Assembly (NCBI GenBank): GCA_030390025.1
Contig: CM059432.1
Location: 98,582,001 to 98,646,000, forward strand
Length of the DNA stretch: 64,000 bases
Reading direction: 5' to 3'
Source of the DNA: Squalus acanthias
Taxonomy: Eukaryota
Shown here: positions 1 through 64,000 of the stretch, in pieces
Numbering within the stretch: the stretch's first letter is position 1
How the letters are laid out: the number at the start of each line of letters is the position of its first letter
The notes under the pieces: model-generated
Seen by the model: the letters and a program-made list of their open reading frames with translations, nothing else
What the model was told of the DNA's origin: nothing
Database searches by the model: none
Made by a program: the position numbers and the translations under genes

Positions 1-1615
1 GCACTTTTCTAATGTAATACTGTAAGACGTTCTGATTGTCTGAGAGTTTATAGAGTTCAGACCCGTGGAACAGACAACACAAAACCCAATGAATCTGTGA
101 AACTTCTTTTGCTTAAAAATCAACAAGAGGTTACAAGTAATTACCAAATTACAAACTGTACTCAATTCATGTACTTATTACAAGCAAGCATCTAAATTAA
201 TTTACTTCAAGCTCAGGTGATTATAAGGAAAACCACATACATACTATTCACCAGATGAGAGGTCAATTCAACAATGATAGACATATGACTAACTTTAACT
301 GACAACTGACCAAATCACCATTGACTGTAGCCCTGAATGTCAGTGTCCAATAACACTTATAACCCAAAACATGGCAACTGGCCCACAGCATTCATGTCCC
401 AAACTGCGTGGATAATGTTGTTTGCTCTCTCTCTCTCTCTCGCGCCCTATCTGTTTTGATGTTAGTTAACCAAGGCCAGACATCCAAGGATTGGAGAGAG
501 TCGTTGTTTTTCACATCTGCAGGTGTTGACTCAAAGTTCTCACAGAATTTTCAAGAGCTTATCTTTTGAAGGAAAAGTACCAACACATCATGTTTTTGCC
601 TCATAGCTTGTCGGTACATTTGGTCACTTTTAGATTCAGTCAAATTTCCCATGACAGTGTTACAATACTCTGATGTGTTCATCAATTAAGAACAAACTGA
701 CAAAAACAGCTTTACTTTTAATTTCTGTAAAACAAAAATTAAACAAAGCAATCAAAACAAAAGTATCAAAAGCTTTTCCCATTTAAGAGGAGAAAGGGTT
801 TGTTTATTCTTATTATCAACCATTTTGAACTGTCAGTGAAAAAGAGGACTGAAAAGAAAATCAATATAAACAGATTAAGAGACAAATGAATACACACTCC
901 AACAGTTTCGATCACACTACACTTCAGCTTAGGCAGCAAAAGCTTTATGTAAAGCTCTATTTAATAGGAATTAAAATTCCCACCTTACTCGTAGAAGTAA
1001 GGATATCCATCTGTTTGTTGCGCAAAATGCCAATATATGCAGCAAAAAAAAACATTTTCTTTTACACATGAGATAGGAACTTCTCCTAATTGCTTCTAGA
1101 ATAGCACTTAAGAAACTTCCTCTCACATGTATGGGGCTTTACTGGATCCGGCTAAACTGCTGAAGCACAGCAACACATAAAGCTTCAGTACCCCGTAATG
1201 CTTTTAATAATAGTGTATTAATGAAGCACTTCAGACACAAACAAAAGTGTTAGCAAAAAAACAATGCTATGTGCCTTGTAAAATAAAAGATGGCTGAGAA
1301 TATGTTAGATATTAGAAGTGCTACATTGGAGAAAATAAGCAATTAAGTGGTTCAGGGTCACATGATTCGTCAATTCCACACCGCAAGTGGTTTATTTTCT
1401 GTAATGCAGAAAATAGATTTATTTTGTTTATGCCACTTTTTTGGGTAGTTTTGTTTTCTTATAGGTAAAGTGAGCAGACTGCCAGAGGCCGGTGACTTTG
1501 GAAGTTCAACCCGTGATTCTGGGTTCTGTGGTGAAATGAAAAGAAGCACCGTGAAAAAGTAGGAAGGGTTAAACCGGAAGTAATATTTAGGTGCACATAT
1601 TCGAGGAACAATCTA

Positions 1616-4521
1616 GGGAACTGTAGCATAGTGGTTATATTACTGGACTAGTAACCCAGAAGCCTGGACTAATGTATTCGGAGACGTGAGTTCAAATCTC
1701 ACCACGGCAGCTGTGGAATTTAAATTCAGTTAATTAAATAAATCTGGAATAAAAAGCTAGTATCAGTAATGGTGACCATGAAACCATGGATTGTCAAAAA
1801 ACCCATCTGATTAACTAATGTCCTTTGGGAAGGAAATCTGGCCTATATGTGACCCTGGACCCACAGCAATGTGGTTGACTCTTAACTGCCCTCTGAAATG
1901 GCCTAGCAAGCCATTCAGTTGTAATAAGAAACAATAATAAGAATGAGACCGGACGGACCACCCGGCATTGACCTCTGCACCGGCTTCGGACACGAAAATG
2001 GCACACCCAGCCCAGCCAACCCTATAAAGTCCTCCTCACTAACATCTGGGGACTTGTGCCAAAATTAGGAGAGCTGTCCCACAGACTAGTCAAGCAACAG
2101 CCTGACATAGTCATACTCACAGAATCATAACTTTCAGTCAATGTCCAAGTCACCTCCATCACCAGGACAGACCCACCAGAGGTGGCGGCACAGTGGTATA
2201 CAGTCGTGAAGGAGTGGCCCTGGGAGTTCTCAACATTGACTCCGGACCACATGAAGTCGCATGGTTTCAGGTCAAGCATGGGCAAGGAAACCTCCTGCTG
2301 ATTACCACCTACCGCCATCCCTCAGCTGATGAATCAGTACTCCTCCATGTTGAAAACCACTTGGAAGAAACACTGAGGGTAACAAGGGCACAGAATGTAT
2401 TCTGGGTGGAGGACTTCAATATCCAACATCAAGAGTGGCTCGATAGCACCACTACTGACCGAGCTGGCCGAGTCCTGAAGGACATAGCTGCCAGACTGGG
2501 CCTGCAGCAGGTGGTGAGAGAACCAACACAAGGGAAAAACCTTCTTGACCTTGTCCTCACCAATCTACCTGTCCATGACAGTATTGGTAGCAGAAACCAC
2601 CACATAGTCCTTGTGGAGACGAAATCCCGTCTTCACACTGAGGACACCCTCCATCGTGTTGTGTGGCACTACCACTGTGCTAAATGGGATAGATTCAGAA
2701 AAGATCTAGCAGCTCAAAGCTGTGCATCCACGAGGCGCTGTGGGCCATCAGCAGCAACAGAATTGTATTCCACCACAATCTGTAACCTCATGGCTCGGCA
2801 TATCCCTCACTCTACAATTAACATCAAGCCAGGGGACCAACCCTGGTTCAATAAGGAGTGCAGAAGAGCATGCCAGGAGCAGCACCGGGCATACCTAAAA
2901 ATGAGGTGCCAACCTGGGGAAGCTGCAAAACAAGACTACATGCATGCTAAACAATGGAAGCAGCATGCTATAGACAGAGGTAAGTGATCCCACATCCAAC
3001 AGATCAGATCAAAGCTCTGCAGTCCTGCCACATCCAGTCGTGAATGGTGGTGGACAATTAAACAACTAATGGGAGGAGGAGGCGCCATGAATATCCCCAT
3101 CCAAAATAAGGGTGGAGCGTAGCACGCAAGTGCAAAAGACAAGGCTGAAGCATGTGCAACAATCTTCAGCCAGAAGTGTCAAGTGGATTATCCATCTTGG
3201 CCTCCTCCTGAGATCCCCACCATCACAGAAGCCAGTCTTCAGCCAATTCAATTCACTCCACGTGATATCAAGATATGCTCAGTTTGGGTTCCGCCAGGAC
3301 CACTTGGGTCCAGACCTCATTATAGCCTTGGTCCAAACATGGACAAAAGAGCTGAATTCCAGAGGTGAGGTGAGAGTGACTGCCTTTGACATCAAGGTAG
3401 CTTTTGACTGAGTGTGGCATCAAGGTGCCCTAATAAAATTGAAGTCAATGGGAATCAGGGGAAAGACTCTTCACTGACTGGAGTCATACCGAGCACAAAG
3501 GAAGATGGTTGTGGTTGTTGGAGGCCAATCATCTCAGCCCCAGGACATCGCTGCAGGAGTTCCTTAGGGCAGTGTCCTAGGCCCAACCATCTTCAGCTGC
3601 TTCATCAATGACCTTCCCTCTATCATAAGGTCAGAAGTGGGGATGTTCGTTGATGATTGCACAGTGTTCAGTTCCATTTGCAACTCTTCAGATAATGAAG
3701 CAGTCCATGCCTATGTGCAGCAAGACCTAGACAACATTCAGGCTCGGACGGATTAAGTGGCAAGTAACATTCGCGCCACAGAAATGCCAGGCAATGACTA
3801 TCTCCAACAAGAGAGTGTCTAACCACTGCTCCTTGACATTCAACGGCATTACCATCGCCGAATCCCCCACCATCAACATCCTGGGGGTCACCATTGACCA
3901 GAAACTTAACTGGACCAGCCACATAAATACTGTGGCTACAGGAGCAGGTCAGAGGCTGGGTATTCTGCAGCGAGTGACTCACCTCCTGAGTCCCCAAAGC
4001 CTTTGCACTATGAACAAGGCACAAGTCAGGAGTGTGATGGAATACTCTCCACTTGCCTGGATGAGTGCAGCTCCAACAACACTCAAGAAGATCGACACCA
4101 TCCAGGACAAAGTAGCCAAATAGTACAAGAATTGGACATATTTCTTCTAATTGTCAGAAAAACATCCCATTAAACATTCACTCCCTCCACCACCGGCGCA
4201 CCATGGCTACAGTGTGTACCATCTACAAGATGCACTGCAGCAACTCGCCAAGGTTTCTTCGACAGTACCTCCCAAACCCACAACCTCTACCACCTAGACG
4301 GACAAGGGCTGCAGGTGCATGGGAACACCACCACCTCCAAGTTCCCCTCCAAGTCACATACCATCCTGGAACTCCCTCCCTAACAGCAATATGGGAGTAC
4401 CTTCACCACGCAGGCTGCAGCGGTTCAAGAAGGCGGCTCACCTTCTCAAGGGCAATTCGGGATGGGCAATAAATGCTGGCCCTTGCCAGCGATGCCCACA
4501 TCCCAGGAACGAATGAAAAAA
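1616..4521 (+). mobile_element. tRNA-headed single-ORF CR1/Zenon-like LINE, degenerate near full-length copy 1
   Basis: A box TAGCATAGTGG (1624-1634) and B box GTTCAAATC (1690-1698). APE endonuclease (PDIVILTES, ORF 2193-2987) and RT remnants (QFGFRQ, DIKVAFD, MFVDDC, KAQVRSVMEYS). 3' tail ends in an A-run. Stops, frameshifts and a deletion of the RT N-terminus near 3271 relative to copy 2. Confidence 0.9.
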
Positions 4522-6069
4522 CTACAGAGAACAGTTGTGTGGGGGGTTGTGGAGGGAAGTGAAGAAATGCTAACAAGAAGCAAAAGGGGCATGTCTAGCT
4601 GTATAACAAAAGTCTCATGAGTGGCATTAACCTAAACCAATGATGTGGCATGCAAGACCCTTAACTGTAGGCGTTTACATTTTTTTTTTGTTTATCATCC
4701 TTTGGGATGTGGAAATTGCTCCAAGGCTGCCTTCTATTGCTTGATTTTAACTCAGTCTGCAGCCTTCTCCTCAGCCTACACTGGGAACCAGGTACCCACC
4801 CCCCATACCTCTGGTACCCCCGTGCTGAATGCTTCCACAAGTTACATTTTATCAACTCAGTTTTTACATTACACCACCCCCCCCCCCCCCCCCCCCGCCC
4901 CGCTCCTTCCCTCCACCCCACCATGTGGAGCTCTCTGTTCTGGTGCCTGGGAGAAAGGAAGCTACTTTCACAGGTGACAAATTGGAGAGTGAGGGGTGGG
5001 GGGTAGGGTGGGGGGAGTGGGGGTGCCTGGAGATGGGATGGAATCAGTATGTTGGCTCTGTAGCCTGTCCTGTTCTCCTCTCCAGAAATGTCACTTCCTG
5101 CTCATTGTTCAGGATGGGCTCTGGTTCATCTACTCTTGTTCCTCAGAGTCTTCTTCTTCCACTGGAGACTGTGATGCATGTACAAGGAAGGACAGTGAGA
5201 AGAAGATAACATGACCCTCTTGGATAAAGGAGAGATGGAAAAGGATGTTGTTAGAATGCTTTAAGATGATTTATTTAGTCAAACTATTCACGTATCTTTT
5301 TGTTTGTATCATTATAGCAATACGGGAAAAAGAGAAATCTTAATCTTGTCTCTATTATGAGACAGCACATACCACAGTAGGAGATAAGCTACGCATTTAC
5401 TGTACTATAAAGAAAGCTTGTAGCACAGAGGCAAAGGCTGAAAGATATAAGCTGGGTAAACACCTAAAAATGTGGGATCTGTGCTTTTATGTTGTGGGCA
5501 GATGTAGCTCAAGGTAGCCAAATAGTACAAGAATTGGACATATTTCTTCTATTTGTCAGAAAAACATCTCATGGGCAGGTGGAAGTACACAGTTACGCAG
5601 GCAGCCTAGAGGGATCACTTCAGGTCTGGAAACCAGGTTGTATTATTTGCATGTCATTTTTGTAATTTAATATAACACTGTAGAACAGTTATATATAATT
5701 TAATACTGTTATTAGTTAATAAATAATGCTTGCTTTTAGAAAAAACACTCATGCATGAATCATAAGCACAATTGTTGTTGCGGGACTAACAACCTTTGTT
5801 GTGACGGTAACCAGTAAGAAATCTGCTAACAGATGTGGATGGTTGAGTGTGCACAGTTATGCTATGGGCTGTCAGAACGAGATTGTAGGTGTTGAGGTAT
5901 TGGCAATATTCCGCCAATCTTGGCTTCAGCTACAATGGGGCTGTGCATGCCCAAGATTTCCATGGCCATCCCCTCTTGGGGGACCAGGAGTCTGCAGCTG
6001 GAAATGCCCCACTGATGGTGAGGCGCTACTGAGCATTATACGTCGACATCTTCTGCAACAAGATAAGGT

Positions 6070-6610
6070 AGCCTTGACTTGACTATTCCAATGCTTTCCT
6101 GGCGGGCCTCCTACCTTCCACCCTCATCCAAAACATTGCTGCCTGTATCCTAACTCACACCCAAGTTGCGTTCACCCATCACCACTGTGTTCGCTGACCT
6201 ACATTAGCTCCCGGTCCGGCAACGCCACAATTTTAAAATTCTCATTCTTGTTTTCAAATCCCTCCATGGCCTCACCCCTTCCTATCTCTGTAACCTCCTC
6301 CAGCCCTACAACCCTCCAAGATCTCTGCGCTCCTCCAATTCTGGCCTTTTGCGCATCCCTTATTTTAATCATTCCACCATTGAGAGCCGTGTTTTCAGCT
6401 GCCTAGGCCCTATGCTCTGGAATTTCCTCTCTAAACCTCTCCCTCTCTCTCCCTCTCTCTCCTCTTTTAAGACATTTCATAAAACGTGCCTCTCTGTCCT
6501 AATATCTCCCGTGTGGCTCAGTGTCAAATTTTATTTGATAACACTGCTGTGAAGCGCCTTGGGACATTTTACTACGTTAAAGGTTCTATATAAGTGCAAG
6601 TTGTTCTTGT
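6070..6610 (+). mobile_element. L2-clade LINE 3' fragment
   Basis: Broken translation DYSNAFLAGL..LIQNIAACIL..ADLH*LPV..FKILILVFKSLHGL; typical L2 tail tgtgaagcgccttgggac...tatataagtgcaagttgtt. Confidence 0.75.
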
Positions 6611-7089
6611 AAGGTGGGCTCGCAGTTAAGGATTGCATGGCAAAAATAATGAGGGAGGTGAGGTGAGAGAGAAGTGGGTTGGAGTATGTTTGAGTGGAGG
6701 AAGGTGATTTTTGGTATGCAAAGTCATTGCTGTTTATTAGTGGAGGTGTGTAGCTAAAGTGTGGGATGGGGAATTGTAGGTATCGGCTGATATTATAAAA
6801 GTCAAAATTAAATAATTGCAAAACATCAATGCAACAGATATCATTAGATTACTGCATTTAACTTATAGCTCCTCAGTCTACAAATAACAAAAGCTGTGAC
6901 GTTTCATTCACTCTCCAAATAATCCTGAACTTGAATTAGCATTCAGAACACAAATCTTAGACTTGATGGTGAAACTATCTTGCAGTGTTTGCTTCTGAAT
7001 TAATAGAAGGATAACTGGTCGAAAGCTGCAAATATATTTTGGTGTCTGAGCGTGGATCCGCCAATCAATCTCTACCACAGATATATATA

Positions 7090-7391
7090 TTTTTATTTAT
7101 TCATTTATGGGATGTGGGTGTCACTGGCAAGGCCAGCATTTATTGCCCATCCCTAATTGCCCTTGCGAAGGTGGTGGTCAGCCACCTTCTTGAATCGCTG
7201 CAGTCCGTTTGGTGTGTTGTAGCGGTTTGGTAGAACTGGCTGCTAGGTTATTTCAGAGGGCAGTTAAGAGTCAACCACATTGCTGTGGGTCTGGAGTCAC
7301 ATATAGGCCAGACCAGGTAAGGACAGCAGATTTCCTTCCTTAAAGGACATGAGTGAACCAGATGGGTTTTTACAGTAGTTACATGGTCACC
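7090..7391 (-). mobile_element. SINE-like bipartite derivative (5' UTR joined to 3' tail) of the tRNA-headed LINE
   Basis: Reverse complement matches LINE 5' UTR (about 1770-1920) fused directly to the LINE 3' tail (about 4400-4520). Confidence 0.8.
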
Positions 7392-8399
7392 CCATATATA
7401 CTGTGGGAAATCACTCACCATGCAAACTGGGTTACTTGAGTTCAGTTCTCATAGGTATTTTCCGCTCATCAGTCAATAAAGTGTAAAGATAGTATAAAGT
7501 CTTACGATAATAAATGGGACAGATTTCTCGTGAAAATGAATTTTTGTTACTGGCAAGTTTCACTATTTGAATTTTTCTAAATAAGTTTACTTCCTTTAGT
7601 ATTGCCACAGATTATACCTTATCACTGTCATTACATCCACAATTTTGTTGTCTAGATTCATAGTAAAGTATAGTAAGGGTTGAGGAGCTACAACCTTATG
7701 ATATTATGTTGGTTGATGTTAGTTGGAAAATAAAATTTTTAGTGATCAAAATCAAAGACCCTTCCAGCATACTCCTGCTTTAACTACGACGGGAGTGGAC
7801 CAGAAGGGCCACAAATTAGGCCAGTTGCCCTGGATTGCAGCCTCAGGCAGGGGTTGGATAGGGCCTTGTAAGAGGTGGGGTGTCTCCCTACCTGCCTGCC
7901 TCTTAAATGACCAGCGGTGTAGAAGGAATGGAGCCAAGGTTAAGGACACAGAGTTCTCATGTCCCTGGCCTCACAGGGACCTAGAGAATCCTTGGCAGCC
8001 AGTATGCACAATGAAAGCACACATATCAGCCACTTTCCTGCTAGAAGTGGGGCCTACATATGCAGTCTAGGCCTGGGGTATGGCCTGGAATCCTGAAGAC
8101 TCATCATTTTTTTTCCCCTTTTTAATATTGACCCTTTTACAAATGGGGCTGAGGGGCCAGAAAATCATATTTCTGCCGGGCGAAGGTGGGGTGGTATCCT
8201 GCTCAATGATCCATCTCAGGGATACTTCATCACAGTTTGTACTATATAAGAATTCATGCGCTTGCTTTGATTTGTCTCTTTAATTCTTGATAAATAGGCA
8301 TTTGTGGTGCTCTGGAGAGGAATATTTATGGAGAACTTTTTGTACTTTTTTCGCAATCAGATGCCCATCAAAACTCTGCATTTGAGTAATCAAGACATT

Positions 8400-9572
8400 A
8401 TGGGGTTATTTTGGTGAAAGGGTGAAAACTGGTGCTAAATGGATGCTGTGCTAATAAGACATGCCTGTTTGAAAGTCTGGATTTAGCACACAATTTTGGT
8501 CCTAATTGCTGATTACCATAATTTGAACTTGTCTGGAGGTGCTAAACCAGAGACACCTGCAGGTTTAGCACTCAAGCGCTGATTAGGTACAATTTTTGTG
8601 GAGCAGTATATGTGGGCTCCTCACACCCACCTCCATTGAAAGTGTGGAGTGTGCTGGCTGATACACAGAGGCAGGTTTCCAGATGGCTCAGGGACCAAGT
8701 GAGAGGCCGCACAGGTTCTCGGACATGGCAGTGGAGGTCCTGTTGGAGGAGGTCCAGAGAAGGAGGGATGTCTTGTACCTGCTGGGGGAGGAGTCCACCT
8801 TACCCTCCTCCTCCTCTTGTGGCTCCTAAGCTTGACCCTCTGGCGCAATTGCTATGGTAACGGCTGGTATCTCATGAGTACTTGATTGTGGAGCATGCAG
8901 CAAGTAACCACGAATCTAGAGCCCTCCTTGCCCTCCTGTCCTTCTCTCCTGCAGCAGCTAGTGCTGCTCTGCCTGGCCTCATGTCCTCCTCCCATTCCTC
9001 CTGCAGACCAAGAGGGACCCCTAGCAAGATGCCAATGACCAAACACTCCCTTTATCTTGATGACTACTATAAGATGTCCAGTAAGGTAGAATAGAACAGC
9101 ACTTAATCTTTTTAGGTGAAGTCCTCAGAGAATTTCCAAAATAAATGTGTTGGTGAAGTCTTGACAAAGTGTCCCAGAAAGTCACCCGATGTGTTTCAAA
9201 AGTCTTCTTCAAACCTCCAGCAGTAAGTGAACAGTAAAAGGTGATATACCTTTAAGTCGCACTAGAAATCCTCAGCAATGACTAAGTTTACTCCCAATTA
9301 GCTGGTGGCTGTTAGGAGAGGGCATTAGGTCAAGCGCTATCCACCAAAATGCTGTGCAGCCTCCTTAATGAGCGCTAGCAGGCAATGTAAGTGGCAATCA
9401 GCTACTTAATGATCCTCCGGGTGGCCGTTCCTAGTGCAAGATTCAACTCCTTTACCAAGATGGCATCTTGTGCTAAATGTGGGCTAAACCGGCATTTCAG
9501 CTTAAGACCCCATCTTGGCCACCTCAGAGGCTCTTTAATCCCTAAGGTATCCGGAAAAAATTGCACCCTATG
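8400..9572. mobile_element. Internally deleted, decayed PIF/Harbinger element
   Basis: Myb/SANT remnant RFSDMAVEVLLEEVQRRRDVLY on + (about 8713-8778); transposase C-terminal remnant FVVTCCMLHN on - (about 8885-8915). Boundaries approximate. Confidence 0.6.
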
Positions 9573-9929
9573 TATTGATACAGTGAAACACTTAGATTGA
9601 AATCTTGTTTCATGTGACAAAATGCATTGGCTCAGAGGTATTTAACATTTCACGAATTAGAGCTTTACTCATTGGCAGCTGATGAAATAGTAAAAGCAGT
9701 TGCCTGCAATTCTCAAATTGACTGTGTGCTAATTAATTAAATTCAAATATATTGCATTGTTTCCTGCTTTAGTCTATATAGAGTATCTGAATTTCACTGC
9801 ATACTTTTTATAAAAATAAAGTTTGCAATTCTGAGACTGTTTCCCATAATGGAACTGGAACATATTTGTTTAAAAAGATTATTTAACATTATCGGCAATG
9901 ATTAAGCATCTCATAACCTGAGGCTTTGG

Positions 9930-10921
9930 TTTTCATTAAGTGGCAGCCTTTTCTATTTGCGAATGTTGCTGGCTGGTGTTGTAGTGCCCTGAAGGCAACA
10001 TGTGTGCAGTCAATGATGCTCTGCACGAGGGGGTAGCCAGCCATTGCTGCAAATCCCTCAGATCTCTCCTGCTGACTGTTGAGGTCAATGGGGAAGGCCC
10101 TGGCAAACAGCGTGTCGGTGACCTGCACGGTGCAGCTGTGTACTGCAGACTGGGAGATGCCCCCTGGAGCAGACTGAAAGGAGCCAGTAGCAAAAGTTAA
10201 GGGCTGTAGTGACTTTGACAGCCACTGGCAAAGCAGTCCCCCAGGTCCAGCAAGCAGCAGGTCATTTTACTGATGTCTAAGACAGCCTGCCTGGAGAAAC
10301 GCAGACTCCTGAGGCACTGCTCTTCAGTTAGGTCCAAGAAAGTGACTCTTGGCCTGTACACCTTGTGTGTTGGGTGAGGCCTCCTTCAAGCAGCTGCTGT
10401 CTTCTGATAGGCCCAGCTGCAGCTGCTGCTGGTTGCTGATGGTGTTGAGGCCGCTGCTGCTACCGTGTTCCTCCATCCAGAAGAAACTAGCAACAATAGA
10501 TACCATGATAATCACAGTGCAACACAAAGTGTGAACAAAACGTCTGCAAGCAGGAAGCCCTCCTGGAAAATCAGACAGCAAAAAGATCCACTGATCAACT
10601 GAGCTGAAGCTATAGTGGCTCTCAATCAACAAGCCCGGCATCAGTTAGTGGCAGGTCAGGCTCTGGGTGGAACTTCCACGATTTTGACTAAAAATGTATC
10701 CAAGGTCCAGATGATGCCATCGCAGCATGACTTTTACATTTTAATGAGGCCCCACCTGCCCGCGGCACGCGCCTCTCCCGCAGCCAAAAACAGCACAGTT
10801 AAAATGGCAATGGACAGGAACGTGTCGGGAATGCAGTGGGAAGCTCCCGACCGCCATTTTAGCCACACGCCCTCCCGCCCCTCCCTGTTTCTGTCAGATG
10901 GGCAGGGTTAAAATCAGGCAT
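9930..10921 (-). mobile_element. Harbinger transposase pseudogene fragment with one element end
   Basis: IIDCTHVAFRA..ANRKG (HARBI1-like) in ORF 9889-10128; terminal aaaatcaggc motif at about 10911-10919, also seen at 19281-19291. Confidence 0.7.
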
Positions 10922-11195
10922 CTATTATCTGCACTTTCCCTGCAATTTCAGGTCCTAAATATTCAAATACACACTCCATTTGAGAGGTGGATGCACAAGC
11001 TATTCTCTTTAATGGTTAGTATTTTTGTTTGATCTTTTCATTTACACTCTTTTGTATGTGACTGAATCACATTTACTGTCTTGATTTGATTTTGGTTTCA
11101 AAAATATCTGTTTTCTAACTATATTTTCATCACAGTATTTTGAAATGTTATAATTCACACTACTAAGATACTAAAATAAGCTCAATTTAACACAA

Positions 11196-11975
11196 TGGGG
11201 GGAATTTTAACCCCAAAAAACAGGTGAGTTGGGTCGGGTGCAAGGTTCAAGTGTTAAAAATCTGAATCCCGACCAGAACGCACCTCCAACCAACCCACTT
11301 CCGGTTTTAATGGAAGCGGGACGGGGGGGCGGGCAGCCATCCCGCTCCCAGGAGGCGGATCGTCTATTTAAATATTATAATGAGGCTGTCATACCTCAGA
11401 TTTAACCATCATTACAAATTTAACTGTAGATGGTCGGGTTTTGCAATCCTTGTGAAACCCGTCAGCTAATAGAAGGTGAGGACTGCTGGATCCCGGAGGT
11501 AAGGCCTCCCCTGCCCATGCTCCTCTGGTCATCTGATGTCGTCTGCCTCCCCCCCCTCCCCCCACCCTCCTCCTGGTCCCCCGTGCCTCTTCTAGCCCTC
11601 CGATAATGCTCCTGACATCCCCATGCTCCTCTGGCACTATGATCTGCTCCAGACCACCCTCCCCCCGCTCCCACCACCACTCCTTCAACTCTCGGATCTG
11701 TTCCGGATTCCCTCCTCCAGCCCTCCAATCTGCTGCGGACCTCCCCCCTCCGGCCCTCCGATCTGCCGCTCTGGCCCCTAATGAGCACCCGAGCCCCTCC
11801 CATCCCCCACCGCCCCACGCTTCTGGTCCACCCCGTGCTCCTCCTGCCCCCCCAAACCACTCTCCGGCCCCCCACGCGATCCCTCCCTCCCTCGTCTGCG
11901 GCCTAGTGCCGCACGCCTACCCGCCCACAGCCAGCCAGCCTCTCAGTCTAGCTCGCTGCGGGTGGGAAACAGAGG
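11196..11975. mobile_element. Non-autonomous Harbinger-like end with C-rich low-complexity tract
   Basis: Begins ggggggaattttaac, similar to other Harbinger ends in the window; GC-rich subterminal region; repeated ctc(c)gatct units. No second end found. Confidence 0.4.
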
Positions 11976-12689
11976 TTTCCAGTGCAAATCAGAATGGTGG
12001 TCATTGTAACTAAAAACAAATTCGGTGCTGCATACTCCATGGACTAGATATAAGCAGTCATTGGCACCATGGCCTGACCATGAATTTGGCATCTTATGGC
12101 ATATCTGTTGTGGTATTAAATTAAATATATGACTTGTTCAGAGGACATCAAAAAATGTGTAATAATAAGTTATAGCAACAACTGCCCACAGATCCCTTCG
12201 GCATCTTGCCTAATCTTTCATCTTCATCAGCAATCTACCGATTCAATCAAATGTGTTCCTGTTCTCTTTGGTCATTAATATTTGCAGCTGAAGATAGTTG
12301 GGTACACTTATAGAGTGGTTCACTTTATAACTGAAAGAAGGAGAAATCAAGAATCTGCAGGCAGGTATAAATACATATGTATATTGGAAAAATGAAGTGA
12401 ATGCTGTGAAGGACATGTCAATAACTACAGTAAAGGAAAGTTACCGCATTGTTGTTCTTTCACTTCACTTCTAGATGAGTATCAAGATACCTTCAGTTGC
12501 GAATAATTGATTTTGACTTTGTAGTTATTTACCTTCAGTGGTTGGCCAAAGCAGAAAAGATGGTTGGAAAAGGTGCTAGAACTATAGGGTTTTTCAGGAT
12601 GCTTGGCACAAACTGTATCCATGAGTAAATCCAGTGATGTACAACACCTATAACTCTTAACAATGGCACCTCACAGCTCTTCAATCTTT

Positions 12690-12964
12690 ACCACCAAGGG
12701 CAAGAACAGCATGATCATGGGACTACCATCACCTCCAAGAACCCCTCCAAGTCAAGCACCATCCTGACTTGGACATATACCCATGTTCCTTCATTGTCAC
12801 TGGGTCAGTATCCTGGAATTCCCTGGCTAACACTATTTTGAGATCATCTTCAGCACATGGACTGCAAAGGTTCAAAGAGAAGGCCCACCCCCACCTTCTC
12901 TAACCTACTAGGGAAAGGCAATAAATGGAGCTTTGCCAGCATCGCCCACACCCTGAGCATAAAA
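12690..12964 (+). mobile_element. Diverged 3' tail fragment of the Zenon-like LINE
   Basis: Similar to 31500-31777 (catcctgacttgg, ggcaataaatg, gcccaca). Confidence 0.75.
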
Positions 12965-12977
12965 TAGAACTAGTGAA

Positions 12978-13897
12978 TGTAAGATTTCCAAAATTTGCAG
13001 ATCCTCAAAAATATATCGAAAGAAAAAAATAAGGACTTTGGAACTTTAAAGGAAACATGCCTGGACATGTACGGCGGTGGATTGTCTGGGAATCCAAAGC
13101 CCAGCAAACATTAACATTTGGATAATAGGCCCTGGGAAAAGACCGCCCCACCCAAAACACAGAGCCCATAGGAATGCTAGGCCCAGCAAGGAACCCAAAG
13201 CATGAGAACAATGCAAGCTTCCATGGAACAACAGCGCAACAGGATGTAAGCCATTTGATTTGGTTTAGCATAGTTGAGAGCCCATCAAAATTTAACAAGA
13301 CAATGAACAGGCCTCACCTGAAAACTCACTGCATTACGAAACCAGTTTTCGTGAGGAGTTTTGTGGGAGGGGGGTGTGGGGGGGCGAAAAAGGACTATAT
13401 CTGCAGCAGGACCCAAGAGCTCTTTCTCTTTTCGACTCACCGACTACGCTGGCACAACTCTCCCTCTCAGCACTGCCCAGAAGCCACATGGTAAAAGAAG
13501 ACGTTCGATGACCAGAATCACCATCGACTTACCTGGCTGGATTTTGTACTGTTAATACCCCTGTTTGGTGAGCATTATCCCTGATCTCCTGAAACCGAAA
13601 CCTAGCTAGAAGTGGGATTTTTGGGAGGGATAAAGGTTTTTTTTCTTGTATACTGTCATTTTTCCCTTGCCTGTAACCGTGTGTTCCCCAAACCTGTTTA
13701 AGTGTGAAGTGTGTTTAAGTTTGTTACCTTTTAATTTTAATAAAAGTTATAGTTCTTTTCATCGGAACCTGTTGTCTACTGCATCTTTATTCACAACCCC
13801 TAAATAAGTCCAAGTTTTGAACCTGGGGCGTGGGAGCGATTCGAACCACTCACTGAGTCAGGAGAAAGGCTGACTCCTACCACAACCACTCCCTACA
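12978..13897 (+). mobile_element. Solo LTR, 920 bp
   Basis: TGTA...TACA termini flanked by a GTGAA direct repeat (12973-12977, 13898-13902); AATAAA at 13739-13744; U5 motif GAGCGATTCGAACCACTC (13834-13851) shared with the ERV LTRs. Confidence 0.75.
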
Positions 13898-14783
13898 GTG
13901 AATTAGATGAGGAAGACTTACTCCATGCAAAGTCCATTCTTTCAGTAAATGGGAGATGTAGCTTAATTCTCTAACATAATAATAACAATAGCACTCAAGA
14001 GTTGTTAAAATATAAACCACACTTTCATGTTCATGCCAGCAACACAAGTACTGGAGTAACTACGCTTCAGCATTCTGTATAAATTTTTAAAAAGCCAATA
14101 TGGAATACTATTGGCAAAGCTTCTCTTACGTGTCTCCCAGACAGTGTTATCAGCTCGAACCTCATCGTTTGGGCACACAATTTGCCTTGTAGAATTAACT
14201 AGGATTATCTGGGGTTGCTGAAGCCTGCATTATGGGAAATCTATAACTTACCCATTAGTATTCAAAATCTATTTCTCCAATCAATCACCTGGTTGAAATT
14301 TGTGAGCTGGTCTTTGTTAGGTGCATCTTTTTATGTCATCTTTAGTAAAAAAAAAAGTTGCAATATTACATTTTTTCTTTAAAAAAAATAAGAATTGATG
14401 TTATTTCGATAACTCACGGTATCACATTTTGCAGACAAAAAAATATCTGCTTCCAAGGGTCTGTCGGAAAATAGTCAGCAAGCAATCGTTAAAGTAACTT
14501 TATTATAATTAAATGAAGGTAAAAAAATGATTGGAACATGAGGTAAATGGAAATATAATAATTCTGTTCCTGAGTAATTTATTATGTTGTTCATAACCAT
14601 GACTAATTGTTAAACTGAGGTTGAAGAGAGGGCAGGACCACATTGATTGAAAATAAATGAATTGTCTTTGATATGGAAGGCATTCAGGTTTGTTGAAGCT
14701 TTACTCAAAGGATTGCTTCATTTAACTATATATACTCACTTATAAAATGAGAAATTCATGTCCTTGTTTCAGATAAATAGTAG

Positions 14784-17700
14784 GGGCCCTAATTTTAACT
14801 CCAGGCAGTTAGCGGGGTGAGTTCGAAACTCACTGGCTGCCATAGAAAACAGGCTCGGGATATTTAACCCCCAGGCCTCATTAGAATATCTTGGGCAGGT
14901 TCCCACCAAATTCACTGACCCAATGCAAAATCGTCCCATTTTATTAGTGCAATTTCTGAAGGGTCAGCTAGAGGCCTGATTAAAGTGGGTATTCACCTCT
15001 TAAAGTGAGGTTGCATTCCCTTCTGCAAGATTTTGCTGTTTCATTGCTGGAAAAGGAAATTGCTCAGAAATGAGTCACAAGAAAACCTCAAGGTTCTCTG
15101 AGGCCTCCCTGGAGATCCTGCTGGAAGAGGTCAGGAGAAGGAAGGAAGTTTGCTTTACAGCCAGGAGGCTCCCTAAACATCAAGTGCACAAGGCATGGAG
15201 AGGGATTTCTGAGATTGCCAGCTCCAGGAGCTTCACCCCCAGAACCTGGATATAGTGATTCAATGACCTCACAAGCATAGCAAAGGTGAGGACAGTTCTT
15301 CATTTCTCCATCTCTGTCAACAACACATGGCAACAATCATTTCCCCCTCTCCCAGCGCTCTCAACAATTCCCTCTCACTTCGCACAATCACAAACTTCTC
15401 TCATGGCTCCTTCTTCACTTCACACTCCACATACCTGTTTTCCATTCAACACCTGCCCATCCTGATTGCTGTTTCTTCTCCCTCTCAGCATGTGCACAGC
15501 AAGCAGCAGCTCTACACATCTGCAATCTCCTTTGTAATGGACATTCACCACCTCTCATTCTCTCTTTTGAAGGACAAGACAGTGCACAACAACAGGGAGA
15601 GAAGTACGATTGGGGGAGGACTTTTAACGAAGCCACTGCAATTGAATCAGACTTCCGGGTTTCCCGACCAATTAACTGGAGTGGGTACGATGACGTCACG
15701 TATGAGTCGACTTCAGCTGAGCTATTTAAAGGAGCAATGCACAGATGTCACTTGAAGGCTGGTAGAGATGGAAGCCAGGTTGTTGGATTGGAATTGGTTC
15801 TGTTAGAAAAAGTTGATAAAGCTGTAACCTGAAATATGCAGGCTCAAAGACATAAAGCAGCCCCAAGATTTAGTGAAGCCTCCTTGGAGATATTACTCCA
15901 AGGAGCCAGGACCCACAGGGACATCCAATTCCCTGCTGATGGGAGGAAAAGGCCAGCTGCCCAGACTAAGAATGCATGGCTGAGATTGCTGAAGAAGTGA
16001 GCAGCAGGAGTGTTAATGGAAGGGCCTGGATCCAGTGTCAAAAACGCTTAAATGACCTCAAGAGGTCAGAAAAGGTGAGTACAATGCCACATTGCCCTAC
16101 ATCCTGATGTGTATGTCATCTCAACCCCCTCACTCTGCCTTTTCAAGCCTACTCCTGCACAAAACTCCTCACACAACCTACCTTGCAGGAGTACCCATCC
16201 CTCACGGTCTATGCACTTACTCACATCTCCCATCTGACCATCCACCACTGACACCCTCATCTTAATGCAATGTTATGCCTCTCCCTCATAGTCACTCTCA
16301 ACAGATGTTTCTAATCCATCCCTTCTACTCATTCCATGACTCTCACTCAAAGGTCTCTTCTTTCCCTCCTTGCAGGAGAAGACAGCACAGCACACTCAGG
16401 AGAGGCGGCGAACCGGTGGTGGCCCTCCAGTCATGACACCGCTCACTTCAGCAGAGTAGGAGGCGCTGGAGCTGATCCACGTTGTGGAGCTGCTGGTGGT
16501 GGGAGATGGAGAGATGGGAAGCTCCCAGCTACCTGGTGACAGAATGAAATATCACACAGCCACATGGCATACAACAGTCACTCATGTTGACTTGATGTCA
16601 GCAGCCAGTGAAATATGATCATGTGCGTAATGGTAACTTAAAATATTGTTATCAGAACAGTTCTCATTTATGTCTTTACTCTCCCAAAGGCCCATCAAGT
16701 GTCCCACTCACTGGCCAGCCAGAGGAGGAAGACGACTCTTCAGAGGAAATTGCGGACTCTGAAGGTGCACCATCACATGACCCATGCACACCAAGCACCA
16801 GCGCAAATACACATTTGGTGGTGGGTCCACTAAATGAGAAAGTGATGTTGTCACCTGGTGTCTCACACATCACATGTGAGCAAGAGCAGATGGTTGATAC
16901 AGGGACAGCAGTGGAGAGTCCTCGTCGGAGGACGCAGGACGCTCCAAGCTGTGCTCAGCTGGATGAAGATGCTGAACCTTGGGGGCCGTCGACAAAGCAG
17001 ATCATTCTTGAGGAGCAGCAGAAAATACGGGAGGCTCTGGCAGCTTTTCCAGCCGCGATGTGCTCAATTGTAGGGAGAGTGGAGGATTCCATCTCCAGTA
17101 TGGCTGGCATGATGTCACAGGCCATGGCAATGATGTGTTCGTCCATGGAAAGGGTGGAGCATCTAACGCTCCGGTCAAACGGGTGCATGCTTGCTGTGAG
17201 CAACAGCTTGCAGACTCTTAATGCAGCCATAATCTAGGATGGATACCAAACTAGACTCTGCCATTCATCACCTCACTGATGTGCAGCAAAGTTGTCTCCA
17301 GCTCCTTGTTAGCAGGGAAATGTGGGTGAGCCATGAAAGGGTTGATGGTGAGAGGGGACATGGAAGTGGGGACACTGCTTAATGTGCTCTCACTTCTCCC
17401 CCATTGCCCCCACCACCACCCCCCACCCTGCCTTAGTCAGAGCCCCACATGGTGCCTCGTGGCCCGATGGCCGAGTCTGCCACTGCACAGGTGTAGGAGG
17501 AGCAGTCTTTGGTGTGGTTCTCATAGGCTTTAAATCCTAGAGGACATCCGCCAAAAGTATCTAATCAGTCAGAGCAGGAAAGTGAGCAGCCTGCCTCTAG
17601 CTCTGCTGAAGCCACAGGGGTTTCATGGCACAGGAGTTGTAGGAAGATGAAGATTAAACAATTGTAGATGCACAAGGGTACACATGGGTGTGTTATAAAA

Positions 17701-19291
17701 TGTTAGATCGTTAAGTTTCTGTTTACTTTTTGAGCCACTTAAAATTATTTCTTTGCCCCACTTTCCCATCTTGTCCATTTTTGCCTGCTACCTGGGAAGG
17801 GGCCTTGTCAGTTGCAGTGCATGGTAAGACATTAAAAACCTCGAGCAATGGGTGTATGTGACACAAATGGTTTGGTCATTTTAGGACTGCATTGTGGTGG
17901 TTGGGTGGGGGGTGGTGGGGGGAGTTGGTTCAGCATCTGGATGCCATATGGGTGCACTGGTGCAACTGAACGAAATTGTGCCATTATGAGGTCATCCCGA
18001 GCCTCCTGGGCAGCAATAATGCGCCGCTGCTGGTGCCATGTCCACTTCAGGTTCCTCCTCCTCCTCTTGCTCCTCCTCCTCATGCTCCTCCTAATCCTCC
18101 TCCTCCTCCTCCGAAGAGGCTTTGCTCTCTGTGCCTTGCTCCTTCTGCAGCTCCAATCCTCGCTGCTGCACTATGTTGTGCATGATCATTCTGGAGACCC
18201 TGGCTGGTGTGTTTTGAACGGCTCCTCCAGATTTGTCTAGGCATCTGCATCGCATCCTCAGAATCCCAAATGTTTGCTCTATTACACATCTTGTCATCAT
18301 CTGCCATTATCACCAAATCCCCTACCACTAATATCCTGAGCGTCACCATTGACCAGAAGCTTAACTGGACCAGCCACATAAATACTGTGGCAACAAAAGC
18401 AGGTCAGAGGCTTGGTATTCTGCGATGAGTGTCTCACCTCCTGACTCCCCAAAGCCTTTCCACCATCTACAAAGCACAAGTAAGGAGTGTGATGGAATAC
18501 TCTCCACTTGCCTGGATGAGTGCAGCTCCAACAACACTCAAGAAGCTCGACATCATCCAAGACAAAGCAGCCCGCTTGATTGGCATCCCATCCACCACTT
18601 TAAACATTCATTCCCTCCACCACTGGCGTACCATGGCTGCAGTGTGTACCATCTACAAGATGTACTGCAGCAACTCGCCAAGGATTCTTCAGCAACACCT
18701 CCCAAACCCGCGACCTCTACCACCTAGAAGGACAAGGTCAGCAGGCGCAGGGGAACACCACCACCTCCAAGTTCCCCTCCAAGTCACACACCATCCTGAC
18801 TTGGAAGTATATCGCCGATCCTTCATCATCGCTGGGTCAAATTCCTGGAACTCCCTCCCTAACAGCACTGTGGGAGTACCTTCACCACATGGACTGCAGC
18901 AGTTCAAGAAGGCAGCTCACCGCCACCCTATCAAGACAACTAGGGATGGGCAATAAATGCTGGCCTTGCCAGGGACGCCCACATCCCTTGAACAAATAAA
19001 AAAAGAGCTTTTTCCTTCGGTAAGGAAGCAGGTGTGAGCCAGTGCACAGCCAGTAAAAGCTTCAACATCAGGTAAAAAAAGGCTGTTGATAGCCTCTTAA
19101 TGATTTCTAAATTGCTATAATTAGCTCACCTGCCTCTCCCGAGGGGGTCGCTGGCGCGCTAACTAACGCGCCCGAATTAAAGGCGGAAACCGGCCGGTTG
19201 AAGCCGGCTTCCCGACGCGCTGTCAACGTCAGCGCTTTTAACTGCCCACCCACTCACAATCCTGCACTCTCTTCAAAGTGAAAATCAGGCC
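14784..19291. mobile_element. Decayed composite PIF/Harbinger element(s)
   Basis: Two Myb/SANT exon-1 remnants (15070-15285 RFSEASLEILLEEV; about 15836-16074 AAPRFSEASLEILL), downstream exon 16690-17237, and convergent transposase C-terminus (VIEQTFGILRMRCRCLDKSGG, 18091-18300, - strand). Interrupted by a LINE fragment. Confidence 0.7.
18302..19005 (+). mobile_element. 5'-truncated Zenon-like LINE inserted in a Harbinger
   Basis: Matches 31070-31777; ORF 18429-18956 (IYKAQVRSVMEYSPLAW); A-rich 3' end. Confidence 0.9.
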
Positions 19292-20723
19292 AAGCTGACA
19301 AAATAAATTGTATGTTCAATGAATCAATAATTGGTAAAGGATAAGTTTTTACAAAAATAAGGGACTTCATTTTCCCTTCTCCTAAGTACTATTCTGTCTG
19401 AAGAACTGAAACATCTCATTCAAATTAATTATTTTTGAAGGATAGCTTTGCTGAAAGGGAACAAGACTGGAATCACAACAGGGGGCTTCATTTTTAATTG
19501 GTTAATACATCGAGTGCCCATACCTGAACTTTACTGATTGGAAATTATAGCGTTACATCTCCAAAACGTTACCCAGTAATTAATTGGAAACTCATTTGAA
19601 AATCTTCAATTTTATATAAGCGCTGAAACTCCTCTTTTCAGCAGAATTGGAGATGACCTGCTTTATTCTTTGGCTAATTAGGAACTGTCACCACAAGCGC
19701 AGAACTGCATAGTGTTGAAAGGTGCAATTCTTACAGCAAAGAGCTCATGAGTTAAGATCCAAGTGGTCGTTTACGGATTGTTTCCTGCCCCGCAGCTATT
19801 TTATTGGGCAAATGAGGCCTGAGTCAGGTGGGAGCCTCAGAAATATATGCGAATCAGGGTCCTATCACTGGCAGACATCCAGCAGAGGCTCTGTAAGGTA
19901 AGTGTAAAATTTATCCCTGTGAAGCATTGAGAAGCAGGAGTGCTCCTCTGAGCATCAAAAAGAGCGTTTGGTCTGTTGCCACCTCAGGCTCCCCTCCTGT
20001 CCCACCCGTTGTACATACTGTCAGTAATGCTCTGCTCATTACTAATATCATTCAGTGCAGTTTCAACCTCAAAGTCCAATATTATGATCTGAGTCTTTAG
20101 TAACCCAAGACTTCTGTTGATTTATTGTAACTATCCAATTAATGACAAAATGTAATGAACATGGAAAAAGTAGAAATTACAAATTTCAGTGCATATTTTC
20201 AGCCATGTATTTTTTTTTGGCAGGAGCTCCATGTCATGTGATCAATCTGTTCAACTAAATTTGATATTTTACAAAAATTATGAATTACCAACATGTGACA
20301 GAGTGAATTTGAAGTAGTAATTTCAAACAGATGTCTCTCCCTCCTTAGTATTTTTGAAGATTTGCAAGGGCTAGAAATTCGTTATAGCTCAGGAATGGGT
20401 GGTGTCAGTAGAAAAGTTGGAGAATTAGCGCCAGACTGCATGCAAAATTCCTGCTCACTGCTCAAAAAAATGATTGGCATCTTAATTCAAGTCTTAAATA
20501 CCAAGCTCATTGGCATTACACTCAAAGGGTGGACCAATATCAGGTGCAGTCGAATCACAAGTCAGGTTTTTTTAGTACTTAAAGGGGAGGTTCATTGATG
20601 CTGCAGCACCTCATTCTCAGCATTGCTGGCTGTGCAGCTTCCTCAGCAAGCAGAAGTAGAAGCAGAAGCAGGTCAAGGAAAAGGAGCCGGAGGAATGAAC
20701 CAGGTGTACTCATAGCAGATCCA

Positions 20724-22590
20724 TGCCCCAGGGAGTGAGACCACAGATTCTGCGTTGAAGCTATGGAGGCATTGGTTTTTACTGTGGAGAGATGGAGGGT
20801 GGTGCTCTACCCAGCAAGTGGCAGGAGGCCCTCACCACAAGTCTTTGCGCCATGTGGAGGGTGGTAGCCCAGCAGGTCTCGGGCAGCACTGTGGTCCCCA
20901 GGACCCACACACAGTACAGGAAGAAATTTAACAACCTCACTCGGGTGGTCAGGGTGAGTCAATGCTTCAACAAATGCTACATACCACCATCTGAACCACA
21001 GTCTGCACACACTGCCCAAAGCACCACACCCCCACCAGCACTCACCCACCAACAATCTCGACCTACCAACACTCACACCCACATCTCACACCTTGCACAC
21101 AATTACAGCTATTCAACTATGGCAGGCACATCATCCAAACACATTACTCCACACTCACTCACACACTTTCCTTTCTCTTGCAGGCCAAGCTGGCTCACAA
21201 CAGGAAGGAGCAGGAGTGCACAGGCGGGGGACAAGCCGACACCCAACCACTGTCTGCATTGGAGAATCGAGTGCTGCAGATTATTGGGCACCAGGTGGTG
21301 TGCGCCGGCGACGTTGACCCCCTTGGGGACAACAACGGTATGTTCACCCCTGCTCCTTCTTCTCATATCCCACTTCTCCCTCACCCCAGAAGTGTTTCGC
21401 ACTTTCCAGCTAACCATGCTGTATGCATGCATTTCTCCCTTCCTGCACCTCCTCCCCTCACCTTAACCCGACTCTTGTGCCTTTATGCTTTCAGATAATC
21501 AGCAAGCACCTGAGCAGCCTGTCCCTGAGGGCACCAAAGAGAGCGAGGCGGGAGAAGAGGAGGAGGAAGAACACACCGCGTCACTGCATGTCTCACCTGC
21601 AGAAACCAGCTCTGATTTTGGCACTACGCGTCCTTTAGAGGCTCGTATAGTAGCAGGATCTGCCCAGGGTGAGGCACCGGGGACGAGTGGGCTGCAGCAA
21701 GGCCAGGGGGAAAGGGTAGCTCAGGGCCCAGCTCCCCGGAGGGCGAGTTCGCGTGTGAGTTCTGCTGCACAGGACTCAGATGAGGACCTTGATGGGGCGG
21801 CCTTCAGAAGAAGGGTGATAGGCATGCACATTGAATTGCGAGGTGCAATGGCAAGCCTGCCAGAGAACCTCTTGGCACTGTGAAGGAGCACAGAGGAGGC
21901 CGCCTCCAAAATTGCATGGGGCTTTGCGCAGAGCTTGGAGCCCAGGATTTCCAGGCTGGAAATGATGGAAAACTCCAGGAGAAACAGTGTCGACCCAGAC
22001 ATGCTGCTGCATGTGATGGCCAATGTTGCGGCTGCCGTTGCAGCACAGGCGGAAGCGATCCAATGTCTTAGTGCTGCAGCGGAAGCGCAGACCGCTCTCA
22101 TGAAGTCTCAGCTTGATGACATCTAAGCTTAGACCACTGTCATTGTGGCTGGGTTTACGGGGTCGAATGGGGCTTGCAGGATGTCGCAGCAGCCCAGCAA
22201 TCTGTACTCCAACAGATTGCTAGGAATGCTGAAGCGCCGCCCTGGAGGAGTGGCAGTGGGTCAGTGAAGCAGAACCCTGCTGTCCTCTCTTAGGATAACA
22301 GCATTCTTGTTCCCACCACTACCACTCCACCATTGCCCTTGCCGCTGCCTGTCAGCCAGCCAGCCCAGACTGCTGCTGCCCAAGCCACGGTAGTACAGTC
22401 TACAGCCGGGCTTCTCGGGCTAGAGTTGCTTGAGGTCATCCTGCAAGGCCAGCTGAAGTCTCCCCGATGGAAACTCAGCAGCCTTCCACCAGCCGTGCTG
22501 CAGCCACTGGGGGAGCACTTCACAGAAGCACGAGATCAGGAAAGGGCACCCGAACGACAGGCACTAAGGGATTTCACAAGGGTGATTAGT
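20724..22590 (+). pseudogene. Harbinger Myb/SANT-like DNA-binding protein, 3 exons, disrupted
   Basis: WRVVAQQVSG..RTHTQYRKKFNNLTRVVR followed by GT-AG introns 20954-21183 and 21338-21494; same structure as 49167-51047; contains stops. Outer coordinates approximate. Confidence 0.75.
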
Positions 22591-23775
22591 TCATATCGTA
22601 ATCGGATTCTGATGAGGCGTTCATTTACACCCCGTCTGGAAGGGGGATTGGCTGCCTGCCTCCTCCCTATCTCCTCATCTTCTTCCTCTTCCTCTTCCTC
22701 TACCTCCTCTTCCTCCTCCTCCTCCTCCTCTCCCTCTTCCTCCTCCTGAGGTCGTCCTGAAATCCCTGGTGACAAGGGCTGCACCCCCATGATGGCCAGG
22801 TTGTGGAGCATGCAACAGACCACCACAAAATGGGACACCCATTCCAGCGTGTGCTGGAGGACTCCTCCCGAGCAGTCAAGGCAGTGGAACCGTTGCTTCA
22901 GCAGCCCAATGGTCTGCTCGATGATGTTCCTGTTAGGAGTGCTAGGAGTGCTGCGCATGAGTGGCGGGGTTGCGGAGGGGAGTCATGAGCCAGGTGCAGA
23001 GTGGATAGCCCTTGTCTCCGAGCAGCCACCCTCGAGTTTGATGTGGTAACTGGAAGATTGCTGGCATACCGGACTGATTCAGGATGAAGGCACCATGGCT
23101 GCTGCCAGGATAGCGGCCATTGACCATCAGGAAGTGCTGGGCGTGGTCGCACACCAACTGCACATTAAGTGAGTGGTAGCCTTTGCGGTTACAGAAGATC
23201 TCAGGATTGGTATACTGTTCCCGCAAAGCCACATGGGTGCAGTCGATGGCGCCCTGCACCATGGGGAAGTCAGCTATCCTGGCAAAGCCACATGCGTGCT
23301 CGTCTTGCTTCTCCATACTCAGAGAAAAGACCACGTAGTCCTTTCTCCTGGTGTAAAGAACATCTGTGACCTCCCCAATGCAGCGATGGATGGCAAATTG
23401 TGAGACATTGGCTATGACTCCTGCTGCAGACTGGAAGGATCCGCTGGCGAAGAAATTGAGGGCCATGGTGACCTTAACTGCCACTGGGAGAAGCTTGTTT
23501 TCCCCGGTCTCAGGCTGCAGGTCTGGTTGCAGGAGGTGGCAGAGTTCTGTGACCACCTCCTTGGTGAAGCAGAGCCTCCTAATTCACTGCTCCTCGCTTA
23601 AGTGGATATAGGAGAAGTGTTCTCTGAAGACCCTAGGTGGGTAAGACCTCCTGTTGAGAGCCCTCCTGGCCCTCCTCCTCCACCCTCTGCAAGTATCTTC
23701 TCGTCTTCTTCACTGCCTCCGCCCCCTCCCCCGAAGATACTCGAGCGCGAGGGGGACTGCAAGTAGAGCCGCCAT
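22536..23775 (-). pseudogene. Harbinger (HARBI1-like) DDE transposase, disrupted
   Basis: GAIDCTH, NRKGYHSLNVQLVCD, WLLGDKGY, IIEQTIGLLKQRF, CCMLHN and an acidic tail; in-frame stops near the N-terminus and a frameshift near 22950. Confidence 0.9.
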
Positions 23776-23880
23776 GACTGTGAGCAAGTAGTGTGAGCAG
23801 AAGCTTTTAAATAAGAATGAAGGCGTTCTCCACTTGCAACAACACTCACTGCTACCTTAGAACCTTGAAAGAAGTTTATA

Positions 23881-24009
23881 CAAAAAGAAAATACTGCAGA
23901 TGCTGGAAATCTGAAATAAAAACAGAAAATGCTGGAAATACTCAGCAGGTGAGGCAGCATCTGTGAAGAGAGAAACATAGTTAATGTTTCAGGTCGATGA
24001 CCTTTCATC
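23881..24009 (-). mobile_element. Penelope-like pLTR fragment with a degenerate minimal hammerhead ribozyme core
   Basis: Flanked by the 11-bp direct repeat AGAAGTTTATA (23870-23880, 24010-24020); - strand reads CTGATGA A AGGTC ATC GACCT GAAAC ATTAAC. Confidence 0.7.
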
Positions 24010-26709
24010 AGAAGTTTATAAAGCTGTTGGAGTTACAGAAAGTTGCACAGAGCCAGTCAAACTGAACAAACATGTCAGGTGCAAGTAATTGTTGATGATC
24101 CCTTTAAATATCACTGCTGGAGCCTCCTTCCTGCTTCTCAACGCTTGCTCAGCTCATCGCACTTAAGGCATGCCGATATGTTGAATGGCGAACTCCAAAC
24201 TCGCAGATTGGGCGTCAGGTGAGCGTTACACACTCACTGATGCCACAGTCTGCATCATCTACATGATTTTAGCGATCGCTGACATTGGCAGCGCTGCCGG
24301 CCATCCGAAAATGCGGCTGCCGCGGGACCCGCCGCCAGTGGGCGGAAGAGTGGCAGATGCCATTTTTTTGCCGGAATCAGGCGGTAATGGGTGGTGATTA
24401 AACCCCCTAATTTCTGGGCCTAAGACTCCTCAGATAAGTATACAGCCACTGCCTTATTTCTACGGGTAACTGTTATGACTGCCTGAACTTTTATTTTAAA
24501 ATACTTTAAAATGTATTAAATATGACTGGATGTAGTCAAATATTCACAGACAAATCCATTAATATCTTTAATCTTGCCCAGATATTTCACTACCATGGTA
24601 TATTTTATTGTTCTCCCAGGCATAGAATAATGTACTTTCATAAAACGAATTGTTAAGCTACTCTGACCAACCTCCACTGAGACTTGAACAATCATTTGTT
24701 GTCCTGTGAAATTGCTAGAGTGAAACTGTCAGAAAAAGCAATGGAGTCATAATTTAAGAGGAAGTAATGTAGATTTTTAAGGTTGATGTATTCTTATAAA
24801 TAATAAAGTACAACAATCAAGTGTTAGTGTATTGAAACTTTACAAAATGACTGTGCTTTTCCAGCATGTTTCCAAGTATCTTTTGTCTATTCTGTAGTAG
24901 CTCTTATAATTTGTAGTCATTCCTATTAACATCCTTAGCATCCCAATTAATCACAGCACAGGTTACTCTCCTCAGTACATTAAATATGCGTATTTTTACA
25001 CCATCAGACAGGTACCATTATTGCTGCTATAAAGTATAATTAAAACACCTGCACAGTCATCTTAAATCAACACATTGACTAGTTAGTCTCTCAGGATTTC
25101 TGCTTCCAGCTGTCCATTTCTTTATTCCCCTATTTTTTTTGTCAAACTACTTCACGTTTACTTCTGATCTAGGCTGTCTTGTGATCTCTATTTTTCTGAT
25201 AGTTGAAGGTTGTGTACGTACACCCGCATATGCTTATGTCTCTTTTTCACTCAACTGCCTGCTCAGTAACCTGTTAAGAGCATGAGTTTCTGGCAGTCAA
25301 ATGTGTAAAGTTCATGACTAGCAAATGTAATTTGTATAATTTCATTCAAGGACTTTTTTTTGTTTTTTTTTGTGCACATCCTTCTAGAATTATCAAGGGC
25401 TTTCAGATCATTAATGCTAATCCTTAATTTCAATTAATTGGTGGTTTAATTGGCCTATAAGGTGAAAGGTTAATGGTTTGTGAAGAAAATCTTAAATTCA
25501 TACTGTAATAAATAGTGATTGAGGTTTAAGTCCATTATAAATAAAGTCAAGAATTCCACTCCATGCATGACACCCTTCAACATGACTTACCTTTGACCTT
25601 CTGAAGTGATTTAATTATTTAGTGTATTGTAAACATAGTTAATATCTTCCATTTCCACAGCTACTATTTAATCAGGCCTGGTTTTGGTAGGAGAATCATT
25701 TGTGTCAATGCTTTCTCCCAACCTTCCTGCTCATAATCATGAATCTCACTGTCAGGTAGGCTGTGACGAGAGAAAGAGAAATCCAGGAACAGTGAATGGG
25801 AAAAGGAAGATGAAGACAGGGAAGCATAGAATGCATTACTGCCATTTAGCCATCTCCACAGCCTGTGTGAGGGGTACAGCTTTCCCTATTTAACCAAGTT
25901 TATGCTTTGGCACAAGACAGTACTTCAGATATATAATACACAACTAAAAATCTCCAATTTAGGATCTTAACAGGTCTAAAGGCAAGTTCTGACTAGTAGC
26001 AATCTTCCTGGATTAATAGTCAAATTCAAAAATTATCTTGTTATTTTAATACAAACTCTAAATCAGAATACATGTGTTGGACGACTAGATTTCCTGTAGT
26101 GTATTTCAACTGATTCTGAGAATTTTTTAGCAATTGCTGATGATTCCAAGATTGTTTATTGAGACTACTGTTAAGGGGAAAACTCCACAGTACTCAACAA
26201 TTAGCACTGTTAGTGGCAAAGACACTCATTTTCTGTCTTAGTGCTCAAGGGAGCCTCCCATGTGGGCCCACTGGTTGAATTTGAGAATAGGAATCTGGAG
26301 AGAATGGCATTTTCTAATGAGGGCAAGTCAGTACTGTACCAAGAAATTTGGGAAGGGACAAGGGGGACTATTGGAGTACAGGGATAGAATGTGGAGGAGT
26401 TATATTGCTGAGGGAAAACTTGTTTCTGTGGAATTGCTTGTGAACCAATTTTTGCCTGGGGTCAGGAAGTTTCAGTGGTTTATGCTCGGATGGGATGGAG
26501 CAAAGATTGTTTCTCTTTTTTCATTGTGACAATTATGTTCAGCTGGATGTTCAGCTGGATGTAAGCCTACATTTAAACTGTTGAATGTTTATTACTGCAG
26601 TTTGCGATTCAATTTAAAAATTATATACTATTTTATTCATTAAAAGTCTATCTTGTTATGCTTCCCAGTGCTGGGGGAGGGGTGAGAGAAGGGCAACATA
26701 ACAACTTTC

Positions 26710-27450
26710 GGGGGCTAAACTGGGCTGTGTAGTACTCTTTTCTTAGGTGCTACGTGGCTACATAAGACACGGAAATGGGGTCCGAGGGGCGCGCGCACAC
26801 TTCCAACAGGAAGTGCACGGGATGCCATCTTGGTAAAGGGGTTTGTGTGCAAGACTTACAACATGCAGAACAGTGAGATCGTGACATGAATCAGTGTGTA
26901 ACACTGATTAGACACAAGTGATGCCATTTTCAAACTCCACACTCCAGCCAACTTCTTAACCTCACACAGCTGAACACAACGTTAAACGGAATGAAGGACC
27001 CACCCACCACCATTATTTAAAGGGATCATGAAATAACAACAGGTTAGTTGCTGGATTATTTCTTCTGACTGCTGGTGGAATTGTACGTGTCTTTAGAGCT
27101 TTCCTATCCTTGGCTCAAGTTTGAATACTCTACAGGGAGTGGTGTGTCTGGTCTTGAAGTATTTCTTCTGTCATTTAAAATCTTGTGCTGAAAGAATTTG
27201 CTTCCAGTCATGAGTAGCCTGGTAGGGCTTCCTCTGGGAATTAAACATGACTGGGAGAATGAAGAGAGGCCATGCAGGGAGGGAAAAGCTGCTAGAAGGA
27301 GGACGGGGGGGAAAGGCTCTCAACAGGAGGCCATATCCACCGAGGGTCTTGAGGGAGTAAATCTCTTACCTCAACTTCAGTGAGGACCACTGCATGAGAC
27401 ATCTTCATATCATAACAGAGGCGGTGACTGAAATCTGCCAACTGCTGTAG
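26710..27450 (+). mobile_element. Harbinger end plus transposase N-terminal remnant
   Basis: Broken translation ALNRRPYPPRVLRE*ISYLNFSEDHC..EAVTEICQLL, homologous to the N-terminus at 23540-23680. Confidence 0.65.
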
Positions 27451-27454
27451 GCCA

Positions 27455-27790
27455 GCATTTAGTACCCATCCCTAATTGCCCTTGAAAAGGTGGTGGTGAG
27501 CTGCCTTCTTGAACTTCTGCAGTCCGTGTGGTGAAGGTACTCCCACAGTGCTGTTAGGGAGGGAGTTCCAGGATTTTGATCCAACGACGATGAAGGAACG
27601 GCGATATATTTCCAAGTCAGGATGGTGTGTGACTTGGAGGGGAACTTGGAGGTGGTGGTGCTCCCATGAGTCTGCAGCCCTTGTCCTTCTAGGCGGTAGA
27701 GTTTGCAGGTTTGGTAGGTGCTGTCGAAGTAGCCTTGGCGAGTTGCTGCAGTGCATCTTGTAGATGGTACACACTGCAGTCATGGCGCAT
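27455..27790 (-). mobile_element. Zenon-like LINE 3' fragment
   Basis: AVCTIYKMHCSNSPR..HHHLFKGN within ORF 27472-27876. Confidence 0.85.
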
Positions 27791-28614
27791 AGGATTACAT
27801 AGGATTGCAAAGGATATACGGCACAGAAACAGGCCATTCGGCCCAACCAGTCCATGCTGGCGGTTATGCTCCACATGAGCCTCCTCCTGTCTTTCCTTAT
27901 CTAAATCTATCAGTATAACCCTCCATTCCCTATTCCCTCATATGCTTGTCTAGCCTCCCCTTAAATGCATCTATACTATTGTACAGGGCCTTGGTGAGAC
28001 CACATCTTGAGTATTGTGTGCAGTTTTGGTCGCCTTATCTGAGGAAGGAGGTTCTTGCCATGGAAGGAGTTCAGCGAAGATTCACAAGGCTGATACCTGG
28101 GATGGCAGGAATGACATATGAGGAGAGATTGGGTCGATTGAGCTTATACTCGCTGGAGTTTAGAAGAATGAGAGGGGATCTCATTGAAACTTATAAAATT
28201 CTAACAGGACTAGACAGACTAGATGCAGGAAGGATGTTCCCGATGGCGGGGGAGTCCAGAACCAGGGGTCACAGTCTAAGGATAAGGGGTAAGCCATTTA
28301 GGACAGAAATAAGGAGGAATTTCTTCACCCAGAGAGTGGTGAACCTGTGGAATTCTCTACCACAGAAGGCAGTAGAGGCCAATTCATTAAATATATTCAA
28401 GAAGGAGTTGGATATATTTCTTACGGCTAAAGGGATCAAGGGATATGGGGAGAAATCAGGGACAGGGTTCTGAATTTGGATGATCAGCCATGATCGCATT
28501 GAATGGCGGAGCAGGCTACAGGGGCCGAATGGCCTACTCCTGCTCCTATCTTCTATGTTTCTATGTTTCTATTCGCTTCAACCACTCCCTGTGGTAGCGA
28601 GTCCCATATTCCCA
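27791..28614 (-). mobile_element. CR1 3' tail fragment split by a younger CR1 insertion
   Basis: ggcacagaaacaggccattcggccc tail motif at 27791-27980, resuming at 28574-28614; ctatt repeated at both junctions. Confidence 0.6.
27981..28573 (+). mobile_element. 5'-truncated CR1 LINE (elasmobranch HER1-like)
   Basis: LYRALVRPHLEYCVQFWSP..RGDLIETYKI..FFTQRVVNLWNSLP; 3' UTR with ggccgaatggcc and terminal (TTCTATGT)n. Confidence 0.92.
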
Positions 28615-28617
28615 TTT

Positions 28618-31600
28618 GGGAACAGTAGCATAGTTGTAATGTCACTGGGCTAGTAATCCAGAGACCTGGACTAATGACCCGGAGACGTGAGTTCAAATCT
28701 CACCACAGCAACTGGGGATTTTAAAATAAGTTAATTAAATAAATCTGGAAACTATCGGATTGTCGTAAAAACCCATCTGGTTCACTAATGTCCGTTAGGG
28801 AAGGAAACCTGCCGTCCTTACCTGGTCTGGCCTATATGTGACTCCAGACCCACAGCAATGTTGGTTGACTTTTAACTGCCCTCTGAAATGGCCTAGCAAG
28901 CCACTCAGTTGTAACAAACTGCTATGCAACACAATAAGAATGAAACCGGCATCAACTATGGACACGGCAACGGCACACCCTGCCCAGTCAACCCTGCAAA
29001 GACCTCCTCACCAACATCTGGGGAATTGTGCCAAAATTGGGAGAGCTGTCCCACAGACTAGTCAAGCCTGACATAGTTATACTCATAGAATCATACCTTT
29101 CAGCCAATGTCCCAGAATCCTCCATCACCATCCCTGGGTATGTCCTGTCCCAGCGGCAGGATAGACCCACCAGGGATAGCAACACAGTGGTATACAGTCA
29201 GGAAGGAGTGGCCCTGGGAATCCTCAACATTGACTCCGGACCCCATGAAGTCTCATGGCTTCAGGTCAAGCATGGGCAAGGATACCTGCTGCTAATTACC
29301 ACCTACCGCCTTCCCACAGCTGATGAATCAGTACTCCTTCATGTTGAATACCACTTAGAAGAGGCACTGAGGGTAGCAAGGGCACAGAATGTACTCTGGG
29401 TGGGGAACTTCAATGTACATCACCAAGAGTGGCTCGGTAGCACCACTACTGGCTGAGTCCAGGTGGTAAGAGAACCAACACGAGGGAAAAACCTACTTTA
29501 CCTCATCCTACCTGTCGCAGATGCATCTGTACATAACAGTATTGGTAGCAGTGACCACCGCACAGTCATAGTGGAGACAAAATCCCATCTTCACACAGAA
29601 GGAAACCCTCCATCGTGTTGTGTGGCACTGCCAACGTGCTAAATAGGATAGATTCAGAACAGATCTAGCAGCTCAAAACTGGGCATCCATGAGGGGCTGT
29701 GGGCCACCAGCAGCAGTAGAATTGTATTCTACCACAATCTGTAACTTCATGGCCTGGCATATCCCTCACTCTACTATTACCATCAAGCCAGGGGACCAAC
29801 CCTGGTTCAATAAGGAGTGTAGAAGAGCATGTCAGGAGCAGCACCAGGTGCACCTAAAAATGAGGTGCAACACAGGACTACATGCATGCTAAAAAGTGGA
29901 AGCAGCATGCTATAGACAGGGCTACGCGATCCCACAATCAACGGATAAGATCAAAGCTCTGCAGTCCTGCCAAATCCAGTCGTGAATGGTGGTGGACCAT
30001 TAAACAACGGGAGGAGGAGGCTCCATGAATATCCCTATCCTCAATGATGGTGGAGCCCAGCATGTGAGTGCAAAAGACAAGGCTGAAGCATTTGCGACCA
30101 CCTTCAGCCAGAAGTGCCGAGTGGATGACTCATATCGGCCTACTCCTGAGGTCCACACCAGCACAGAAGCCAGTCTTCAGACAATTCGATTCACTCCACG
30201 TGAAATCAAGAAACGGCTGAGCGCACTGGATACAGCAAAGGCTATGGGCCCCGACAACATCCCGGCTGTCGTGCTGAAGACTTGTGCTCCAGAACTAGCC
30301 GCGCATCTAGCCAAGCTGTTCCAGTACAGCTACAACACTGGCATCTATCCGACAATGTGGAAAACTGTCCAGGTACTTCCTGTCCACAAAAAGCAGGACA
30401 AATCCAATTACCACCCCATCAATCTACTCTCAATCATCAGCAAAGTGATGGAAGGTGTCATCGACAGTGCTATCAAGTGGCACTTACTCACCAATAACCT
30501 GCTCACTGATGCCCAGTTTGAGTTCCACCAAGACCACTCTGCACTCGGCTCACGACCTCATTACAGCCTTGCTCCAAACATGGGCAAAGAAGCTGAATTC
30601 CAGAGGTGAGGTGAGAGTGACTGCCCTTGACATCAAGGCAGCATTTGACAGAGTGTGGCATCAAGAAGCCCTAGTAAAACTGAAGTCAATGGGAATTGGG
30701 GGGAAAATGCTCCACTGGCTGGAGTCATACCTAGCACAAAGGAAGAGGTGGTGGTTGTGAATGCCCCAGGACATCGCTGCAGGAGTTCCTCAGGGCAGTG
30801 TCCTAGGCCCAACCATCTTCAGCTGCTTCGTCAATGAACTTCCCTCCAACATAAGGTCAGAAATGGGGATGTTCGCTGATGACTGCACAGTGTTCAGTGC
30901 CATTCACAACTCCTCAGATAATGAAGCAGTCCATGCCCGCGTGCAACAAGACCTGGACGACATTCAGGGTTGGGCTGAAAAGTGGCAGTTAACATTCGCG
31001 CCACAGAAGTGCGAAGCAATGACCATCTCCAAAAAGCGAGAGTCTAACCACCGCCCCTTGACATTCAACAGCATTACCATCGCTGAATCCCCCACCATCA
31101 ATATCCTGGGGGTTACCATTGACCAGTAACTTAACTAGACCAGCCACATAAATACTGTGGCAACAAAAGCAGGTCAGTGGCTAGGTATTCTGCGACGAGT
31201 GTCTCAGCTCCTGACTCCCCAAAGCCTTTCCACCATCTACAAGGCACAAGTAAGGAGTGTGATGGAATACTCTCCACTTGCCTGGATGAGTGCAGCTCCA
31301 ACAACACTCAAGAAGCTCGACACCATCCAGCACAAAGCAACCCGCTTGATTGGCACCCCATCCACCACCTTAAACATTCACTCCCTCCACCACCGGCGTA
31401 CCGTGGCTGCAGTGTGTACCATCTACAAGATGCACTGCAGCAACTCACCAAGGTTTCCTCGGCAGCACCTCCCAAATCCGCAACCTCTTCCACCTAGAAG
31501 GACAAGGGCAGCAGGTGCATGGGAACACCACCACCTCCAAGTTTCTCTCCAAGTCACACACCATCCTGACTTGGAAGTACATCACCGTTCCTTCATCGTC

Positions 31601-31777
31601 GCTGGGTCAAAATCCTGGAACTCCCTCCCTAACAGCACTGTGGGAGTACCTTCACCACATGGACTGCAGCGGTTCAAGAAGGCGGCTCACCACCACCTTC
31701 TCAAGGGCAATTAGGGATGGGCAATCATTTCTGGCCTTGCCAGCGACACCCACATCCCATGAAAGAATTAAAAAAAT
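28618..31777 (+). mobile_element. tRNA-headed single-ORF CR1/Zenon-like LINE, near full-length copy 2
   Basis: Same 5' start as copy 1; endonuclease 29028-29456; RT (KAMGPDNIP, DIKAAFDRVWH, GVPQGSVLGP, MFADDC) in fragments 30025-31714; A-tail. Confidence 0.92.
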
Positions 31778-32327
31778 TAGAGAGCTTTACTCATAACAAT
31801 GATCTGAAAGAAGGTAAATGAGGTGGTGTTAAAAGAAGGGCTATCATTGAAAGGTCACACAGCAGTTTAACTGGCAGAATGAAGCTCCAAGGAATCCTTT
31901 CAACTTGATAAGTAATGCTCTGAAATGTTTTATTGTCCGCAATACCGAACATATCAATGCAGCTTTAACTGAACATTGTCATTAGTCATACTCAACAATA
32001 GCACAGGGAATTCATACTTACATGCTGATAGTTCTTGTTTCACATCCTTATGTATTATTGTGGTGTCAAAGCAAAAAGGAAATGCCTGATACCTTGGAAG
32101 CCCTTAGGTCATCTAAAAGCTTAGCACAGGCAAGAACGCCCAACAATTCTCTCCAAGGTCTTAACAGGAAAAGGGCCTCTCCACGAAACAACCACATCAA
32201 ACAGCAACTATCTCATCGGGCATAACTGGTCAGGAAATAGAAACATAGAAGATAGGAGCAGCAGTAGGCTATTCGGCCCCTCGAGCCTGTTCTGCCATTT
32301 AATGAGATCATGGCTGATCATCCAAAT

Positions 32328-35000
32328 TCAGTACCCTGTCCCTGCTTTCTCCCCATATCCCTTGATCCCTTTAGCCTTAAGAAATATATCTAACTCCTTC
32401 TTGAATATATTTAATGAATTGGCCTCAACTTCCTTCTGTGGTAGAGAATTCCACAGGTTCAACACTCTCTGGGTGAAGAAATTCCTCCTCATCTCAGTCC
32501 TAAAAGGCTTACCCCTTATCCTTAGACTGTGACCCATGGTTCTGGACTCCCCCACCATCGGGAACATCCTTCCTGCATCTAGTCTGTCTAGGCCTGTTAG
32601 AATTTTATAAGTTTCAATGAGATCCCATCTCATTCTTCTAAACTATAGCGAATATAAGCCTAATCGACCCAATTTCTCTTCATAGGTCATTCCTGCCATT
32701 CCAGGTATCAGTCTGGTGAATCTTCGCTGCACTCCCTCCATGGCAAGAACCTCCTTCCTCAGATAAGGCGACCAAAACTGCACACAATACTCAAGGTGTG
32801 GTCTCACCAAGGCCCTGTACAACTGCATTTCCCCTTTTCCCAATCTATTGCCATTCAGATAATAATCTGTCTTCCTGTTTTTGCCATCAAAGTGGATAAC
32901 CTCGCATTTATCCACATTATACTGCATCTGCCATGCATCTGCCCAAACACCCAACCTGTCCAAATCATACTGGAGTTTCTCGGCATCCTCCTCACAGCAC
33001 ACACGCAAACCCAGCTTTGTGTCGTCTGCAAACTTGGAGATATTACATCTAGTTCCCTCGTCTATATCATTAATATATATTGTGAATAGCTGGGGTCCTA
33101 GCACCGATCCCTGCGGTACCCCACTAGTCACTGCCTGCCACTCAGAAAAACACCCAATTATTCCAACTCTTTGCTTCCTGTCTGCCAACCAGTTCTCTAT
33201 CCAAGTCAGTACCTTACCCCCAATCCCATGTGCTTTAACTTTGCACGCTAATCTCTTATGCGGGACCTTGTCGAAAGCCATCTGAAAGTCCAAATACACC
33301 ACATCTACTGGTTCTCCCTTATCTATTCTACAAGTTACATCCTCAAAAAATTCCAGTAGATTAGTCAAGCATGATTTAGCTTTTGTAAATCCATGTTGAC
33401 TTTGTCCGATCCTGTCACTGTTTTCCACGTGCTCTGCTATTACATCTTTCATAATGGACTCTAGCATTTTCCCCACTACCGATGTCAGGCTTACCTGTTT
33501 TCTCTCTACCACCTTTTTTAAATAGTGGGGTTACATTAGCTACCCTCCAATCCATGGGAACTGTTCCAGAGTCTATAGAATTTTGGAAAATGATCAGCAA
33601 CGCATCTACTATTTCTAGGGCCACTTCCTTAAGTACCCTAGGATGTAGATTATCAGGCCCTGGGGATTTATCGGCCTTCAATCTCGTCAATTTCCCTAAC
33701 ACCATTTCCCTACAAATACTGATTTCATTCAATTCCTCCCTCTCATTAGACCCTATGTTCCATGACATCTCTGGGAGGTTATTTGTGTCCTTCTTTGTGA
33801 AGACAGAACCAAAGTATGTATTTAATTGGTCTGCCATTTCTTTGTTCCCCATTATAAATTCCCCTGATTCTGACTGCAAGGGACCTACGCTTGACTTCAC
33901 CAATCTTTTTCTCTTCACATATCTATAGAAGCTTTTACAGTCATTTTTTATGTTCCCTGCAAGCTTACTCTCATATTCTATTTCCCCCCTCTTAATTAAT
34001 CCCTTTGTCCTCCTTTGCTGAAACCTAAACTGCTCCCAATCCTCAGGTTTGCTGCTTTTTCTGGCCAATTTATATGTCCTCTCCTTGGATCTTATGCTAT
34101 CCCTAATTTCCCTTGTTAGCCACGGTTGAGTCACCTTTTTTGTTTTATTTTTATGCCAAACAGGGATGAACAAATTCTGTAGTTCATCCATGCGATGTTT
34201 AAATGTTTGCCATTGCCTATCCACCGTCAACCCTTTAAGTAATGCTTCCCAATCCATCCTAGCCAACTCGCACCTCATACCATCTTAGTTTCCTTTATTT
34301 AAATTCAGGACCCTAGTCTCTGAGTCAACTACTTCACTCTCCATCTTAATGAAGAATTCTATCATATTATGATCGTTCCTCCCCAAGAGGCCTCGCACAA
34401 AAAGATTGCTAATTAATCCTTTCTCATTACATAATACCCAGTCTAAGATGGCCTGAACTCTAGTTGGTTCCTTGACATATTGGTCCAGGAAACCATCCCG
34501 TATACACTCTAGGAATTCCTCCTCCACAGTATTGTTGCTAATTTGGTTAGCCCAATCTATATGTAGATTTAAGTCACCCATGATAACTGCTGTGCCCTTA
34601 TTGCACGCATCTATAATTTTCCGTTTAATGCCATCCCCAACCTCAGCATTACTGTTTGGGGGTCTGTATACAACTCCAACTAATGTTTTCTGCCCCTTGG
34701 TATTTCTCAGCTCTACCCATACAGATTCCACATCGTCAGAGCTAATATCCTTCCTTACTATTGTGTTAATCTCCTCTTTAACCAGCAATGCTACCCCACC
34801 TCCTTTTCCTTTTTGCCTGTCCTTCCTGAATATTGAATACCCCTGGATGTTGAATTCCCAGCTTTGTTCACCCTGGAGCCTTGTCTCCGTAATCCCAATT
34901 ATATCCTATCCATTTACATCTATTTGCACAGATAATTCATCCACCTTATTATGAATGCTCCTCGCATTAAGACACAAAGCCTTCAGGCTTGTTTTTTTTA
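32328..35000 (-). pseudogene. CR1 ORF2 (APE endonuclease + reverse transcriptase), fragmented
   Basis: GVVYRPP, ILDWVL, KSPGPD, YLDFQMAFDKVPH, GVPQGSVLGP, KFADD; stops, frameshifts and a deletion near 32820. Confidence 0.9.
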
Positions 35001-35106
35001 ACGCTCTTAGTTCTTTTAGAATTATTATTTACTGTAGCCCTGTTTGATTTACACCCTTGATTTCTCTGCCTTCCACTTTTGTTTTTCTCCTTCCTGTCTT
35101 TTGTTT

Positions 35107-36110
35107 CTATCCTTGCTTCCCTTTCCTCTGTCTCCCTGCACAGGTATCAACCCCCTGCCATTTTAGTTTAAACCCTCCCCAACTAGCAAACACTCCCCCT
35201 AGGACATCGGCCCCGGTCCCGCCCCGTTGCAAACCGTCCAGTTTGTACTGGTCCCACCTCCCCCAGAACCGGTTCCAATGTCCCAGAAATTTGAATTGCT
35301 CCCCCTTGCACCACTCCTCTAGCCACGTATTCATCTGAAATATCCTTCTATTTCTACTCTGACTAGCACGTGGCACTGGTAGCAATCCTGAGATTACTGC
35401 CTTTGAGGTCCTATTTTTTAATTTACCTCCTAACTCCCTATATTCAGCTTTTAGGACCTCATCCCATTTTTTTACCTATATCGTTGGTACCTATATGCAC
35501 CACGACAACTGGCTGTTCACCCTCCCCCTCCAGAATGCCCTGCAGCCTCCCCGAGACATCCTTGACCCTTGCACCAGGGAGGCAACATACTCTCCTGGAG
35601 TCTCGTTTTGCGGCCGCAGAAACGTCTATCTATTCCCCTTACAATAGATTCCCCTATCACTATAGCTCTTCTGCTCTTTTTCCTCCTGTCCTGTGCAGCA
35701 GAACCACCCATGGTTCCAGGAAGTTGGCTGCTGCTGCCTTCCCCCGATAAGCCATCTCCCTCAACAATATCCAAAGTGGTATATCTGTTTGAGAGGGGGA
35801 TGGCCACAGGGGACCCCTGCACTACCTGCCTGCGCCTACTACTCTGCCTGGTGGTCACCCATTCCCTTCCTGCCTGTGCAACCTTTAGCTGCGGTGTGCC
35901 CAACTCATTAAACGTGCTATCCACGATGTCCTCAGCATCGTGAATGCTCCAGTATGTATCCATTTGCAGCTCCAGCGCCGTAATGCGGTCTGCCAGTAGC
36001 TGCAGCTGGATACACTTCCCGCACACATGGTCGTCAGGGTCACAGGAAGTGTCCGTGATTTCCCACATTGTGCAGGAGGAGCATGCCACGGGGCCGAGCT
36101 GTGCTGCCAT
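35107..36110 (-). pseudogene. CR1 ORF1 (zinc finger, leucine zipper, SGNH esterase-like), frameshifted
   Basis: CxxC..CxxC, LQLLADRITALE, IVIGESIVRG (GDS motif variant), NTWLEEWC..DGL. Confidence 0.85.
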
Positions 36111-36422
36111 GACTTACCCTTTAATTAATTTAAATTAAATTAAATCAAATCAATACCACTAATTACACTACAATTAAATGAAAACTCAAGGGCCCTTGTT
36201 TACTTGCACTCCCTGCTACACAACAGAGACCGTAGAAACTATAACCACAAAAATTAAGACCTTCTAAACTTTATAAACTATTAACCTTAACTGTCAAACT
36301 ATAGAGTAGTATAAATACTCACCTGTCCATACTCACCCCATCAGCTGCTTCCTCTTGCCCGCGTCACTTTTTGAATCATGACGTGGCTCTGGAACGCCGC
36401 CGCTGGTCTGTGAGATTGGTAA

Positions 36423-36570
36423 GCCTCTGAGGAAAAAAGCCCGCGAAAGTGAGTTTAAATACTCATTGGTCTCTCCTGTTGCTTCCGACACCAGCCTCTG
36501 AGAAAAAAAGCCCGCGAAAGTGAGTTTAAATACTCACTGTTCTCTCCTGTTGCTCCCGACACCGGCCTCT
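36423..36570. repeat. 71-bp tandem duplication at the CR1 5' end
   Basis: gcctctgag..aaagcccgcgaaagtgagtttaaatactca units start at 36423 and 36494. Confidence 0.8.
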
Positions 36571-37056
36571 CCGGAAATGGGACCCATCTTGGGGTATAGG
36601 CTGTGGGCAGGGCTGAGACCCTGGCAGATGAGGGGCCCAATTTTTTTCTGAGGGTGGGATTGAATCAGCATCCTCCAGCTGGCCAGCTATTGCCAGCTTT
36701 TCCAGGGCCTTTAGCAGGGAGCTATCACAGATGTGCCCCCACACCACTTGACTCCGCAACTGTGGCAGGATCAGTGGTGGTGGCGGTGGTGGTGTTGTGA
36801 ATTGAATTGTATTTTTATCACGATATTTTTATTTAGCCTTTTCTTCAAAGTTAGAAAACAAATTAAAAATAAAAGTTAAGAAGATGAATTAATTCTGTAT
36901 TGGAGCTATTGGATCGGGCATATAGATCATTCACTCTCTGTGGAGTTTGTGTCCTTTTGTGGACGGGCCTCAGATATTTTCTTTCTATATGTGGTGGCCT
37001 ATCTTGGTTTGAAAGCTCATCAAATTGAGATGTGACCATGGTAACTGCTTCAGCAT

Positions 37057-38681
37057 TGTAAGGGGTGACCTGCGGCTCTGTGCTTAGCCTGGGTGCTAGT
37101 GCGGGGTTAGGCCTTGTTGCCTGTTCTGGTCTCCAGCCAGCCTGATAACACTAGACACCTGTGAGTGGTTCGACCCACTCGCCCTTACGGTTCTGACACT
37201 GGACTTAGGTGCGAGAGCAATAATGCAGAGAAAGACTCAGGTAGACCCGGTTGAATAGTTGCATATTATTCAAGATTACGAGATACATGTCATAAGCACA
37301 GATTAACGACAGTACAATTTTACACACAGTTATGAAACTAATTTTAGGGAAACGAGGAGCGCACGACACATCGTAGAAGGGGACACACATTATAATTATC
37401 CTTAAAACTTAAACCCTCCCCTATCAATACCTGTCCTAATCTAGATTTGTAGGATCGAGACTCATGCTCACCACTCGTGATAACTCGGAGAATTCCGAAA
37501 CTCTGCTCGGATGTTTTACCGCAGCACCTGACTATCCACGTGTTGATCAGGGGTCTCTGTACCCCACTTGTTTACTCGTTTCTGCTCCGGCTAGCAGGCT
37601 GGACCGTCTGCTGTCATGAAGATCTGTGTTGCCCTCGGAGTTCGGACACCACTCGAAAAAGAGTCTTCCTGTGCCCTACACCAGTTGTCTGTAGAACTCA
37701 AAGAAGGGTCTTCCTAGGCCAGTTGTGGAGTAGCCGATAAAATTCAAAGAAGTGTTTATTCGACTTACAGGCGTGGTCGGAGCTTACTGACCGTGGTGAT
37801 GCGTATTGTTGTCTTCTTCTCTTCTCATCTCATCTCATCTCATCTCCTCTCGGGCCTTCGGTTCCAACACCGTTTACCGACTTCTCGGGATGGTGCACCC
37901 GCTTCCAGGCCTCACAGCCCAGTTCTCCACAGATCTTCGCGGCAAGCCACGAGGTTGATCCTAGCGGATCAGAGTCCAGAGCTGTCAGGCAAGAGAATAA
38001 AAGTTCAGCAGCCTTCCAGCGAGTCAAAGCAGCAAGAGCAGCAAGCCAAAGATGGACGGTTGTACCTTACAGTTATAGTGCTGTAATTCCTCTTTTCCCG
38101 CCCAATCTTAATGTCTATCTTTTGTCAGGTTTTTGGCGCTCAAACTTCTTGTATGGGGTGATCTCAGTCTTTAATGGGTTTCGGTGATACTTGTAACTGT
38201 CTGAGTACCCGTTAATATTTCTCCCATTGTGGAACCGGCTAGTAGTCTCCCTGGAGGGGTTTTGGGGCTTCCAAATGCTTGCTGTAAGTACCCGCAAACG
38301 GCTCTCTCATCGTAGAGTCGTGGGGATTTTGCATATTAATGTCTTTGGATGGGTCCTTGATCGCTCAGTACAATAGCCCTTGTTTGCACCCGGGAGACCG
38401 ATTCCAGTATTTATGTTTAAAATGCAAACCCATCATGTCTTGTCAATTATCTCAAATGTGCTGAGTCCTGTACGATCTTGCACAAATGTTTATTGGAACG
38501 CCATCTTGTCTGCCCACTGAAAGTCTAGAACTTTCTGCCACGAGGCGTGGCGGCCATTTTACAGGCTGTTTGTGTCCGTTTTGAAACCTGACAGCATTCT
38601 GCTGAAATAAAGCTGTTTGTACGAAACTTTATGTCTCCTTCTTATTTTTTTTTAAATCGCGATAATTTTGCGAATTCTACA
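37057..38681 (-). repeat. ERV-A 3' LTR (1625 bp)
   Basis: TGTA..TACA ends; direct repeat of 45311-46960 with about 15 substitutions (counted by eye), a 20-bp deletion and one fewer TCTCA unit. Confidence 0.95.
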
Positions 38682-38692
38682 GTCCCTCCTGT
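38682..38692 (-). other. Polypurine tract of ERV-A
   Basis: ACAGGAGGGAC abutting the 3' LTR; identical in ERV-B. Confidence 0.75.
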
Positions 38693-38862
38693 TGATGCGA
38701 ATAACTCCGCTTATCATATCAAAAACATTGTGGTGAGCAATATTATCTCGATTCTCCATATCCAAAAATTCCCATAACTTAAAACTATCTAGGGTCTCCG
38801 TGTCGTCCTTATTTCCCAGGAAAATTACATTCTTATAACACCGTAGGCAGCATTTGCCTTAA

Positions 38863-39712
38863 GAGGGCGCTAATGGGGCGCAAAGCCGCTAACGCCCGGG
38901 CGCAGCGATGTTTGCGCCGCTCGAGAACTTAACTTGAGATTGTGCGGCGGCGCTAAAACTTACCGCTGCGACCACCTGCGCGCGCAGATTATGATGTCAT
39001 TCCATGGTGCAACGCCCTTGGGGTGCCCCGGAGTGGAAATTGAGTGGCGCCCCCTGCCTTACCGCCTGGCGCATCCAACGACCAGAAGACTGGAATGCTA
39101 TCAATCGCTGTGGGGCTGGGGGGGGCGCTATTTAAAGGGGGCCTCTTCGTGTCTTTTATTGTTGGTGGCATTTTTGAACTACGCATTCTGAGAGAGAGAG
39201 GGAGAGACTTCTGGAGAGATTCAACGTTGTGTGAAGGAGTTTTGGGTACTGAGTAGCACTTTGCAGGTTCATTTTGATTTGCCATTCCTTGTATCGATTT
39301 AGCAGAGCTTGTGGGAGTGGCACTCTGAGCTCTTTGTCTGGTACTCTCCATTGTTCTTTCCAGCACATTTGATGTGCAAGTCTCTCCAGGCCGAGATTCA
39401 AGGCTGCAATGAATAGGATGTGGATGGAAAGTAAGATTAACCATCCCCTTTAAGAACTGGCCCGTGCCATTGTGTGTGTGTTCCATTGCTGACTGACATT
39501 ACATGAGCTTCGCCAGCGCTCTGAGTTAGCGCCTCACTCCTTGGCCTTTGCGCCTTAAGACAGGTGTGCAGCGCCTGCTTTAGTGCTCCACTCACCTCCC
39601 GGGGCGGTAAAAGTGAAGTTTCCTGTCAGTGCCGATAATTAGCGCCAGGCGCTAATATTTGCGTCCAGACGATATTTGCGCCCCAAATGGGGCGCGACCT
39701 AATTTCTACCCC
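38863..39712 (-). mobile_element. Non-autonomous Harbinger piece within the ERV-A 3' untranslated region
   Basis: Reverse complement of 39520-39712 nearly identical to 48808-49000; TIR GGGGTAGAAATT; absent from ERV-B. Confidence 0.85.
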
Positions 39713-39813
39713 GTAGAGTTCCAAACTTTTCTGAGTTTCTGAGAAAAATCACGGTCGATTACAACAATTCCGAGGTGCACGTGGAAAAACTGGAGTGACG
39801 CCATTTTGTCTGT

Positions 39814-42165
39814 TTACGCGGTGCTTTCATCGTGCATGCGCACGTAACGTTCTCGCCACTCTCCCGTGTTTTCGTTCTTGGTGAGGCGTTTGCCTCTCTT
39901 ACAATGCACGACCAATAAGTATATCACAATAAACACTTGGCATACAACTAAAATGTGGGAGGCTATTCTAATCCAGGAAGGCACTTCAATGTTGGTGAAC
40001 AGATCCCACCACGGTGGAATTACTATGTCCAGAATTTCTGTCCCTATCTCGACAGTCTTTTGTTCTAGGGTGTAAAAATGTTTTTGCGATACTGCGACGG
40101 CTTTCAAAAGCTTGGTGAGGTGTTCAGGGAGAGGGGGAATGAGGTATCCGAAATGCGCGACGAATCGCTGCAGGTCGGTGAAGTTCTCTTTTACTGTAAG
40201 ATGAACAGTGGATGATTCAGGGATCGGGACATATCGCTGTTGTGCTACTTGAACTTCCGCCCTGGGTTTAAAACAGAAACTGCTGTCACTCACCGGACAC
40301 CGGCTACGGTTTCCATGTTGGTAGTGTCGAGCTGCAGTGGTAACACAATATGTTCCACCCACGATGTATGCTACCTGCGGAGGCACATGATCTTGTGCCA
40401 TTGCCTCCATGGTGCAATTCATGGGCTTGGCGCCAGCCGTTCTGAACCCGCACTGTGGTGTTAAAAAGGCATTCAAGTGCTGGGGACACAGTATTATGTG
40501 TGCTCCCCGGCCACGACAACCAGAGAGATCTGTACCTGTCATCGTTTGCTCCCAGCGGATGACGTAAGGTGGAACCGCTGCATAGCGAATGTGGGCTCCC
40601 CCCTGAATGACACCAATGTTCTCTACCCGATACACCGGGGCGGGCTTTGCTGTGTCACCCAAAACCGGCATACGTAAAACTATACCCATGATGGTATGGT
40701 TTGATCGTCCGCAGTCCACGGGGACTGGGTATGCTTCTGAAGCTAGCCTGAGCTGGCACGGGCTTAATGCGTTCTGAAAAGGGTGTAGCGCCTGCAGGTG
40801 TTTGTTACTTATCCAGGACGGGACCAAACCTTGTTTTAAATCCTCCAAATTACTGCGGCCCTCGCCCAGTAACCACGCCCCGTAAAGCACGCACACCTTG
40901 TTCTGCGCAGCCTGATCGGACGCATTCCGATCTTCCCTGATCAGGGCATTTACCGTCCGCGCGTGTTTCTCCAGCTCAGCTATGATTTCTTTTAAATGGA
41001 GAGTCATGGCCTGGTCCTCGTGTAACCCAGACCCAACCACCTTATTTTCATCTGTGAGAATATTCTTTAATTGTGTTTTTAAGCCATTAATCTGGGTCTG
41101 CAGCTCCACGCTGTCTAGAGCGTTGACCACAGATGTACCTGCATTGAAAGCAGTGAACATGTAATTCACAACACCCCTTCTTTGTCTCCCCACCTGACCC
41201 AAAACTTCATGTGGTGCGGTGTACAAACTTGTTTTATCAATTTCCGCGAAATCGAACTCATAAAATTGCCTAAACATCTTGGTCAACAGGACCTGATATA
41301 ACTGTTCCGTCTCTTTGGGGCACCACTCCGGCAACCGCACCTCGGTGAGATTTAAAATCACCGAGGCCACCGCGTAATGTACCCCCTGAAATAGTATCTG
41401 GTCTGTAGGGACCAATACCAAACCATTCCCGGGTCCCTTACTGGTTTTTGGGCACCCTTCTTCCTTAGCTAGAACCACCGGAATTGTGGGCGGGGCCTTG
41501 CGTGGGCGCGTAATGAGTTCAGTGGCATTTACCGGGATCGGAGAGTATGGGGCCCCGCACCCCCTGGTGCTTACATCTCACCTCATCCCCTGCCCGTTAT
41601 CCTGCCATTGATTGATGAAAAATATGGAGATGCCTTTGGGGCAAACGTGCTTTTACCCCGACATACATACATAAATTCCCTCATCCGGTTCCCACCATTT
41701 GTCCCAACAGACTCTCACTTGTCCGTTTGTCCCCGTAATTGTCCGATGGGTATTATTACCCAGTCGCTCCCACTCGACTGAAGAGTTCCTCATGTTTTTG
41801 CTCAGCTTTCGCAGCCACCACCATCGGCTCAATGGGACATTCCCATTACAAGTCAAACAAATCCGTTTGCCGACGGTGACGCCGACTCTGGGTGCGATGA
41901 TCCTCACTTTGGGGCACATTAAAGAAGTCTCTTTGTAGGCAAAACCCGACGTACTGCAATACTCAGTGGAATTCGTTCCCAGCCATCCTGGCCACCTTCC
42001 CTTGTAGAAATAGGTGGTGGTCTCCTCAGCCTCTCGCCTTCCGGTCCCATCCACCGCGATGGGGGCCGTGTCCCCGGAGCATCCAAACACCACGACATCC
42101 TTGGTGCGGCCTCGATAGGCCAATCCACATCCGATTGCCGCGAGCACTACTAGAATTCGTTCCAT
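39814..42165 (-). pseudogene. env: ERV-A envelope gene with two in-frame nonsense codons
   Basis: Collinear with and same length (2352 bp) as ERV-B env; TCA>TAA at 41653-41655 and TGG>TGA at 41578-41580. Confidence 0.9.
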
Positions 42166-42456
42166 CCTTCCTTGGTTCCTGTGATCAGATAGAATGAGGT
42201 AGCCAGCCTCCCAAGAGTCTCTGGCTTTTGTGAAGGGTGAGCGGGTCCCCTGACCTCGCCTCACGTAAGAAGACATGTGCGCTGGATAGACTTTAACTAT
42301 TCCTATTTCTAAAAATCCCATAATTTTACCATTTTCTGTTAAAAAAATTAAACTACAAACTTAACCTGATTTAAAACTATAAACTTACACTTATAAACTT
42401 ATAAACTCATCCTAAACTTAAACTGTACAGCGCCGCCCGTTCCCAGGGCGGCCTAC

Positions 42457-43500
42457 TCAAATTCTGTGAAGGCGGACACAAGCTTTTCCCAACGGTGGGA
42501 GGGCACTGACCCCTTCCTTTGATCTGCTGCAGCCTGTCGCTGCTGCGCTGGGACTGGGATCTCCCTGGGCTGCCTTGACCTTGAACTTGCGCCTGGGGGC
42601 GTACGGGGGACTTACCCACATCTTTCTGGGCTGGGGTGTCCGACCTGACCTACGGAGAACTACCGGGGGCAGGAACTCCAGGACTGACGGACTGGGTTTC
42701 GAGACTTCCTCCGTGGCGACCCGTGGTCCCACCACAGTCGTTGGCTCCGCCTCCCCTGACTCCGCCTCCCTGAACTCGGGATCTGCAGCTTGTGGCACCG
42801 CCCTACTTGGCCCAGTAGGCGGCCCTTCACTCGCAGTCACTACCTCCCTCGAGGGCAAGACGTTCAAGGCGGGCGACTCGGGCTCTGAGGCTTCCATCGC
42901 CACGCCCTGTGGTCCCACCACAGCGGCTGGCTCCGCCTCCCCTAGCTCCGCCCCCCTGCGTTCGGGACCTGCAGCTTCGGCCTCCACCCTGTGTGGATCT
43001 CTATCTGCAGCCCCTGTCTCCCCTATACCTGAATCGGGGGCGACCCTTTCGTCCTCCGATTCCAGCTCCTCTTCGCTTGTGTCACTATCTTGGTCGAGCT
43101 CCTCGAACTCTTCCTCATCTGACTCCCAAACCAAATAAAGGATCCTACATTTTGCTAGGATGTCCTCTCCCCTGATGCATGCTGCTTTGCCTGCCTGTGT
43201 GCCCTGTGGCCCTACCCGGGCCTGCGAGTCCCCACTCGCAGGTTTGGCCCCTGTGGTTGGCCCTTGTGCACCTGGCTTATACAGTTTACACTGATTAAAA
43301 TCCTCATTCTCCCTGCTTCTGGCTACCCTGTAGGCTGCTTTTATCTCTCTAAGCTGCCCTTCTAGCCCATCCATTTTCCCCATTAAACGGGCGTTCTCTT
43401 CCTGCAAGGCCTGCTCTTTTAACCTGGCCTCCTTACAGGAGACCCCCTCCTGTGCGTGTCTTTTAAAAGGACACAGGTAGGCAGGCTGTGCGGGCTCTAG
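42457..43500 (-). CDS. ERV-A readthrough ORF: Pol N-terminal stub + Gag-like coiled coil + integrase C-terminal tail
   Basis: Open and in frame after the gag TGA-CTAG: LEPAQPAYLCP, then EARLKEQ..AAYRVA, then NQCKLYKPGAQG.. homologous to the ERV-B Pol C-terminus. Confidence 0.75.
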   Translation of the reverse strand, partial: LEPAQPAYLCPFKRHAQEGVSCKEARLKEQALQEENARLMGKMDGLEGQLREIKAAYRVARSRENEDFNQCKLYKPGAQGPTTGAKPASGDSQARVGPQGTQAGKAACIRGEDILAKCRILYLVWESDEEEFEELDQDSDTSEEELESEDERVAPDSGIGETGAADRDPHRVEAEAAGPERRGAELGEAEPAAVVGPQGVAMEASEPESPALNVLPSREVVTASEGPPTGPSRAVPQAADPEFREAESGEAEPTTVVGPRVATEEVSKPSPSVLEFLPPVVLRRSGRTPQPRKMWVSPPYAPRRKFKVKAAQGDPSPSAAATGCSRSKEGVSALPPLGKACVRLHRI

Positions 43501-45306
43501 TCATTGGGTACTGGTGAACGGGGCTGCGGCATCTGCGGGGCCGGTAGCGACTGCCACACTTCCCTGCGAAATCATGAGGGTGCGCATGGCTCCCAACATT
43601 GATTCGATCGCATCGGGATGGATAGGTGCACCAGCTCCCCTATCAGAGGCAGGCGCCTGGGCTCGGACTGCGGGATTTTTATCCCTGGACTCCTTCCAAG
43701 GATTCCTGCAGTTCTTGCGCCATTGCCCTGTCTTTCCACATCCGAAACAAGCATTACTGGCCTGTGGGACGCGATTTCCCTCCTGATGCCACTCCTTTTG
43801 AGCCGGGGCTGTGGGCCGCGCCTCATGCAACTTTCCCTTAAGGGGACGTGCTCCCGCACTCCTGGTATTACGGTACCCTACCGTGAGTCGATTTAGGACC
43901 GACTCCTCTGTTGTGGCGGGGTTAGTGGGATCAAACCACGCTTTGGCCTGCTCCCTGACGGCTGGCAAACTGTTGGCTACCACACACCTGAGCCAATGAG
44001 TTAAACCGACACCGTCTATGCGGTGACGCGCTGGCGCGCCTGGGCAGCTACGTCGATATACTAGCCACAGCCTGTCGGCGAAAACCTTCGGGGGTTCTCC
44101 CTCCATCTGCACTGTTTGTCCCAATCTAACGAACGGACCTTCATCGTCCGCTCCCAACACTTCCAGGACCTCGTCCCTCAATTCCCCATAGGTATTATTT
44201 CCCCTCTTGCTCTCGTCTGAGAGACACTGAAGGATCGAGCTGTCTAATGAGAACAACAGCATTTTTGCTTTTTCCCCATCGTCGCAGCCGTTAATGGCTG
44301 CGGTTTGCTCTACATCCCTGAAATGTACGGAAGGGTCGTCTGACTCGGACAGCTTCCGTACGTGACTGATCATAACCCTCAGCTGGTGTGAGCTGTGAGG
44401 CAACACAAGCTGGTTGAGGAGATCCCCCTCTGCCCCATCTGCTCCGTTCGGGCCCCTCTTGATACCCGTGACTGGACACAACGGTCCCGGCTTCACTTCT
44501 ACCTCAGGGGGCTCTTCCTCTACTTCTACCACTTCCTTCCTCACCCAGGTTGCCGAATAGCTGGGTGGCGCGGAGGGCACAGTGGCAAATACCTCCTCTG
44601 TTTTGTTCGGTGGGGATTTCTGAAATTCCCCACCCACCAGCGGCTGGTGTGCTGCCGGGCTGATAAGGCACACCATGCCGTGCGCTTTATTCAGGGCCTC
44701 TTTAAGGTTCCCTATCTCTCTTTGGCAGACGCTGTGATCGGCCCCCTGATGTTTATCCTCGAGGGCCATCTTATATGCCGCCCTAACCCCCGTTAAGCTC
44801 TCTTCCTGGGCTTTTATTTGGGCAGCTAGGCGGGCACATCGTTCCTTTATTCTGCCCTCATTTAACTTTGCCTCAGTGACCTGGCACTCGAGGTAATCTA
44901 TTTTTGCCTCATGGTGGTTGGCGACTAACTGGCGTTCTTGATGCAACGCATTTAAAGACGCGATGAGCTGCTGCCCCCCCGCGACCTTCTCGTCCATTTC
45001 CACCTCTAAACCCTTGATCTGCGCTGCCTGCGCTAAGATGACCTGGTCCAAAAGCTGGACTTGTCTTTTATAGCACATCAGCCAGACCGCTTTCTCTACT
45101 GTTTTTTTATGTTCCTTGCTACCTGTCCACCTCACGGCTGCCTCTAGTGGACGCTTATCCACCAGCAGGTCACTTATCCATTTCTTAGTCAAATTCACTT
45201 TTCCAAACACATAATCTGCTATTCTCTCTTCCATAACATTTCACCCATTCATACCAGGGTCTAACACATTATATTCTCGCTGCCAGTGTCCCTTCGTGGT
45301 CGCCAT
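43501..45306 (-). pseudogene. gag: ERV-A Gag; stop at codon 22, open for 577 aa from 45234
   Basis: Homologous to ERV-B Gag; TGA at 45241-45243 where ERV-B has CGA; zinc knuckle His replaced by Gln (CFGCGKTGQWRKNC); PSAPPSY present. Confidence 0.88.
45288..45305 (-). other. Primer binding site, tRNA-Arg type (ERV-A)
   Basis: TGGCGACCACGAAGGGAC, 5 nt after the 5' LTR; complementary to a vertebrate tRNA-Arg 3' end GTCCCTTCGTGGTCG-CCA (tRNA sequence recalled, not looked up). Confidence 0.85.
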
Positions 45307-45310
45307 TAGC

Positions 45311-46960
45311 TGTAAGGGGTGACCTGCGGCTCTGTGCTTAGCCTGGGTGCTAGTGCGGGGTTAGGCCTTGTTGCCTGTTCTGGTCTCCAGCCAGCCTGAT
45401 AACACTAGACACCTGTGAGTGGTTCGACCCACTCGCCCTTACGGTTCTGACACTGGACTTAGGTGCGAGAGCAATAATGCAGAGAAAGACTCAGGTAGAC
45501 CCGGTTGAATAGTGCGAAATGGAAAATCTTTATTGCATATTATTCAAGATTACGAGATACATGTCATAAGCACAGATTAACGACAGTACAATTTTACACA
45601 CAGTTATGAAACTAATTTTAGGGAAACGAGGAGCGCACGACACATCGTAGAAGGGGACACACATTATAATTATCCTTAAAACTTAAACCCTCCCCTATCA
45701 ATACCTGTCCTAATCTAGATTTGTAGGATCGAGACTCATGCTCACCACTCGTGATAACTCGGAGAATTCCAAAACTCTGCTCGGATGTTTTACCGCAGCA
45801 CCTGACTATCCACGTGTTGATCAGGGGTCTCTGTACCCCACTTGTTTACTCGTTTCTGCTCCGGCTAGCAGGCTGGACCGTCTGCTGTCATGAAGATCTG
45901 TGTTGCCCTTGGAGTTCGGACACCACTCGAAAAAGAGTCTTCCTGTGCCCTACAGCAGTTGTCTGTAGAACTCAAAGAAGGGTCTTCCTAGGCCAGTTGT
46001 GGAGTAGCCGATAAAATTCAAAGAAGTGTTTATTCGACTTACAGGCGCGGTCGGGGCTTACTGACCGTGGCGATGCGTATTGTCGTCTTCTTCTCTTCTC
46101 ATCTCATCTCATCTCATCTCATCTCCTCTCGGGCCTTCAGTTCCAACACCGTTTACCGACTTCTCGGGATGGTGCGCCCGCTTCCAGGCCTCACAGCCCG
46201 GTTCTCCACAGATCTTCGCGGCAAGCCACGAGGTTGTTCCTAGCGGATCAGAGTCCAGAGCCGTCAGGCAAGAGAATAAAAGTTCAGCAGCCTTCCAGCG
46301 AGTCAAAGCAGCAAGAGCAGCAAGCCAAAGATGGACGGTTGTACCTTACAGTTATAGTGCTGTAATTCCTCTTTTCCCGCCCAATCTTAATGTCTATCTT
46401 TTGTCAGGTTTTTGGCGCTCAAACTTCTTGTATGGGGTGATCTCAGTCTTTAATGGGTTTCGGTGATACTTGTAACTGTCTGAGTACCCGTTAATATTTC
46501 TCCCATTGTGGAACCGGCTAGTAGTCTCCCTGGAGGGGTTTTGGGGCTTCCAAATGCTTGCTGTAAGTACCCGCAAACGGCTCTCTCATCGTAGAGTCGT
46601 GGGGATTTTGCATATTAATGTCTTTGGATGGGTCCTTGATCGCTCAGTACAATAGCCCTTGTTTGCACCCGGGAGACCGATTCCAGTATTTATGTTTAAA
46701 ATGCAAACCCATCATGTCTTGTCAATTATCTCAAATGTGCTGAGTCCTGTATGATCTTGCACAAATGTTTATTGGAACGCCATCTTGTCTGCCCACTGAA
46801 AGTCTAGAACTTTCTGCCACGAGGCGTGGTGGCCATTTTACAGGCTGTTTGTGTCCGTTTTGAAACCTGACAGCATTCTGCTGAAATAAAGCTGTTTGTA
46901 CGAAACTTTATGTCTCCTTCTTATTTTTTTTTAAATCGCGTTAATTTTGCGAATTCTACA
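45311..46960 (-). repeat. ERV-A 5' LTR (1650 bp)
   Basis: TGTA..TACA ends; AATAAA on - at 45529-45534; (TCTCA)n tract. Confidence 0.95.
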
Positions 46961-47825
46961 GCATCCTATTGGATACTGTAACTTTAAAGACAGCAATGGG
47001 CTTGGTGTGGTAATATTTCTTCCATTATTGCAAATTCACTTAAATGTTTGGTTGCAGAGAGATCCTACACTCCTTTAAGCGTTGCTTGGCAAGCAGCTGA
47101 AATGATTTCCCATTTTAAGTTTGGGAATGTGCAGCTAAAGCTATATTTCAGGCCCATCTGTAAGCCCTTTCATCATGATGTGGATCTTTTAAATACTGGT
47201 TTCAGTAGCCCTTAATGTATCCAGTAGTTACTGCTTAAACTAACAATGGAAACAGGGTGGCTTTCCAGTTGTCCTACTTGCTAATTATTGTTTTAATTGT
47301 GCCTTACCTAATTTGACAGCAACCATTAGCGCCTGTGATTAACTTTCAGTGCAAAGTCAAGCAAGCAATAAATGTGCCCAAGGTTGATTTCCCGCCCAAA
47401 TTTCAATTTTCCTGCAGGCAGTAATTCTGTCTATATTCTAAAATGCAATGGAAAATCTAACAATGCGTATTGAATAACAGATCACTTTTATTAAACAGAT
47501 TTAATTCTGGCTCATATAATTTGCACTTACTGCTTTATACACTCAGATAGTCCATTGGTTACATGATCACACAAATGCTAACAGCAATATATGTTTTAAC
47601 TGTGTAGAACTATCTATCGCCCTGAACTGACTGCTGCCAATATCAGTCAATGATGCTTAAAGTCATCATTCCCTTGTCTGCTATTTTAGCAGAGGAATTA
47701 ACTCATTGAACATAAATGGGTTATTGTTGCATTGGAAGAGCGAACAGTAGAATGCCATGTGAATTAATTAATGTTTTTCTGCTAATACTGCAAACAGTAA
47801 TTTCTAGGCTTACATTAATGTCATA

Positions 47826-48471
47826 GGCAGGAGTTTTTGCTATGTTGGGCTGGTTTTTTTTCAGCGCAATTTGTCCAAAATCAGCCAATTAAGCACAAAA
47901 GATCAAGGAATTTCAAGCGCAAATTATGTCCAGTACAAATCGAGTTTCAGCGATTTTTTTGCACTAGTTTAAAATACATCACGCTAGAAGCCAGCTCCAC
48001 CCACAAAACCAGCCATGACCTCAGATTGAATTATCACTTTTGCAAGTTTCCGCTAATTGCGCCCGTTGGTGACAAAGTTGTGCAGGCAGCACGCAAAATT
48101 CATGCTGCCTGCTTATTTACATGATTGGAGCGCTGATGTCAGTGCTAAACGCGCTGCTGGTTGGCTTAGCGCTCAACAGGGGGGCCAATATCGGGTGTAG
48201 TCTACTGGCCAATAAAATTTGTCCGAGACTCTCTGCACTACTTAAAGGGGAGTTGCTTTGTTACAGAAGCACCTCATTGTCAGTCTGGATGAAGTCACGG
48301 CCCAACAGGGAAGCGAGAGGGCAAGGAGATTTTCTGATGCGGCACTGGAGGCCTTGGTCCTGGGGGTTCACAGACGACGTGAGGTCTTCTACCCGCAGGG
48401 GGACAGGTGGCCTTCCAGGTACCACGCCAGAAGGCTGTGGGAGGAAATAGCACAAGCTGTCAGTGCCATGA
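47826..48471 (+). mobile_element. Harbinger left part with Myb/SANT exon-1 remnant
   Basis: RARRFSDAALEALVLGVHRRREVFYP..RLWEEIAQAVSA in ORF 48258-48482, cut by a SINE-like insertion. Confidence 0.7.
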
Positions 48472-48805
48472 GTTTTTTTTAATTCATTCATGAGATGTGG
48501 GCGTCACTGGCAAGGCCAGCATTTATTGCCCATCCCTAATTGCCCTTGAGAATGTGATGGTGAGCCACCGTTTCAGAGGGCAGTTAAGAGTCAACCACAC
48601 TGCTGCGGATCTGGAGTCACATTTAGGCTAGACTGGGTAAGGACGGCAGATTTCCTTCCCTGAAGGACATTAGTGAACCATATGGGTTTTTACGACAATC
48701 CAGTAGTTTCATGGTAACCATTACTGATACTAGCTTTTTATTCCACAATTATTTAATTAATCGAATTTTTAAATTCCCCAGCTGCTCTGGTGGAATTTGA
48801 ACTCA
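48472..48805 (-). mobile_element. SINE-like bipartite derivative of the tRNA-headed LINE
   Basis: B box and 5' UTR fused to the 3' tail with an A-tail; head interrupted by the Harbinger starting at about 48808. Confidence 0.85.
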
Positions 48806-49166
48806 GAGGGGGAAAAATTAGGTCGCGCCCCATTTGGGGCGCAAATATCGTCTGGACGCAAATATTAGCGCCTGGCGCTAATTATCGGCACTGACTGGAA
48901 ACTTCACTTTTACCGCCCCGGGAGGTGAGTGGAGCGCTAAATCAGGCGCTGCACACCTGTCTTAAGGCGCAAAGGCCGAGCAGTGAGGCGCTAACTCAGC
49001 GCGCGAGCGCAGCGCAGCTGCTGCCAGTTAGCGAGGGAACACAGACACACTGGCGCCGGCCACTTCTTAAAGCGGGGGGGGCCAACTTGCTCCCCAGCCA
49101 CACCCTGCTCATTGCAGCCTTGAATCTCGGCCTGGAGAGACCTGTGAATCCATTTTGCTGCCAAGG

Positions 49167-51047
49167 ATGGAGAGGGTGAGAGAACGCGCTCATCGCTTCA
49201 CCGAGCGGGCCTTGGATGCTCTGGTTGGTGCGGTGGAGCGCAGAAGATGTATGCTCTTCCCTGAGAGTGGCAGGAGGCCTTTGCCACGCGAGTTCAGAAG
49301 AGTGTGGAGGGAGGTGGCTCAGAGCGTCTCCTCCAGGAGCATGGTGCCCAGGACCCATACTCAATGCCGCAAAAAGTTCAACGACCTCACTCGGGTCGTC
49401 AGGGTGAGTGGCTTTTTCTCAATACCTCTCCATCCCTCCATCTCAACCTCACTCTATGGCCAGAGGGTCTTAAAACCCCAATGCACAACACTCATCCAAC
49501 ACCTATGGCCCTTTCATGAAACACACACACACATTCCACACTTTGCATACAGTAAGGGCTATTCACCTATGGGAGGCACATCAGGCAAGACCATGGCTGC
49601 ATACAGTAAGGGCTATTCACCTATGGGAGGCACATCAGGCAAGACCATGGCTGCATACAGTAAGGGCTATTCACCTATGGGAGGCACATCAGGCAAGACC
49701 ATGGCTGTATATTTACTCAGATGCTGTCCTTTTTCTTACAGGCCAAGCTGGCGCATAATCGGAGGCAGCAGCAACGGACAGGTGGAGGGCGGCCTCAGCT
49801 GCAACCCCTCAGCGATCTTGAGGAGCGCGTCCAGAGGATTCTGGCAAGCCGGGTGATCGGTCCCGTCGCCACTGGAGACGCCGACCCCGTTCTGGACAGC
49901 AATGGTAAGGTCATCACCTTTTTGTCCTCTGTCCTTCCACTTGTCCCTCACAACACCAGCCTTTGACACTTTCAATCCAACTTGCTAACTCGCTGCACTT
50001 ATTCCTCCCTTACTGCCACCCTGTCCTCACGCTAAAGCCACTCTTGTACCTCCCTGCTTTCAGATGGTGATTCACCAGCTGAGGAGACGGGCCCTGAAGC
50101 TGCCACTGGGAGTGATGCTGCAGCCGAGGAGGAAGAGGAAGCCGGAGCATCAGTGCCACCCTCTCCCGAGGAAGCCCATGCCCACACTGGGAACACGCCT
50201 TCCCTGGAGGGGAGCAGGGGGGAAGGGTCTGATGAGGGTGAAGCTCCAGGACCCAGCGGGCTGCATCAACGCCATGGGGGGGGGGGGTAGGGAAGAACGG
50301 GGGCCTTCTCCCCAGAGGGAGAGTATGCCAGACACTCCTACCGCAATGGACGCAGAGGAGGAGCGGCTGATCGCAGAAATGAACACCCAGGCGGTGGGCA
50401 TGCACACTGAGCTCATGGGTGCAGTGGGAAGGGTGCCCAAATGCATTGAGTCACTGGCAAGGAGTGTGGAGCACTTCGCTGTAGCACAGGCGGATGCCAC
50501 ACTAACGCTTAGTGCTGCAATTCAGTCACTGGCTGCCGTGATCCCATCTCTGACTGCTCTCATACAGACTCAGATTGAGGCCACGCGAGCACAGACTGCT
50601 GCCAACCTCGATGGTTCGTGCACATGTCCCCGGGGCTGTCACCGCGCCGCAGCAGGCCAGCAATCTGTTCTCCAGCAGATTGCTCCGGATGCTGAAGTGC
50701 TGCCCCGTGGGAGTGCCAGTGTGTCGGGCGAGCAGGGAGTTGCTGTCCTCTCTCACGATGACAGCATTCCCGCTGCCAACACTGTCACTTCTCCACTGCA
50801 CTTGCCACCGCCTGTAGGACAGACTGCTGTCGCCCATGCAGAGTTGGTGCAGTCTGCAGCCGGGCCCTCCAGGCCCAGAACTGGTCGAGGCCGTCCTTCA
50901 GGGGCATCTGCAGTGTCAGGGTCTGACGAGCAGCAGCCTTCCACCAGCCTTGCTGCAGCCACTGAGGTCCCATTACGGAGGAGCAGTAGGGTTAGAAGGG
51001 GGGAAGTGCGCAAGGGAAGGAGATCACCCTCGAAGGGCAAAAAGTAG
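49167..51047 (+). CDS. Harbinger Myb/SANT-like protein; exons 49167-49403, 49742-49904, 50064-51047; apparent frameshift in or near the G-run at about 50280
   Basis: MERVRERAHRFTERALDALV..WREVAQSV..RTHTQCRKKFNDL; canonical GT-AG junctions. Confidence 0.75.
49544..49705. repeat. 3 x 54-bp perfect tandem repeat in Myb intron 1
   Basis: tgcatacagtaagggctattcacctatgggaggcacatcaggcaagaccatggc repeated three times. Confidence 0.95.
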
Positions 51048-51341
51048 GAGGTGTGACAAAATGCTGTTCATTTTTTTATTAAAGGTCGAGGTTCCTGGTC
51101 CAACTTTTGTTTAGTGTTTTGGACATTATCTCCAGGTTGTGAGAACCAGTTATGTTATTGACTGTTTCTTTGTGTTTATTTCTATGAGTTTGTCATGAGG
51201 AAGTGACACACACAGAGTTTGTAAAATAAATAAGTTTCTGTATTGAAAATATACATGGTTGGTGGTTGGAATTATTGGTGCCTTGGCCGGCTTAGGGGTT
51301 GCGTGCTGGGTTCATTAATGTTGTTAGCAATGGCAGGGGCC

Positions 51342-51437
51342 CTAGAAGCGTCTTGCTATTAGCCGTTGACGGACGGCCCTTGCAGTTTGACCATTGTGGG
51401 CCGCCCTCCCGCCTTGGTGCTGCTGATGATCATCCTC
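51342..51437 (-). pseudogene. 3' end of the Harbinger transposase split by ERV-B
   Basis: EDDHQQHQGGRAAHNGQTARAVRQRLIARRF*, continuous with the Glu/Asp tract at 63973-64000. Confidence 0.7.
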
Positions 51438-53032
51438 TGTAAGGGATTCTCTCCTGACCCTGCGTGTCTCGTAGCCTGTGAGATTCACGCGGCTCTGTGC
51501 AGCCTGTATGTCAGTGCGGGTCTAGGCCTGGTCTCCAGCCAGTCTGGGAACACTAGACACCCCTGTGAGTGGTTCGAATCACTCTCCCTTACGGTTCTAG
51601 ACACTGGACTTAGATGCGAGAGCAGTAATGGAGATAAAACTCATGTAGACTTGGTTTGAACGGTACGAAATGGAAAATCTTTATTGCATGATACTTAAAA
51701 TTATGAAATACATGTCATATGCACAGATTAATGACAGTACAATCTTACAAACAGTTATAATCACTCTTAGGGAAACGAGGAACGACCAGCACAACGTAAA
51801 TAGGGCACACATTACAAATATCCTTAATCTTTAAACCCTCCCCTATCAATGTCTATCCTAAACTAGCTTCGTAGGATCTCGAGACTCATGCTCACCACTC
51901 GTAATAACTCGGAGAAATCCCGAATAGCTGATCGGATGTTTTTCACCGCAGCACCCACGTGTTGGTCAGGAGATCTCCTGGTCCCACTTGTTTACTGCTT
52001 TTGCTGCTCGGTCAGTCGGCTGGACCGTCCGCTGTAGTGAAGACCTCTGTTGGTTGGATACAAGGTATGGTGGAGCACCGTTGTCAATATCGCTGATACG
52101 ATGTGTTTGCACAGTCCAGTTATCATCGATGCAATATGTCTTGTTAAAGAAGAAAACTTCCTGTCGAGAAGACTTGGCTGATCGACCTACAGGCGCGGTC
52201 GGGATTTACTGACCGTGGCGATGGATAAGGTCTTCTTCTCTTCTCCTCTCATCTCATCTCATCTCATCTCATCCCGGGCCTTCGGTTCCGCTGCCAGCTA
52301 CCAACATAGGTCTTTGCAACAGTCTTTTACACAGGAGCAGCCACGATGATAACAGCAACAAGCGGCAAGAGTCAAGAACACGAGGCAAGAGTCAAGAGCA
52401 AGAGAGAGAATGGACGGTTTGGGGCCTGCAATTATAGTGCACAGTTCTTCCGTTTCCCGCCCAACTACAATGTCCATTCTTTTGTTTAAGGTTTGGCGCC
52501 CAAAATGTCCTGTATGGGTGATCTCTGTCCTTAATGGGTTTCGGGGCTACTCCTGAATGTTTGAGTACCTGCTAATATTTCTCCCATTGTTAAATCGGTC
52601 GGTGTTCCCCCTGGAGGGGTTTGGGGCTTCCAAGTGTCCTGTATAACTACCTGCTAACGGCTCTCTCATCGTAGAGCCGTTGGGAGTTTACATATTAATG
52701 TCCTTTGGATGGGCCTTTGATGGCTTTCCTTTGTACCTGGGAGACCGATTCCAGTATCGATGTTTATACTGTAAACCCATAATGTCCTGTGTATTGTCTT
52801 CACTGTGCTGAATCGTTATCGATCCTGCAAAAAAAAAATGTTTATTGGAACGCCATCTTGTCTGCCTGTTGAAAAGTCTAGAATGTTCTGTCACGCGGTG
52901 CGGCGGCCATTTTACAGGCTGCTTGTGTCCAATTTAAACCTGACAGCATTCCGCTGAAATAAAAGCTGTTTTGAACGAAACTTTGTGTTTTCTCCTTATT
53001 AAAATGAAATCGCGATAATTGCGAATTCTACA
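51438..53032 (-). repeat. ERV-B 3' LTR (1595 bp)
   Basis: Direct repeat of 62373-63968; I found one substitution and one A-run indel; AATAAA on - at 51680-51685. Confidence 0.97.
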
Positions 53033-53043
53033 GTCCCTCCTGT
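53033..53043 (-). other. Polypurine tract of ERV-B
   Basis: ACAGGAGGGAC abutting the 3' LTR. Confidence 0.75.
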
Positions 53044-53456
53044 TGATGCGAATAACTCCGCTTATCGTATCAAAAATCTCAGTGGTGAGCAATCTTATCT
53101 CGATTTCACTCCGAATCCAGTAAATTAATCCCATAAATTTTAACTTCACTAGGGTCTCTGTGTCGTCCTCATTTCCCAAGAAAAATCACACTTTATATCA
53201 CCATAGGCATCATTTGCCCTTAAACTTACACCACTTGTTTTCCTTCCCGGCGTAACCAGGCCGATACCTCACGCATCACCTGTATATTTGTCTTTTATTC
53301 AAGGGAAGGAAAAACAAAACCCAAAAACCAAACAATCAACACCATCACCAAAATAAACAAATCCCAACTCTTAAACATATCGCGTTTCCAACGTATTTAC
53401 AATGAGTACAAACTTCCGCGGCGCACGTGGCGAGCGGGAGTGACGCCATTTTCCCA

Positions 53457-55808
53457 TTACACTGCGCTCTCATCGTGCACGCGCACGTAACGTTCTCGCC
53501 ACTCTCCCGTGTTCTCATGCTTGGTGAGGCGCTTGCCTCTTTTACAATGTATGAACAAAAGGTATACTACAATAAACACTTGACAGACGACTAAAATGTG
53601 GGAGGCTATTCTGACCCATGAGGGCACTTCAATATTAGTGAACAGGTTCCACCACGGTGGAACCACTATGTCCAAAATGTCTGTTCCAATTTCGACGGTT
53701 TTCTGTTCTAAGGTATAAAAATGCTTTTGTGACACCGCGACGGCTTTCAGAAGTTTGGTTAAATGCTCAGGGAGAGGGGGAATGAGGTATCCAAAATGCG
53801 CGACAAATCGCTGCAAGTCGGTGAAATTCTCTTTTACTGTGAGATGAACAGTGGATGGTTCAGGGATTGGGATAATTCGCTGTTGTGCTACTTGAACTTC
53901 AGCCCTGGGTTTAAAACAGAAACTGCTGTCACTCACCGGACACCGGCTACGGTTTCCATGCTGGTAGTGTTGCGCTGCAGTGGTAACACAATATGTTCCA
54001 CCCCCGATGTATGCTACCTGCGGAGGCACATGATCTTGTGCCATTGCCTCCATGGTGCAATTCATGGACTTGGCGCCAGCCGTTCTGAACCCGCACTGTG
54101 GTGTTAAAAAGGCATTCAAGTGCTGGGGGCACAGTATTATGTGTGCTCCCCTGCCACGACAACCAGAGAGATCTGTACCTGTCATCGTTTGCTCCCAGCG
54201 GATGACGTAAGGTGGAACCGCTGCATAACGAATGTGGGCTCCCCCCTGAATGACACCAATGTTCTCTACCCGATACACCGGGGCGGGCTTTGCTGTGTTG
54301 CCCAAAACCGGCATGCGTAATACTATTCCCATAATAGTATGGTTTGAACGTCCGCAGTCCACGGGGACTGGGTAAGCTTCTGAAGCTAGCCTGAGCTGGC
54401 ACGGACTTAATGCGTTCTGAAAAGGGTGGAGCGCCCGCAGGTGTTTGTTACTTATCCAGGACGGGACCAAACCTTGTTTTAAATCCTCCAAATTACTGCG
54501 GCCCTCGCCCAGTAACCACGCCCCGTAAAGCACGCACACCTCGTTCTGCGCAGCTTGATCGGATGCATTCCGATCTTCCCTGATCAGGGCATTTACCGTA
54601 CGCGCATGTTTCTCCAGCTCTGCTATAATCTCTTTTAAGTGTAGTGTCATGGCTTGGTCCTCGTGCAGACCCGACCCTACCACTTTATTCTCATCTGTAA
54701 GAATATCCTTTAACTGTGTTTTTAAACCATTAATCTGGGTCTGCAGCTCCACACTGTCTAGAGCGTTGACCACAGATGTCCCTGTGTTAAAAGCAGTGAA
54801 CGCATCGTTCACCAAACCCCTTCTTTGCCTCCCTACTTGGTCCAAAACTTCCTGCGGTGCGGTGTATAAACTTGTCTTATCAATTTCTGCAAAATCAAAC
54901 TCGTAAAATTGCCTGAACATCTTGGTCAACAGGACCTGGTACAACTGTTCCGTCTTTTTGGGGCACCACTCTGGTAACCGTACCTCAGTGAGATTTAAAA
55001 TCACCGAGGCCACCGCGTAATGTACCCCCTGAAATAGTATCTGGTCTGTGGGGACCAGTACCAAACCGTTCCCGGGTCCCTTACTAGTTTTAGGGCACCC
55101 TTCTTCCTCAGTTAGAACTACCGGGATCGTGGGCGGGGCTTTGCGTGGGCGCGTAATGAGCTCAGTGGCATTTACTGGGATCGGAGAGTATGGGGCTCCG
55201 CACCCCCTGGTGCTCGCATCCCACCTCATCCCCTGTCCGTTATCCTGCCACTGGTTAATAAAGAATATGGAGATGCCTTTGGGGCAAACGTACTTTGACC
55301 CCCACATACAAACATAAATCCCCTCATCCGGTTCCCACCATTTGTCCCAACAGACTTTCACTTGTCCGTCTGTCCCCGTAATTGTCCGATGGGTATTATT
55401 ACCCAGTCGCTCCCACTCAACCGAAGAGTTCCTCATAGTTTTGCTCAGCTTTCGCAGCCACCACCATCGGCTCAATGGGACATTCCCACTGCAGGTCAAA
55501 CAAATCCGTTTGCCGACGGTGACGCTGATCCTGGGTGCGATGATCCGTACTTTGGGGCACATTAAAGAAGTCTCTTTGTAGGCGAACCCCGATGTGCTGG
55601 AATACTCCGTTGAGTTCGTTCCCAGCCATCCTGGCCACCTTCCCTTGTGGAAATAGGTGCTGGTCCCCTCTGCCTTCCGTCTCCCGGTCCCATCCACCGC
55701 GATGGGGGCCGTGTCCCCGGAACATCCAAACACCACGACATCCTTGGTGTGGCCTCGATAGGCCAATCCACATCCGATTGCCACGAGCAATACTATAAGT
55801 CGTTCCAT
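53457..55808 (-). CDS. env: Envelope glycoprotein, 783 aa: signal peptide, Ig-like domain, class I F-like fusion protein
   Basis: Signal MERLIVLLVAIGCGLA; furin site RQRR at 327-330; fusion peptide and heptad; Cys-rich region; TM ILVVCQVFIVVYLLFI; many NxS/T sequons; YVRV in the tail. Confidence 0.92.
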   Translation of the reverse strand: MERLIVLLVAIGCGLAYRGHTKDVVVFGCSGDTAPIAVDGTGRRKAEGTSTYFHKGRWPGWLGTNSTEYSSTSGFAYKETSLMCPKVRIIAPRISVTVGKRICLTCSGNVPLSRWWWLRKLSKTMRNSSVEWERLGNNTHRTITGTDGQVKVCWDKWWEPDEGIYVCMWGSKYVCPKGISIFFINQWQDNGQGMRWDASTRGCGAPYSPIPVNATELITRPRKAPPTIPVVLTEEEGCPKTSKGPGNGLVLVPTDQILFQGVHYAVASVILNLTEVRLPEWCPKKTEQLYQVLLTKMFRQFYEFDFAEIDKTSLYTAPQEVLDQVGRQRRGLVNDAFTAFNTGTSVVNALDSVELQTQINGLKTQLKDILTDENKVVGSGLHEDQAMTLHLKEIIAELEKHARTVNALIREDRNASDQAAQNEVCVLYGAWLLGEGRSNLEDLKQGLVPSWISNKHLRALHPFQNALSPCQLRLASEAYPVPVDCGRSNHTIMGIVLRMPVLGNTAKPAPVYRVENIGVIQGGAHIRYAAVPPYVIRWEQTMTGTDLSGCRGRGAHIILCPQHLNAFLTPQCGFRTAGAKSMNCTMEAMAQDHVPPQVAYIGGGTYCVTTAAQHYQHGNRSRCPVSDSSFCFKPRAEVQVAQQRIIPIPEPSTVHLTVKENFTDLQRFVAHFGYLIPPLPEHLTKLLKAVAVSQKHFYTLEQKTVEIGTDILDIVVPPWWNLFTNIEVPSWVRIASHILVVCQVFIVVYLLFIHCKRGKRLTKHENTGEWRERYVRVHDESAV

Positions 55809-56092
55809 CCTTCCTTGGTTCCTGTGATCAGATAGAATGAGGTAGCCAGCCTCGCAAAAAGTCTCTGGCTTTTGTGACGGGTGAGCGGGTCCCCTGACCT
55901 CGCCTCACGTAAACTTCAACGTTCGCTAAATAGACTTCCTCTAAACCTAGCCTTAAAACTCCCATCATTTTGTCGTTATCTGTTAAAAACACTACAAACT
56001 TAACCTTATTAAAACTACTTAAAACTTTAAACTAAAACTTAAAACCTTAAACTAATAACTTTACAATGCCGCCCGTTCTCAGGGCGGCCCCT

Positions 56093-59000
56093 TTAAATCC
56101 TGAGAAGGCTGCTGCGAGCTCTTCCCGACGGTGGGAGGGCACTGACCCTTTCCTCTGATCTGCCGCAGCCTGTTACTGCTTCGATGTGGCCTGTCTCTAC
56201 CCGGGTTATCTTAACCTGAAACTTACGCCCTGGGGCAGCCTGTGGACCTGACCACATCTTCCTGGGCTGGGGTACTCTGCTTGACCTACGGGGAATTGCT
56301 ATGGGCGGGGGCTCCGTGACGGACGGACCGGGTCCCGAGACCTTCAACGGGATGACCTGGGGTTCCATCACAGGCGCCAGCCCCGCCTCCGCTGACTCCG
56401 CCTCCCTGACCTCGGGGCTGGCAGTTCGGGGCCCCGCCCTGCTCGGTCCAGCAGGCGGCCCTTCACTCGTGAACTCTGCCTCCCCTGAGGACTGGACGTT
56501 CAAAGCGGGCGGCCACACCTCTGGGAACCACATAGCGGCTGGCCCGGCCTCCTCTAGCTCCTTCCTCCTGTTGTCGGGACCTGCAGCTTGTGTGTCCACC
56601 CCGTATGGATCTCTACCTAGCGGCCCCAATCCTCCCAGACCGTTCCTCAGGAACCACCCGTCATCATCACTATGCTCATCTGCACTATCCTCATCTGACC
56701 AGGGTACCCTGGGGTCCTCGTCATCTAACCCCCAACTCCAGAAAAACGCTGCATGATCGTCCGGGATGTCCCTTCCCCTGATGCAAGCTGCTACGCCTGC
56801 CTGTGTGCCTTGTGGTCCTACCTGGGGCTGTGTTTTCCCATTGGCGGGATTTACCCCTGTAGTTTTCCCTTGCGCACCCGGCTGGTACAGTTTACATTGG
56901 TTTATGTGGAACCACTTAGTGCGCCGAGGTACTTTTACGGCGTAAACCATGGGACTCGCCTTGTCTACAATGTTGTAGGGTCCCATATACAGTGGTTCCA
57001 GACTCCCTACTCTGGCGTAGTTTCTGACCATAACCTGGTCTCCTACTTCCCACTCCCGCGTTTTGCGGGGTTCCAGCAACAAGCGATTGCCCTGATGCTG
57101 CCTTCCCATGTTCCCAGCCGCCTGCTCATAAACTTGCTTCAGGCGCTCCAAGAGAGTTTGGGCGAACTTGTCCCTGCTGATCTCTTGAAGCTGACCCTCA
57201 GTGAGCACCGGGGCTAGCACATGGGTGGGGGTTCGCATGAGCCTCCCAGTCATTACCTCGTGCGGGGAGTACCCCGTACTTTTTGACTGACTGGCCCGGA
57301 CCCCCATGAGGACTAAAGGCAGAACTTCCGCCCATTTTTGGGGCGAGTTCCTAGTCTCTTTCCTCAATTTCTCCTTCAGGGTCCGGTTCATACGTTCAAC
57401 AATCCCGGATGACTGGGGATTGTGTGCTACGTGCCACTTCCCTTCAATGCCCAAAAGCATGAGGGTGTTCTGCATCACCTGGCCGGTGAAATGACTCCCT
57501 TGGTCTGACTCCACAAAACGGGGGAGTCCCCACCGCGAGAACACTTCCCGGACCAAGATTTTTGCTGTACCCAGTGCCGTAGCTGTTCGACAAGGGAAGG
57601 CTTCCACCCACTTGGAAAACACATCCACCAGGACGAGGCAGTACTTATAACCTCCCTGGGTGGTGGGCAGGGGTCCTATATAGTCGATCTGTATCGACTG
57701 CCATGGTCCCTCTACCCTTCTTACGTGTCCCATGGGCACCTTCCTTTTCTGGGGGTCTGGGTTATTTGCAGCGCACACAAGACAGTTTGCACAGAACTCG
57801 CGGACTTGTTCCCTGAGCCCTGGCCACCATCCCGCTTGCTCTACCCGTTGCCAGGTAACCTCGGGCCCGGGGTGCCCTGCCCCTGGTCCCTCGTGAGCCA
57901 ACTGGAGGAATTCCCTCCTGTGCTGCTGCGGCACAACCCACTGCTCCTCGCGGAACAGCATGCCTTCCTTAACTGAGAGGGTTGCCGTACTGTACGGACC
58001 TTCTACCTGCCTCCCCTCAGCAATCGTTTTTAGGACTGCTTTTAGGGCGGGATCCTGGGCTTGGACGGTCTTAAGGTCTAGGGGCAATGCTACCCTGGTG
58101 TTCCCGGTATTCCCGTCCCCGCCTCGGACCGCTGCTATGGGTCCGGTTCTATAGGGGTTCCAGAAAGTACCGTCGTGGGCACCCTCCCTGGCTAGCGCAT
58201 CCGCCTGCCGGTTGCCCTCCCCACGGGGCTCTGTGGAGGAGTGAGCTTTCACCTTATGGATGAAAATCTCCCCTTCCTCCCCTACTGCTGCTGCTAAGAT
58301 CTTCTCCAGCAAGGGCTTTACCGTTAAAGGTCGCCCGTCCGCGGAGGTGTATCCACGGCGGGACCAAATGGCCAGGTATTCCGTACACGAATTGCAGGTG
58401 AACATACTGTCCGAGCAAATCGTGTATGGGGTTGGGAAAATGTCTGGGTGGGTTACCACGTACACCACGGCAGACAGCTCAGCCTGCTGCGCGCTCATGG
58501 TGCTAGGGAGCTTGATCGCCAGGGCAAGGTCTGCCGCAGGGTCATAAACTCCACACCCTGTGAGTCGCTCGCCAGCAGATACTGTGCTAGACCCATCAAC
58601 ATAAATCTCGCGCCCAGTGGGATGTATCCCGGCCCGTAAACCTATGTTGACGTCCCACACCCCCTCCACCGAACACCGGTGGGCTGTACCGGGGTATACC
58701 AAATTGGCCGCAAGCCTGGGCTCGCAAAGACCTTTTACTCTGATGTCCAACTGGGAGAGAAGAAGGGTCCAACGCGCAATGCGTGCGCTGCTTACGGTCC
58801 CGTCTTTAATCCTCCCATCCAGAAGCATCTTAGTTGGTGTGTGATGTGTGAGGAGAGTGATGGGAGAGAGCCCTGTGAAGATCGCTGATCTTTTCACAGC
58901 CCAATGCGTGGCTAAAAGGTGCCTTTCGCAATTGGAAAAACTTCTCTCCACATCCGTTAATACCCTGGATGAATAGACAACCGGCCTCAGCTTGCCGTGA

Positions 59001-60556
59001 CGCTCTTGGAGCAGTACGGCGCTTAAGCTGTCTCCGCTGGCAGCTACCTCCAGGAAAAACTCCTTCCCCCCATCTATGGCCCCTAAGGCTGGCGCGGTCT
59101 GCAGATCCCTTTTTAACTTCTCGAAGGCTGCTTGGCAGCCCTCGTCCCAAAGCCACTCTACCCCCTTATGGAGGAGTCGGAGGAGCGGCGCCGCTGTGGC
59201 CGCATAATCCTCGATAAAATCCCTGCAGTAACCGGTCAGTCCCAAGAAGGACCTCACACCCCTTACGTTGTTGGGAATCGGTAATTCTTGCACCGACTCC
59301 CTCCTGGCTTTGTCTATAGCTCTTTCCCCAGCGCGTAGGGTCAGTCCCAGGAATTTTACTTCCTGCTGACCGATACGTGCTTTCTTTGGGTTTACTTTAA
59401 AACCCTTTCTCGCTAACAGCTCCAATAACTCGTCCAGTAGTGGTCCGTGCTCCTCCCTTGAGTCCGTAAATAGGAGCAAATCATCCACATACTGTACTAT
59501 CTGATTGGGCTGACTGAACTCCTTTAAACTTCCTGCCATACACTGGTGAAAAATACTGGGGCTATTGTGGAAACCCTGTGGCAAGCAGTTCCACGTGTAC
59601 TGTTGCCCTTTAAACGTAAAGGCAAACTTGTACTGGTCCTCTCGCCGCAGCGGGATGGACCAAAAACCGTTCGAGATATCCAGCACCGTGAACGTGGTCG
59701 CGGACGCTGGGATGCTCCCTATTAGGTCAGCAACTGCTGCTACTGTGGGCGCGCAGGCGGGGATGTTACTGTTAAGGACTCTGTAGTCCACCGTGGCTCT
59801 CCACGAATTATCCGGCTTCCTAACCGGCCATAATGGGGAGTTCACGTGTGTGGCTATCGGCCTCAACACGCCCTGCTGCACCAAGGAAGACATTGCTGCC
59901 TCCATATCGGGTTCTGCTTCTTTGGGGAAGTTATACTGCTTTTGGGGTCGGGTCATGGGGTCCCCATCTACGCTGACCTCAAACCCGACCACCCTCCCAC
60001 AATCGTGCTTGTGGGTTGCAAACGCGTGCATATTATCTGTCACGTACGTTTGCATGTCCGTTGGGACATCTGCGACCATAAGCCTGAGGTCGTAGCCTCC
60101 GGATGGCTGTACGGTACACAGGACCCCTGTTTCTTCCTCCCCTTGAATCACCATTACCTCGCCTTTTTCACCTTTAGCCCCCCAGAGACAGTGATTTCTG
60201 AGGTCCACGAGGATCCCGTGTCCCGCTAGCAGATCGGACCCGAGAATACCTCTTCCACCCCCCTTTTGCCATGCCATCAGTATACACTTCCACTTAAGGC
60301 GAAGTGTCCCTAAACGAATGGATAGCGGGAGGGAAAACGTGCCAGCCTGTTCTTTCCCTGTGAACCCTGCTAGCGTGAATGGGACCTTGGTAGATAGCGG
60401 CGAGTCAAAAGGGTCATCTGTATGGATTATGGTGCAAGAAGCTCCCGTGTCCAACAAATAACTGCCCTTTTGTTTCTCTACCTCCATCTCCACCACAGGT
60501 CGCCTCCACGCATCATAGCTGAGCGGACACAGGTAGACGGGCTGTGCTGGTTCTAG
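56093..60556 (-). CDS. pol: Pol (PR-RT-tether-RNase H-IN plus long C-terminal tail), in frame with gag
   Basis: LLDTGAS; LPQGFHNSP; YVDD; degenerate RH (LEVAAS..VVYSSR); RH (YVDGS, AELSA, SDS, GNRQAD); HHCC, QIDYIGP, SDQGSHF, VERMNRTLK, GPY. Confidence 0.96.
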   Translation of the reverse strand, partial: LEPAQPVYLCPLSYDAWRRPVVEMEVEKQKGSYLLDTGASCTIIHTDDPFDSPLSTKVPFTLAGFTGKEQAGTFSLPLSIRLGTLRLKWKCILMAWQKGGGRGILGSDLLAGHGILVDLRNHCLWGAKGEKGEVMVIQGEEETGVLCTVQPSGGYDLRLMVADVPTDMQTYVTDNMHAFATHKHDCGRVVGFEVSVDGDPMTRPQKQYNFPKEAEPDMEAAMSSLVQQGVLRPIATHVNSPLWPVRKPDNSWRATVDYRVLNSNIPACAPTVAAVADLIGSIPASATTFTVLDISNGFWSIPLRREDQYKFAFTFKGQQYTWNCLPQGFHNSPSIFHQCMAGSLKEFSQPNQIVQYVDDLLLFTDSREEHGPLLDELLELLARKGFKVNPKKARIGQQEVKFLGLTLRAGERAIDKARRESVQELPIPNNVRGVRSFLGLTGYCRDFIEDYAATAAPLLRLLHKGVEWLWDEGCQAAFEKLKRDLQTAPALGAIDGGKEFFLEVAASGDSLSAVLLQERHGKLRPVVYSSRVLTDVERSFSNCERHLLATHWAVKRSAIFTGLSPITLLTHHTPTKMLLDGRIKDGTVSSARIARWTLLLSQLDIRVKGLCEPRLAANLVYPGTAHRCSVEGVWDVNIGLRAGIHPTGREIYVDGSSTVSAGERLTGCGVYDPAADLALAIKLPSTMSAQQAELSAVVYVVTHPDIFPTPYTICSDSMFTCNSCTEYLAIWSRRGYTSADGRPLTVKPLLEKILAAAVGEEGEIFIHKVKAHSSTEPRGEGNRQADALAREGAHDGTFWNPYRTGPIAAVRGGDGNTGNTRVALPLDLKTVQAQDPALKAVLKTIAEGRQVEGPYSTATLSVKEGMLFREEQWVVPQQHRREFLQLAHEGPGAGHPGPEVTWQRVEQAGWWPGLREQVREFCANCLVCAANNPDPQKRKVPMGHVRRVEGPWQSIQIDYIGPLPTTQGGYKYCLVLVDVFSKWVEAFPCRTATALGTAKILVREVFSRWGLPRFVESDQGSHFTGQVMQNTLMLLGIEGKWHVAHNPQSSGIVERMNRTLKEKLRKETRNSPQKWAEVLPLVLMGVRASQSKSTGYSPHEVMTGRLMRTPTHVLAPVLTEGQLQEISRDKFAQTLLERLKQVYEQAAGNMGRQHQGNRLLLEPRKTREWEVGDQVMVRNYARVGSLEPLYMGPYNIVDKASPMVYAVKVPRRTKWFHINQCKLYQPGAQGKTTGVNPANGKTQPQVGPQGTQAGVAACIRGRDIPDDHAAFFWSWGLDDEDPRVPWSDEDSADEHSDDDGWFLRNGLGGLGPLGRDPYGVDTQAAGPDNRRKELEEAGPAAMWFPEVWPPALNVQSSGEAEFTSEGPPAGPSRAGPRTASPEVREAESAEAGLAPVMEPQVIPLKVSGPGPSVTEPPPIAIPRRSSRVPQPRKMWSGPQAAPGRKFQVKITRVETGHIEAVTGCGRSEERVSALPPSGRARSSLLRI

Positions 60557-62368
60557 TCATGGGGCACTATTAGACGGTCCTGCGGCACCTACGGGGCCGG
60601 TTGCGACCGCCACCTGTCCACGCGCATTCAAAACCATCTTGCGCATGACTCCTAACACTGCTTCGAGGTCGTCGGGAGGGGTGGGTGCCTTGGCTTCCTT
60701 AGCCGGGACAGGCGCCTGGGTTCGGACCGCGGGATTTTTATCCTTGGAATCCTTCCAAGGGTTCCTGCAGTGCTTGCGCCAGTGCCCTGTCTTCCCACAC
60801 CCGTAACAGGCATTACTTGCCTGTGGGGCGCGATTACCCTCCTGATGCCACTCTCTTTGAGCCGGGGCTGCGGGTCGTACCTCATGTACTCTTCCCTTAA
60901 AGGGACGTGTCGTCATACCCCTTATGTTACGATAACCTAACGTGAGTCGATTCAAGACCGACTCTTCCGTAAGGTTGAGGTCATTGGGATCGAACCAGGC
61001 TTTTGCCTGCTCTCTAACGGCTGGTAAACTGTTGGCTATGATGCACCTAAGCCAATGAATTAAAGCGGCGCCTTCCACATCTTCGCGCTCGGGCGCACCC
61101 AGACAGCTGCGCTCATATACGGGCCACAGCCTGTCGGCAAAAACCTTCGGGGGTTCTCCCTCCATCTGCACTGTCTGTCCTACTCTAGCAAACGGACCTC
61201 CGTCGTTCGCCCCCACTACTTCTAGGACCTCATTTTTCAATTCCTCATAACTTTTATTACCCCTCTTGCTATCGCCTGAGAGACACTGAAGGACCGAGCT
61301 ATCTAACGAGAACAGCAGCATTTTTGCTGTCTCCCCATCATCGCAGCCGTTGATGGCTGCGGCTTGCTCAACTTCCCTGAAATGTACGGAAGGGTCGTCT
61401 ATCTCGGTCAGCTTCCTTACGTGGTTTATCATGGCTCTCAGCTGATGTGAACTGTGAGGCAACACCAGCTGTCCGAGGAGATCCCCCGGTTCTTCCCCAC
61501 CGTTTCTGCTTGGGCCCCTTTTAATACCCGTTACTGGATACAACGATCCCTTTTCTACCTCCTTTTCAACGGGCTCTTTTGCTTCTTCCGTTGCTTCCTC
61601 CCTAACCCAGGTTTCTGAATAGCTGGGTGGCGCGGAGGGCGCAGTGGCTACTACTTCTTCTGCTTTACTTGGTGGGGAATTTCTAAATCTCTCATTTACT
61701 AGCGGCTGGCGTGCCGACGGATTAATAAGGCACACCATGCCGTTCGCATTATTCACGGCCTTTTTGAGGCTCTCTATCTCTTTTTCGCAGGCGCTATGGT
61801 CGGCTCCCTGAAACTTATCCTCAAGGGCCAACTTATACGCCGACCTAACCCCCATTAAGCTCTCTTCTTGAGTTCTTATCTGGGCAGCTTGACGGTTACA
61901 TCTTTCCTTCATCCTACTCTCGTTTAATTTTGCTTCAGTGATCTGGCACTCGAGATACTCTACCCTTGTTTTAAGGTAACTGGAGACTTCCTGGCTTTCC
62001 TGGCGTAACTCATGTAAACTCTTAATGAGCGCCTCCCCTCCAGAAACCTTCTCCTCCATTTCCTCCTCTAACTGCTTGATTCGAGCGGTTAGCGCTGTAT
62101 TGGTCTGGTTTGAAATCTGAACCTGCCTTTTGTAGCACATAAGCCAGACTGCTTTCTCAACTGCCTTTTTATGCTCCTTACTATCAGTCCACCTTTCAGC
62201 TGCCTCTAGTGGGCTCTTATCCGCTAACAATTCGCTTATCCACTTTTTCGTTAGATTAACCTTTCCAAATACGTAATCCGCTATCTTTTCCTGCATCACA
62301 TTTCGTACAGTCATTCCAAAATCTAACACACTACCCTCTCGCTGCCAGTGTCCTGCCGCGGTCGCCAT
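60557..62368 (-). CDS. gag: Gag, 603 aa (coiled coil, PSAPPSY, capsid-like region, one CCHC knuckle)
   Basis: First ORF after the LTR; CYGCGKTGHWRKHC; ends in TGA-CTAG. Confidence 0.93.
   Translation of the reverse strand: MATAAGHWQREGSVLDFGMTVRNVMQEKIADYVFGKVNLTKKWISELLADKSPLEAAERWTDSKEHKKAVEKAVWLMCYKRQVQISNQTNTALTARIKQLEEEMEEKVSGGEALIKSLHELRQESQEVSSYLKTRVEYLECQITEAKLNESRMKERCNRQAAQIRTQEESLMGVRSAYKLALEDKFQGADHSACEKEIESLKKAVNNANGMVCLINPSARQPLVNERFRNSPPSKAEEVVATAPSAPPSYSETWVREEATEEAKEPVEKEVEKGSLYPVTGIKRGPSRNGGEEPGDLLGQLVLPHSSHQLRAMINHVRKLTEIDDPSVHFREVEQAAAINGCDDGETAKMLLFSLDSSVLQCLSGDSKRGNKSYEELKNEVLEVVGANDGGPFARVGQTVQMEGEPPKVFADRLWPVYERSCLGAPEREDVEGAALIHWLRCIIANSLPAVREQAKAWFDPNDLNLTEESVLNRLTLGYRNIRGMTTRPFKGRVHEVRPAAPAQREWHQEGNRAPQASNACYGCGKTGHWRKHCRNPWKDSKDKNPAVRTQAPVPAKEAKAPTPPDDLEAVLGVMRKMVLNARGQVAVATGPVGAAGPSNSAP
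62350..62367 (-). other. Primer binding site, tRNA-Arg type (ERV-B)
   Basis: TGGCGACCGCGGCAGGAC, complementary to a tRNA-Arg(TCG) 3' end GTCCTGCCGCGGTCG-CCA (tRNA sequence recalled, not looked up). Confidence 0.85.
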
Positions 62369-62372
62369 TTTC

Positions 62373-63968
62373 TGTAAGGGATTCTCTCCTGACCCTGCGT
62401 GTCTCGTAGCCTGTGAGATTCACGCGGCTCTGTGCAGCCTGTATGTCAGTGCGGGTCTAGGCCTGGTCTCCAGCCAGTCTGGGAACACTAGACACCCCTG
62501 TGAGTGGTTCGAATCACTCTCCCTTACGGTTCTAGACACTGGACTTAGATGCGAGAGCAGTAATGGAGATAAAACTCATGTAGACTTGGTTTGAACGGTA
62601 CGAAATGGAAAATCTTTATTGCATGATACTTAAAATTATGAAATACATGTCATATGCACAGATTAATGACAGTACAATCTTACAAACAGTTATAATCACT
62701 CTTAGGGAAACGAGGAACGACCAGCACAACGTAAATAGGGCACACATTACAAATATCCTTAATCTTTAAACCCTCCCCTATCAATGTCTATCCTAAACTA
62801 GCTTCGTAGGATCTCGAGACTCATGCTCACCACTCGTAATAACTCGGAGAAATCCCGAATAGCTGATCGGATGTTTTTCACCGCAGCACCCACGTGTTGG
62901 TCAGGAGATCTCCTGGTCCCACTTGTTTACTGCTTTTGCTGCTCGGTCAGTCAGCTGGACCGTCCGCTGTAGTGAAGACCTCTGTTGGTTGGATACAAGG
63001 TATGGTGGAGCACCGTTGTCAATATCGCTGATACGATGTGTTTGCACAGTCCAGTTATCATCGATGCAATATGTCTTGTTAAAGAAGAAAACTTCCTGTC
63101 GAGAAGACTTGGCTGATCGACCTACAGGCGCGGTCGGGATTTACTGACCGTGGCGATGGATAAGGTCTTCTTCTCTTCTCCTCTCATCTCATCTCATCTC
63201 ATCTCATCCCGGGCCTTCGGTTCCGCTGCCAGCTACCAACATAGGTCTTTGCAACAGTCTTTTACACAGGAGCAGCCACGATGATAACAGCAACAAGCGG
63301 CAAGAGTCAAGAACACGAGGCAAGAGTCAAGAGCAAGAGAGAGAATGGACGGTTTGGGGCCTGCAATTATAGTGCACAGTTCTTCCGTTTCCCGCCCAAC
63401 TACAATGTCCATTCTTTTGTTTAAGGTTTGGCGCCCAAAATGTCCTGTATGGGTGATCTCTGTCCTTAATGGGTTTCGGGGCTACTCCTGAATGTTTGAG
63501 TACCTGCTAATATTTCTCCCATTGTTAAATCGGTCGGTGTTCCCCCTGGAGGGGTTTGGGGCTTCCAAGTGTCCTGTATAACTACCTGCTAACGGCTCTC
63601 TCATCGTAGAGCCGTTGGGAGTTTACATATTAATGTCCTTTGGATGGGCCTTTGATGGCTTTCCTTTGTACCTGGGAGACCGATTCCAGTATCGATGTTT
63701 ATACTGTAAACCCATAATGTCCTGTGTATTGTCTTCACTGTGCTGAATCGTTATCGATCCTGCAAAAAAAAAAATGTTTATTGGAACGCCATCTTGTCTG
63801 CCTGTTGAAAAGTCTAGAATGTTCTGTCACGCGGTGCGGCGGCCATTTTACAGGCTGCTTGTGTCCAATTTAAACCTGACAGCATTCCGCTGAAATAAAA
63901 GCTGTTTTGAACGAAACTTTGTGTTTTCTCCTTATTAAAATGAAATCGCGATAATTGCGAATTCTACA
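62373..63968 (-). repeat. ERV-B 5' LTR (1596 bp)
   Basis: TGTA..TACA ends, followed by the TSD CCTC. Confidence 0.97.
63367..63434 (-). promoter_or_regulatory. Candidate LTR core promoter: TATAA plus two E2F-type sites / GC box
   Basis: TATAA (63367-63371, - strand), TTTCCCGC (63388-63395), TTTGGCGC (63427-63434); same arrangement in the ERV-A LTR. Confidence 0.5.
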
Positions 63969-64000
63969 CCTCCTCGTCCTCTTCCTCCTCTTCCTCCTCC

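Follow-up and report, generated by a model that had tools for sequence, protein, structure and literature searches.

A probable Gag-derived coding cassette in place of pol in an endogenous retrovirus family of Squalus acanthias

Described systems and the architecture of ERV-A

Non-autonomous endogenous retroviruses (ERVs) are usually viewed as one-off decay products bound to one helper. As far as the available portions of the sources describe them, several known systems come close to the element studied here. Mouse IAP 1Delta1 is non-autonomous, receives Pol in trans and keeps an open frame over the region it has lost, and its fusion protein is reported to act in cis (PMC6466679, PMC7411935). 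In recKoRV/KoRV, bovine ERVK[2-1-LTR] D/C and ETn/MusD, a central segment is replaced by a piece of another retroelement, with microhomology at the breakpoints, trans-complementation and recombination with helpers (PMC6112702, PMC10924933). Pol-less Athila elements have gag and env, are long-lived and recombine with autonomous families (PMC2410132), and zebrafish BHIKHARI elements, fish ERVs without pol, encode a Gag with a coiled coil at its N-terminus (bioRxiv 10.1101/2024.03.25.586437). The snakehead-like ERVs (clade Huo) and CmiERV lineage I have gag and pol joined by a stop codon, and ERVs of this type are present in a cartilaginous fish (PMC6001957, PMC4422223).

We analysed a 64-kb stretch of Squalus acanthias DNA, henceforth the window. 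Its minus strand carries a provirus, ERV-A (37057-46960), in which 57 codons sit in frame in place of 1207 Pol codons. The coordinates of its parts are given in Table 1. Read directly from the sequence, the gag stop (TGA, 43501-43503) is followed by CTAG, and the 11 codons that come next (43468-43500) match the Pol start of ERV-B, a pol-bearing relative in the same window. The 57 codons have no blastn match in ERV-B. Similarity restarts at NQCKLY, where position 43296 of ERV-A corresponds to 56902 of ERV-B and to residue 1219 of its Pol, and the post-gag frame stays open over 347 codons to a stop homologous to that of ERV-B. This is the arrangement that a preliminary description of the locus had proposed. 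The 3' junction lies close to the end of, but still inside, the SH3-like domain of integrase (Pfam 1182-1224), and the 279 residues kept beyond it are mostly a Pro/Glu-rich tail without a Pfam match.

Table 1 Parts of ERV-A and the comparison element in the window
Feature	Position	Strand
5' LTR of ERV-A, TG...CA; TSD GCAT 46961-46964	45311..46960	-
Primer-binding site that pairs with a genomic tRNA-Arg(TCG) at its 3' end; shares bases with the first ATG, which is in the gag frame	45288..45305	-
gag: N-terminal coiled coil, capsid-like region, CCHC knuckle; stop at codon 22, then 579 open codons	43504..45306	-
Local counterpart of the insert: end of the Gag coil that ERV-A itself encodes; bounds approximate	44764..44874	-
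TGA-CTAG stop and 11 kept Pol codons; likely 5' crossover site	43468..43503	-
Cassette: 57 codons from the coiled coil of a foreign Gag; a longer version occurs in other copies, of which this is the short form	43297..43467	-
Perfect 7-bp hairpin within the cassette	43435..43453	-
Final residues of the SH3-like domain of integrase, then the Pro/Glu-rich tail of Pol; 279 codons and stop	42457..43296	-
env of ERV-A, two in-frame stops	39814..42162	-
857-nt secondary insertion	38856..39712	.
3' LTR of ERV-A; TSD GCAT 37053-37056	37057..38681	-
ERV-B, pol-bearing relative for comparison; LTRs 99.7%, TSD CCTC	51438..63968	-

The LTRs of ERV-A are 97.4% identical and flanked on both sides by the target-site duplication (TSD) GCAT, in agreement with the earlier suggestion that the element integrated in its pol-less form. 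That description was right that gag is kept; env is kept as well, lies in the same frame as ERV-B env and is 94% identical to it over 780 aa. This copy has one in-frame stop in gag (counted from the first ATG) besides the two in env. ERV-B has gag, the TGA-CTAG stop, a 1487-codon Pol (protease, RT, tether, RNase H, integrase) and env. This gene order, with env present in the helper, is that of a Retroviridae-like ERV.

The Pol tail of ERV-A contains an internal repeat (42701-42804 and 42887-42990, spacing 186 nt, 78%), a further unit of which occurs in another copy (L384). The insertion in the 3' region is 85% like window positions 48808-49192 and is not found at that position in other copies. 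Near-identical pieces occur at other positions in or beside six other loci (L036, L038, L041, L051, L145, L198), so it is probably a small mobile element for which these proviruses are a frequent target. The primer site overlapping the first in-frame gag ATG differs among ERV-A, ERV-B and L130.

ERV-A has a tRNA-Arg primer site, as expected for a snakehead-like ERV, SnRV being primed by tRNA-Arg. By eye, the RT motifs of ERV-B match the SnRV row of a published alignment; at the motif that follows YTW/WT, ERV-B agrees with SnRV and the two loki RT rows do not (available part of the supplement of PMC7947760). On these motifs the backbone may be snakehead-like rather than loki. Its Pol relatives are from amphibians and the coelacanth (50-52%) and the closest named Gag is from a skate (58%). 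A search of a viral sequence collection returned no relative of the backbone. Env had no match in Pfam or PDB and one unnamed atlas match at 0.84. The stop context of SnRV, UAG-GGC, differs from the UGA-CUA of ERV-A and ERV-B, which is a type II readthrough context (PMC13517186, in the part available).

Against the systems above, ERV-A and its relatives differ in several respects. IAP 1Delta1 is a plain deletion that fuses gag to pol and lacks env (PMC6466679, PMC7411935), whereas the ERV-A family has full-length gag and env, a foreign coding filler and a gag stop codon kept in 129 of the 130 pol-less copies read, and is thus no simple-deletion constitutive fusion. The available text on the bovine D-type elements gives them no intact ORFs (PMC10924933), and that on recKoRV nowhere mentions reading frame; in the ERV-A family the replacement is an in-frame coding segment, found on backbones with gag ends 64-68% identical. 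Athila elements belong to plant Ty3/gypsy, and the portions of the paper available describe no in-frame cassette behind a readthrough stop (PMC2410132). BHIKHARI elements have Gag only and are lokiretrovirus-related, again with no cassette in the available text (bioRxiv 10.1101/2024.03.25.586437). A literature search, with most subscription papers outside its reach, retrieved no description of an in-frame coding cassette that stands behind a kept readthrough stop and is common to several families. Central swaps, pol-less gag and env families and cis-acting fusions are each known; the arrangement described here appeared in none of the sources and seems to be new.

A pol-less family and its pol-bearing partners

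We searched the genome with a 471-nt query spanning both junctions, and all 40 scored matches (from 3504 candidates) covered both. An 18-mer from the insert had 327 exact genome matches, compared with 1 for a control 18-mer; it detects 61 of 69 known copies, and 327 is therefore a floor. Among 60 matches that were fetched, 57 had the gag end and the tail, two lacked one flank and one was unrelated, and pol was present in none. In a set of 89 insert-bearing 10-kb loci, which includes three near-duplicates, a pair of LTRs was visible in 43 (median identity 98.6%, range 88.6-99.75) and an exact 4-bp TSD was found at 32 of 36 readable ends. A pol match occurred in two of the 89, both times on the opposite strand and away from the cassette. 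Many insertions with LTR pairs and TSDs thus have the loss of pol in common, and ERV-A almost certainly belongs to a non-autonomous family. The helper-dependent family that had been proposed from this locus is supported by the junction-spanning copies, the 18-mer matches, the LTR pairs and the TSDs. The many matches, together with the LTR pairs and TSDs at the loci examined, rule out a one-off rearrangement of ERV-A after insertion. Full-pol copies of the ERV-A family do exist, yet the two junctions are not unique to this locus. Among contigs from sequencing runs of a presumed kind, those of two organisms span the 5' junction and those of one organism span the 3' junction, which speaks to presence and not to expression. 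At one place (G000:C3:64285928-64318175), six cassette matches lie about 6.4 kb apart, as if the pol-less element, or a segment that contains it, were repeated in tandem.

The preliminary description had the family rely on ERV-B-type Pol. Searching with the tail of the window's element, we found pol-intact elements with 1496-codon frames that are 93-97% identical to ERV-A downstream of the junction, and the tail of a distant pol-less subfamily retrieved that subfamily's own pol-intact partners. Each of the 17 tabulated pol-less copies has 91-97% gag identity to its best pol-bearing partner, compared with 73-82% to ERV-B; distant pol-less subfamilies are 84-86% identical to each other. We therefore reject ERV-B as the main helper, the nearest pol-bearing partners being copies of the ERV-A lineage itself. 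A pol-intact partner that shares LTR and gag exists in the genome. An RT 24-mer had 2014 genome matches, of which 29 pol-bearing copies were sampled.

Origin of the cassette and its movement between backbones

The insert had been described as aligning without gaps to the local Gag while being too diverged for a local copy. The alignment holds over 37 aa. Against ERV-A Gag, the 57 residues score 64, compared with at most 50 for shuffled sequences (0 of 300 reached the score), and against ERV-B Gag they score 49 (3 of 300), in both cases with no similarity at the DNA level. Gags from databases outscore the local ones, reaching 85, and the nine best alignments listed all lie at the coil end. Other copies, at least 150 of them, carry a long form that runs beyond the window's junction into the HGPC...GMVC segment of Gag and then into a piece of the capsid start. 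Over about 85 aa, this long form is 45-52% identical to the Gags of a third family (best E 5e-25, for 10 loci listed of 60 searched), as against 38% for ERV-A Gag and 33% for ERV-B Gag. The better fit of foreign Gags leads us to reject a copy of the element's own gag, and the divergence first suggested by the short insert is borne out. An out-of-frame or antisense pol remnant is also rejected, as no match above shuffles was found in ERV-B outside gag. By sequence comparison, then, the cassette is nearly certainly foreign Gag in origin.

The third-family Gags indicate the lineage of the donor. The exact donor that the preliminary description had hoped to trace was not found, the best DNA match to the cassette being 77% over 116 nt (L250/L263). 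A degenerate pattern gave 0 matches in the donor search, and the end of the long form gave 150 matches at 92-100%; the 18 that we fetched, like the others already examined, are all cassette copies. The 347-aa ORF had no match among proteins of 190-608 residues in a protein database search. The loci L250-L309 include at least three further Gag families that are 40-46% identical to ERV-A Gag and have in common 32 nt after the gag stop. These 32 nt are 84-91% identical even in third-family elements. A 7-nt near-match links the NHG codons of the cassette with the NQC codons of integrase, a microhomology at the 3' junction of the short form. The short form in the window would fit a later deletion at this near-match.

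Pol-less and pol-intact copies interleave in trees of gag and of the tail (89 and 95 rows, with six loci left out because they were duplicates, incomplete or full of indels). On 30 hand-chosen rows, 17 pol-less and 13 pol-bearing, an AU test rejected a single gag clade of pol-less copies (p=9e-41). In L394 and L406, the cassette is 94-97% identical to that of other copies on a backbone with 64-68% identity at the gag end and 50-55% in the tail. L378 carries it on an ERV-B-like backbone (gag 90-91% identical to ERV-B and 80-84% to ERV-A, LTRs 99.75%), and in L168 integrase residues have returned at the 3' junction. Because near-identical cassettes sit on unlike backbones and the gag tree is interleaved, the cassette appears to move by recombination; its transfer between backbones is very probable. 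The insert is thus not a one-off recombination product. Within the ERV-A lineage either segment may have moved, because between helper clades, too, the divergence of pol is below that of gag (pS 0.10-0.14 compared with 0.25-0.29).

Reading frame, selection and competing explanations

We assessed whether the cassette evolves as coding sequence. The frame from the stop to the tail is open in 124 of 131 measured copies, an open frame over the lost region like that of IAP 1Delta1. Among the cassette length classes are -9, +6, one or two additional 69-nt units, +33/+36 and +174. Among the 13 classes found in more than one copy, 12 are in frame, the exception being two copies with separate extra indels; private indels elsewhere in these elements are in frame in 25 of 101 cases. 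The classes are not independent and represent about five events, which gives P near 0.004 at one in three. Judged from these lengths, selection probably holds the frame of the cassette. Three caveats apply: copies found by protein search are biased towards unbroken frames, crossovers between related genes preserve the frame without selection, and an open tail can come from helpers.

Amino-acid change gives a different picture, and neutral evolution of the chimeric ORF, raised in the preliminary description, fits the residues and not the frame. In 36 copies, gag and env were strongly constrained (p 2.5e-4 to 3e-15), as opposed to the insert (p=0.56) and the tail (p=0.78). Shared-versus-private comparisons detected no significant amino-acid selection in the first 41 insert codons of 132 copies (p=0.26) or in 26 long forms (p=0.69). 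Four clade contrasts were made for the 37-aa coil core: two gave a net pN/pS of 0.19 [0.03-0.60] and 0.26 [0.04-0.78], and the intervals of the remaining two (0.61 and 0.28) include 1. The distal tail is near neutral even against ERV-B (0.89). Amino-acid selection on the coil thus appears weak or absent. In gag, variants exclusive to pol-less copies (51 N:22 S) were indistinguishable from private ones (305:104, p=0.39), that is, from neutral, whereas those common to pol-less copies and helpers stood at 172:226. Since the pol-less-only variants look neutral, the constraint on gag, and probably on env, may come from helpers through backbone exchange. Low dN/dS in gag or env of pol-less families should be read with this in mind, as it can stem from recombination with helpers.

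The explanation to which we lean is a pol-less family with a foreign Gag fragment in frame for pol, a cassette that moves by template switching and a frame kept for a benefit in cis. The RNA of the element would be packaged and copied with the Pol of a matched helper. Co-packaged RNAs would allow template switching to place the cassette on new pol-intact backbones, with putative crossovers at the conserved 11 codons on the 5' side and in the Pol tail on the 3' side. Some ribosomes would read through UGA-CUA and make a Gag-coil-tail protein in place of Gag-Pol, and translation of the open frame would favour the copying of its own RNA by helper enzymes, after the report on IAP 1Delta1. We give this cis benefit, argued by analogy, about an even chance of being the reason for the open frame. 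On this reading, the open frame would matter more than the exact residues of the coil. The coil could instead be a working domain, its readthrough product binding Gag coils in the particle and competing with helper Gag-Pol or favouring its own RNA. The captured segment is exactly the Gag coil end, in-frame double or triple copies of a 23-residue unit arose and spread, the insert contains no shared stop, and the two low pN/pS contrasts of the coil core point the same way. We nevertheless consider this rather improbable: the shared-versus-private tests on the insert are non-significant, two clade contrasts include 1, the cassette was trimmed several times, the Tyr of its conserved AAY motif varies freely, and pol-bearing matches exceed insert matches (2014 to 327, from patterns of unequal sensitivity).

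It is doubtful, too, that the cassette is an inert stuffer, with the element gaining from shortness and kept cis signals and the frame persisting through codon-aligned crossovers and refreshment from helpers. The near-neutral change in insert and tail, the gag selection that is not demonstrable once helper-shared variants are removed and the microhomology at the short-form 3' junction would all fit, and non-coding central swaps suffice in recKoRV and the bovine D-type elements (available text of PMC10924933). Yet the original joins, which connect the Pol start with the Gag coil, the coil with the capsid start and the capsid start with the tail, bring unrelated genes together and are all in frame, and the -9, +6 and +69 changes inside the cassette are beyond the reach of helper refreshment. 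A bolder and similarly doubtful possibility makes the cassette a selfish module that turns any related retrovirus with the readthrough sequence into a satellite; it would exploit the readthrough signal of the helper to produce, instead of Gag-Pol, a Gag-coil decoy biasing packaging or enzyme use towards its own RNA. If true, the cassette would act as a defective-interfering module that is endogenous, codes for protein and passes from one virus family to another. In our main reading, the cassette is likely a reusable module that makes a virus a helper-dependent freeloader. One coding cassette on several backbones, trimmed and duplicated many times in frame, amounts to a natural series of variants, with which one can test whether it is an open frame or a specific protein that a defective retrovirus has to retain in cis.

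RNA structure 3' of the stop was unremarkable in all six sequences folded (z-scores -1.3 to +0.7). In the stem of the cassette hairpin, 1 of 14 sites is variable compared with 17 of 65 (p=0.17), with no compensatory change. ERV-B, the comparison element, stems from a very young burst, with all 40 scored matches 99-100% identical across the gag-pol junction. Its env (53457-55904) has a basic cleavage motif, RQRR, and weak Ig-like matches near the N-terminus (E about 1). Elsewhere in the window, an ORF at 22942-23583 is transposase-like, which we take to be Harbinger-like, and several LINE fragments lie within 2106-36113.

Follow-up and report, generated by a model that had tools for sequence, protein, structure and literature searches.

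Which retroviral lineage left the provirus at positions 51438-63968 of the window (the 64,000-nucleotide stretch of DNA analysed here) is the question raised by this locus. The initial annotation saw in it an intact, very young and possibly still infectious lokiretrovirus-like element with a dual RNase H (RH) and an F-like Env, in a probable cartilaginous fish and hence in a new host group. The original observation of an intact young provirus is confirmed, and a different placement is favored here. With a probability of about 0.6, the element, designated element A, is a recently integrated endogenous retrovirus (ERV) of the grade related to snakehead retrovirus (SnRV; clade Huo, class III-like), belonging to an elasmobranch/frog/coelacanth/eel lineage (the A lineage) that splits off at the root of Retroviridae, or close to it, and has traits shared with the lokiretroviruses (lokis).

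Structure and age of the provirus

Element A lies on the minus strand, as do all of its features given below, and has TG at 51438 and CA at 63968 as its termini, open gag, pol and env, and an LTR-gag-pro-pol-env-LTR layout in which primer-binding site, polypurine tract and target-site duplication are all present. The 5′ LTR (62373-63968, 1596 nt, TG...CA) and the 3′ LTR (51438-53032, 1595 nt) are separated by only one substitution and one one-base indel, in keeping with the very young age first proposed, and the positions of TATAA (nt 1275) and AATAAA (nt 1349) in the LTR suggest a long U3. The primer-binding site (62350-62367, 5 nt inside the LTR) is that of tRNA-Arg(UCG), with 15 of 15 nt identical to the end of a host tRNA-Arg(tcg) gene plus CCA, and its TGG overlaps the first ATG of gag (62368-62366). 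The polypurine tract (53033-53045) adjoins the 3′ LTR, and between env and the end of that LTR the sense ORFs encode 43-66 aa only, with no sense ATG ORF of more than 66 aa.

CCTC is found on the plus strand at both ends of the element (51434-51437 and 63969-63972). Because the insertion site is CCT-rich, paralogous empty sites were examined, and a single CCTC is present in all five of them, so that the duplication is exactly 4 bp, as annotated. The flank is a Harbinger transposon, itself multi-copy. The closest relatives of element A are from elasmobranchs only, which bears out the probable cartilaginous-fish host. [quoted passage not shown]

Gag and Pol

The gag gene (60557-62368) encodes 603 aa from its first ATG, within an ORF (60557-62419) of 620 aa from stop to stop, and an alternative ATG at 62296 is the one that is also open in element B, an older relative described below. 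Gag has an N-terminal coiled coil, a PSAP motif and one CCHC knuckle. Its similarity to SnRV Gag is weak (pairwise E 7e-5), a sequence search matched the zinc knuckle only, and in Pfam no family scored above the cut-off for either Gag or Env of element A. The pol ORF (56093-60556, 1487 aa) is in the same frame as gag with one TGA between them. The UGA-CUAG context is leaky, and the gag stop TGA followed by CTAG (60553-60559) is probably a readthrough site.

Pol contains an aspartic protease (PR; 60224-60508) that has the motif LDTGA and D36, and for which the Pfam matches are weak (E 4e-4), followed by a reverse transcriptase (RT; 59147-59944; Pfam RVT_1) of the Retroviridae type with LPQG, YVDD and the catalytic residues D293, D358 and D359. 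Next are the tether (58721-59146), a degenerate Ty3/gypsy-type RNase H (Pfam RT_RNaseH/RT_RNaseH_2 at 470-602) without the first RNase H aspartate, and a second RNase H (58178-58609; Pfam RNase_H at 650-793) that keeps its catalytic residues (D654, E693, D716, D786), so the dual RNase H of the initial annotation stands. The integrase (IN; 56873-57934; Pfam Integrase_H2C2 and rve) has its best reference score with loki and carries a GPY motif and the catalytic residues, HHCC plus the DDE residues D958, D1018 and E1054. An acidic/proline-rich Pol tail of 259 aa (56093-56872) completes the protein, and its frame is also open in the pol-less class of the family.

The F-type envelope

The env ORF spans 53457-55904 and encodes, from the ATG at 55808 (53457-55808), a predicted F-type class I fusion protein of 783 aa with a hydrophobic N-terminus, 10 N-glycan sites, a furin site RQRR (54819-54830, Env residue 327) followed by a fusion peptide and heptad repeat, and a transmembrane helix (53544-53603, residues about 736-755). 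The F-like Env seen originally is borne out by structure prediction, as the modeled protein folds like paramyxovirus/foamy F, matching paramyxovirus F (Foldseek 1ztm E 5e-11), NDV F (VIA Z 12.2, rmsd 18.1 over 368 residues) and foamy Env (VIA Z 8.5), while the best PDB match of the Env profile is 8rm1_D (E 0.0055). The same fold is matched by the Envs of foamy viruses, WEHV1/WDSV and, more weakly, SnRV. A tether plus RNase H is, moreover, common to all retroviruses, and the pair of traits that had been read as diagnostic of lokis therefore does not distinguish them.

In sequence the Env is nearest to loki Env (hhalign 98.2%, E 4.7e-14), with profile scores of 66.6 bits to loki versus 17.5 to SnRV. 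Its relation to SnRV Env is visible by profiles only (hhalign 78%, E 1.7e-5 for the F core); direct BLASTP between the two gave nothing significant (best E 0.047), and the SnRV Env core, modeled from one sequence, came out too poor for use (pLDDT 38.6). At the N-terminus a probable Ig-like domain (55284-55556) has the pattern L-x-C...W...D-x-G-x-Y-x-C. The hits to this region are weak and concordant: the best phmmer E is 0.075 with top matches that are mostly Ig chains, VIA Z is about 5 to Ig domains over 30-175 of a model whose confidence is low at the Env N-terminus, and the Envs of frog relatives match Pfam Ig families at E 0.012-0.045, while the Ig match in element A itself is under every significance threshold. 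A frog Pol (P0005) is followed by an Env of the same Ig-headed family (48% over 107 aa). As a separate observation, the skate homologue gave one unnamed chordate cluster at 0.77 (Atlas), which is a lead only.

Phylogenetic placement

The RT tree comprised 59 rows, including three lokis, SnRV, foamy, gamma, epsilon, delta and ERV-L-like viruses and Ty3/gypsy. The trees lack Odin, amphibian and lamprey lokis, fish foamy-like ERVs and alpha-, beta- and lentiviruses, and a full IN is present in just one of the lokis. In the RT tree element A is within Retroviridae (100/95) and the lokis are outside (100/99). The Ty3/gypsy rows are apart at 100/99, and the placement with the lokis made in the initial annotation is not upheld. 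The grouping of element A with loki is rejected (p-AU 0.036 for RT, 0.023 for whole Pol), and that of the whole A lineage (elasmobranchs, frogs, coelacanth, eels) with loki is rejected on whole Pol (p 0.022) and not on RT (p 0.10). The loki label was dropped after the comparison of RT rows and these trees. Assignment to Ty3/gypsy (Metaviridae) was rejected as well, given the separate RT rows and the degenerate Ty3-type RNase H.

RT alone does not resolve the base of Retroviridae. Grouping of the A lineage with SnRV is not rejected (p 0.45 for RT, 0.09 for whole Pol) and is not recovered with support; in RT, element A is 43.5% identical to SnRV and 34% to lokis. With whole Pol the A lineage falls outside all other sampled retroviruses, both under LG+G4 (32 rows, 80/96) and under a mixture model (23 rows, 87/96), and it would be, with moderate support, the first retroviral branch. 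Slow-evolving sequences may be pulled toward the outgroup. In the mixture model the A lineage is a clade at only 53/94, and the branch that parts lokis plus gypsy from it has 75/97.

Foamy viruses make Pol independently of Gag and have a Gag without CCHC, unlike element A, with its CCHC knuckle and predicted readthrough-type Gag-Pol across an in-frame stop. RT grouping with the foamy viruses was not recovered (p-AU 0.124).

The individual domains conflict, and this is what would be expected if element A were a chimera, that is, an SnRV-clade retrovirus (gag, PR, RT) whose ancestor gained its integrase and env through recombination with a lokiretrovirus, so that the loki-like traits would be acquired rather than ancestral. 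The RT is retroviral and the Env is nearest to loki, while IN scores 250 bits to loki versus 135 to SnRV, and in the IN tree (without CGIN1/NYNRIN) a grouping with SnRV is rejected (p 0.009) and one with loki is allowed (37/74). The A lineage is not one group in that tree, and the rows that are joined to loki IN at the starred branch (97/98) are those of frog/coelacanth and not A. Swaps of RH and IN domains are also reported for retroviruses in the available text of PMC7947760. The loki-like traits, however, are interleaved rather than in one block, comprising the readthrough context upstream of RT, the tether that directly follows RT, IN and env, and not the second RH between them (32% identical to SnRV, 28% to loki). 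In addition, the tether, which scores 103 bits to loki versus 58 to SnRV, forms a ladder of A-lineage members between lokis and other retroviruses, with the lineage+loki grouping rejected (p 0.026), and F-type Envs are present in SnRV, foamy and walleye viruses too. A recombinant origin is hence regarded as unlikely, and the SnRV-related grade near the base of Retroviridae remains the preferred placement.

The family in the genome

Element A belongs to a family of about 700 internal copies, with 710 matches to the gag-pol junction and 1486 to the LTR ends. Seven other full-length copies have LTR pairs that are 0-3 substitutions apart (identical in three of the seven), and 4-bp duplications flank six of them. 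Element B (37057-46961, minus strand, duplication GCAT) is an older, pol-less member with LTRs that are 15 substitutions and 2 indels apart and two in-frame stops in env. Satellites of a pol-less gag+env type are common in the family; in the pol-less copies env is open in four of four and gag in three of four, and all have the junction of element B.

The env gene is open at 10 of the 16 loci sampled and is under strong purifying selection. Among copies picked from the best RT matches, a choice biased to young elements, distinct codon changes in env are 74 synonymous versus 21 nonsynonymous (dN/dS about 0.085), and between elements A and B env dN/dS is about 0.11, uncorrected. Such selection points to recent reinfection of the germ line. 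High copy number is typical of intracellular spread, and the roughly 700 copies could accordingly mean that the family, whatever its placement, spreads within germ cells as a retrotransposon with env merely carried along. This is improbable, since env is conserved both among the young copies and between A and B, and since the successful deletion class drops pol and leaves env open in all four copies, the reverse of the usual loss of env.

In the preferred reading, transcription would start in the 5′ LTR and the genomic RNA would direct the synthesis of Gag and, by readthrough at UGA-CUAG, of Gag-Pol, while Env would probably come from a spliced RNA. Reverse transcription would be primed by the tRNA-Arg(UCG) that matches the primer-binding site, and the integrase would give rise to the 4-bp duplications observed. 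Env is predicted to be cut at RQRR and to act as an F-type fusogen, with the Ig-like head as a probable attachment module. Spread in the germ line would be mainly by Env-dependent reinfection, as the selection on env suggests, and the pol-less gag+env class would be copied in trans by the Pol of full-length helpers.

Twenty sequencing runs with six organism labels contain 56-76% of the sampled words of element A, which is covered end to end in four runs. The runs consist of short contigs; no RNA data set is listed among them, and two of the four may be RNA. The neighboring Harbinger is also covered, and close host kinship explains the shared coverage; hence no claim of cross-species transfer is made.

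Relation to known elements

The A lineage has already been sampled. Xu et al. (2018; PMC6001957) deposited le_er_ERV4 from the little skate as an ordinary ERV, and its 138-aa RT fragment is about 88% identical to element A by eye count, which weakens the case for a new host group. In the accessible data this entry spans 414 nt and has neither env nor LTRs nor copy data, and it was not found among the tree labels. The entries ca_mi_ERV1, an_ro_ERV1 and ap_sp_ERV9 have the RT motifs of the A lineage and, in the available S2 tree text, fall in its Huo part near snakehead retrovirus; CmiERV lineage I is treated in PMC4422223. In the parts of PMC6001957 and PMC4422223 at hand, neither an F-type Env nor a loki-like IN is described for the Huo relatives. 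In the supplementary files of PMC10435555 that were searched (12 of 14), the RT motifs matched the SnRV row only. A literature search, mainly of open-access papers and without Repbase/Dfam, turned up nothing in print on lokis from sharks or on SnRV-like ERVs that have an F-type Env.

SnRV (L001; PMC12193657) resembles element A in having gag, stop and pol in one frame, a coiled-coil Gag with one CCHC, the closer RT, an Env that is homologous in the F core and, by eye, a similar Ig-like motif. It differs in its TAG stop, where A has TGA, in an env frame of 1134 codons that has a long tail, compared with the 783-aa Env of A, and in having accessory ORFs. The lokis (PMC7947760; L041-L043) share with A the tether plus RH, the loki-like IN and an F-like Env that is the best sequence match to A Env among the references, and one of them (L042) has the same TGA-CTAG. 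They differ in that the RT of A is outside the loki clade and its Gag has a CCHC knuckle, missing from both loki Gags examined, and the Env of L042 begins right with the F core, whereas that of A has about 230 extra N-terminal residues with the Ig-like domain. By sequence comparison the Env, integrase, tether and UGA-CUAG site of A are more loki-like than SnRV-like. Foamy gp130 and paramyxo-/pneumovirus F (PMC11468914; PDB 8RM0, 8RM1, 1ZTM, 3MAW) share the fusion-protein fold with A Env at a sequence identity of 7-16%.

The reading of element A as a genuine lokiretrovirus whose host group is new and whose RT is divergent, for which the dual RNase H, the Env nearest to loki, the loki-like IN, TGA-CTAG and the RT-only p of 0.10 could be cited, is very improbable and largely refuted by the place of the RT inside Retroviridae, the rejected groupings with loki, the motifs LPQG and PTVA in A RT versus C/L/M/T-PFG and mostly SRWPM or SGWPV in the available loki rows, and the CCHC knuckle. 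Published lokis are indeed absent from all six chondrichthyan genomes screened, according to the accessible part of PMC7947760 (Fig. S1).

Origin of the retroviral env

The traits of element A allow a broader reading, which is held only tentatively. The A lineage may be the earliest branch of Retroviridae and may retain an ancestral plan, in which the tether is lightly degraded, the integrase is of loki type, UGA is read through and Env is F-type. A single gain of env would then predate the split between lokis and retroviruses, the gamma/beta-type Envs would have replaced it later, and the lineage would still replicate in sharks, accompanied by a pol-less satellite. Under this reading, one gain would account for the F-type Env that lokis, foamy viruses, SnRV and the walleye epsilonretroviruses have. 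The available text of PMC7947760 sets out four scenarios for the origin of retroviral env, and that of PMC9040795 favors separate gains because there is no similarity between loki and canonical Envs. A single gain, if true, is contrary to that independent-origin scenario, and the combination in A of a Retroviridae RT with a clearly loki-homologous Env takes away the no-similarity premise for one lineage of retroviruses at least. The origin of env is now testable by trees and structures. Should the basal placement fail, the family is still a large and young group of ERVs with an unusual Env, and a less surprising one.

Elements of this kind could have escaped the screen in PMC10435555, which, in the text at hand, needed a recognized Env 'tm motif'. 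The family of element A provides full-length and near-contemporary sequences of a lineage whose elasmobranch members are otherwise represented by a fragment in the data examined, and it adds evidence that would fit a recent envelope-dependent invasion of the germ line in a cartilaginous fish.

Structure and age of provirus A

Provirus A, which lies on the minus strand of the window between LTR ends at 51438 (TG) and 63968 (CA), is a real, intact and young endogenous retrovirus (ERV). As the initial annotation had noticed, gag, pol and env have open frames, and the LTRs (1595 and 1596 nt) are almost identical, being one transition and one single-base indel apart. As it had also recognized from motifs, PR, RT, IN and the second RNase H carry the full expected set of catalytic residues, and the tether, a degenerate Ty3/gypsy-type RNase H between RT and the second RNase H, lacks its first aspartate. 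Both ends are flanked by CCTC; in the target transposon, five out of five paralogous empty sites have CCTC only once, which upholds the 4-bp target-site duplication. With the published rates of 2.2e-9 (PMC7947760) and 2.2e-10 (PMC4422223), the one LTR substitution gives an insertion age of 0.14–1.4 My, a rough figure since RT could itself have introduced this lone difference. Pooling 10 substitutions over 8 LTR pairs of the family gives 0.18–1.8 My, also a rough figure.

Gag and pol share one frame with a single TGA between them, followed by CTAG, and Gag-Pol would be made by readthrough of this observed TGA-CTAG, with env RNA presumably produced by splicing. The putative primer is tRNA-Arg(UCG), as the primer site matches the end of the host gene at 15/15 nt. 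The first gag ATG (62366–62368) has a strong context and shares bases with the TGG of the primer-binding site; the true gag start is uncertain because element B, an older provirus of the same family, has a stop ahead of the third gag ATG.

Phylogenetic placement

The initial annotation had called A lokiretrovirus-like, and this identity does not hold. In a mixture-model RT tree of 59 rows and 268 columns, A falls within Retroviridae (100/95) with the lokiretroviruses (lokis) outside, and joining A to lokis is rejected both for RT (AU p = 0.036, 29 rows) and for contiguous RT-to-IN (0.023). As this defining RT test places A inside Retroviridae, A is, judging from these alignments, not a lokiretrovirus but an ERV related to snakehead retrovirus (SnRV), of the grade of Huo, the published clade with SnRV-like ERVs. 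SnRV is the 10,688-nt reference (length as in PMC12193657), its RT being the printed SnRV row by eye; lokis (L041–L043) were identified by eye against the printed Loki rows of PMC7947760, and exogenous retroviruses (L002–L040) were labeled by length and motifs. The trees were built without Odin, alpha-, beta- and lentiviruses, fish foamy-like ERVs and non-teleost lokis, and near-duplicate and partial rows were omitted.

In RT, A joins frog, coelacanth and further rows (85/95), one of which resembles published eel ERVs by eye, and the base of Retroviridae is not resolved in this 59-row tree. For this lineage, the 29-row RT tests gave 0.45 with SnRV, 0.32 with SnRV and the fish group, 0.12 with foamy viruses and 0.10 with lokis. 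The RT/IN phylogeny that the initial annotation had proposed does not bear it out for RT, while other domains lean the other way. In the IN tree, lineage plus SnRV is rejected (0.009), lineage plus loki receives 37/74, and the frog and coelacanth rows group with lokis at 97/98. Identities of A to loki versus SnRV are 37% and 31% for IN, 40% and 28% for the tether, and 28% and 32% for RNase H. In the tether tree, the lineage branches off ladder-like between the lokis and the other retroviruses; lineage plus loki is rejected (0.026). Gag features are similarly divided, in that the gag stop context of loki L042 is identical to that of A and that of SnRV differs, whereas SnRV has a CCHC knuckle, as in A, and 2 of 2 loki Gags are without it. 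A is a retrovirus with several loki-like traits.

A basal position of the lineage in Retroviridae is favored by the contiguous RT-to-IN tree (854 columns, LG+G4), where a 99/99 split separates lokis and gypsy from the rest and the lineage (82/93) is sister to all other sampled retroviruses (80/96). AU values there were 0.022 for lineage plus loki and 0.09 for lineage plus SnRV. A 23-row mixture-model tree, with dropped rows including delta and two long gypsy rows, kept this shape with supports of 75/97, 53/94 and 87/96.

Fold of the envelope protein

The F-protein-like Env of the initial annotation is borne out as a fold and fails as a loki marker. The closest relatives of A Env are from skate (74–75%) and sawshark, followed by other sharks and frogs, and the host is probably an elasmobranch. 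Its AlphaFold model (38-row alignment, mean pLDDT 61; residues 240–650 mostly 70–95, N-terminus poor) matches the F proteins of paramyxo- and pneumoviruses (Foldseek E 5e-11), with VIA Z scores of 12.2 against NDV F and 8.5 against foamy Env, and BFVD matches include the Envs of WEHV1 (E 5e-12), WDSV (9e-9) and feline foamy virus. The top PDB match of the Env family profile is foamy Env TM (E 0.0055); among the references, loki Env is the best match to the profile (hhalign 98.2%, 66.6 bits) and SnRV Env a weak one (78%, 17.5 bits). The F-type fold is thus real yet unspecific to lokis, because foamy, WEHV1, WDSV and, weakly, SnRV Env also match. From its profile match, SnRV Env appears to be F-type. 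Walleye Env, termed 'distinct' and a recent development in PMC9967133, may on the models instead be F-type. Further BFVD matches were to a fish filovirus glycoprotein, lispivirus glycoproteins and baculovirus F.

Residues ~85–175 of A Env show an Ig pattern in which every single test is under threshold; as these results agree, an N-terminal Ig-like domain is probable, and this head might bind the receptor. An Ig-like motif was also seen, by eye only, near the N-terminus of SnRV Env (L001:6131-9532). Sawshark gene models P0002, P0003 and P0054 fuse Env pieces with host genes (Niban 1, a zinc finger and cadherin-related 5) and are probably annotation artifacts at insertions.

Relation to published lineages

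Lokis were reported from 0 of 6 chondrichthyan genomes (PMC7947760) and an SnRV-related lineage from elephant shark (PMC4422223). An S2 tree text (PMC6001957) lists related ERVs from turtle, eel and elephant shark under Huo; by our own count, le_er_ERV4 from the same source shares ~88% identity with A across 138 aa. The available text of PMC11468914 makes no mention of snakehead, SnRV or loki, and that of PMC13524379 announces a vertebrate ERV analysis for report elsewhere. No description of F-type Env in SnRV-like ERVs was found in the literature searched, which excluded subscription papers and repeat databases. The value of A lies in a Retroviridae RT joined to a loki-homologous F-type Env and a loki-like IN, possibly in a basal lineage, and in signs of recent envelope-dependent spread alongside a pol-less satellite. 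That this is the earliest-branching retroviral lineage, showing a single ancestral F-type env, is a tentative reading to which we give somewhat less than even odds.

Spread of the family and a pol-less class

Copy number, which the initial annotation had proposed counting, came to 710 gag-pol junction and 1486 LTR-end matches in the 3.71-Gb assembly, with at least 40 RT and at least 40 env matches at 99–100% identity. Seven other full-length copies have 2, 2, 0, 2, 0, 0 and 3 substitutions within LTR pairs (1538–1625 nt) and 4-bp duplications in 6 of 7, and their LTRs differ from those of A by 8–25 substitutions; near-identical pairs together with this between-copy divergence point to many source genomes inserting recently. 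Among 16 env loci adjoining top RT matches, 10 were open, 4 broken and 2 without env at the expected place. Distinct env codon changes in 14 copies (74 synonymous over 540 sites, 21 nonsynonymous over 1809) give dN/dS ~0.085, and pol gives ~0.07 (32 synonymous, 7 nonsynonymous; 9 copies). Constrained env among young copies is a standard sign of reinfection, by which the family would have spread, and we infer recent envelope-dependent spread. Three ERV amplification routes are described in PMC10435555.

Element B (37057–46961, minus strand), 4.5 kb from A, is 88% identical to it across env and the pol 3′ end and 78% across gag, and has a short insert in place of pol. Its primer site is a different variant that departs at 4 positions from the tRNA-Arg gene used for comparison, and a Harbinger fragment (39380–39725) lies in its 3′ untranslated part. 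Four loci of a common pol-less class (L095–L098; C1, C2 and C3 of assembly G000), with LTR starts ~7.6 kb apart and pairs differing by 0–1 substitutions, share the junction of the older element B (4/4) and have gag, env and LTRs of A type (97–99%); env is open in 4/4 and gag in 3/4, and a 373–388-codon frame stays open past the gag stop and ends in the Pol tail. This combination suggests an old satellite that undergoes recombination with a helper, as well as a function for the Pol tail, and since the class has no pol of its own, it would be copied with Pol supplied in trans. By hand count, the first 100 of the 1486 LTR matches held 16 pol-less loci versus 23 full-length pairs.

Surrounding DNA

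A is inserted in a young transposase gene, at its acidic 3′ tail; the gene belongs to an element (48700–51437 and 63969–64000) that we take to be of Harbinger type from its pairing of transposase and Myb/SANT genes (the latter at 49071–49856). The element has at least 40 copies at 99% identity and contains a tandem repeat (49544–49711) of three 54-nt copies, 99% alike. Tandem arrays of a 1.6-kb unit with tRNA-Arg(UCG) and tRNA-Ser(GCU) genes occupy 39.0–42.2 Mb of C26 (L090–L094), and the 427 genome-wide matches to this pattern make the primer tRNA highly multicopy. Elsewhere in the window are a broken LINE (32643–36113, minus strand) with RT and endonuclease frames and, within 1–32000, several SINE/LINE-type repeats.

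Follow-up and report, generated by a model that had tools for sequence, protein, structure and literature searches.

The stretch of DNA analyzed here (the window: 64,000 nucleotides of Squalus acanthias contig CM059432.1, forward-strand positions 98,582,001 to 98,646,000) carries, on its minus strand, a provirus with its genes in the order gag, pol, env. The 5′ LTR (TG...CA; 62373..63968) and the 3′ LTR (51438..53032) are 99.9% identical, the target-site duplication is 4 bp, and the primer-binding site (62350..62367) complements the 3′ end of a host tRNA-Arg(TCG). The gag open reading frame (60557..62368), with a weak CCHC zinc knuckle, is followed in the same frame, after a single TGA and then a CTAG, by pol (56093..60556), encoding protease, reverse transcriptase (RT) with a YVDD motif, tether plus RNase H, and integrase. 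Downstream of pol lies env (53457..55808), open over 783 aa. There is no further large ORF in the element able to encode an attachment protein, and no accessory ORFs are evident. A second provirus, ERV-A, occupies positions 37057-46960 of the same window.

The provirus represents a very young endogenous retrovirus, present in many copies in a cartilaginous fish. When Env was searched against its own genome (12909 first-look candidates), each of the 57 matches scored covered the full length at 99-100% identity and had no stop, and 39 of 40 fetched genome copies show a mean divergence of 1.4%.

The original prediction placed this element among the lokiretroviruses, and two traits of their Env and pol are present, namely an F-like Env and a dual RNase H, the latter being common to other retroviruses too. 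The RT tells differently. Counted by eye on the alignment in the supplement of PMC7947760, the window RT is identical to that of snakehead retrovirus (SnRV) at 69 of 132 gap-free positions (52%), the best of the three counted, versus approximately 51/132 (about 39%) for Loki-Sau and approximately 52/132 for MuERV-L. The motifs LDISNGFWSI, QQYTW, LPQGFH and QYVDD are common to the window RT and SnRV, and the loki RT motifs CPFGY/PLSRWPM are absent from it. Because the RT is nearer SnRV and without the loki motifs, because loki elements were found in none of six chondrichthyan genomes (PMC7947760) and because SnRV-like ERVs are reported from the elephant shark (PMC4422223), the element is probably SnRV-like rather than loki. 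SnRV-like ERVs correspond to the clade Huo (PMC6001957) and to CmiERV lineage I (PMC4422223).

The env product begins with a short hydrophobic N-terminus, a putative signal peptide (aa 1-17; 55758..55808), and continues with a conserved 67-aa segment containing C29, C84 and WPGWLG (aa 18-84; 55557..55757). This is followed by an Ig-superfamily V/I-like domain (aa 85-185; 55254..55556) and a Pro/Thr-rich linker with a sequon at N213 (aa 206-237; 55098..55193). The linker, in which 11 of 32 residues are Pro or Thr, stands before the F-like part just as predicted. We refer to the stretch ahead of the fusion core as the arm; its other sequons are at N127 and N137. The core itself (aa 238-730; 53619..55097) carries a furin-type RQRR (aa 327-330; 54819-54830) with a probable fusion peptide beyond it, and a transmembrane helix (approximately aa 734-753) with a short tail follows (53460..53609).

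By sequence comparison the Env body is an F-type (class Ib) fusion protein. Searching with a profile built from 37 Env bodies gave foamy virus Env (8OZH) at E=1.3e-4, the ESM Atlas places aa 236-735 next to Baculo_F and Fusion_gly clusters (0.92), and one fragment matches Baculo_F with an E value of 0.0011; Pfam PF00523 gave no match on the window Env itself.

Ahead of this core, the V-type Ig pattern is plainly legible. The B-strand cysteine C106 (codon 55491-55493), the C-strand tryptophan W117 (55458-55460) and an F-strand D-x-G-x-Y-x-C running from D161 to C167 (C167 codon 55308-55310) are all present, as are C103, the WWW at 115-117, C153 and the DEGIYVC motif named in the original prediction, and the spacing of C106 and C167 is the 61 residues given there. 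Shuffling aa 18-237 produced a general Ig pattern, C-x(8,15)-W-x(30,65)-[DE]xGxYxC, in 16 of 20000 trials, and shuffling the complete Env produced it in 34 of 20000. In JAM-A (single-sequence alignment) and in CRTAM (family-profile alignment), the residues aligned with C106 and C167 are the cysteines of strands B and F, and from these alignments a C106-C167 disulfide is predicted; C103-C153 and C84-C175 would probably be further pairs. The arm ectodomain has eight conserved cysteines (29, 84, 103, 106, 153, 167, 175 and 203). The ERV-A copy of the domain (41611..41913, minus) is 92% identical and keeps all eight as well as W117, so that the predicted conservation in ERV-A is borne out; the ERV-A env is broken by in-frame stops at codons 171 and 196.

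Several moderate lines of evidence, taken together, make it very probable that aa 85-185 adopt an Ig fold. The Pfam Ig_3 model matches the window Env with E=0.013 (16.4 bits, below the curated cut-off of 30), and the Pfam check proposed at the outset also recovers Ig_3 in 11 of 11 aligned relatives, though always below the cut-off (best E 0.0014). When the PDB (177635 sequences) was searched with a family profile, the CRTAM V domain was the top match at E=0.0076, spanning profile positions 11-103 of 111 with the cysteines and the tryptophan in register; two non-Ig ArfGAP1 chains stand among the weak matches (E 0.018 and 0.63). This profile was built on an Ig-only alignment, a broader alignment (A1) having drawn in zinc fingers from a chimeric gene model. 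In the ESM Atlas the neighbors of the domain are Ig clusters, nine of the ten best family matches falling in one Ig clan, with a top value of 0.90.

The structural models moderately favor the same fold. An AlphaFold model of aa 18-212 from 15 sequences is all-beta and helix-free with its strands in Ig order and has a mean pLDDT of 47.5 (Ig part 49-72, strands approximately 50-72, and aa 18-84 mostly below 50). A single-sequence model of the whole Env reached a pLDDT of 33. The Foldseek matches listed are antibody, T-cell receptor and other Ig-superfamily chains at E 0.03 or weaker, none at E<=0.001. VIA-align (48161 chains) listed 50 matches, Ig-type by title, with Z of 6.8-7.7 and rmsd of 1.9-3.0 Å; the best Z was 7.7 and none reached 8, below which, by the tool's own caution, a match may reflect a common arrangement only. 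Most of these alignments begin at model residue 14, and part of the upstream segment (aa 18-84) may, in the model, be folded into the sandwich. With the Pfam, PDB-profile and fold matches on one side and the foamy Env match on the other, the predicted arrangement of an Ig-superfamily V/I-like domain ahead of an F-like fusogen is supported.

The Ig domain is under purifying selection. Against ERV-A its dN/dS is 0.14 (dN 0.03, dS 0.25), and against the older copies L081, L082, L025 and L029 it is 0.13, 0.07, 0.09 and 0.08, values for which dS is saturated; among the remaining comparisons dS was infinite in two rows, and three of the ten comparisons gave no value. The upstream segment (aa 18-84) has a dN/dS of 0.13-0.29. 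C103, C106 and W117 are kept in 15 of 15 alignment rows and C167 in 13 of 15. Among 39 young copies the domain shows 15 distinct synonymous and two non-synonymous changes, a count biased by the choice of these copies as top protein matches, and in all of them the eight arm cysteines and W117 are invariant.

Named relatives come from sharks, a skate, frogs and coelacanth. An Env-profile word search returned close relatives only, and a scan of viral contigs found no relative. Between relatives, the stretch from the N-terminus to the start of the core varies. The window-type Ig arm is found in Rhinoraja (72-73%), in Pristiophorus (64%) and in a whale shark fragment, and a second Ig-like arm type occurs in P0014, L071, L080 and L083, of which P0014 is named 'Ig-like domain-containing protein' by UniRef. 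The arms of two frog proteins are called Ig-like on a motif recognized by eye and a single profile score; neither these two proteins nor the L039 arm drew a Pfam match. P0036 fills the slot with a cysteine-less V-set-like domain (Pfam V-set, E=0.0015) whose matches to CEACAM and SLAM-family chains are no better than E 0.24. Other relatives have the slot occupied by Cys-rich modules of four kinds; despite a similar CxxC, cross-profile tests gave no link between these Cys-rich arms and Ig. Within a single genome, the arm is Ig-like in some families, Cys-rich in others and very short in still others. The core can also exist without an arm, as in the loki Envs and in P0038 and P0049, where the slot is empty.

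In a tree of 14 cores, built without an outgroup and after seven of 21 rows had been set aside (near-duplicates, short sequences and long branches), Ig-type arms occur in each of the two deep branches. Monophyly of the Ig-type arms is rejected (AU p=1e-48), and the tree requires at least three changes of arm state, the arm-type labels having been assigned after a first tree had been seen. The N-terminal slot is modular, being Ig-like, Cys-rich or empty, and the Envs that carry an Ig arm do not form a single clade. The shortest reading of the core tree is that the Ig arm is ancestral and was later lost or replaced. Searched with the window-family profile, the arms of P0014 (7.4 bits) and P0020 (8.2 bits), two of 14 targets, beat 300 of 300 shuffles; the reverse arm-profile searches gave 8/300 and 24/300 against shuffles, and hhalign probabilities were below 2%. 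These scores weakly suggest homology among the Ig-like arms, and because the cross-profile tests were mostly negative, a single origin of all of them is not demonstrated.

The reading we favor, with a probability of roughly 0.6, is that the arm remains on the surface subunit and that its Ig domain binds a cell-surface protein in place of a separate attachment protein. Furin would cleave at RQRR and leave the arm on the surface subunit, the Pro/Thr stalk would hold it outward, and the Ig domain, as the main part of the arm, would serve as the attachment or receptor-binding head that is missing from a bare F scaffold. F-type fusogens normally rely on a separate attachment protein or on a large viral receptor-binding domain (RBD). 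We infer receptor binding from the position of the domain, the stalk, the constraint and the exchange of modules in the slot. The domain itself would be old within the Env family, would derive ultimately from a host Ig-superfamily gene that is no longer recognizable, and would have been lost or replaced in sister lineages; a host Ig-superfamily origin is probable.

Two alternatives concern what the domain is and where it came from. It is quite improbable that aa 85-185 form a viral beta-rich, Cys- and Trp-rich domain whose likeness to Ig is due to chance or convergence. It is true that every score lies under a curated or strict threshold, that the composition is rich in Trp and Cys and that the pattern of three cysteine pairs is non-canonical, but four kinds of method converge on Ig in the same register, the motif is rare in shuffles of the arm (the 16 in 20000 above), and the distant P0014, which received its Ig-like name from UniRef independently, outscores every shuffle with the family profile. 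Still more improbable, to the point that we give it little weight, is the idea that one particular Ig-superfamily exon of a shark was captured recently. Published cases exist in the SIRP IgV (bioRxiv 10.1101/2024.03.17.585361) and in the nectin3 of CrocERV31 (PMC4299795), yet the domain here is common to the ray-side Rhinoraja and the shark Pristiophorus, and each of the two deep branches in the core tree has Ig-like modules. The search for a host Ig-superfamily donor that had been proposed, made as a limited profile search of longer proteins (8000 scored candidates), yielded six matches, all of them ERV-derived.

Other alternatives accept the Ig domain and give it a different task. It might act mainly as an immune mimic or decoy (binding an inhibitory or adhesion receptor of leukocytes, or shielding the core) with receptor binding located in the core, a proposal we regard as rather unlikely. 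The nearest weak matches are indeed immune and adhesion Ig proteins (CRTAM, JAM-A, CD8a and CD79b), arm-less F-type Envs exist, and a BFVD fold search brought up herpesvirus and poxvirus membrane and cytokine-binding proteins, none of them significant and nothing at E<=0.001. Against this, the domain is without recognizable similarity to any single host protein, which mimicry would usually need, and the unrelated small Cys-rich modules that occupy the slot in sister families suit a general attachment slot better. Unlikely, too, is a ligand-free structural cap or chaperone that stabilizes the prefusion trimer. A cap could account for the strong purifying selection without any excess of amino-acid change, and the eight conserved cysteines suggest a rigid arm; the Pro/Thr linker, however, stands between the domain and the core, and relatives with an empty or exchanged slot still have alignable cores. 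Since the slot differs between families, as host-range modules do, we favor attachment, and the layout fits this role better than immune mimicry.

A broader reading, which we put forward only tentatively and do not expect to hold in full, is that in sharks, rays, frogs and coelacanth SnRV-like viruses bear an F-type Env with an exchangeable N-terminal slot. Its ancestral occupant would have been an Ig-superfamily adhesion domain taken from a host; a cysteine-less CEACAM/SLAM-like V domain would have moved in on at least one later occasion, and in other lineages small Cys-rich modules would have taken the place or the slot would have been emptied. Were it true, then with loki and foamy Envs also F-type, the F scaffold would be the ancestral retroviral Env, and two unrelated fusion machines would each have gained receptor binding independently through the capture of host Ig domains. 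Apart from this broader reading, an F-type core on an SnRV-like pol bears on the question of the ancestral retroviral Env type, and the variety of arms within one genome lends itself to a comparative study of how receptor-binding modules originate and are exchanged. A compact host-type Ig head on an F core, in a family that has multiplied very recently, would show a bare F scaffold gaining receptor binding, in parallel to the coronavirus spike and the gamma-type Env.

Among known systems, Ig heads on retroviral Envs are already established, and the statement in the original prediction that no such fusion was known in these proteins is not supported. The RBDs of MLV, FeLV and EnvP(b)1 have a modified IgV fold with a proline-rich region behind it, and capture of a SIRP IgV is documented for an alpha-like Env (bioRxiv 10.1101/2024.03.17.585361, Hotzel). 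The window Env resembles the gamma-type RBD-C Envs in the succession of an N-terminal IgV-like domain, a proline-rich region and the rest of Env, and in the swapping of modules between Env lineages. It differs in that RBD-C and the SIRP-like RBD sit on orthoretroviral gamma-type Envs and not on an F-type core; in addition, RBD-C is without the B-F disulfide, and the SIRP-like IgV has an identifiable host donor, whereas none was found for the window domain. An Ig head on an F-type Env is undescribed in the literature searched: no F-type, loki or SnRV-like Env bearing an Ig domain turned up in the available parts of sources that include PMC7947760, PMC13524379, PMC9040795, PMC13709493, PMC12583693, PMC12193657, PMC11521997, PMC11089739 and PMC4422223, a search lying largely outside subscription papers and Repbase entries.

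Among the nearer retroviral relatives, the lokiretrovirus Env (Wang and Han, PMC7947760) has the same signal peptide, RxxR, fusion peptide, transmembrane segment and F-like character, accompanied by a dual RNase H, and by eye the start of its core is similar to the 'GP..G.VL' of the window Env. The Ig domain is absent from the published loki Envs: 22 of 23 run directly from the signal peptide to the core, and one is N-truncated (PMC7947760). SnRV, the closest by RT of the three counted, has an Env tail of 136 aa compared with approximately 30 aa in the window, and the accessible portions of PMC6001957 and PMC4422223 contain no mention that we found of an Ig domain or an F-type fold for SnRV-like Envs. 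In the crocodilian ERV4 element CrocERV31, env is replaced by nectin3 (PMC4299795), so that here too, in a retrovirus outside classes I and II, the place of env is taken up by an adhesion protein of the Ig superfamily; CrocERV31 carries a whole nectin3, approximately 76% identical to that of the host, in the place of env, whereas the window Env has one highly diverged domain fused to a fusogen.

Parallels in architecture come from the class Ib fusogens. The fusion core is what the window Env has in common with foamy Env, with the F proteins of paramyxoviruses and pneumoviruses and with the coronavirus spike. The Ig-fold domain II of class Ib proteins is discontinuous and lies within the core, in contrast to the window Ig domain, which is additional and contiguous. 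F has been described as a minimal scaffold to which a receptor-binding module can be added N-terminally, the arrangement of the coronavirus spike, or by insertion, the arrangement of foamy Env, whose RBD, of novel fold, is inserted before the furin site; F itself is without an RBD (PMC11468914). In carrying its extra module N-terminal to the core, the window Env is like the coronavirus spike.

The second provirus in the window, ERV-A (37057-46960, reverse strand), possesses paired LTRs, a 4-bp target duplication, and both gag and env genes. Its two LTRs are 97.6% identical with gaps counted (15 mismatches), its env is 94% identical to that of the main provirus and carries two in-frame stops, and its pol is reduced to the 3' tail only (294 aligned residues). 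ERV-A looks like a pol-less, helper-dependent subfamily.

The primer-binding sites of the two proviruses differ (62350-62367 in the main provirus, about 45289-45306 in ERV-A), and a host tRNA-Arg(TCG) was matched to the main-provirus site only. The tRNA 3' pattern has 422 exact matches genome-wide. In the S. acanthias genome (G000:C26, about 39.0-42.2 Mb), genes for tRNA-Arg(TCG) and tRNA-Ser(GCT) lie within a 1.6-kb unit that is repeated in tandem to form extended arrays.

In the main provirus, gag has its first ATG in overlap with the primer-binding site (62350-62368). Its stop codon is TGA followed by CTAG, with pol continuing in frame (60550-60560, reverse strand), a readthrough-type context; TAG is the usual gag stop in gamma-like retroviruses. 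C-terminal to integrase, pol is extended by about 250 low-complexity residues rich in Pro, Glu and Gly (56093 to about 56900, reverse strand), and this extension contains internal repeats with a unit of about 160-190 bases. The window also holds ordinary repeats: a DDE_Tnp_4 transposase fragment (22942-23466), LINE reverse-transcriptase fragments (30025-34278) and a Myb/SANT-like ORF of Harbinger type (49167-49856).

At least five further F-type Env families are present in the S. acanthias genome (copies L071-L086), and they differ in the N-terminal arm that precedes the fusion core. A second Ig-like arm type is found in L071, L080 and L083, Cys-rich modules of 79 aa in L075-L078 and of 63 aa in L079, a 145-aa arm with CxxC in L073, and short arms in L072 and L074.

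Among related Envs, the F-type Env P0036 (a Logan protein) carries a cysteine-less V-set-like domain at aa 14-128 (Pfam V-set, E 0.0015) with weak CEACAM and SLAM-family matches. Its closest core relative, P0038, is without an arm, and the P0036 domain is a candidate for a separate capture. Four public-database shark gene models (P0004, P0005, P0006 and P0041) combine parts of this env with the host genes Niban, zinc finger, cadherin and FBXO15, and are probably annotation chimeras. Finally, in related Envs of the frogs Pelodytes and Mantella (P0020 and P0048; the Mantella cluster has 16 members) a basic RxKR site precedes the Ig-like arm, a placement reminiscent of the foamy virus leader peptide.

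What the first reader, a model, noticed from the sequence alone, without database searches (positions are those of the whole stretch)
60525..60559. Gag-Pol by UGA-CUAG stop-codon readthrough with a conserved 3' hairpin
Seen: gag and pol share a frame separated by a single TGA followed by CTAG in both proviruses (60557-60559; 43501-43503). Nine nt downstream, a GCACAG-9nt-CTGTGT stem is conserved while loop bases vary. Knowledge: UGA-CUA(G) is a leaky context in alphaviruses and vertebrate readthrough genes. Gamma/epsilon retroviruses use UAG readthrough and foamy viruses use a spliced pol mRNA. Inference: a distinct recoding signal for this lineage.
Basis: partly seen in the sequence, partly recalled or inferred. 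Interest (0 to 1): 0.7.

Follow-up and report, generated by a model that had tools for sequence, protein, structure and literature searches.

The report
Leaky UGA stop joining retroviral gag-pol
A young endogenous retrovirus, probably of a cartilaginous fish, most likely makes its enzymes by letting ribosomes sometimes read through a known leaky stop signal (UGA-CUAG); the small hairpin proposed beside the stop is not supported.

Summary
The sequence is as described, on the minus strand. In provirus A a single TGA-CTAG separates in-frame gag and a complete pol. Provirus B has the same junction, but most of its pol is gone. Readthrough is likely (about 0.8, untested). The first 11 codons after the stop are conserved as protein between A and B (pS 0.44, pN 0.04). 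Protease residues upstream of the first Met are conserved in distant relatives. No slippery site was found. The 6-bp hairpin is not supported: z about 0, pairing probability 0.00 in longer contexts, and 17% of synonymous recodings keep it. A different stem (nt +20-30 with +44-55) folds in both copies but is unproven. The element is not a lokiretrovirus by RT, though it has a similar F-like Env. All 7 split gag/pol junctions I could read in published lokiretrovirus sequences also have in-frame TGA-CTA(A/G), which that paper does not mention. Precedents exist: TGA-CT in fission-yeast Tj1/Tosmo, and UGA in other contexts in XtERV-S, SSSV and ZFERV. Verdict: a new member of a known kind, apparently unreported for vertebrate retroviruses.

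The parts
62373..63968 (-). 5' LTR of provirus A (1596 nt, TG...CA)
   Evidence: 1 mismatch and 1 gap against the 3' LTR; 4-bp target duplication GAGG
60557..62419 (-). gag ORF of A (stop to stop, 620 aa): coiled-coil-like N-terminal part (by eye), capsid-like middle, one CCHC knuckle
   Evidence: (Atlas features 0.93-0.95 to Retrotrans_gag/Ty3 capsid clusters, low shared counts); no Pfam hit
60557..60559 (-). gag stop TGA, the only stop in the gag-pol frame
60553..60556 (-). CTAG 3' context (type II leaky motif UGA-CUAG)
60524..60556 (-). first 11 codons after the stop, conserved as protein; inferred spacer and protease N-terminal cleavage region
   Evidence: pS 0.44, pN 0.04; Fisher p 0.013 on rounded site counts
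60490..60550 (-). alternative extended stem-loop in A (core: nt +20-30 pair with +44-54); candidate only
   Evidence: pair probability 0.91-0.97 in four contexts of 80 nt or more, 0.17 in the 60-nt context; some variants keep it, two break it
60519..60520 (-). acceptor-like AG after a pyrimidine-rich stretch (13 of 18); basis of the splicing rival
   Evidence: crude scan
60485..60487 (-). Met24, first in-frame ATG of pol, 12 residues before the protease catalytic Asp36
56093..60556 (-). pol ORF of A, 1487 codons: PR, RT (YVDD), tether, RNase H, integrase, SH3, acidic Pro-rich tail
53457..55904 (-). env ORF of A (815 codons stop to stop), RQRR site, F-like fusion subunit; acceptor-like AG at 55822 before its ATG
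51438..53032 (-). 3' LTR of provirus A
45311..46960 (-). 5' LTR of provirus B
   Evidence: 15 mismatches and 25 gap columns against the 3' LTR; target duplication ATGC
43501..45240 (-). gag ORF of B ending in TGA 43503-43501
43497..43500 (-). CTAG context in B
43446..43491 (-). B copy of the 6-bp hairpin (43491-43471) and of the alternative stem (43481-43446)
   Evidence: alternative stem probability 0.16-0.92 by context
42457..43500 (-). 347-codon open frame after the stop in B: pol start, a short stretch weakly like the Gag coiled coil, then the post-integrase tail; PR, RT, RH and IN absent
39814..42360 (-). env of B, in pieces (frame change near its 5' end; interruption between 41653 and 41577)
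37057..38681 (-). 3' LTR of provirus B

Best explanation
Programmed stop-codon readthrough of Beier-Grimm type II. Most ribosomes on the unspliced genomic RNA stop at the gag UGA and release Gag. Because CUAG follows, a near-cognate tRNA is accepted in a few percent of cases, and the ribosome continues in frame to make Gag-Pol. The protease then frees itself at a site about 9-11 codons past the stop. The primary context is the main signal. Any RNA-structure stimulator is more likely the longer stem (+20-30 with +44-55, odds about 0.25) than the 6-bp hairpin (under 0.1). Shown: single in-frame stop, its context, protein-level conservation after it. Inferred: readthrough itself, its level, the cleavage site, any structural stimulation.
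For: One stop between two long ORFs in one frame in a provirus with near-identical LTRs. No slippery heptamer in 60450-60900, and the other frame printed across the junction has many stops. Codons 1-11 after the stop have ordinary synonymous divergence (pS 0.44; gag 0.45) but pN 0.04 (gag 0.15; last 60 gag codons 0.20-0.29), so they were selected as protein. Residues 9-23, upstream of Met24, align with distant Pols (P0009 from residue 9, 35%; P0015 from 9; P0247 from 11). UGA-CUAG gave 1.3-6.7% readthrough in all 17 human contexts tested in reporters, and up to 17% in others (PMC5868278 passages); a structure is only conditionally needed for UGACUA (PMC13517186). In 4 runs from 4 organisms none of the 40 variant rows shown falls in 60549-60560, and contigs of divergent copies begin matching at 60560-60561 in 3 runs (weak). 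The same in-frame TGA-CTA(A/G) stands at 7 of 7 readable split junctions of published lokiretroviruses. The in-frame stop of Tj1 is reported essential for transposition.
Against: No expression or translation data. Met24 has a strong context and is kept in P0007 and, by eye, in one divergent loose end. An acceptor-like AG lies at 60519, and the TGAC of the stop resembles a branch point about 38 nt upstream of it (branch consensus recalled). In Candida Tca2, UGA-flanking sequence did not direct readthrough in a reporter and hid a promoter (PMC2194720 abstract). The invariance is weak: 13 rows are hidden and about 1 position in 10 varies, so a 12-nt gap has a chance of roughly 0.3. The selection test rests on two copies and 11 codons. 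The lokiretrovirus evidence comes from published consensus sequences read by eye.
Confidence: 0.8

Rival explanations
1. One reading: readthrough needs, or is raised by, the GCACAG/CUGUGU hairpin 9 nt after the stop.
For: Arms identical in A and B, position like known stimulators. It is the best fold of the isolated 40-mer and the joint fold of the aligned first 56 nt. The one listed variant inside the stem (60545) keeps a G-U pair.
Against: z 0.01 and -0.84. Probability 0.00 in all longer contexts; 17% of synonymous recodings keep all six pairs and 62% keep five. No change on both sides of a pair. Joint-fold energy -5.65 is matched or beaten by 60 of 89 gag and 90 of 115 env windows.
Confidence: 0.07
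2. Readthrough is raised by a longer stem-loop: nt +20-30 pair with +44-55 around a variable loop, extended in A by +7-15 with +59-67, loosely like alphavirus elements. This is a sub-case of the best explanation.
For: Minimum-energy fold in both copies at 77 nt. Probability 0.91-0.97 in A in four longer contexts; z -2.0 for +6-68; only 2% of synonymous recodings keep all ten pairs. A/B identity is 10 of 11 in the 5' arm, 4 of 13 in the loop and 9 of 14 in the 3' arm, and B turns several G-U pairs into Watson-Crick pairs. Variants 60509, 60503, 60498, 60545 and 60548 keep pairing.
Against: Found after the fact. Unstable in B (0.16-0.92 by context; z -0.2 to -1.7), and z is +0.68 for A 1-60. Variant 60504 breaks a core pair and is common (11% of depth in X3, 69% in X11); 60496 breaks an outer pair. 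One divergent loose end does not keep the inner pairs (by eye). Homology of B beyond +32 is uncertain.
Confidence: 0.25
3. Foamy-like: pol is made from its own spliced mRNA or internal start (acceptor at 60519 or near the stop, initiation at Met24 or an upstream exon); TGA-CTAG is just the gag stop.
For: Acceptor-like AG at 60519 and Met24 in a good context. Met kept in P0007. RT scores almost as well against foamy RT (221 bits) as against MLV RT (241 bits). Some relatives (P0017, P0019, P0021, P0022) share a Met about 31 residues before the catalytic Asp.
Against: A Met24 start, or the 60519 acceptor, would remove residues conserved in distant Pols and, from recalled protease structure, the dimer-interface strand. 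It leaves the protein-level conservation of codons 1-11 unexplained. The Met is not kept in P0009 or P0015. AGs close enough to keep these codons have poor tracts (8-10 of 18). Spumavirus pol lies in a different frame from gag (PMC8278194). It does not explain the choice of a rare leaky context.
Confidence: 0.11
4. Non-canonical bypass as in Tca2 (junction promoter, reinitiation, or distant elements).
For: Tca2 precedent with a UGA junction (abstract).
Against: Here the context is one that works autonomously in vertebrate cells; no usable ATG lies before the protease core.
Confidence: 0.05
5. The TGA is a nonsense mutation in a once fused gag-pol ORF, copied passively.
For: Three published lokiretroviruses are annotated as fused Smc-Gag-Pol ORFs (Oja, Sri, Xla), so fusion occurs in relatives.
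Against: Same stop and context in two families with gag dS 0.69; no variant row at the stop in four organisms; it sits exactly at the gag/protease border of a very young element with otherwise open frames.
Confidence: 0.02

Closest known systems
Fission-yeast Ty3/gypsy elements Tj1, Tcry1, Tosmo1-3 (bioRxiv 10.1101/2022.12.06.519325, passages)
   Same: In-frame gag-TGA-CT(A/G)-pol; authors infer readthrough from the leaky context
   Different: Env-less fungal retrotransposons with a conserved GAA before the stop; here a vertebrate env-bearing element with CCA or CAA before the stop
Gammaretrovirus (MoMLV) gag-pol readthrough (PMC13517186, PMC8310308; sections and passages)
   Same: One in-frame stop between gag and pro-pol, near the protease N-terminus
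   Different: UAG-G (type III), weak without an H-type pseudoknot; here UGA-CUAG (type II), with no supported structure
Alphavirus nsP3-nsP4 and vertebrate cellular UGA-CUA(G) readthrough
   Same: Identical stop context; the codons after the stop encode a protease cleavage site in alphaviruses
   Different: Not retroelements; alphavirus stems span 126-177 nt with conserved synonymous sites, whereas synonymous sites here diverge normally
XtERV-S, SSSV, ZFERV, RMEV (PMC8278194; PMC13517186)
   Same: Fish or amphibian retroviruses with in-frame UGA between gag and pol, readthrough inferred
   Different: Contexts listed are UGAAGA, UGACGA, UGAAGU; the XtERV-S context was not seen; none of the four unclassified retroviruses in the review has UGACUA
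Lokiretroviruses (PMC7947760: parts 1-2 of 4 of the text, term searches, supplement passages)
   Same: Dual RNase H, F-like Env, NYNRIN/CGIN1-like annotation of relatives, and (seen here) in-frame TGA-CTA(A/G) junctions
   Different: RT only 34% identical to a Loki-type Pol (P0035) and not grouped with it; no long PR-RT spacer; different protease start; Gag has a CCHC knuckle

Membership tests
Type II (UGA-CUA) stop-codon readthrough | UGA followed by CUA(G) | tested here: met
Type II (UGA-CUA) stop-codon readthrough | Long in-frame ORF after the stop, under protein-level selection | tested here: met
   (two copies, 11 codons)
Type II (UGA-CUA) stop-codon readthrough | Measured readthrough above background or a fusion peptide | not testable with these tools
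   needs reporter, ribosome profiling or mass spectrometry
Type II (UGA-CUA) stop-codon readthrough | 3' stimulatory structure (optional for UGACUA) | tested here: inconclusive
   6-bp hairpin fails; longer stem has mixed support
Gammaretroviral type III readthrough | UAG-G stop context | tested here: not met
Gammaretroviral type III readthrough | H-type pseudoknot starting at +12 | not tested
   the folding used cannot form pseudoknots; no pseudoknot search was run
Retrovirus-type provirus (ERV) | LTR-gag-pol-env-LTR, TG...CA ends, target duplication | tested here: met
Retrovirus-type provirus (ERV) | PR-RT-tether-RNase H-IN order; RT closer to retroviruses than to Ty3 | tested here: met
   (MLV 241, foamy 221, Ty3 147 bits)
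Lokiretrovirus | RT inside the Loki clade | tested here: not met
   (quick tree; careful search unfinished): window RT lies in a 50-row clade (SH-aLRT 99) that excludes P0035; P0035 judged Loki-type by eye against the supplement; one Loki row only
Lokiretrovirus | Env related to Mononegavirales F (PF00523) | tested here: inconclusive
   Atlas features 0.93, 205 shared; no Pfam HMM hit; no PDB sequence hit under E 1; not folded
Lokiretrovirus | Dual RNase H (tether plus RH) | tested here: met
Lokiretrovirus | Integrase grouped with CGIN1/NYNRIN | not tested
   only database names of PR-RT hits ('NYNRIN-like'); no integrase tree
Spumaretrovirus expression mode | pol in a different frame with its own start | tested here: not met
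   same frame; first Met lies inside the protease
Spumaretrovirus expression mode | Spliced pol mRNA | not testable with these tools
   no run on record as RNA holds the element

The most novel reading that the evidence does not exclude
UGA-CUA readthrough is an overlooked, shared Gag-Pol strategy of two deep F-Env-bearing lineages, this chondrichthyan clade and the teleost lokiretroviruses. It could be the ancestral mode at the base of retroviruses, later replaced by UAG plus pseudoknot, frameshifting or splicing. In this clade it is tuned by a variable-loop stem, and a pol-less family (B) that is shared by several host organisms keeps the signal to make a Gag fusion with the acidic post-integrase tail.
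Probability: 0.15. Interest if true: 0.7.

Novelty: new member of a known kind. Interest (0 to 1): 0.45.

Why it matters
Retroviral readthrough has been validated only for gammaretroviral UAG plus pseudoknot (PMC13517186). A type II UGA-CUAG junction would add a second signal class to vertebrate retroviruses. It would also fix annotation: these pol genes are now called from downstream or arbitrary starts that clip the protease. The match in lokiretroviruses, the reported sister group of retroviruses, makes the question of how the first retroviruses set their Gag to Pol ratio testable by a simple genome survey and a reporter. The mechanism itself is familiar, which limits the surprise.

Tried and rejected
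No whole genome is held. Rfam: 0 matches in the window. Related-locus scans found nothing: viral contigs with three queries and metagenomes. A junction motif scan gave 62 metagenome loci, 0 of 62 related by tblastn. No RNA holder listed. The one run guessed to be RNA (X14) showed no joint in 60280-60800, which says nothing on splicing; the two joints listed are in other runs, at low depth. The profile-free HMMER search added relatives but no DNA context, so junctions of the frog, coelacanth and turtle relatives were not seen. The Odin paper's 10 supplementary files had 0 hits for the four terms. Frameshifting rejected (no slippery heptamer, same frame). Lokiretrovirus membership first assumed, then rejected. 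The careful tree did not finish; the quick tree was used. Papers searched by term without useful result: PMC5210030, PMC9447858, PMC12440569, bioRxiv 2021.11.23.469661 and 2024.03.25.586437. Earlier-findings look-ups were empty. No structure prediction, covariance model or complex prediction was run.
Full report
OBSERVATION. Both sites lie on the minus strand. Provirus A runs from 63968 to 51438. Its LTRs differ by 1 mismatch and 1 gap in 1596 nt, end in TG...CA and are flanked by a 4-bp duplication, so it is very young. Gag (620 codons stop to stop) and pol (1487 codons) share a frame, and the only stop between them is TGA 60559-60557 followed by CTAG. Pol has PR, RT, a tether, RNase H and integrase. 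Env follows in another frame. Provirus B (46960-37057) has the same TGA-CTAG at 43503-43497, but PR, RT, RH and IN are absent. After the stop a 347-codon frame carries the first pol codons, a short stretch weakly like Gag's coiled coil (31% over 51 aa) and the post-integrase tail.

WHAT THE ELEMENT IS. Env relatives were found only in a skate and a sawshark among named records (3 hits), so the host is probably a cartilaginous fish (inference). The nearest named Pols are 'NYNRIN-like' proteins of frogs and coelacanth at 44-45%. Env residues 270-790 resemble paramyxovirus-type F proteins by language-model features (0.93), with no HMM support. That recalls lokiretroviruses (PMC7947760; I saw parts 1-2 of 4 of the text, term searches, and supplement passages). 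The element is not one by RT. A Loki-type Pol among the hits (P0035, matched by eye to the supplement) is 34% identical and lies outside the 50-row clade holding the window RT in a quick tree of 64 rows (careful search unfinished, no named reference viruses). Loki Pols also have a long PR-RT spacer and a different protease start. Against solved structures the RT scores 241 bits with MLV, 221 with foamy virus and 147 with Ty3. I file it as an unclassified, deep-branching ERV.

IS THE STOP READ THROUGH? Four lines support it. First, there is no alternative geometry: same frame, no slippery heptamer in 60450-60900. Second, the 11 codons after the stop diverge normally at synonymous sites between A and B (pS 0.44; gag 0.45) but hardly at others (pN 0.04; gag 0.15; last 60 gag codons 0.20-0.29; Fisher p 0.013 on rounded counts). 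They were selected as protein. Third, the first in-frame Met is residue 24, only 12 before the catalytic Asp, and residues 9-23 align with distant Pols; by recalled protease structure a start at Met24 would drop the dimer-interface strand. Fourth, the context is a known autonomous leak. All 17 human UGA-CUAG contexts tested gave 1.3-6.7% (PMC5868278 passages), and a structure is only conditionally needed (PMC13517186 section 2.5). Only 9 of 2259 TGA words in the window are followed by CTAG. Contigs from 4 runs of 4 organisms show no variant row in 60549-60560 among 40 rows shown (13 hidden), and divergent copies start to match at 60560-60561 in 3 runs. This last point is weak, since about a tenth of positions vary.

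AGAINST. No RNA or protein data could be had. Met24 has a good context and is kept in the closest relative, P0007. An acceptor-like AG lies at 60519. Tca2 shows that a UGA junction can fail in a reporter and hide a promoter (PMC2194720, abstract only). I put readthrough at about 0.8 and a spliced or internally started pol at about 0.11.

THE HAIRPIN. It exists on paper but is not more than chance. Energy is -5.8 (z 0.01) and -6.3 (z -0.84); 83 of 111 40-nt pol windows fold as well; 17% of synonymous recodings keep all six pairs and 62% keep five; pair probability falls from 0.94-0.97 at 40 nt to 0.00 in four longer contexts in both copies. The joint A/B fold is matched or beaten by 60 of 89 gag and 90 of 115 env windows. 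The one variant listed in the stem keeps a wobble pair, which is compatible with it but expected for an A-to-G change. A different stem competes for the same 3' arm: nt +20-30 pair with +44-55 in the 77-nt folds of both copies. In A it has probability 0.91-0.97 in four longer contexts and 0.17 at 60 nt, z -2.0 for +6-68, and 2% of recodings keep its ten pairs. A/B identity is 10 of 11, 4 of 13 and 9 of 14 in arm, loop and arm. Five listed variants keep its pairs and two break them, one commonly (60504). It is unstable in B and was found after the fact, so it is a lead (about 0.25). Pseudoknots were not searched.

WIDER PATTERN. In the supplement of PMC7947760 I saw 18 of the 24 entries by name (the file is cut in storage; the rest may bear on this). 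Seven show a split gag/pol junction, and all seven have TGA-CTA in frame with the protease: Bsp, Dcl and Lro followed by A; Ofa, Cne, Pyo and Sau followed by G. Frames were read by eye. Four were first met by searching for the motif; Bsp, Dcl and Lro were reached through gag ends or pol starts, and 4 of 4 labelled gag ends were TGA in an unbiased search. For Bsp the authors' pol annotation begins in another frame. Three entries are fused Smc-Gag-Pol ORFs (Oja, Sri, Xla), Tfu has an ambiguous residue at the site, Aro, Ape and Lch begin within pol, and Ame, Bpe, Lca and Rca were not resolved. The main text has 0 hits for readthrough, stop codon, UGA, suppression or frameshift; so has the Odin paper.

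WHAT IS KNOWN. In-frame TGA-CT(A/G) with inferred readthrough is published for fission-yeast Tj1, Tcry1 and Tosmo1-3 (passages; this lead came from earlier finding e1-7527795, whose own diatom claim I did not check). In-frame UGA is published for XtERV-S and for SSSV, ZFERV and RMEV with other contexts. The 2026 review lists UGACUA for alphaviruses and a triatovirus, not for retroviruses (sections 2.5, 3.3.2, 4.2.4, part of 2.4, and passages seen). Searches for 'UGA CUAG' + readthrough + retrovirus and loki + retrovirus + gag + readthrough gave 0 papers; one search gave only XtERV-S; the top 20 of 133 showed no retroelement case by title. The library lacks most subscription papers, and bioRxiv supplements are closed, so absence from print is not established.

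VERDICT. It works like type II UGA-CUA readthrough and meets the sequence criteria; the functional criterion is untested. It is a new member of a known kind, apparently unreported for vertebrate retroviruses, and shared with lokiretroviruses. The hairpin in the title should be dropped. Interest 0.45.

Noticed in passing
window 43446-43470 and runs X11, X19, X14 (loose ends at 60525): The sequence that replaces pol after the junction in B also appears in contigs of three other organisms, so B is a spread pol-less family, not a one-off deletion. Its frame after the stop stays open for 347 codons, but the tail is nearly neutral between A and B (dN/dS 0.86).
   Followed up: partly
window 56093-56900: Pol ends in an acidic, Pro-rich tail of about 260 residues after the integrase, with internal repeats; kept in pol-less B.
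   Followed up: partly
window 55300-55570 (env residues 112-205): Weak likeness to Ig V domains (E about 1); a frog relative's gene model (P0010) also ends in an Ig-like stretch by eye. Possibly an Ig-fold surface subunit on an F-like fusion subunit.
   Followed up: no
window 62350-62370 and 45290-45310: Primer-binding-site-like sequence 2-5 nt after the 5' LTR; in B it looks like a tRNA-Arg site (label recalled, not tested). An ATG in the gag frame overlaps it in A.
   Followed up: no
window 63165-63224 and the other three LTRs: LTRs are long (about 1.6 kb) and carry a (CTCAT)n microsatellite.
   Followed up: no
window 49071-51047: Two plus-strand ORFs between the proviruses: a Myb/SANT-like protein and a 352-codon ORF without Pfam hit that stops just short of provirus A; arrangement recalls a Harbinger-type transposon.
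   Followed up: partly
window 32643-34905 and 2106-2987: Fragments of non-LTR retrotransposons (endonuclease and RT hits).
   Followed up: no
PMC7947760 supplement, Loki-Cne junction: By eye, a perfect 6-bp stem begins 7 nt after the stop and its loop could pair with a 6-nt stretch further on (possible pseudoknot); not computed.
   Followed up: no
P0017, P0019, P0021, P0022: A sister group of Pols shares a Met about 31 residues before the protease Asp, which may mark an independent pol start in a neighbouring clade.
   Followed up: no
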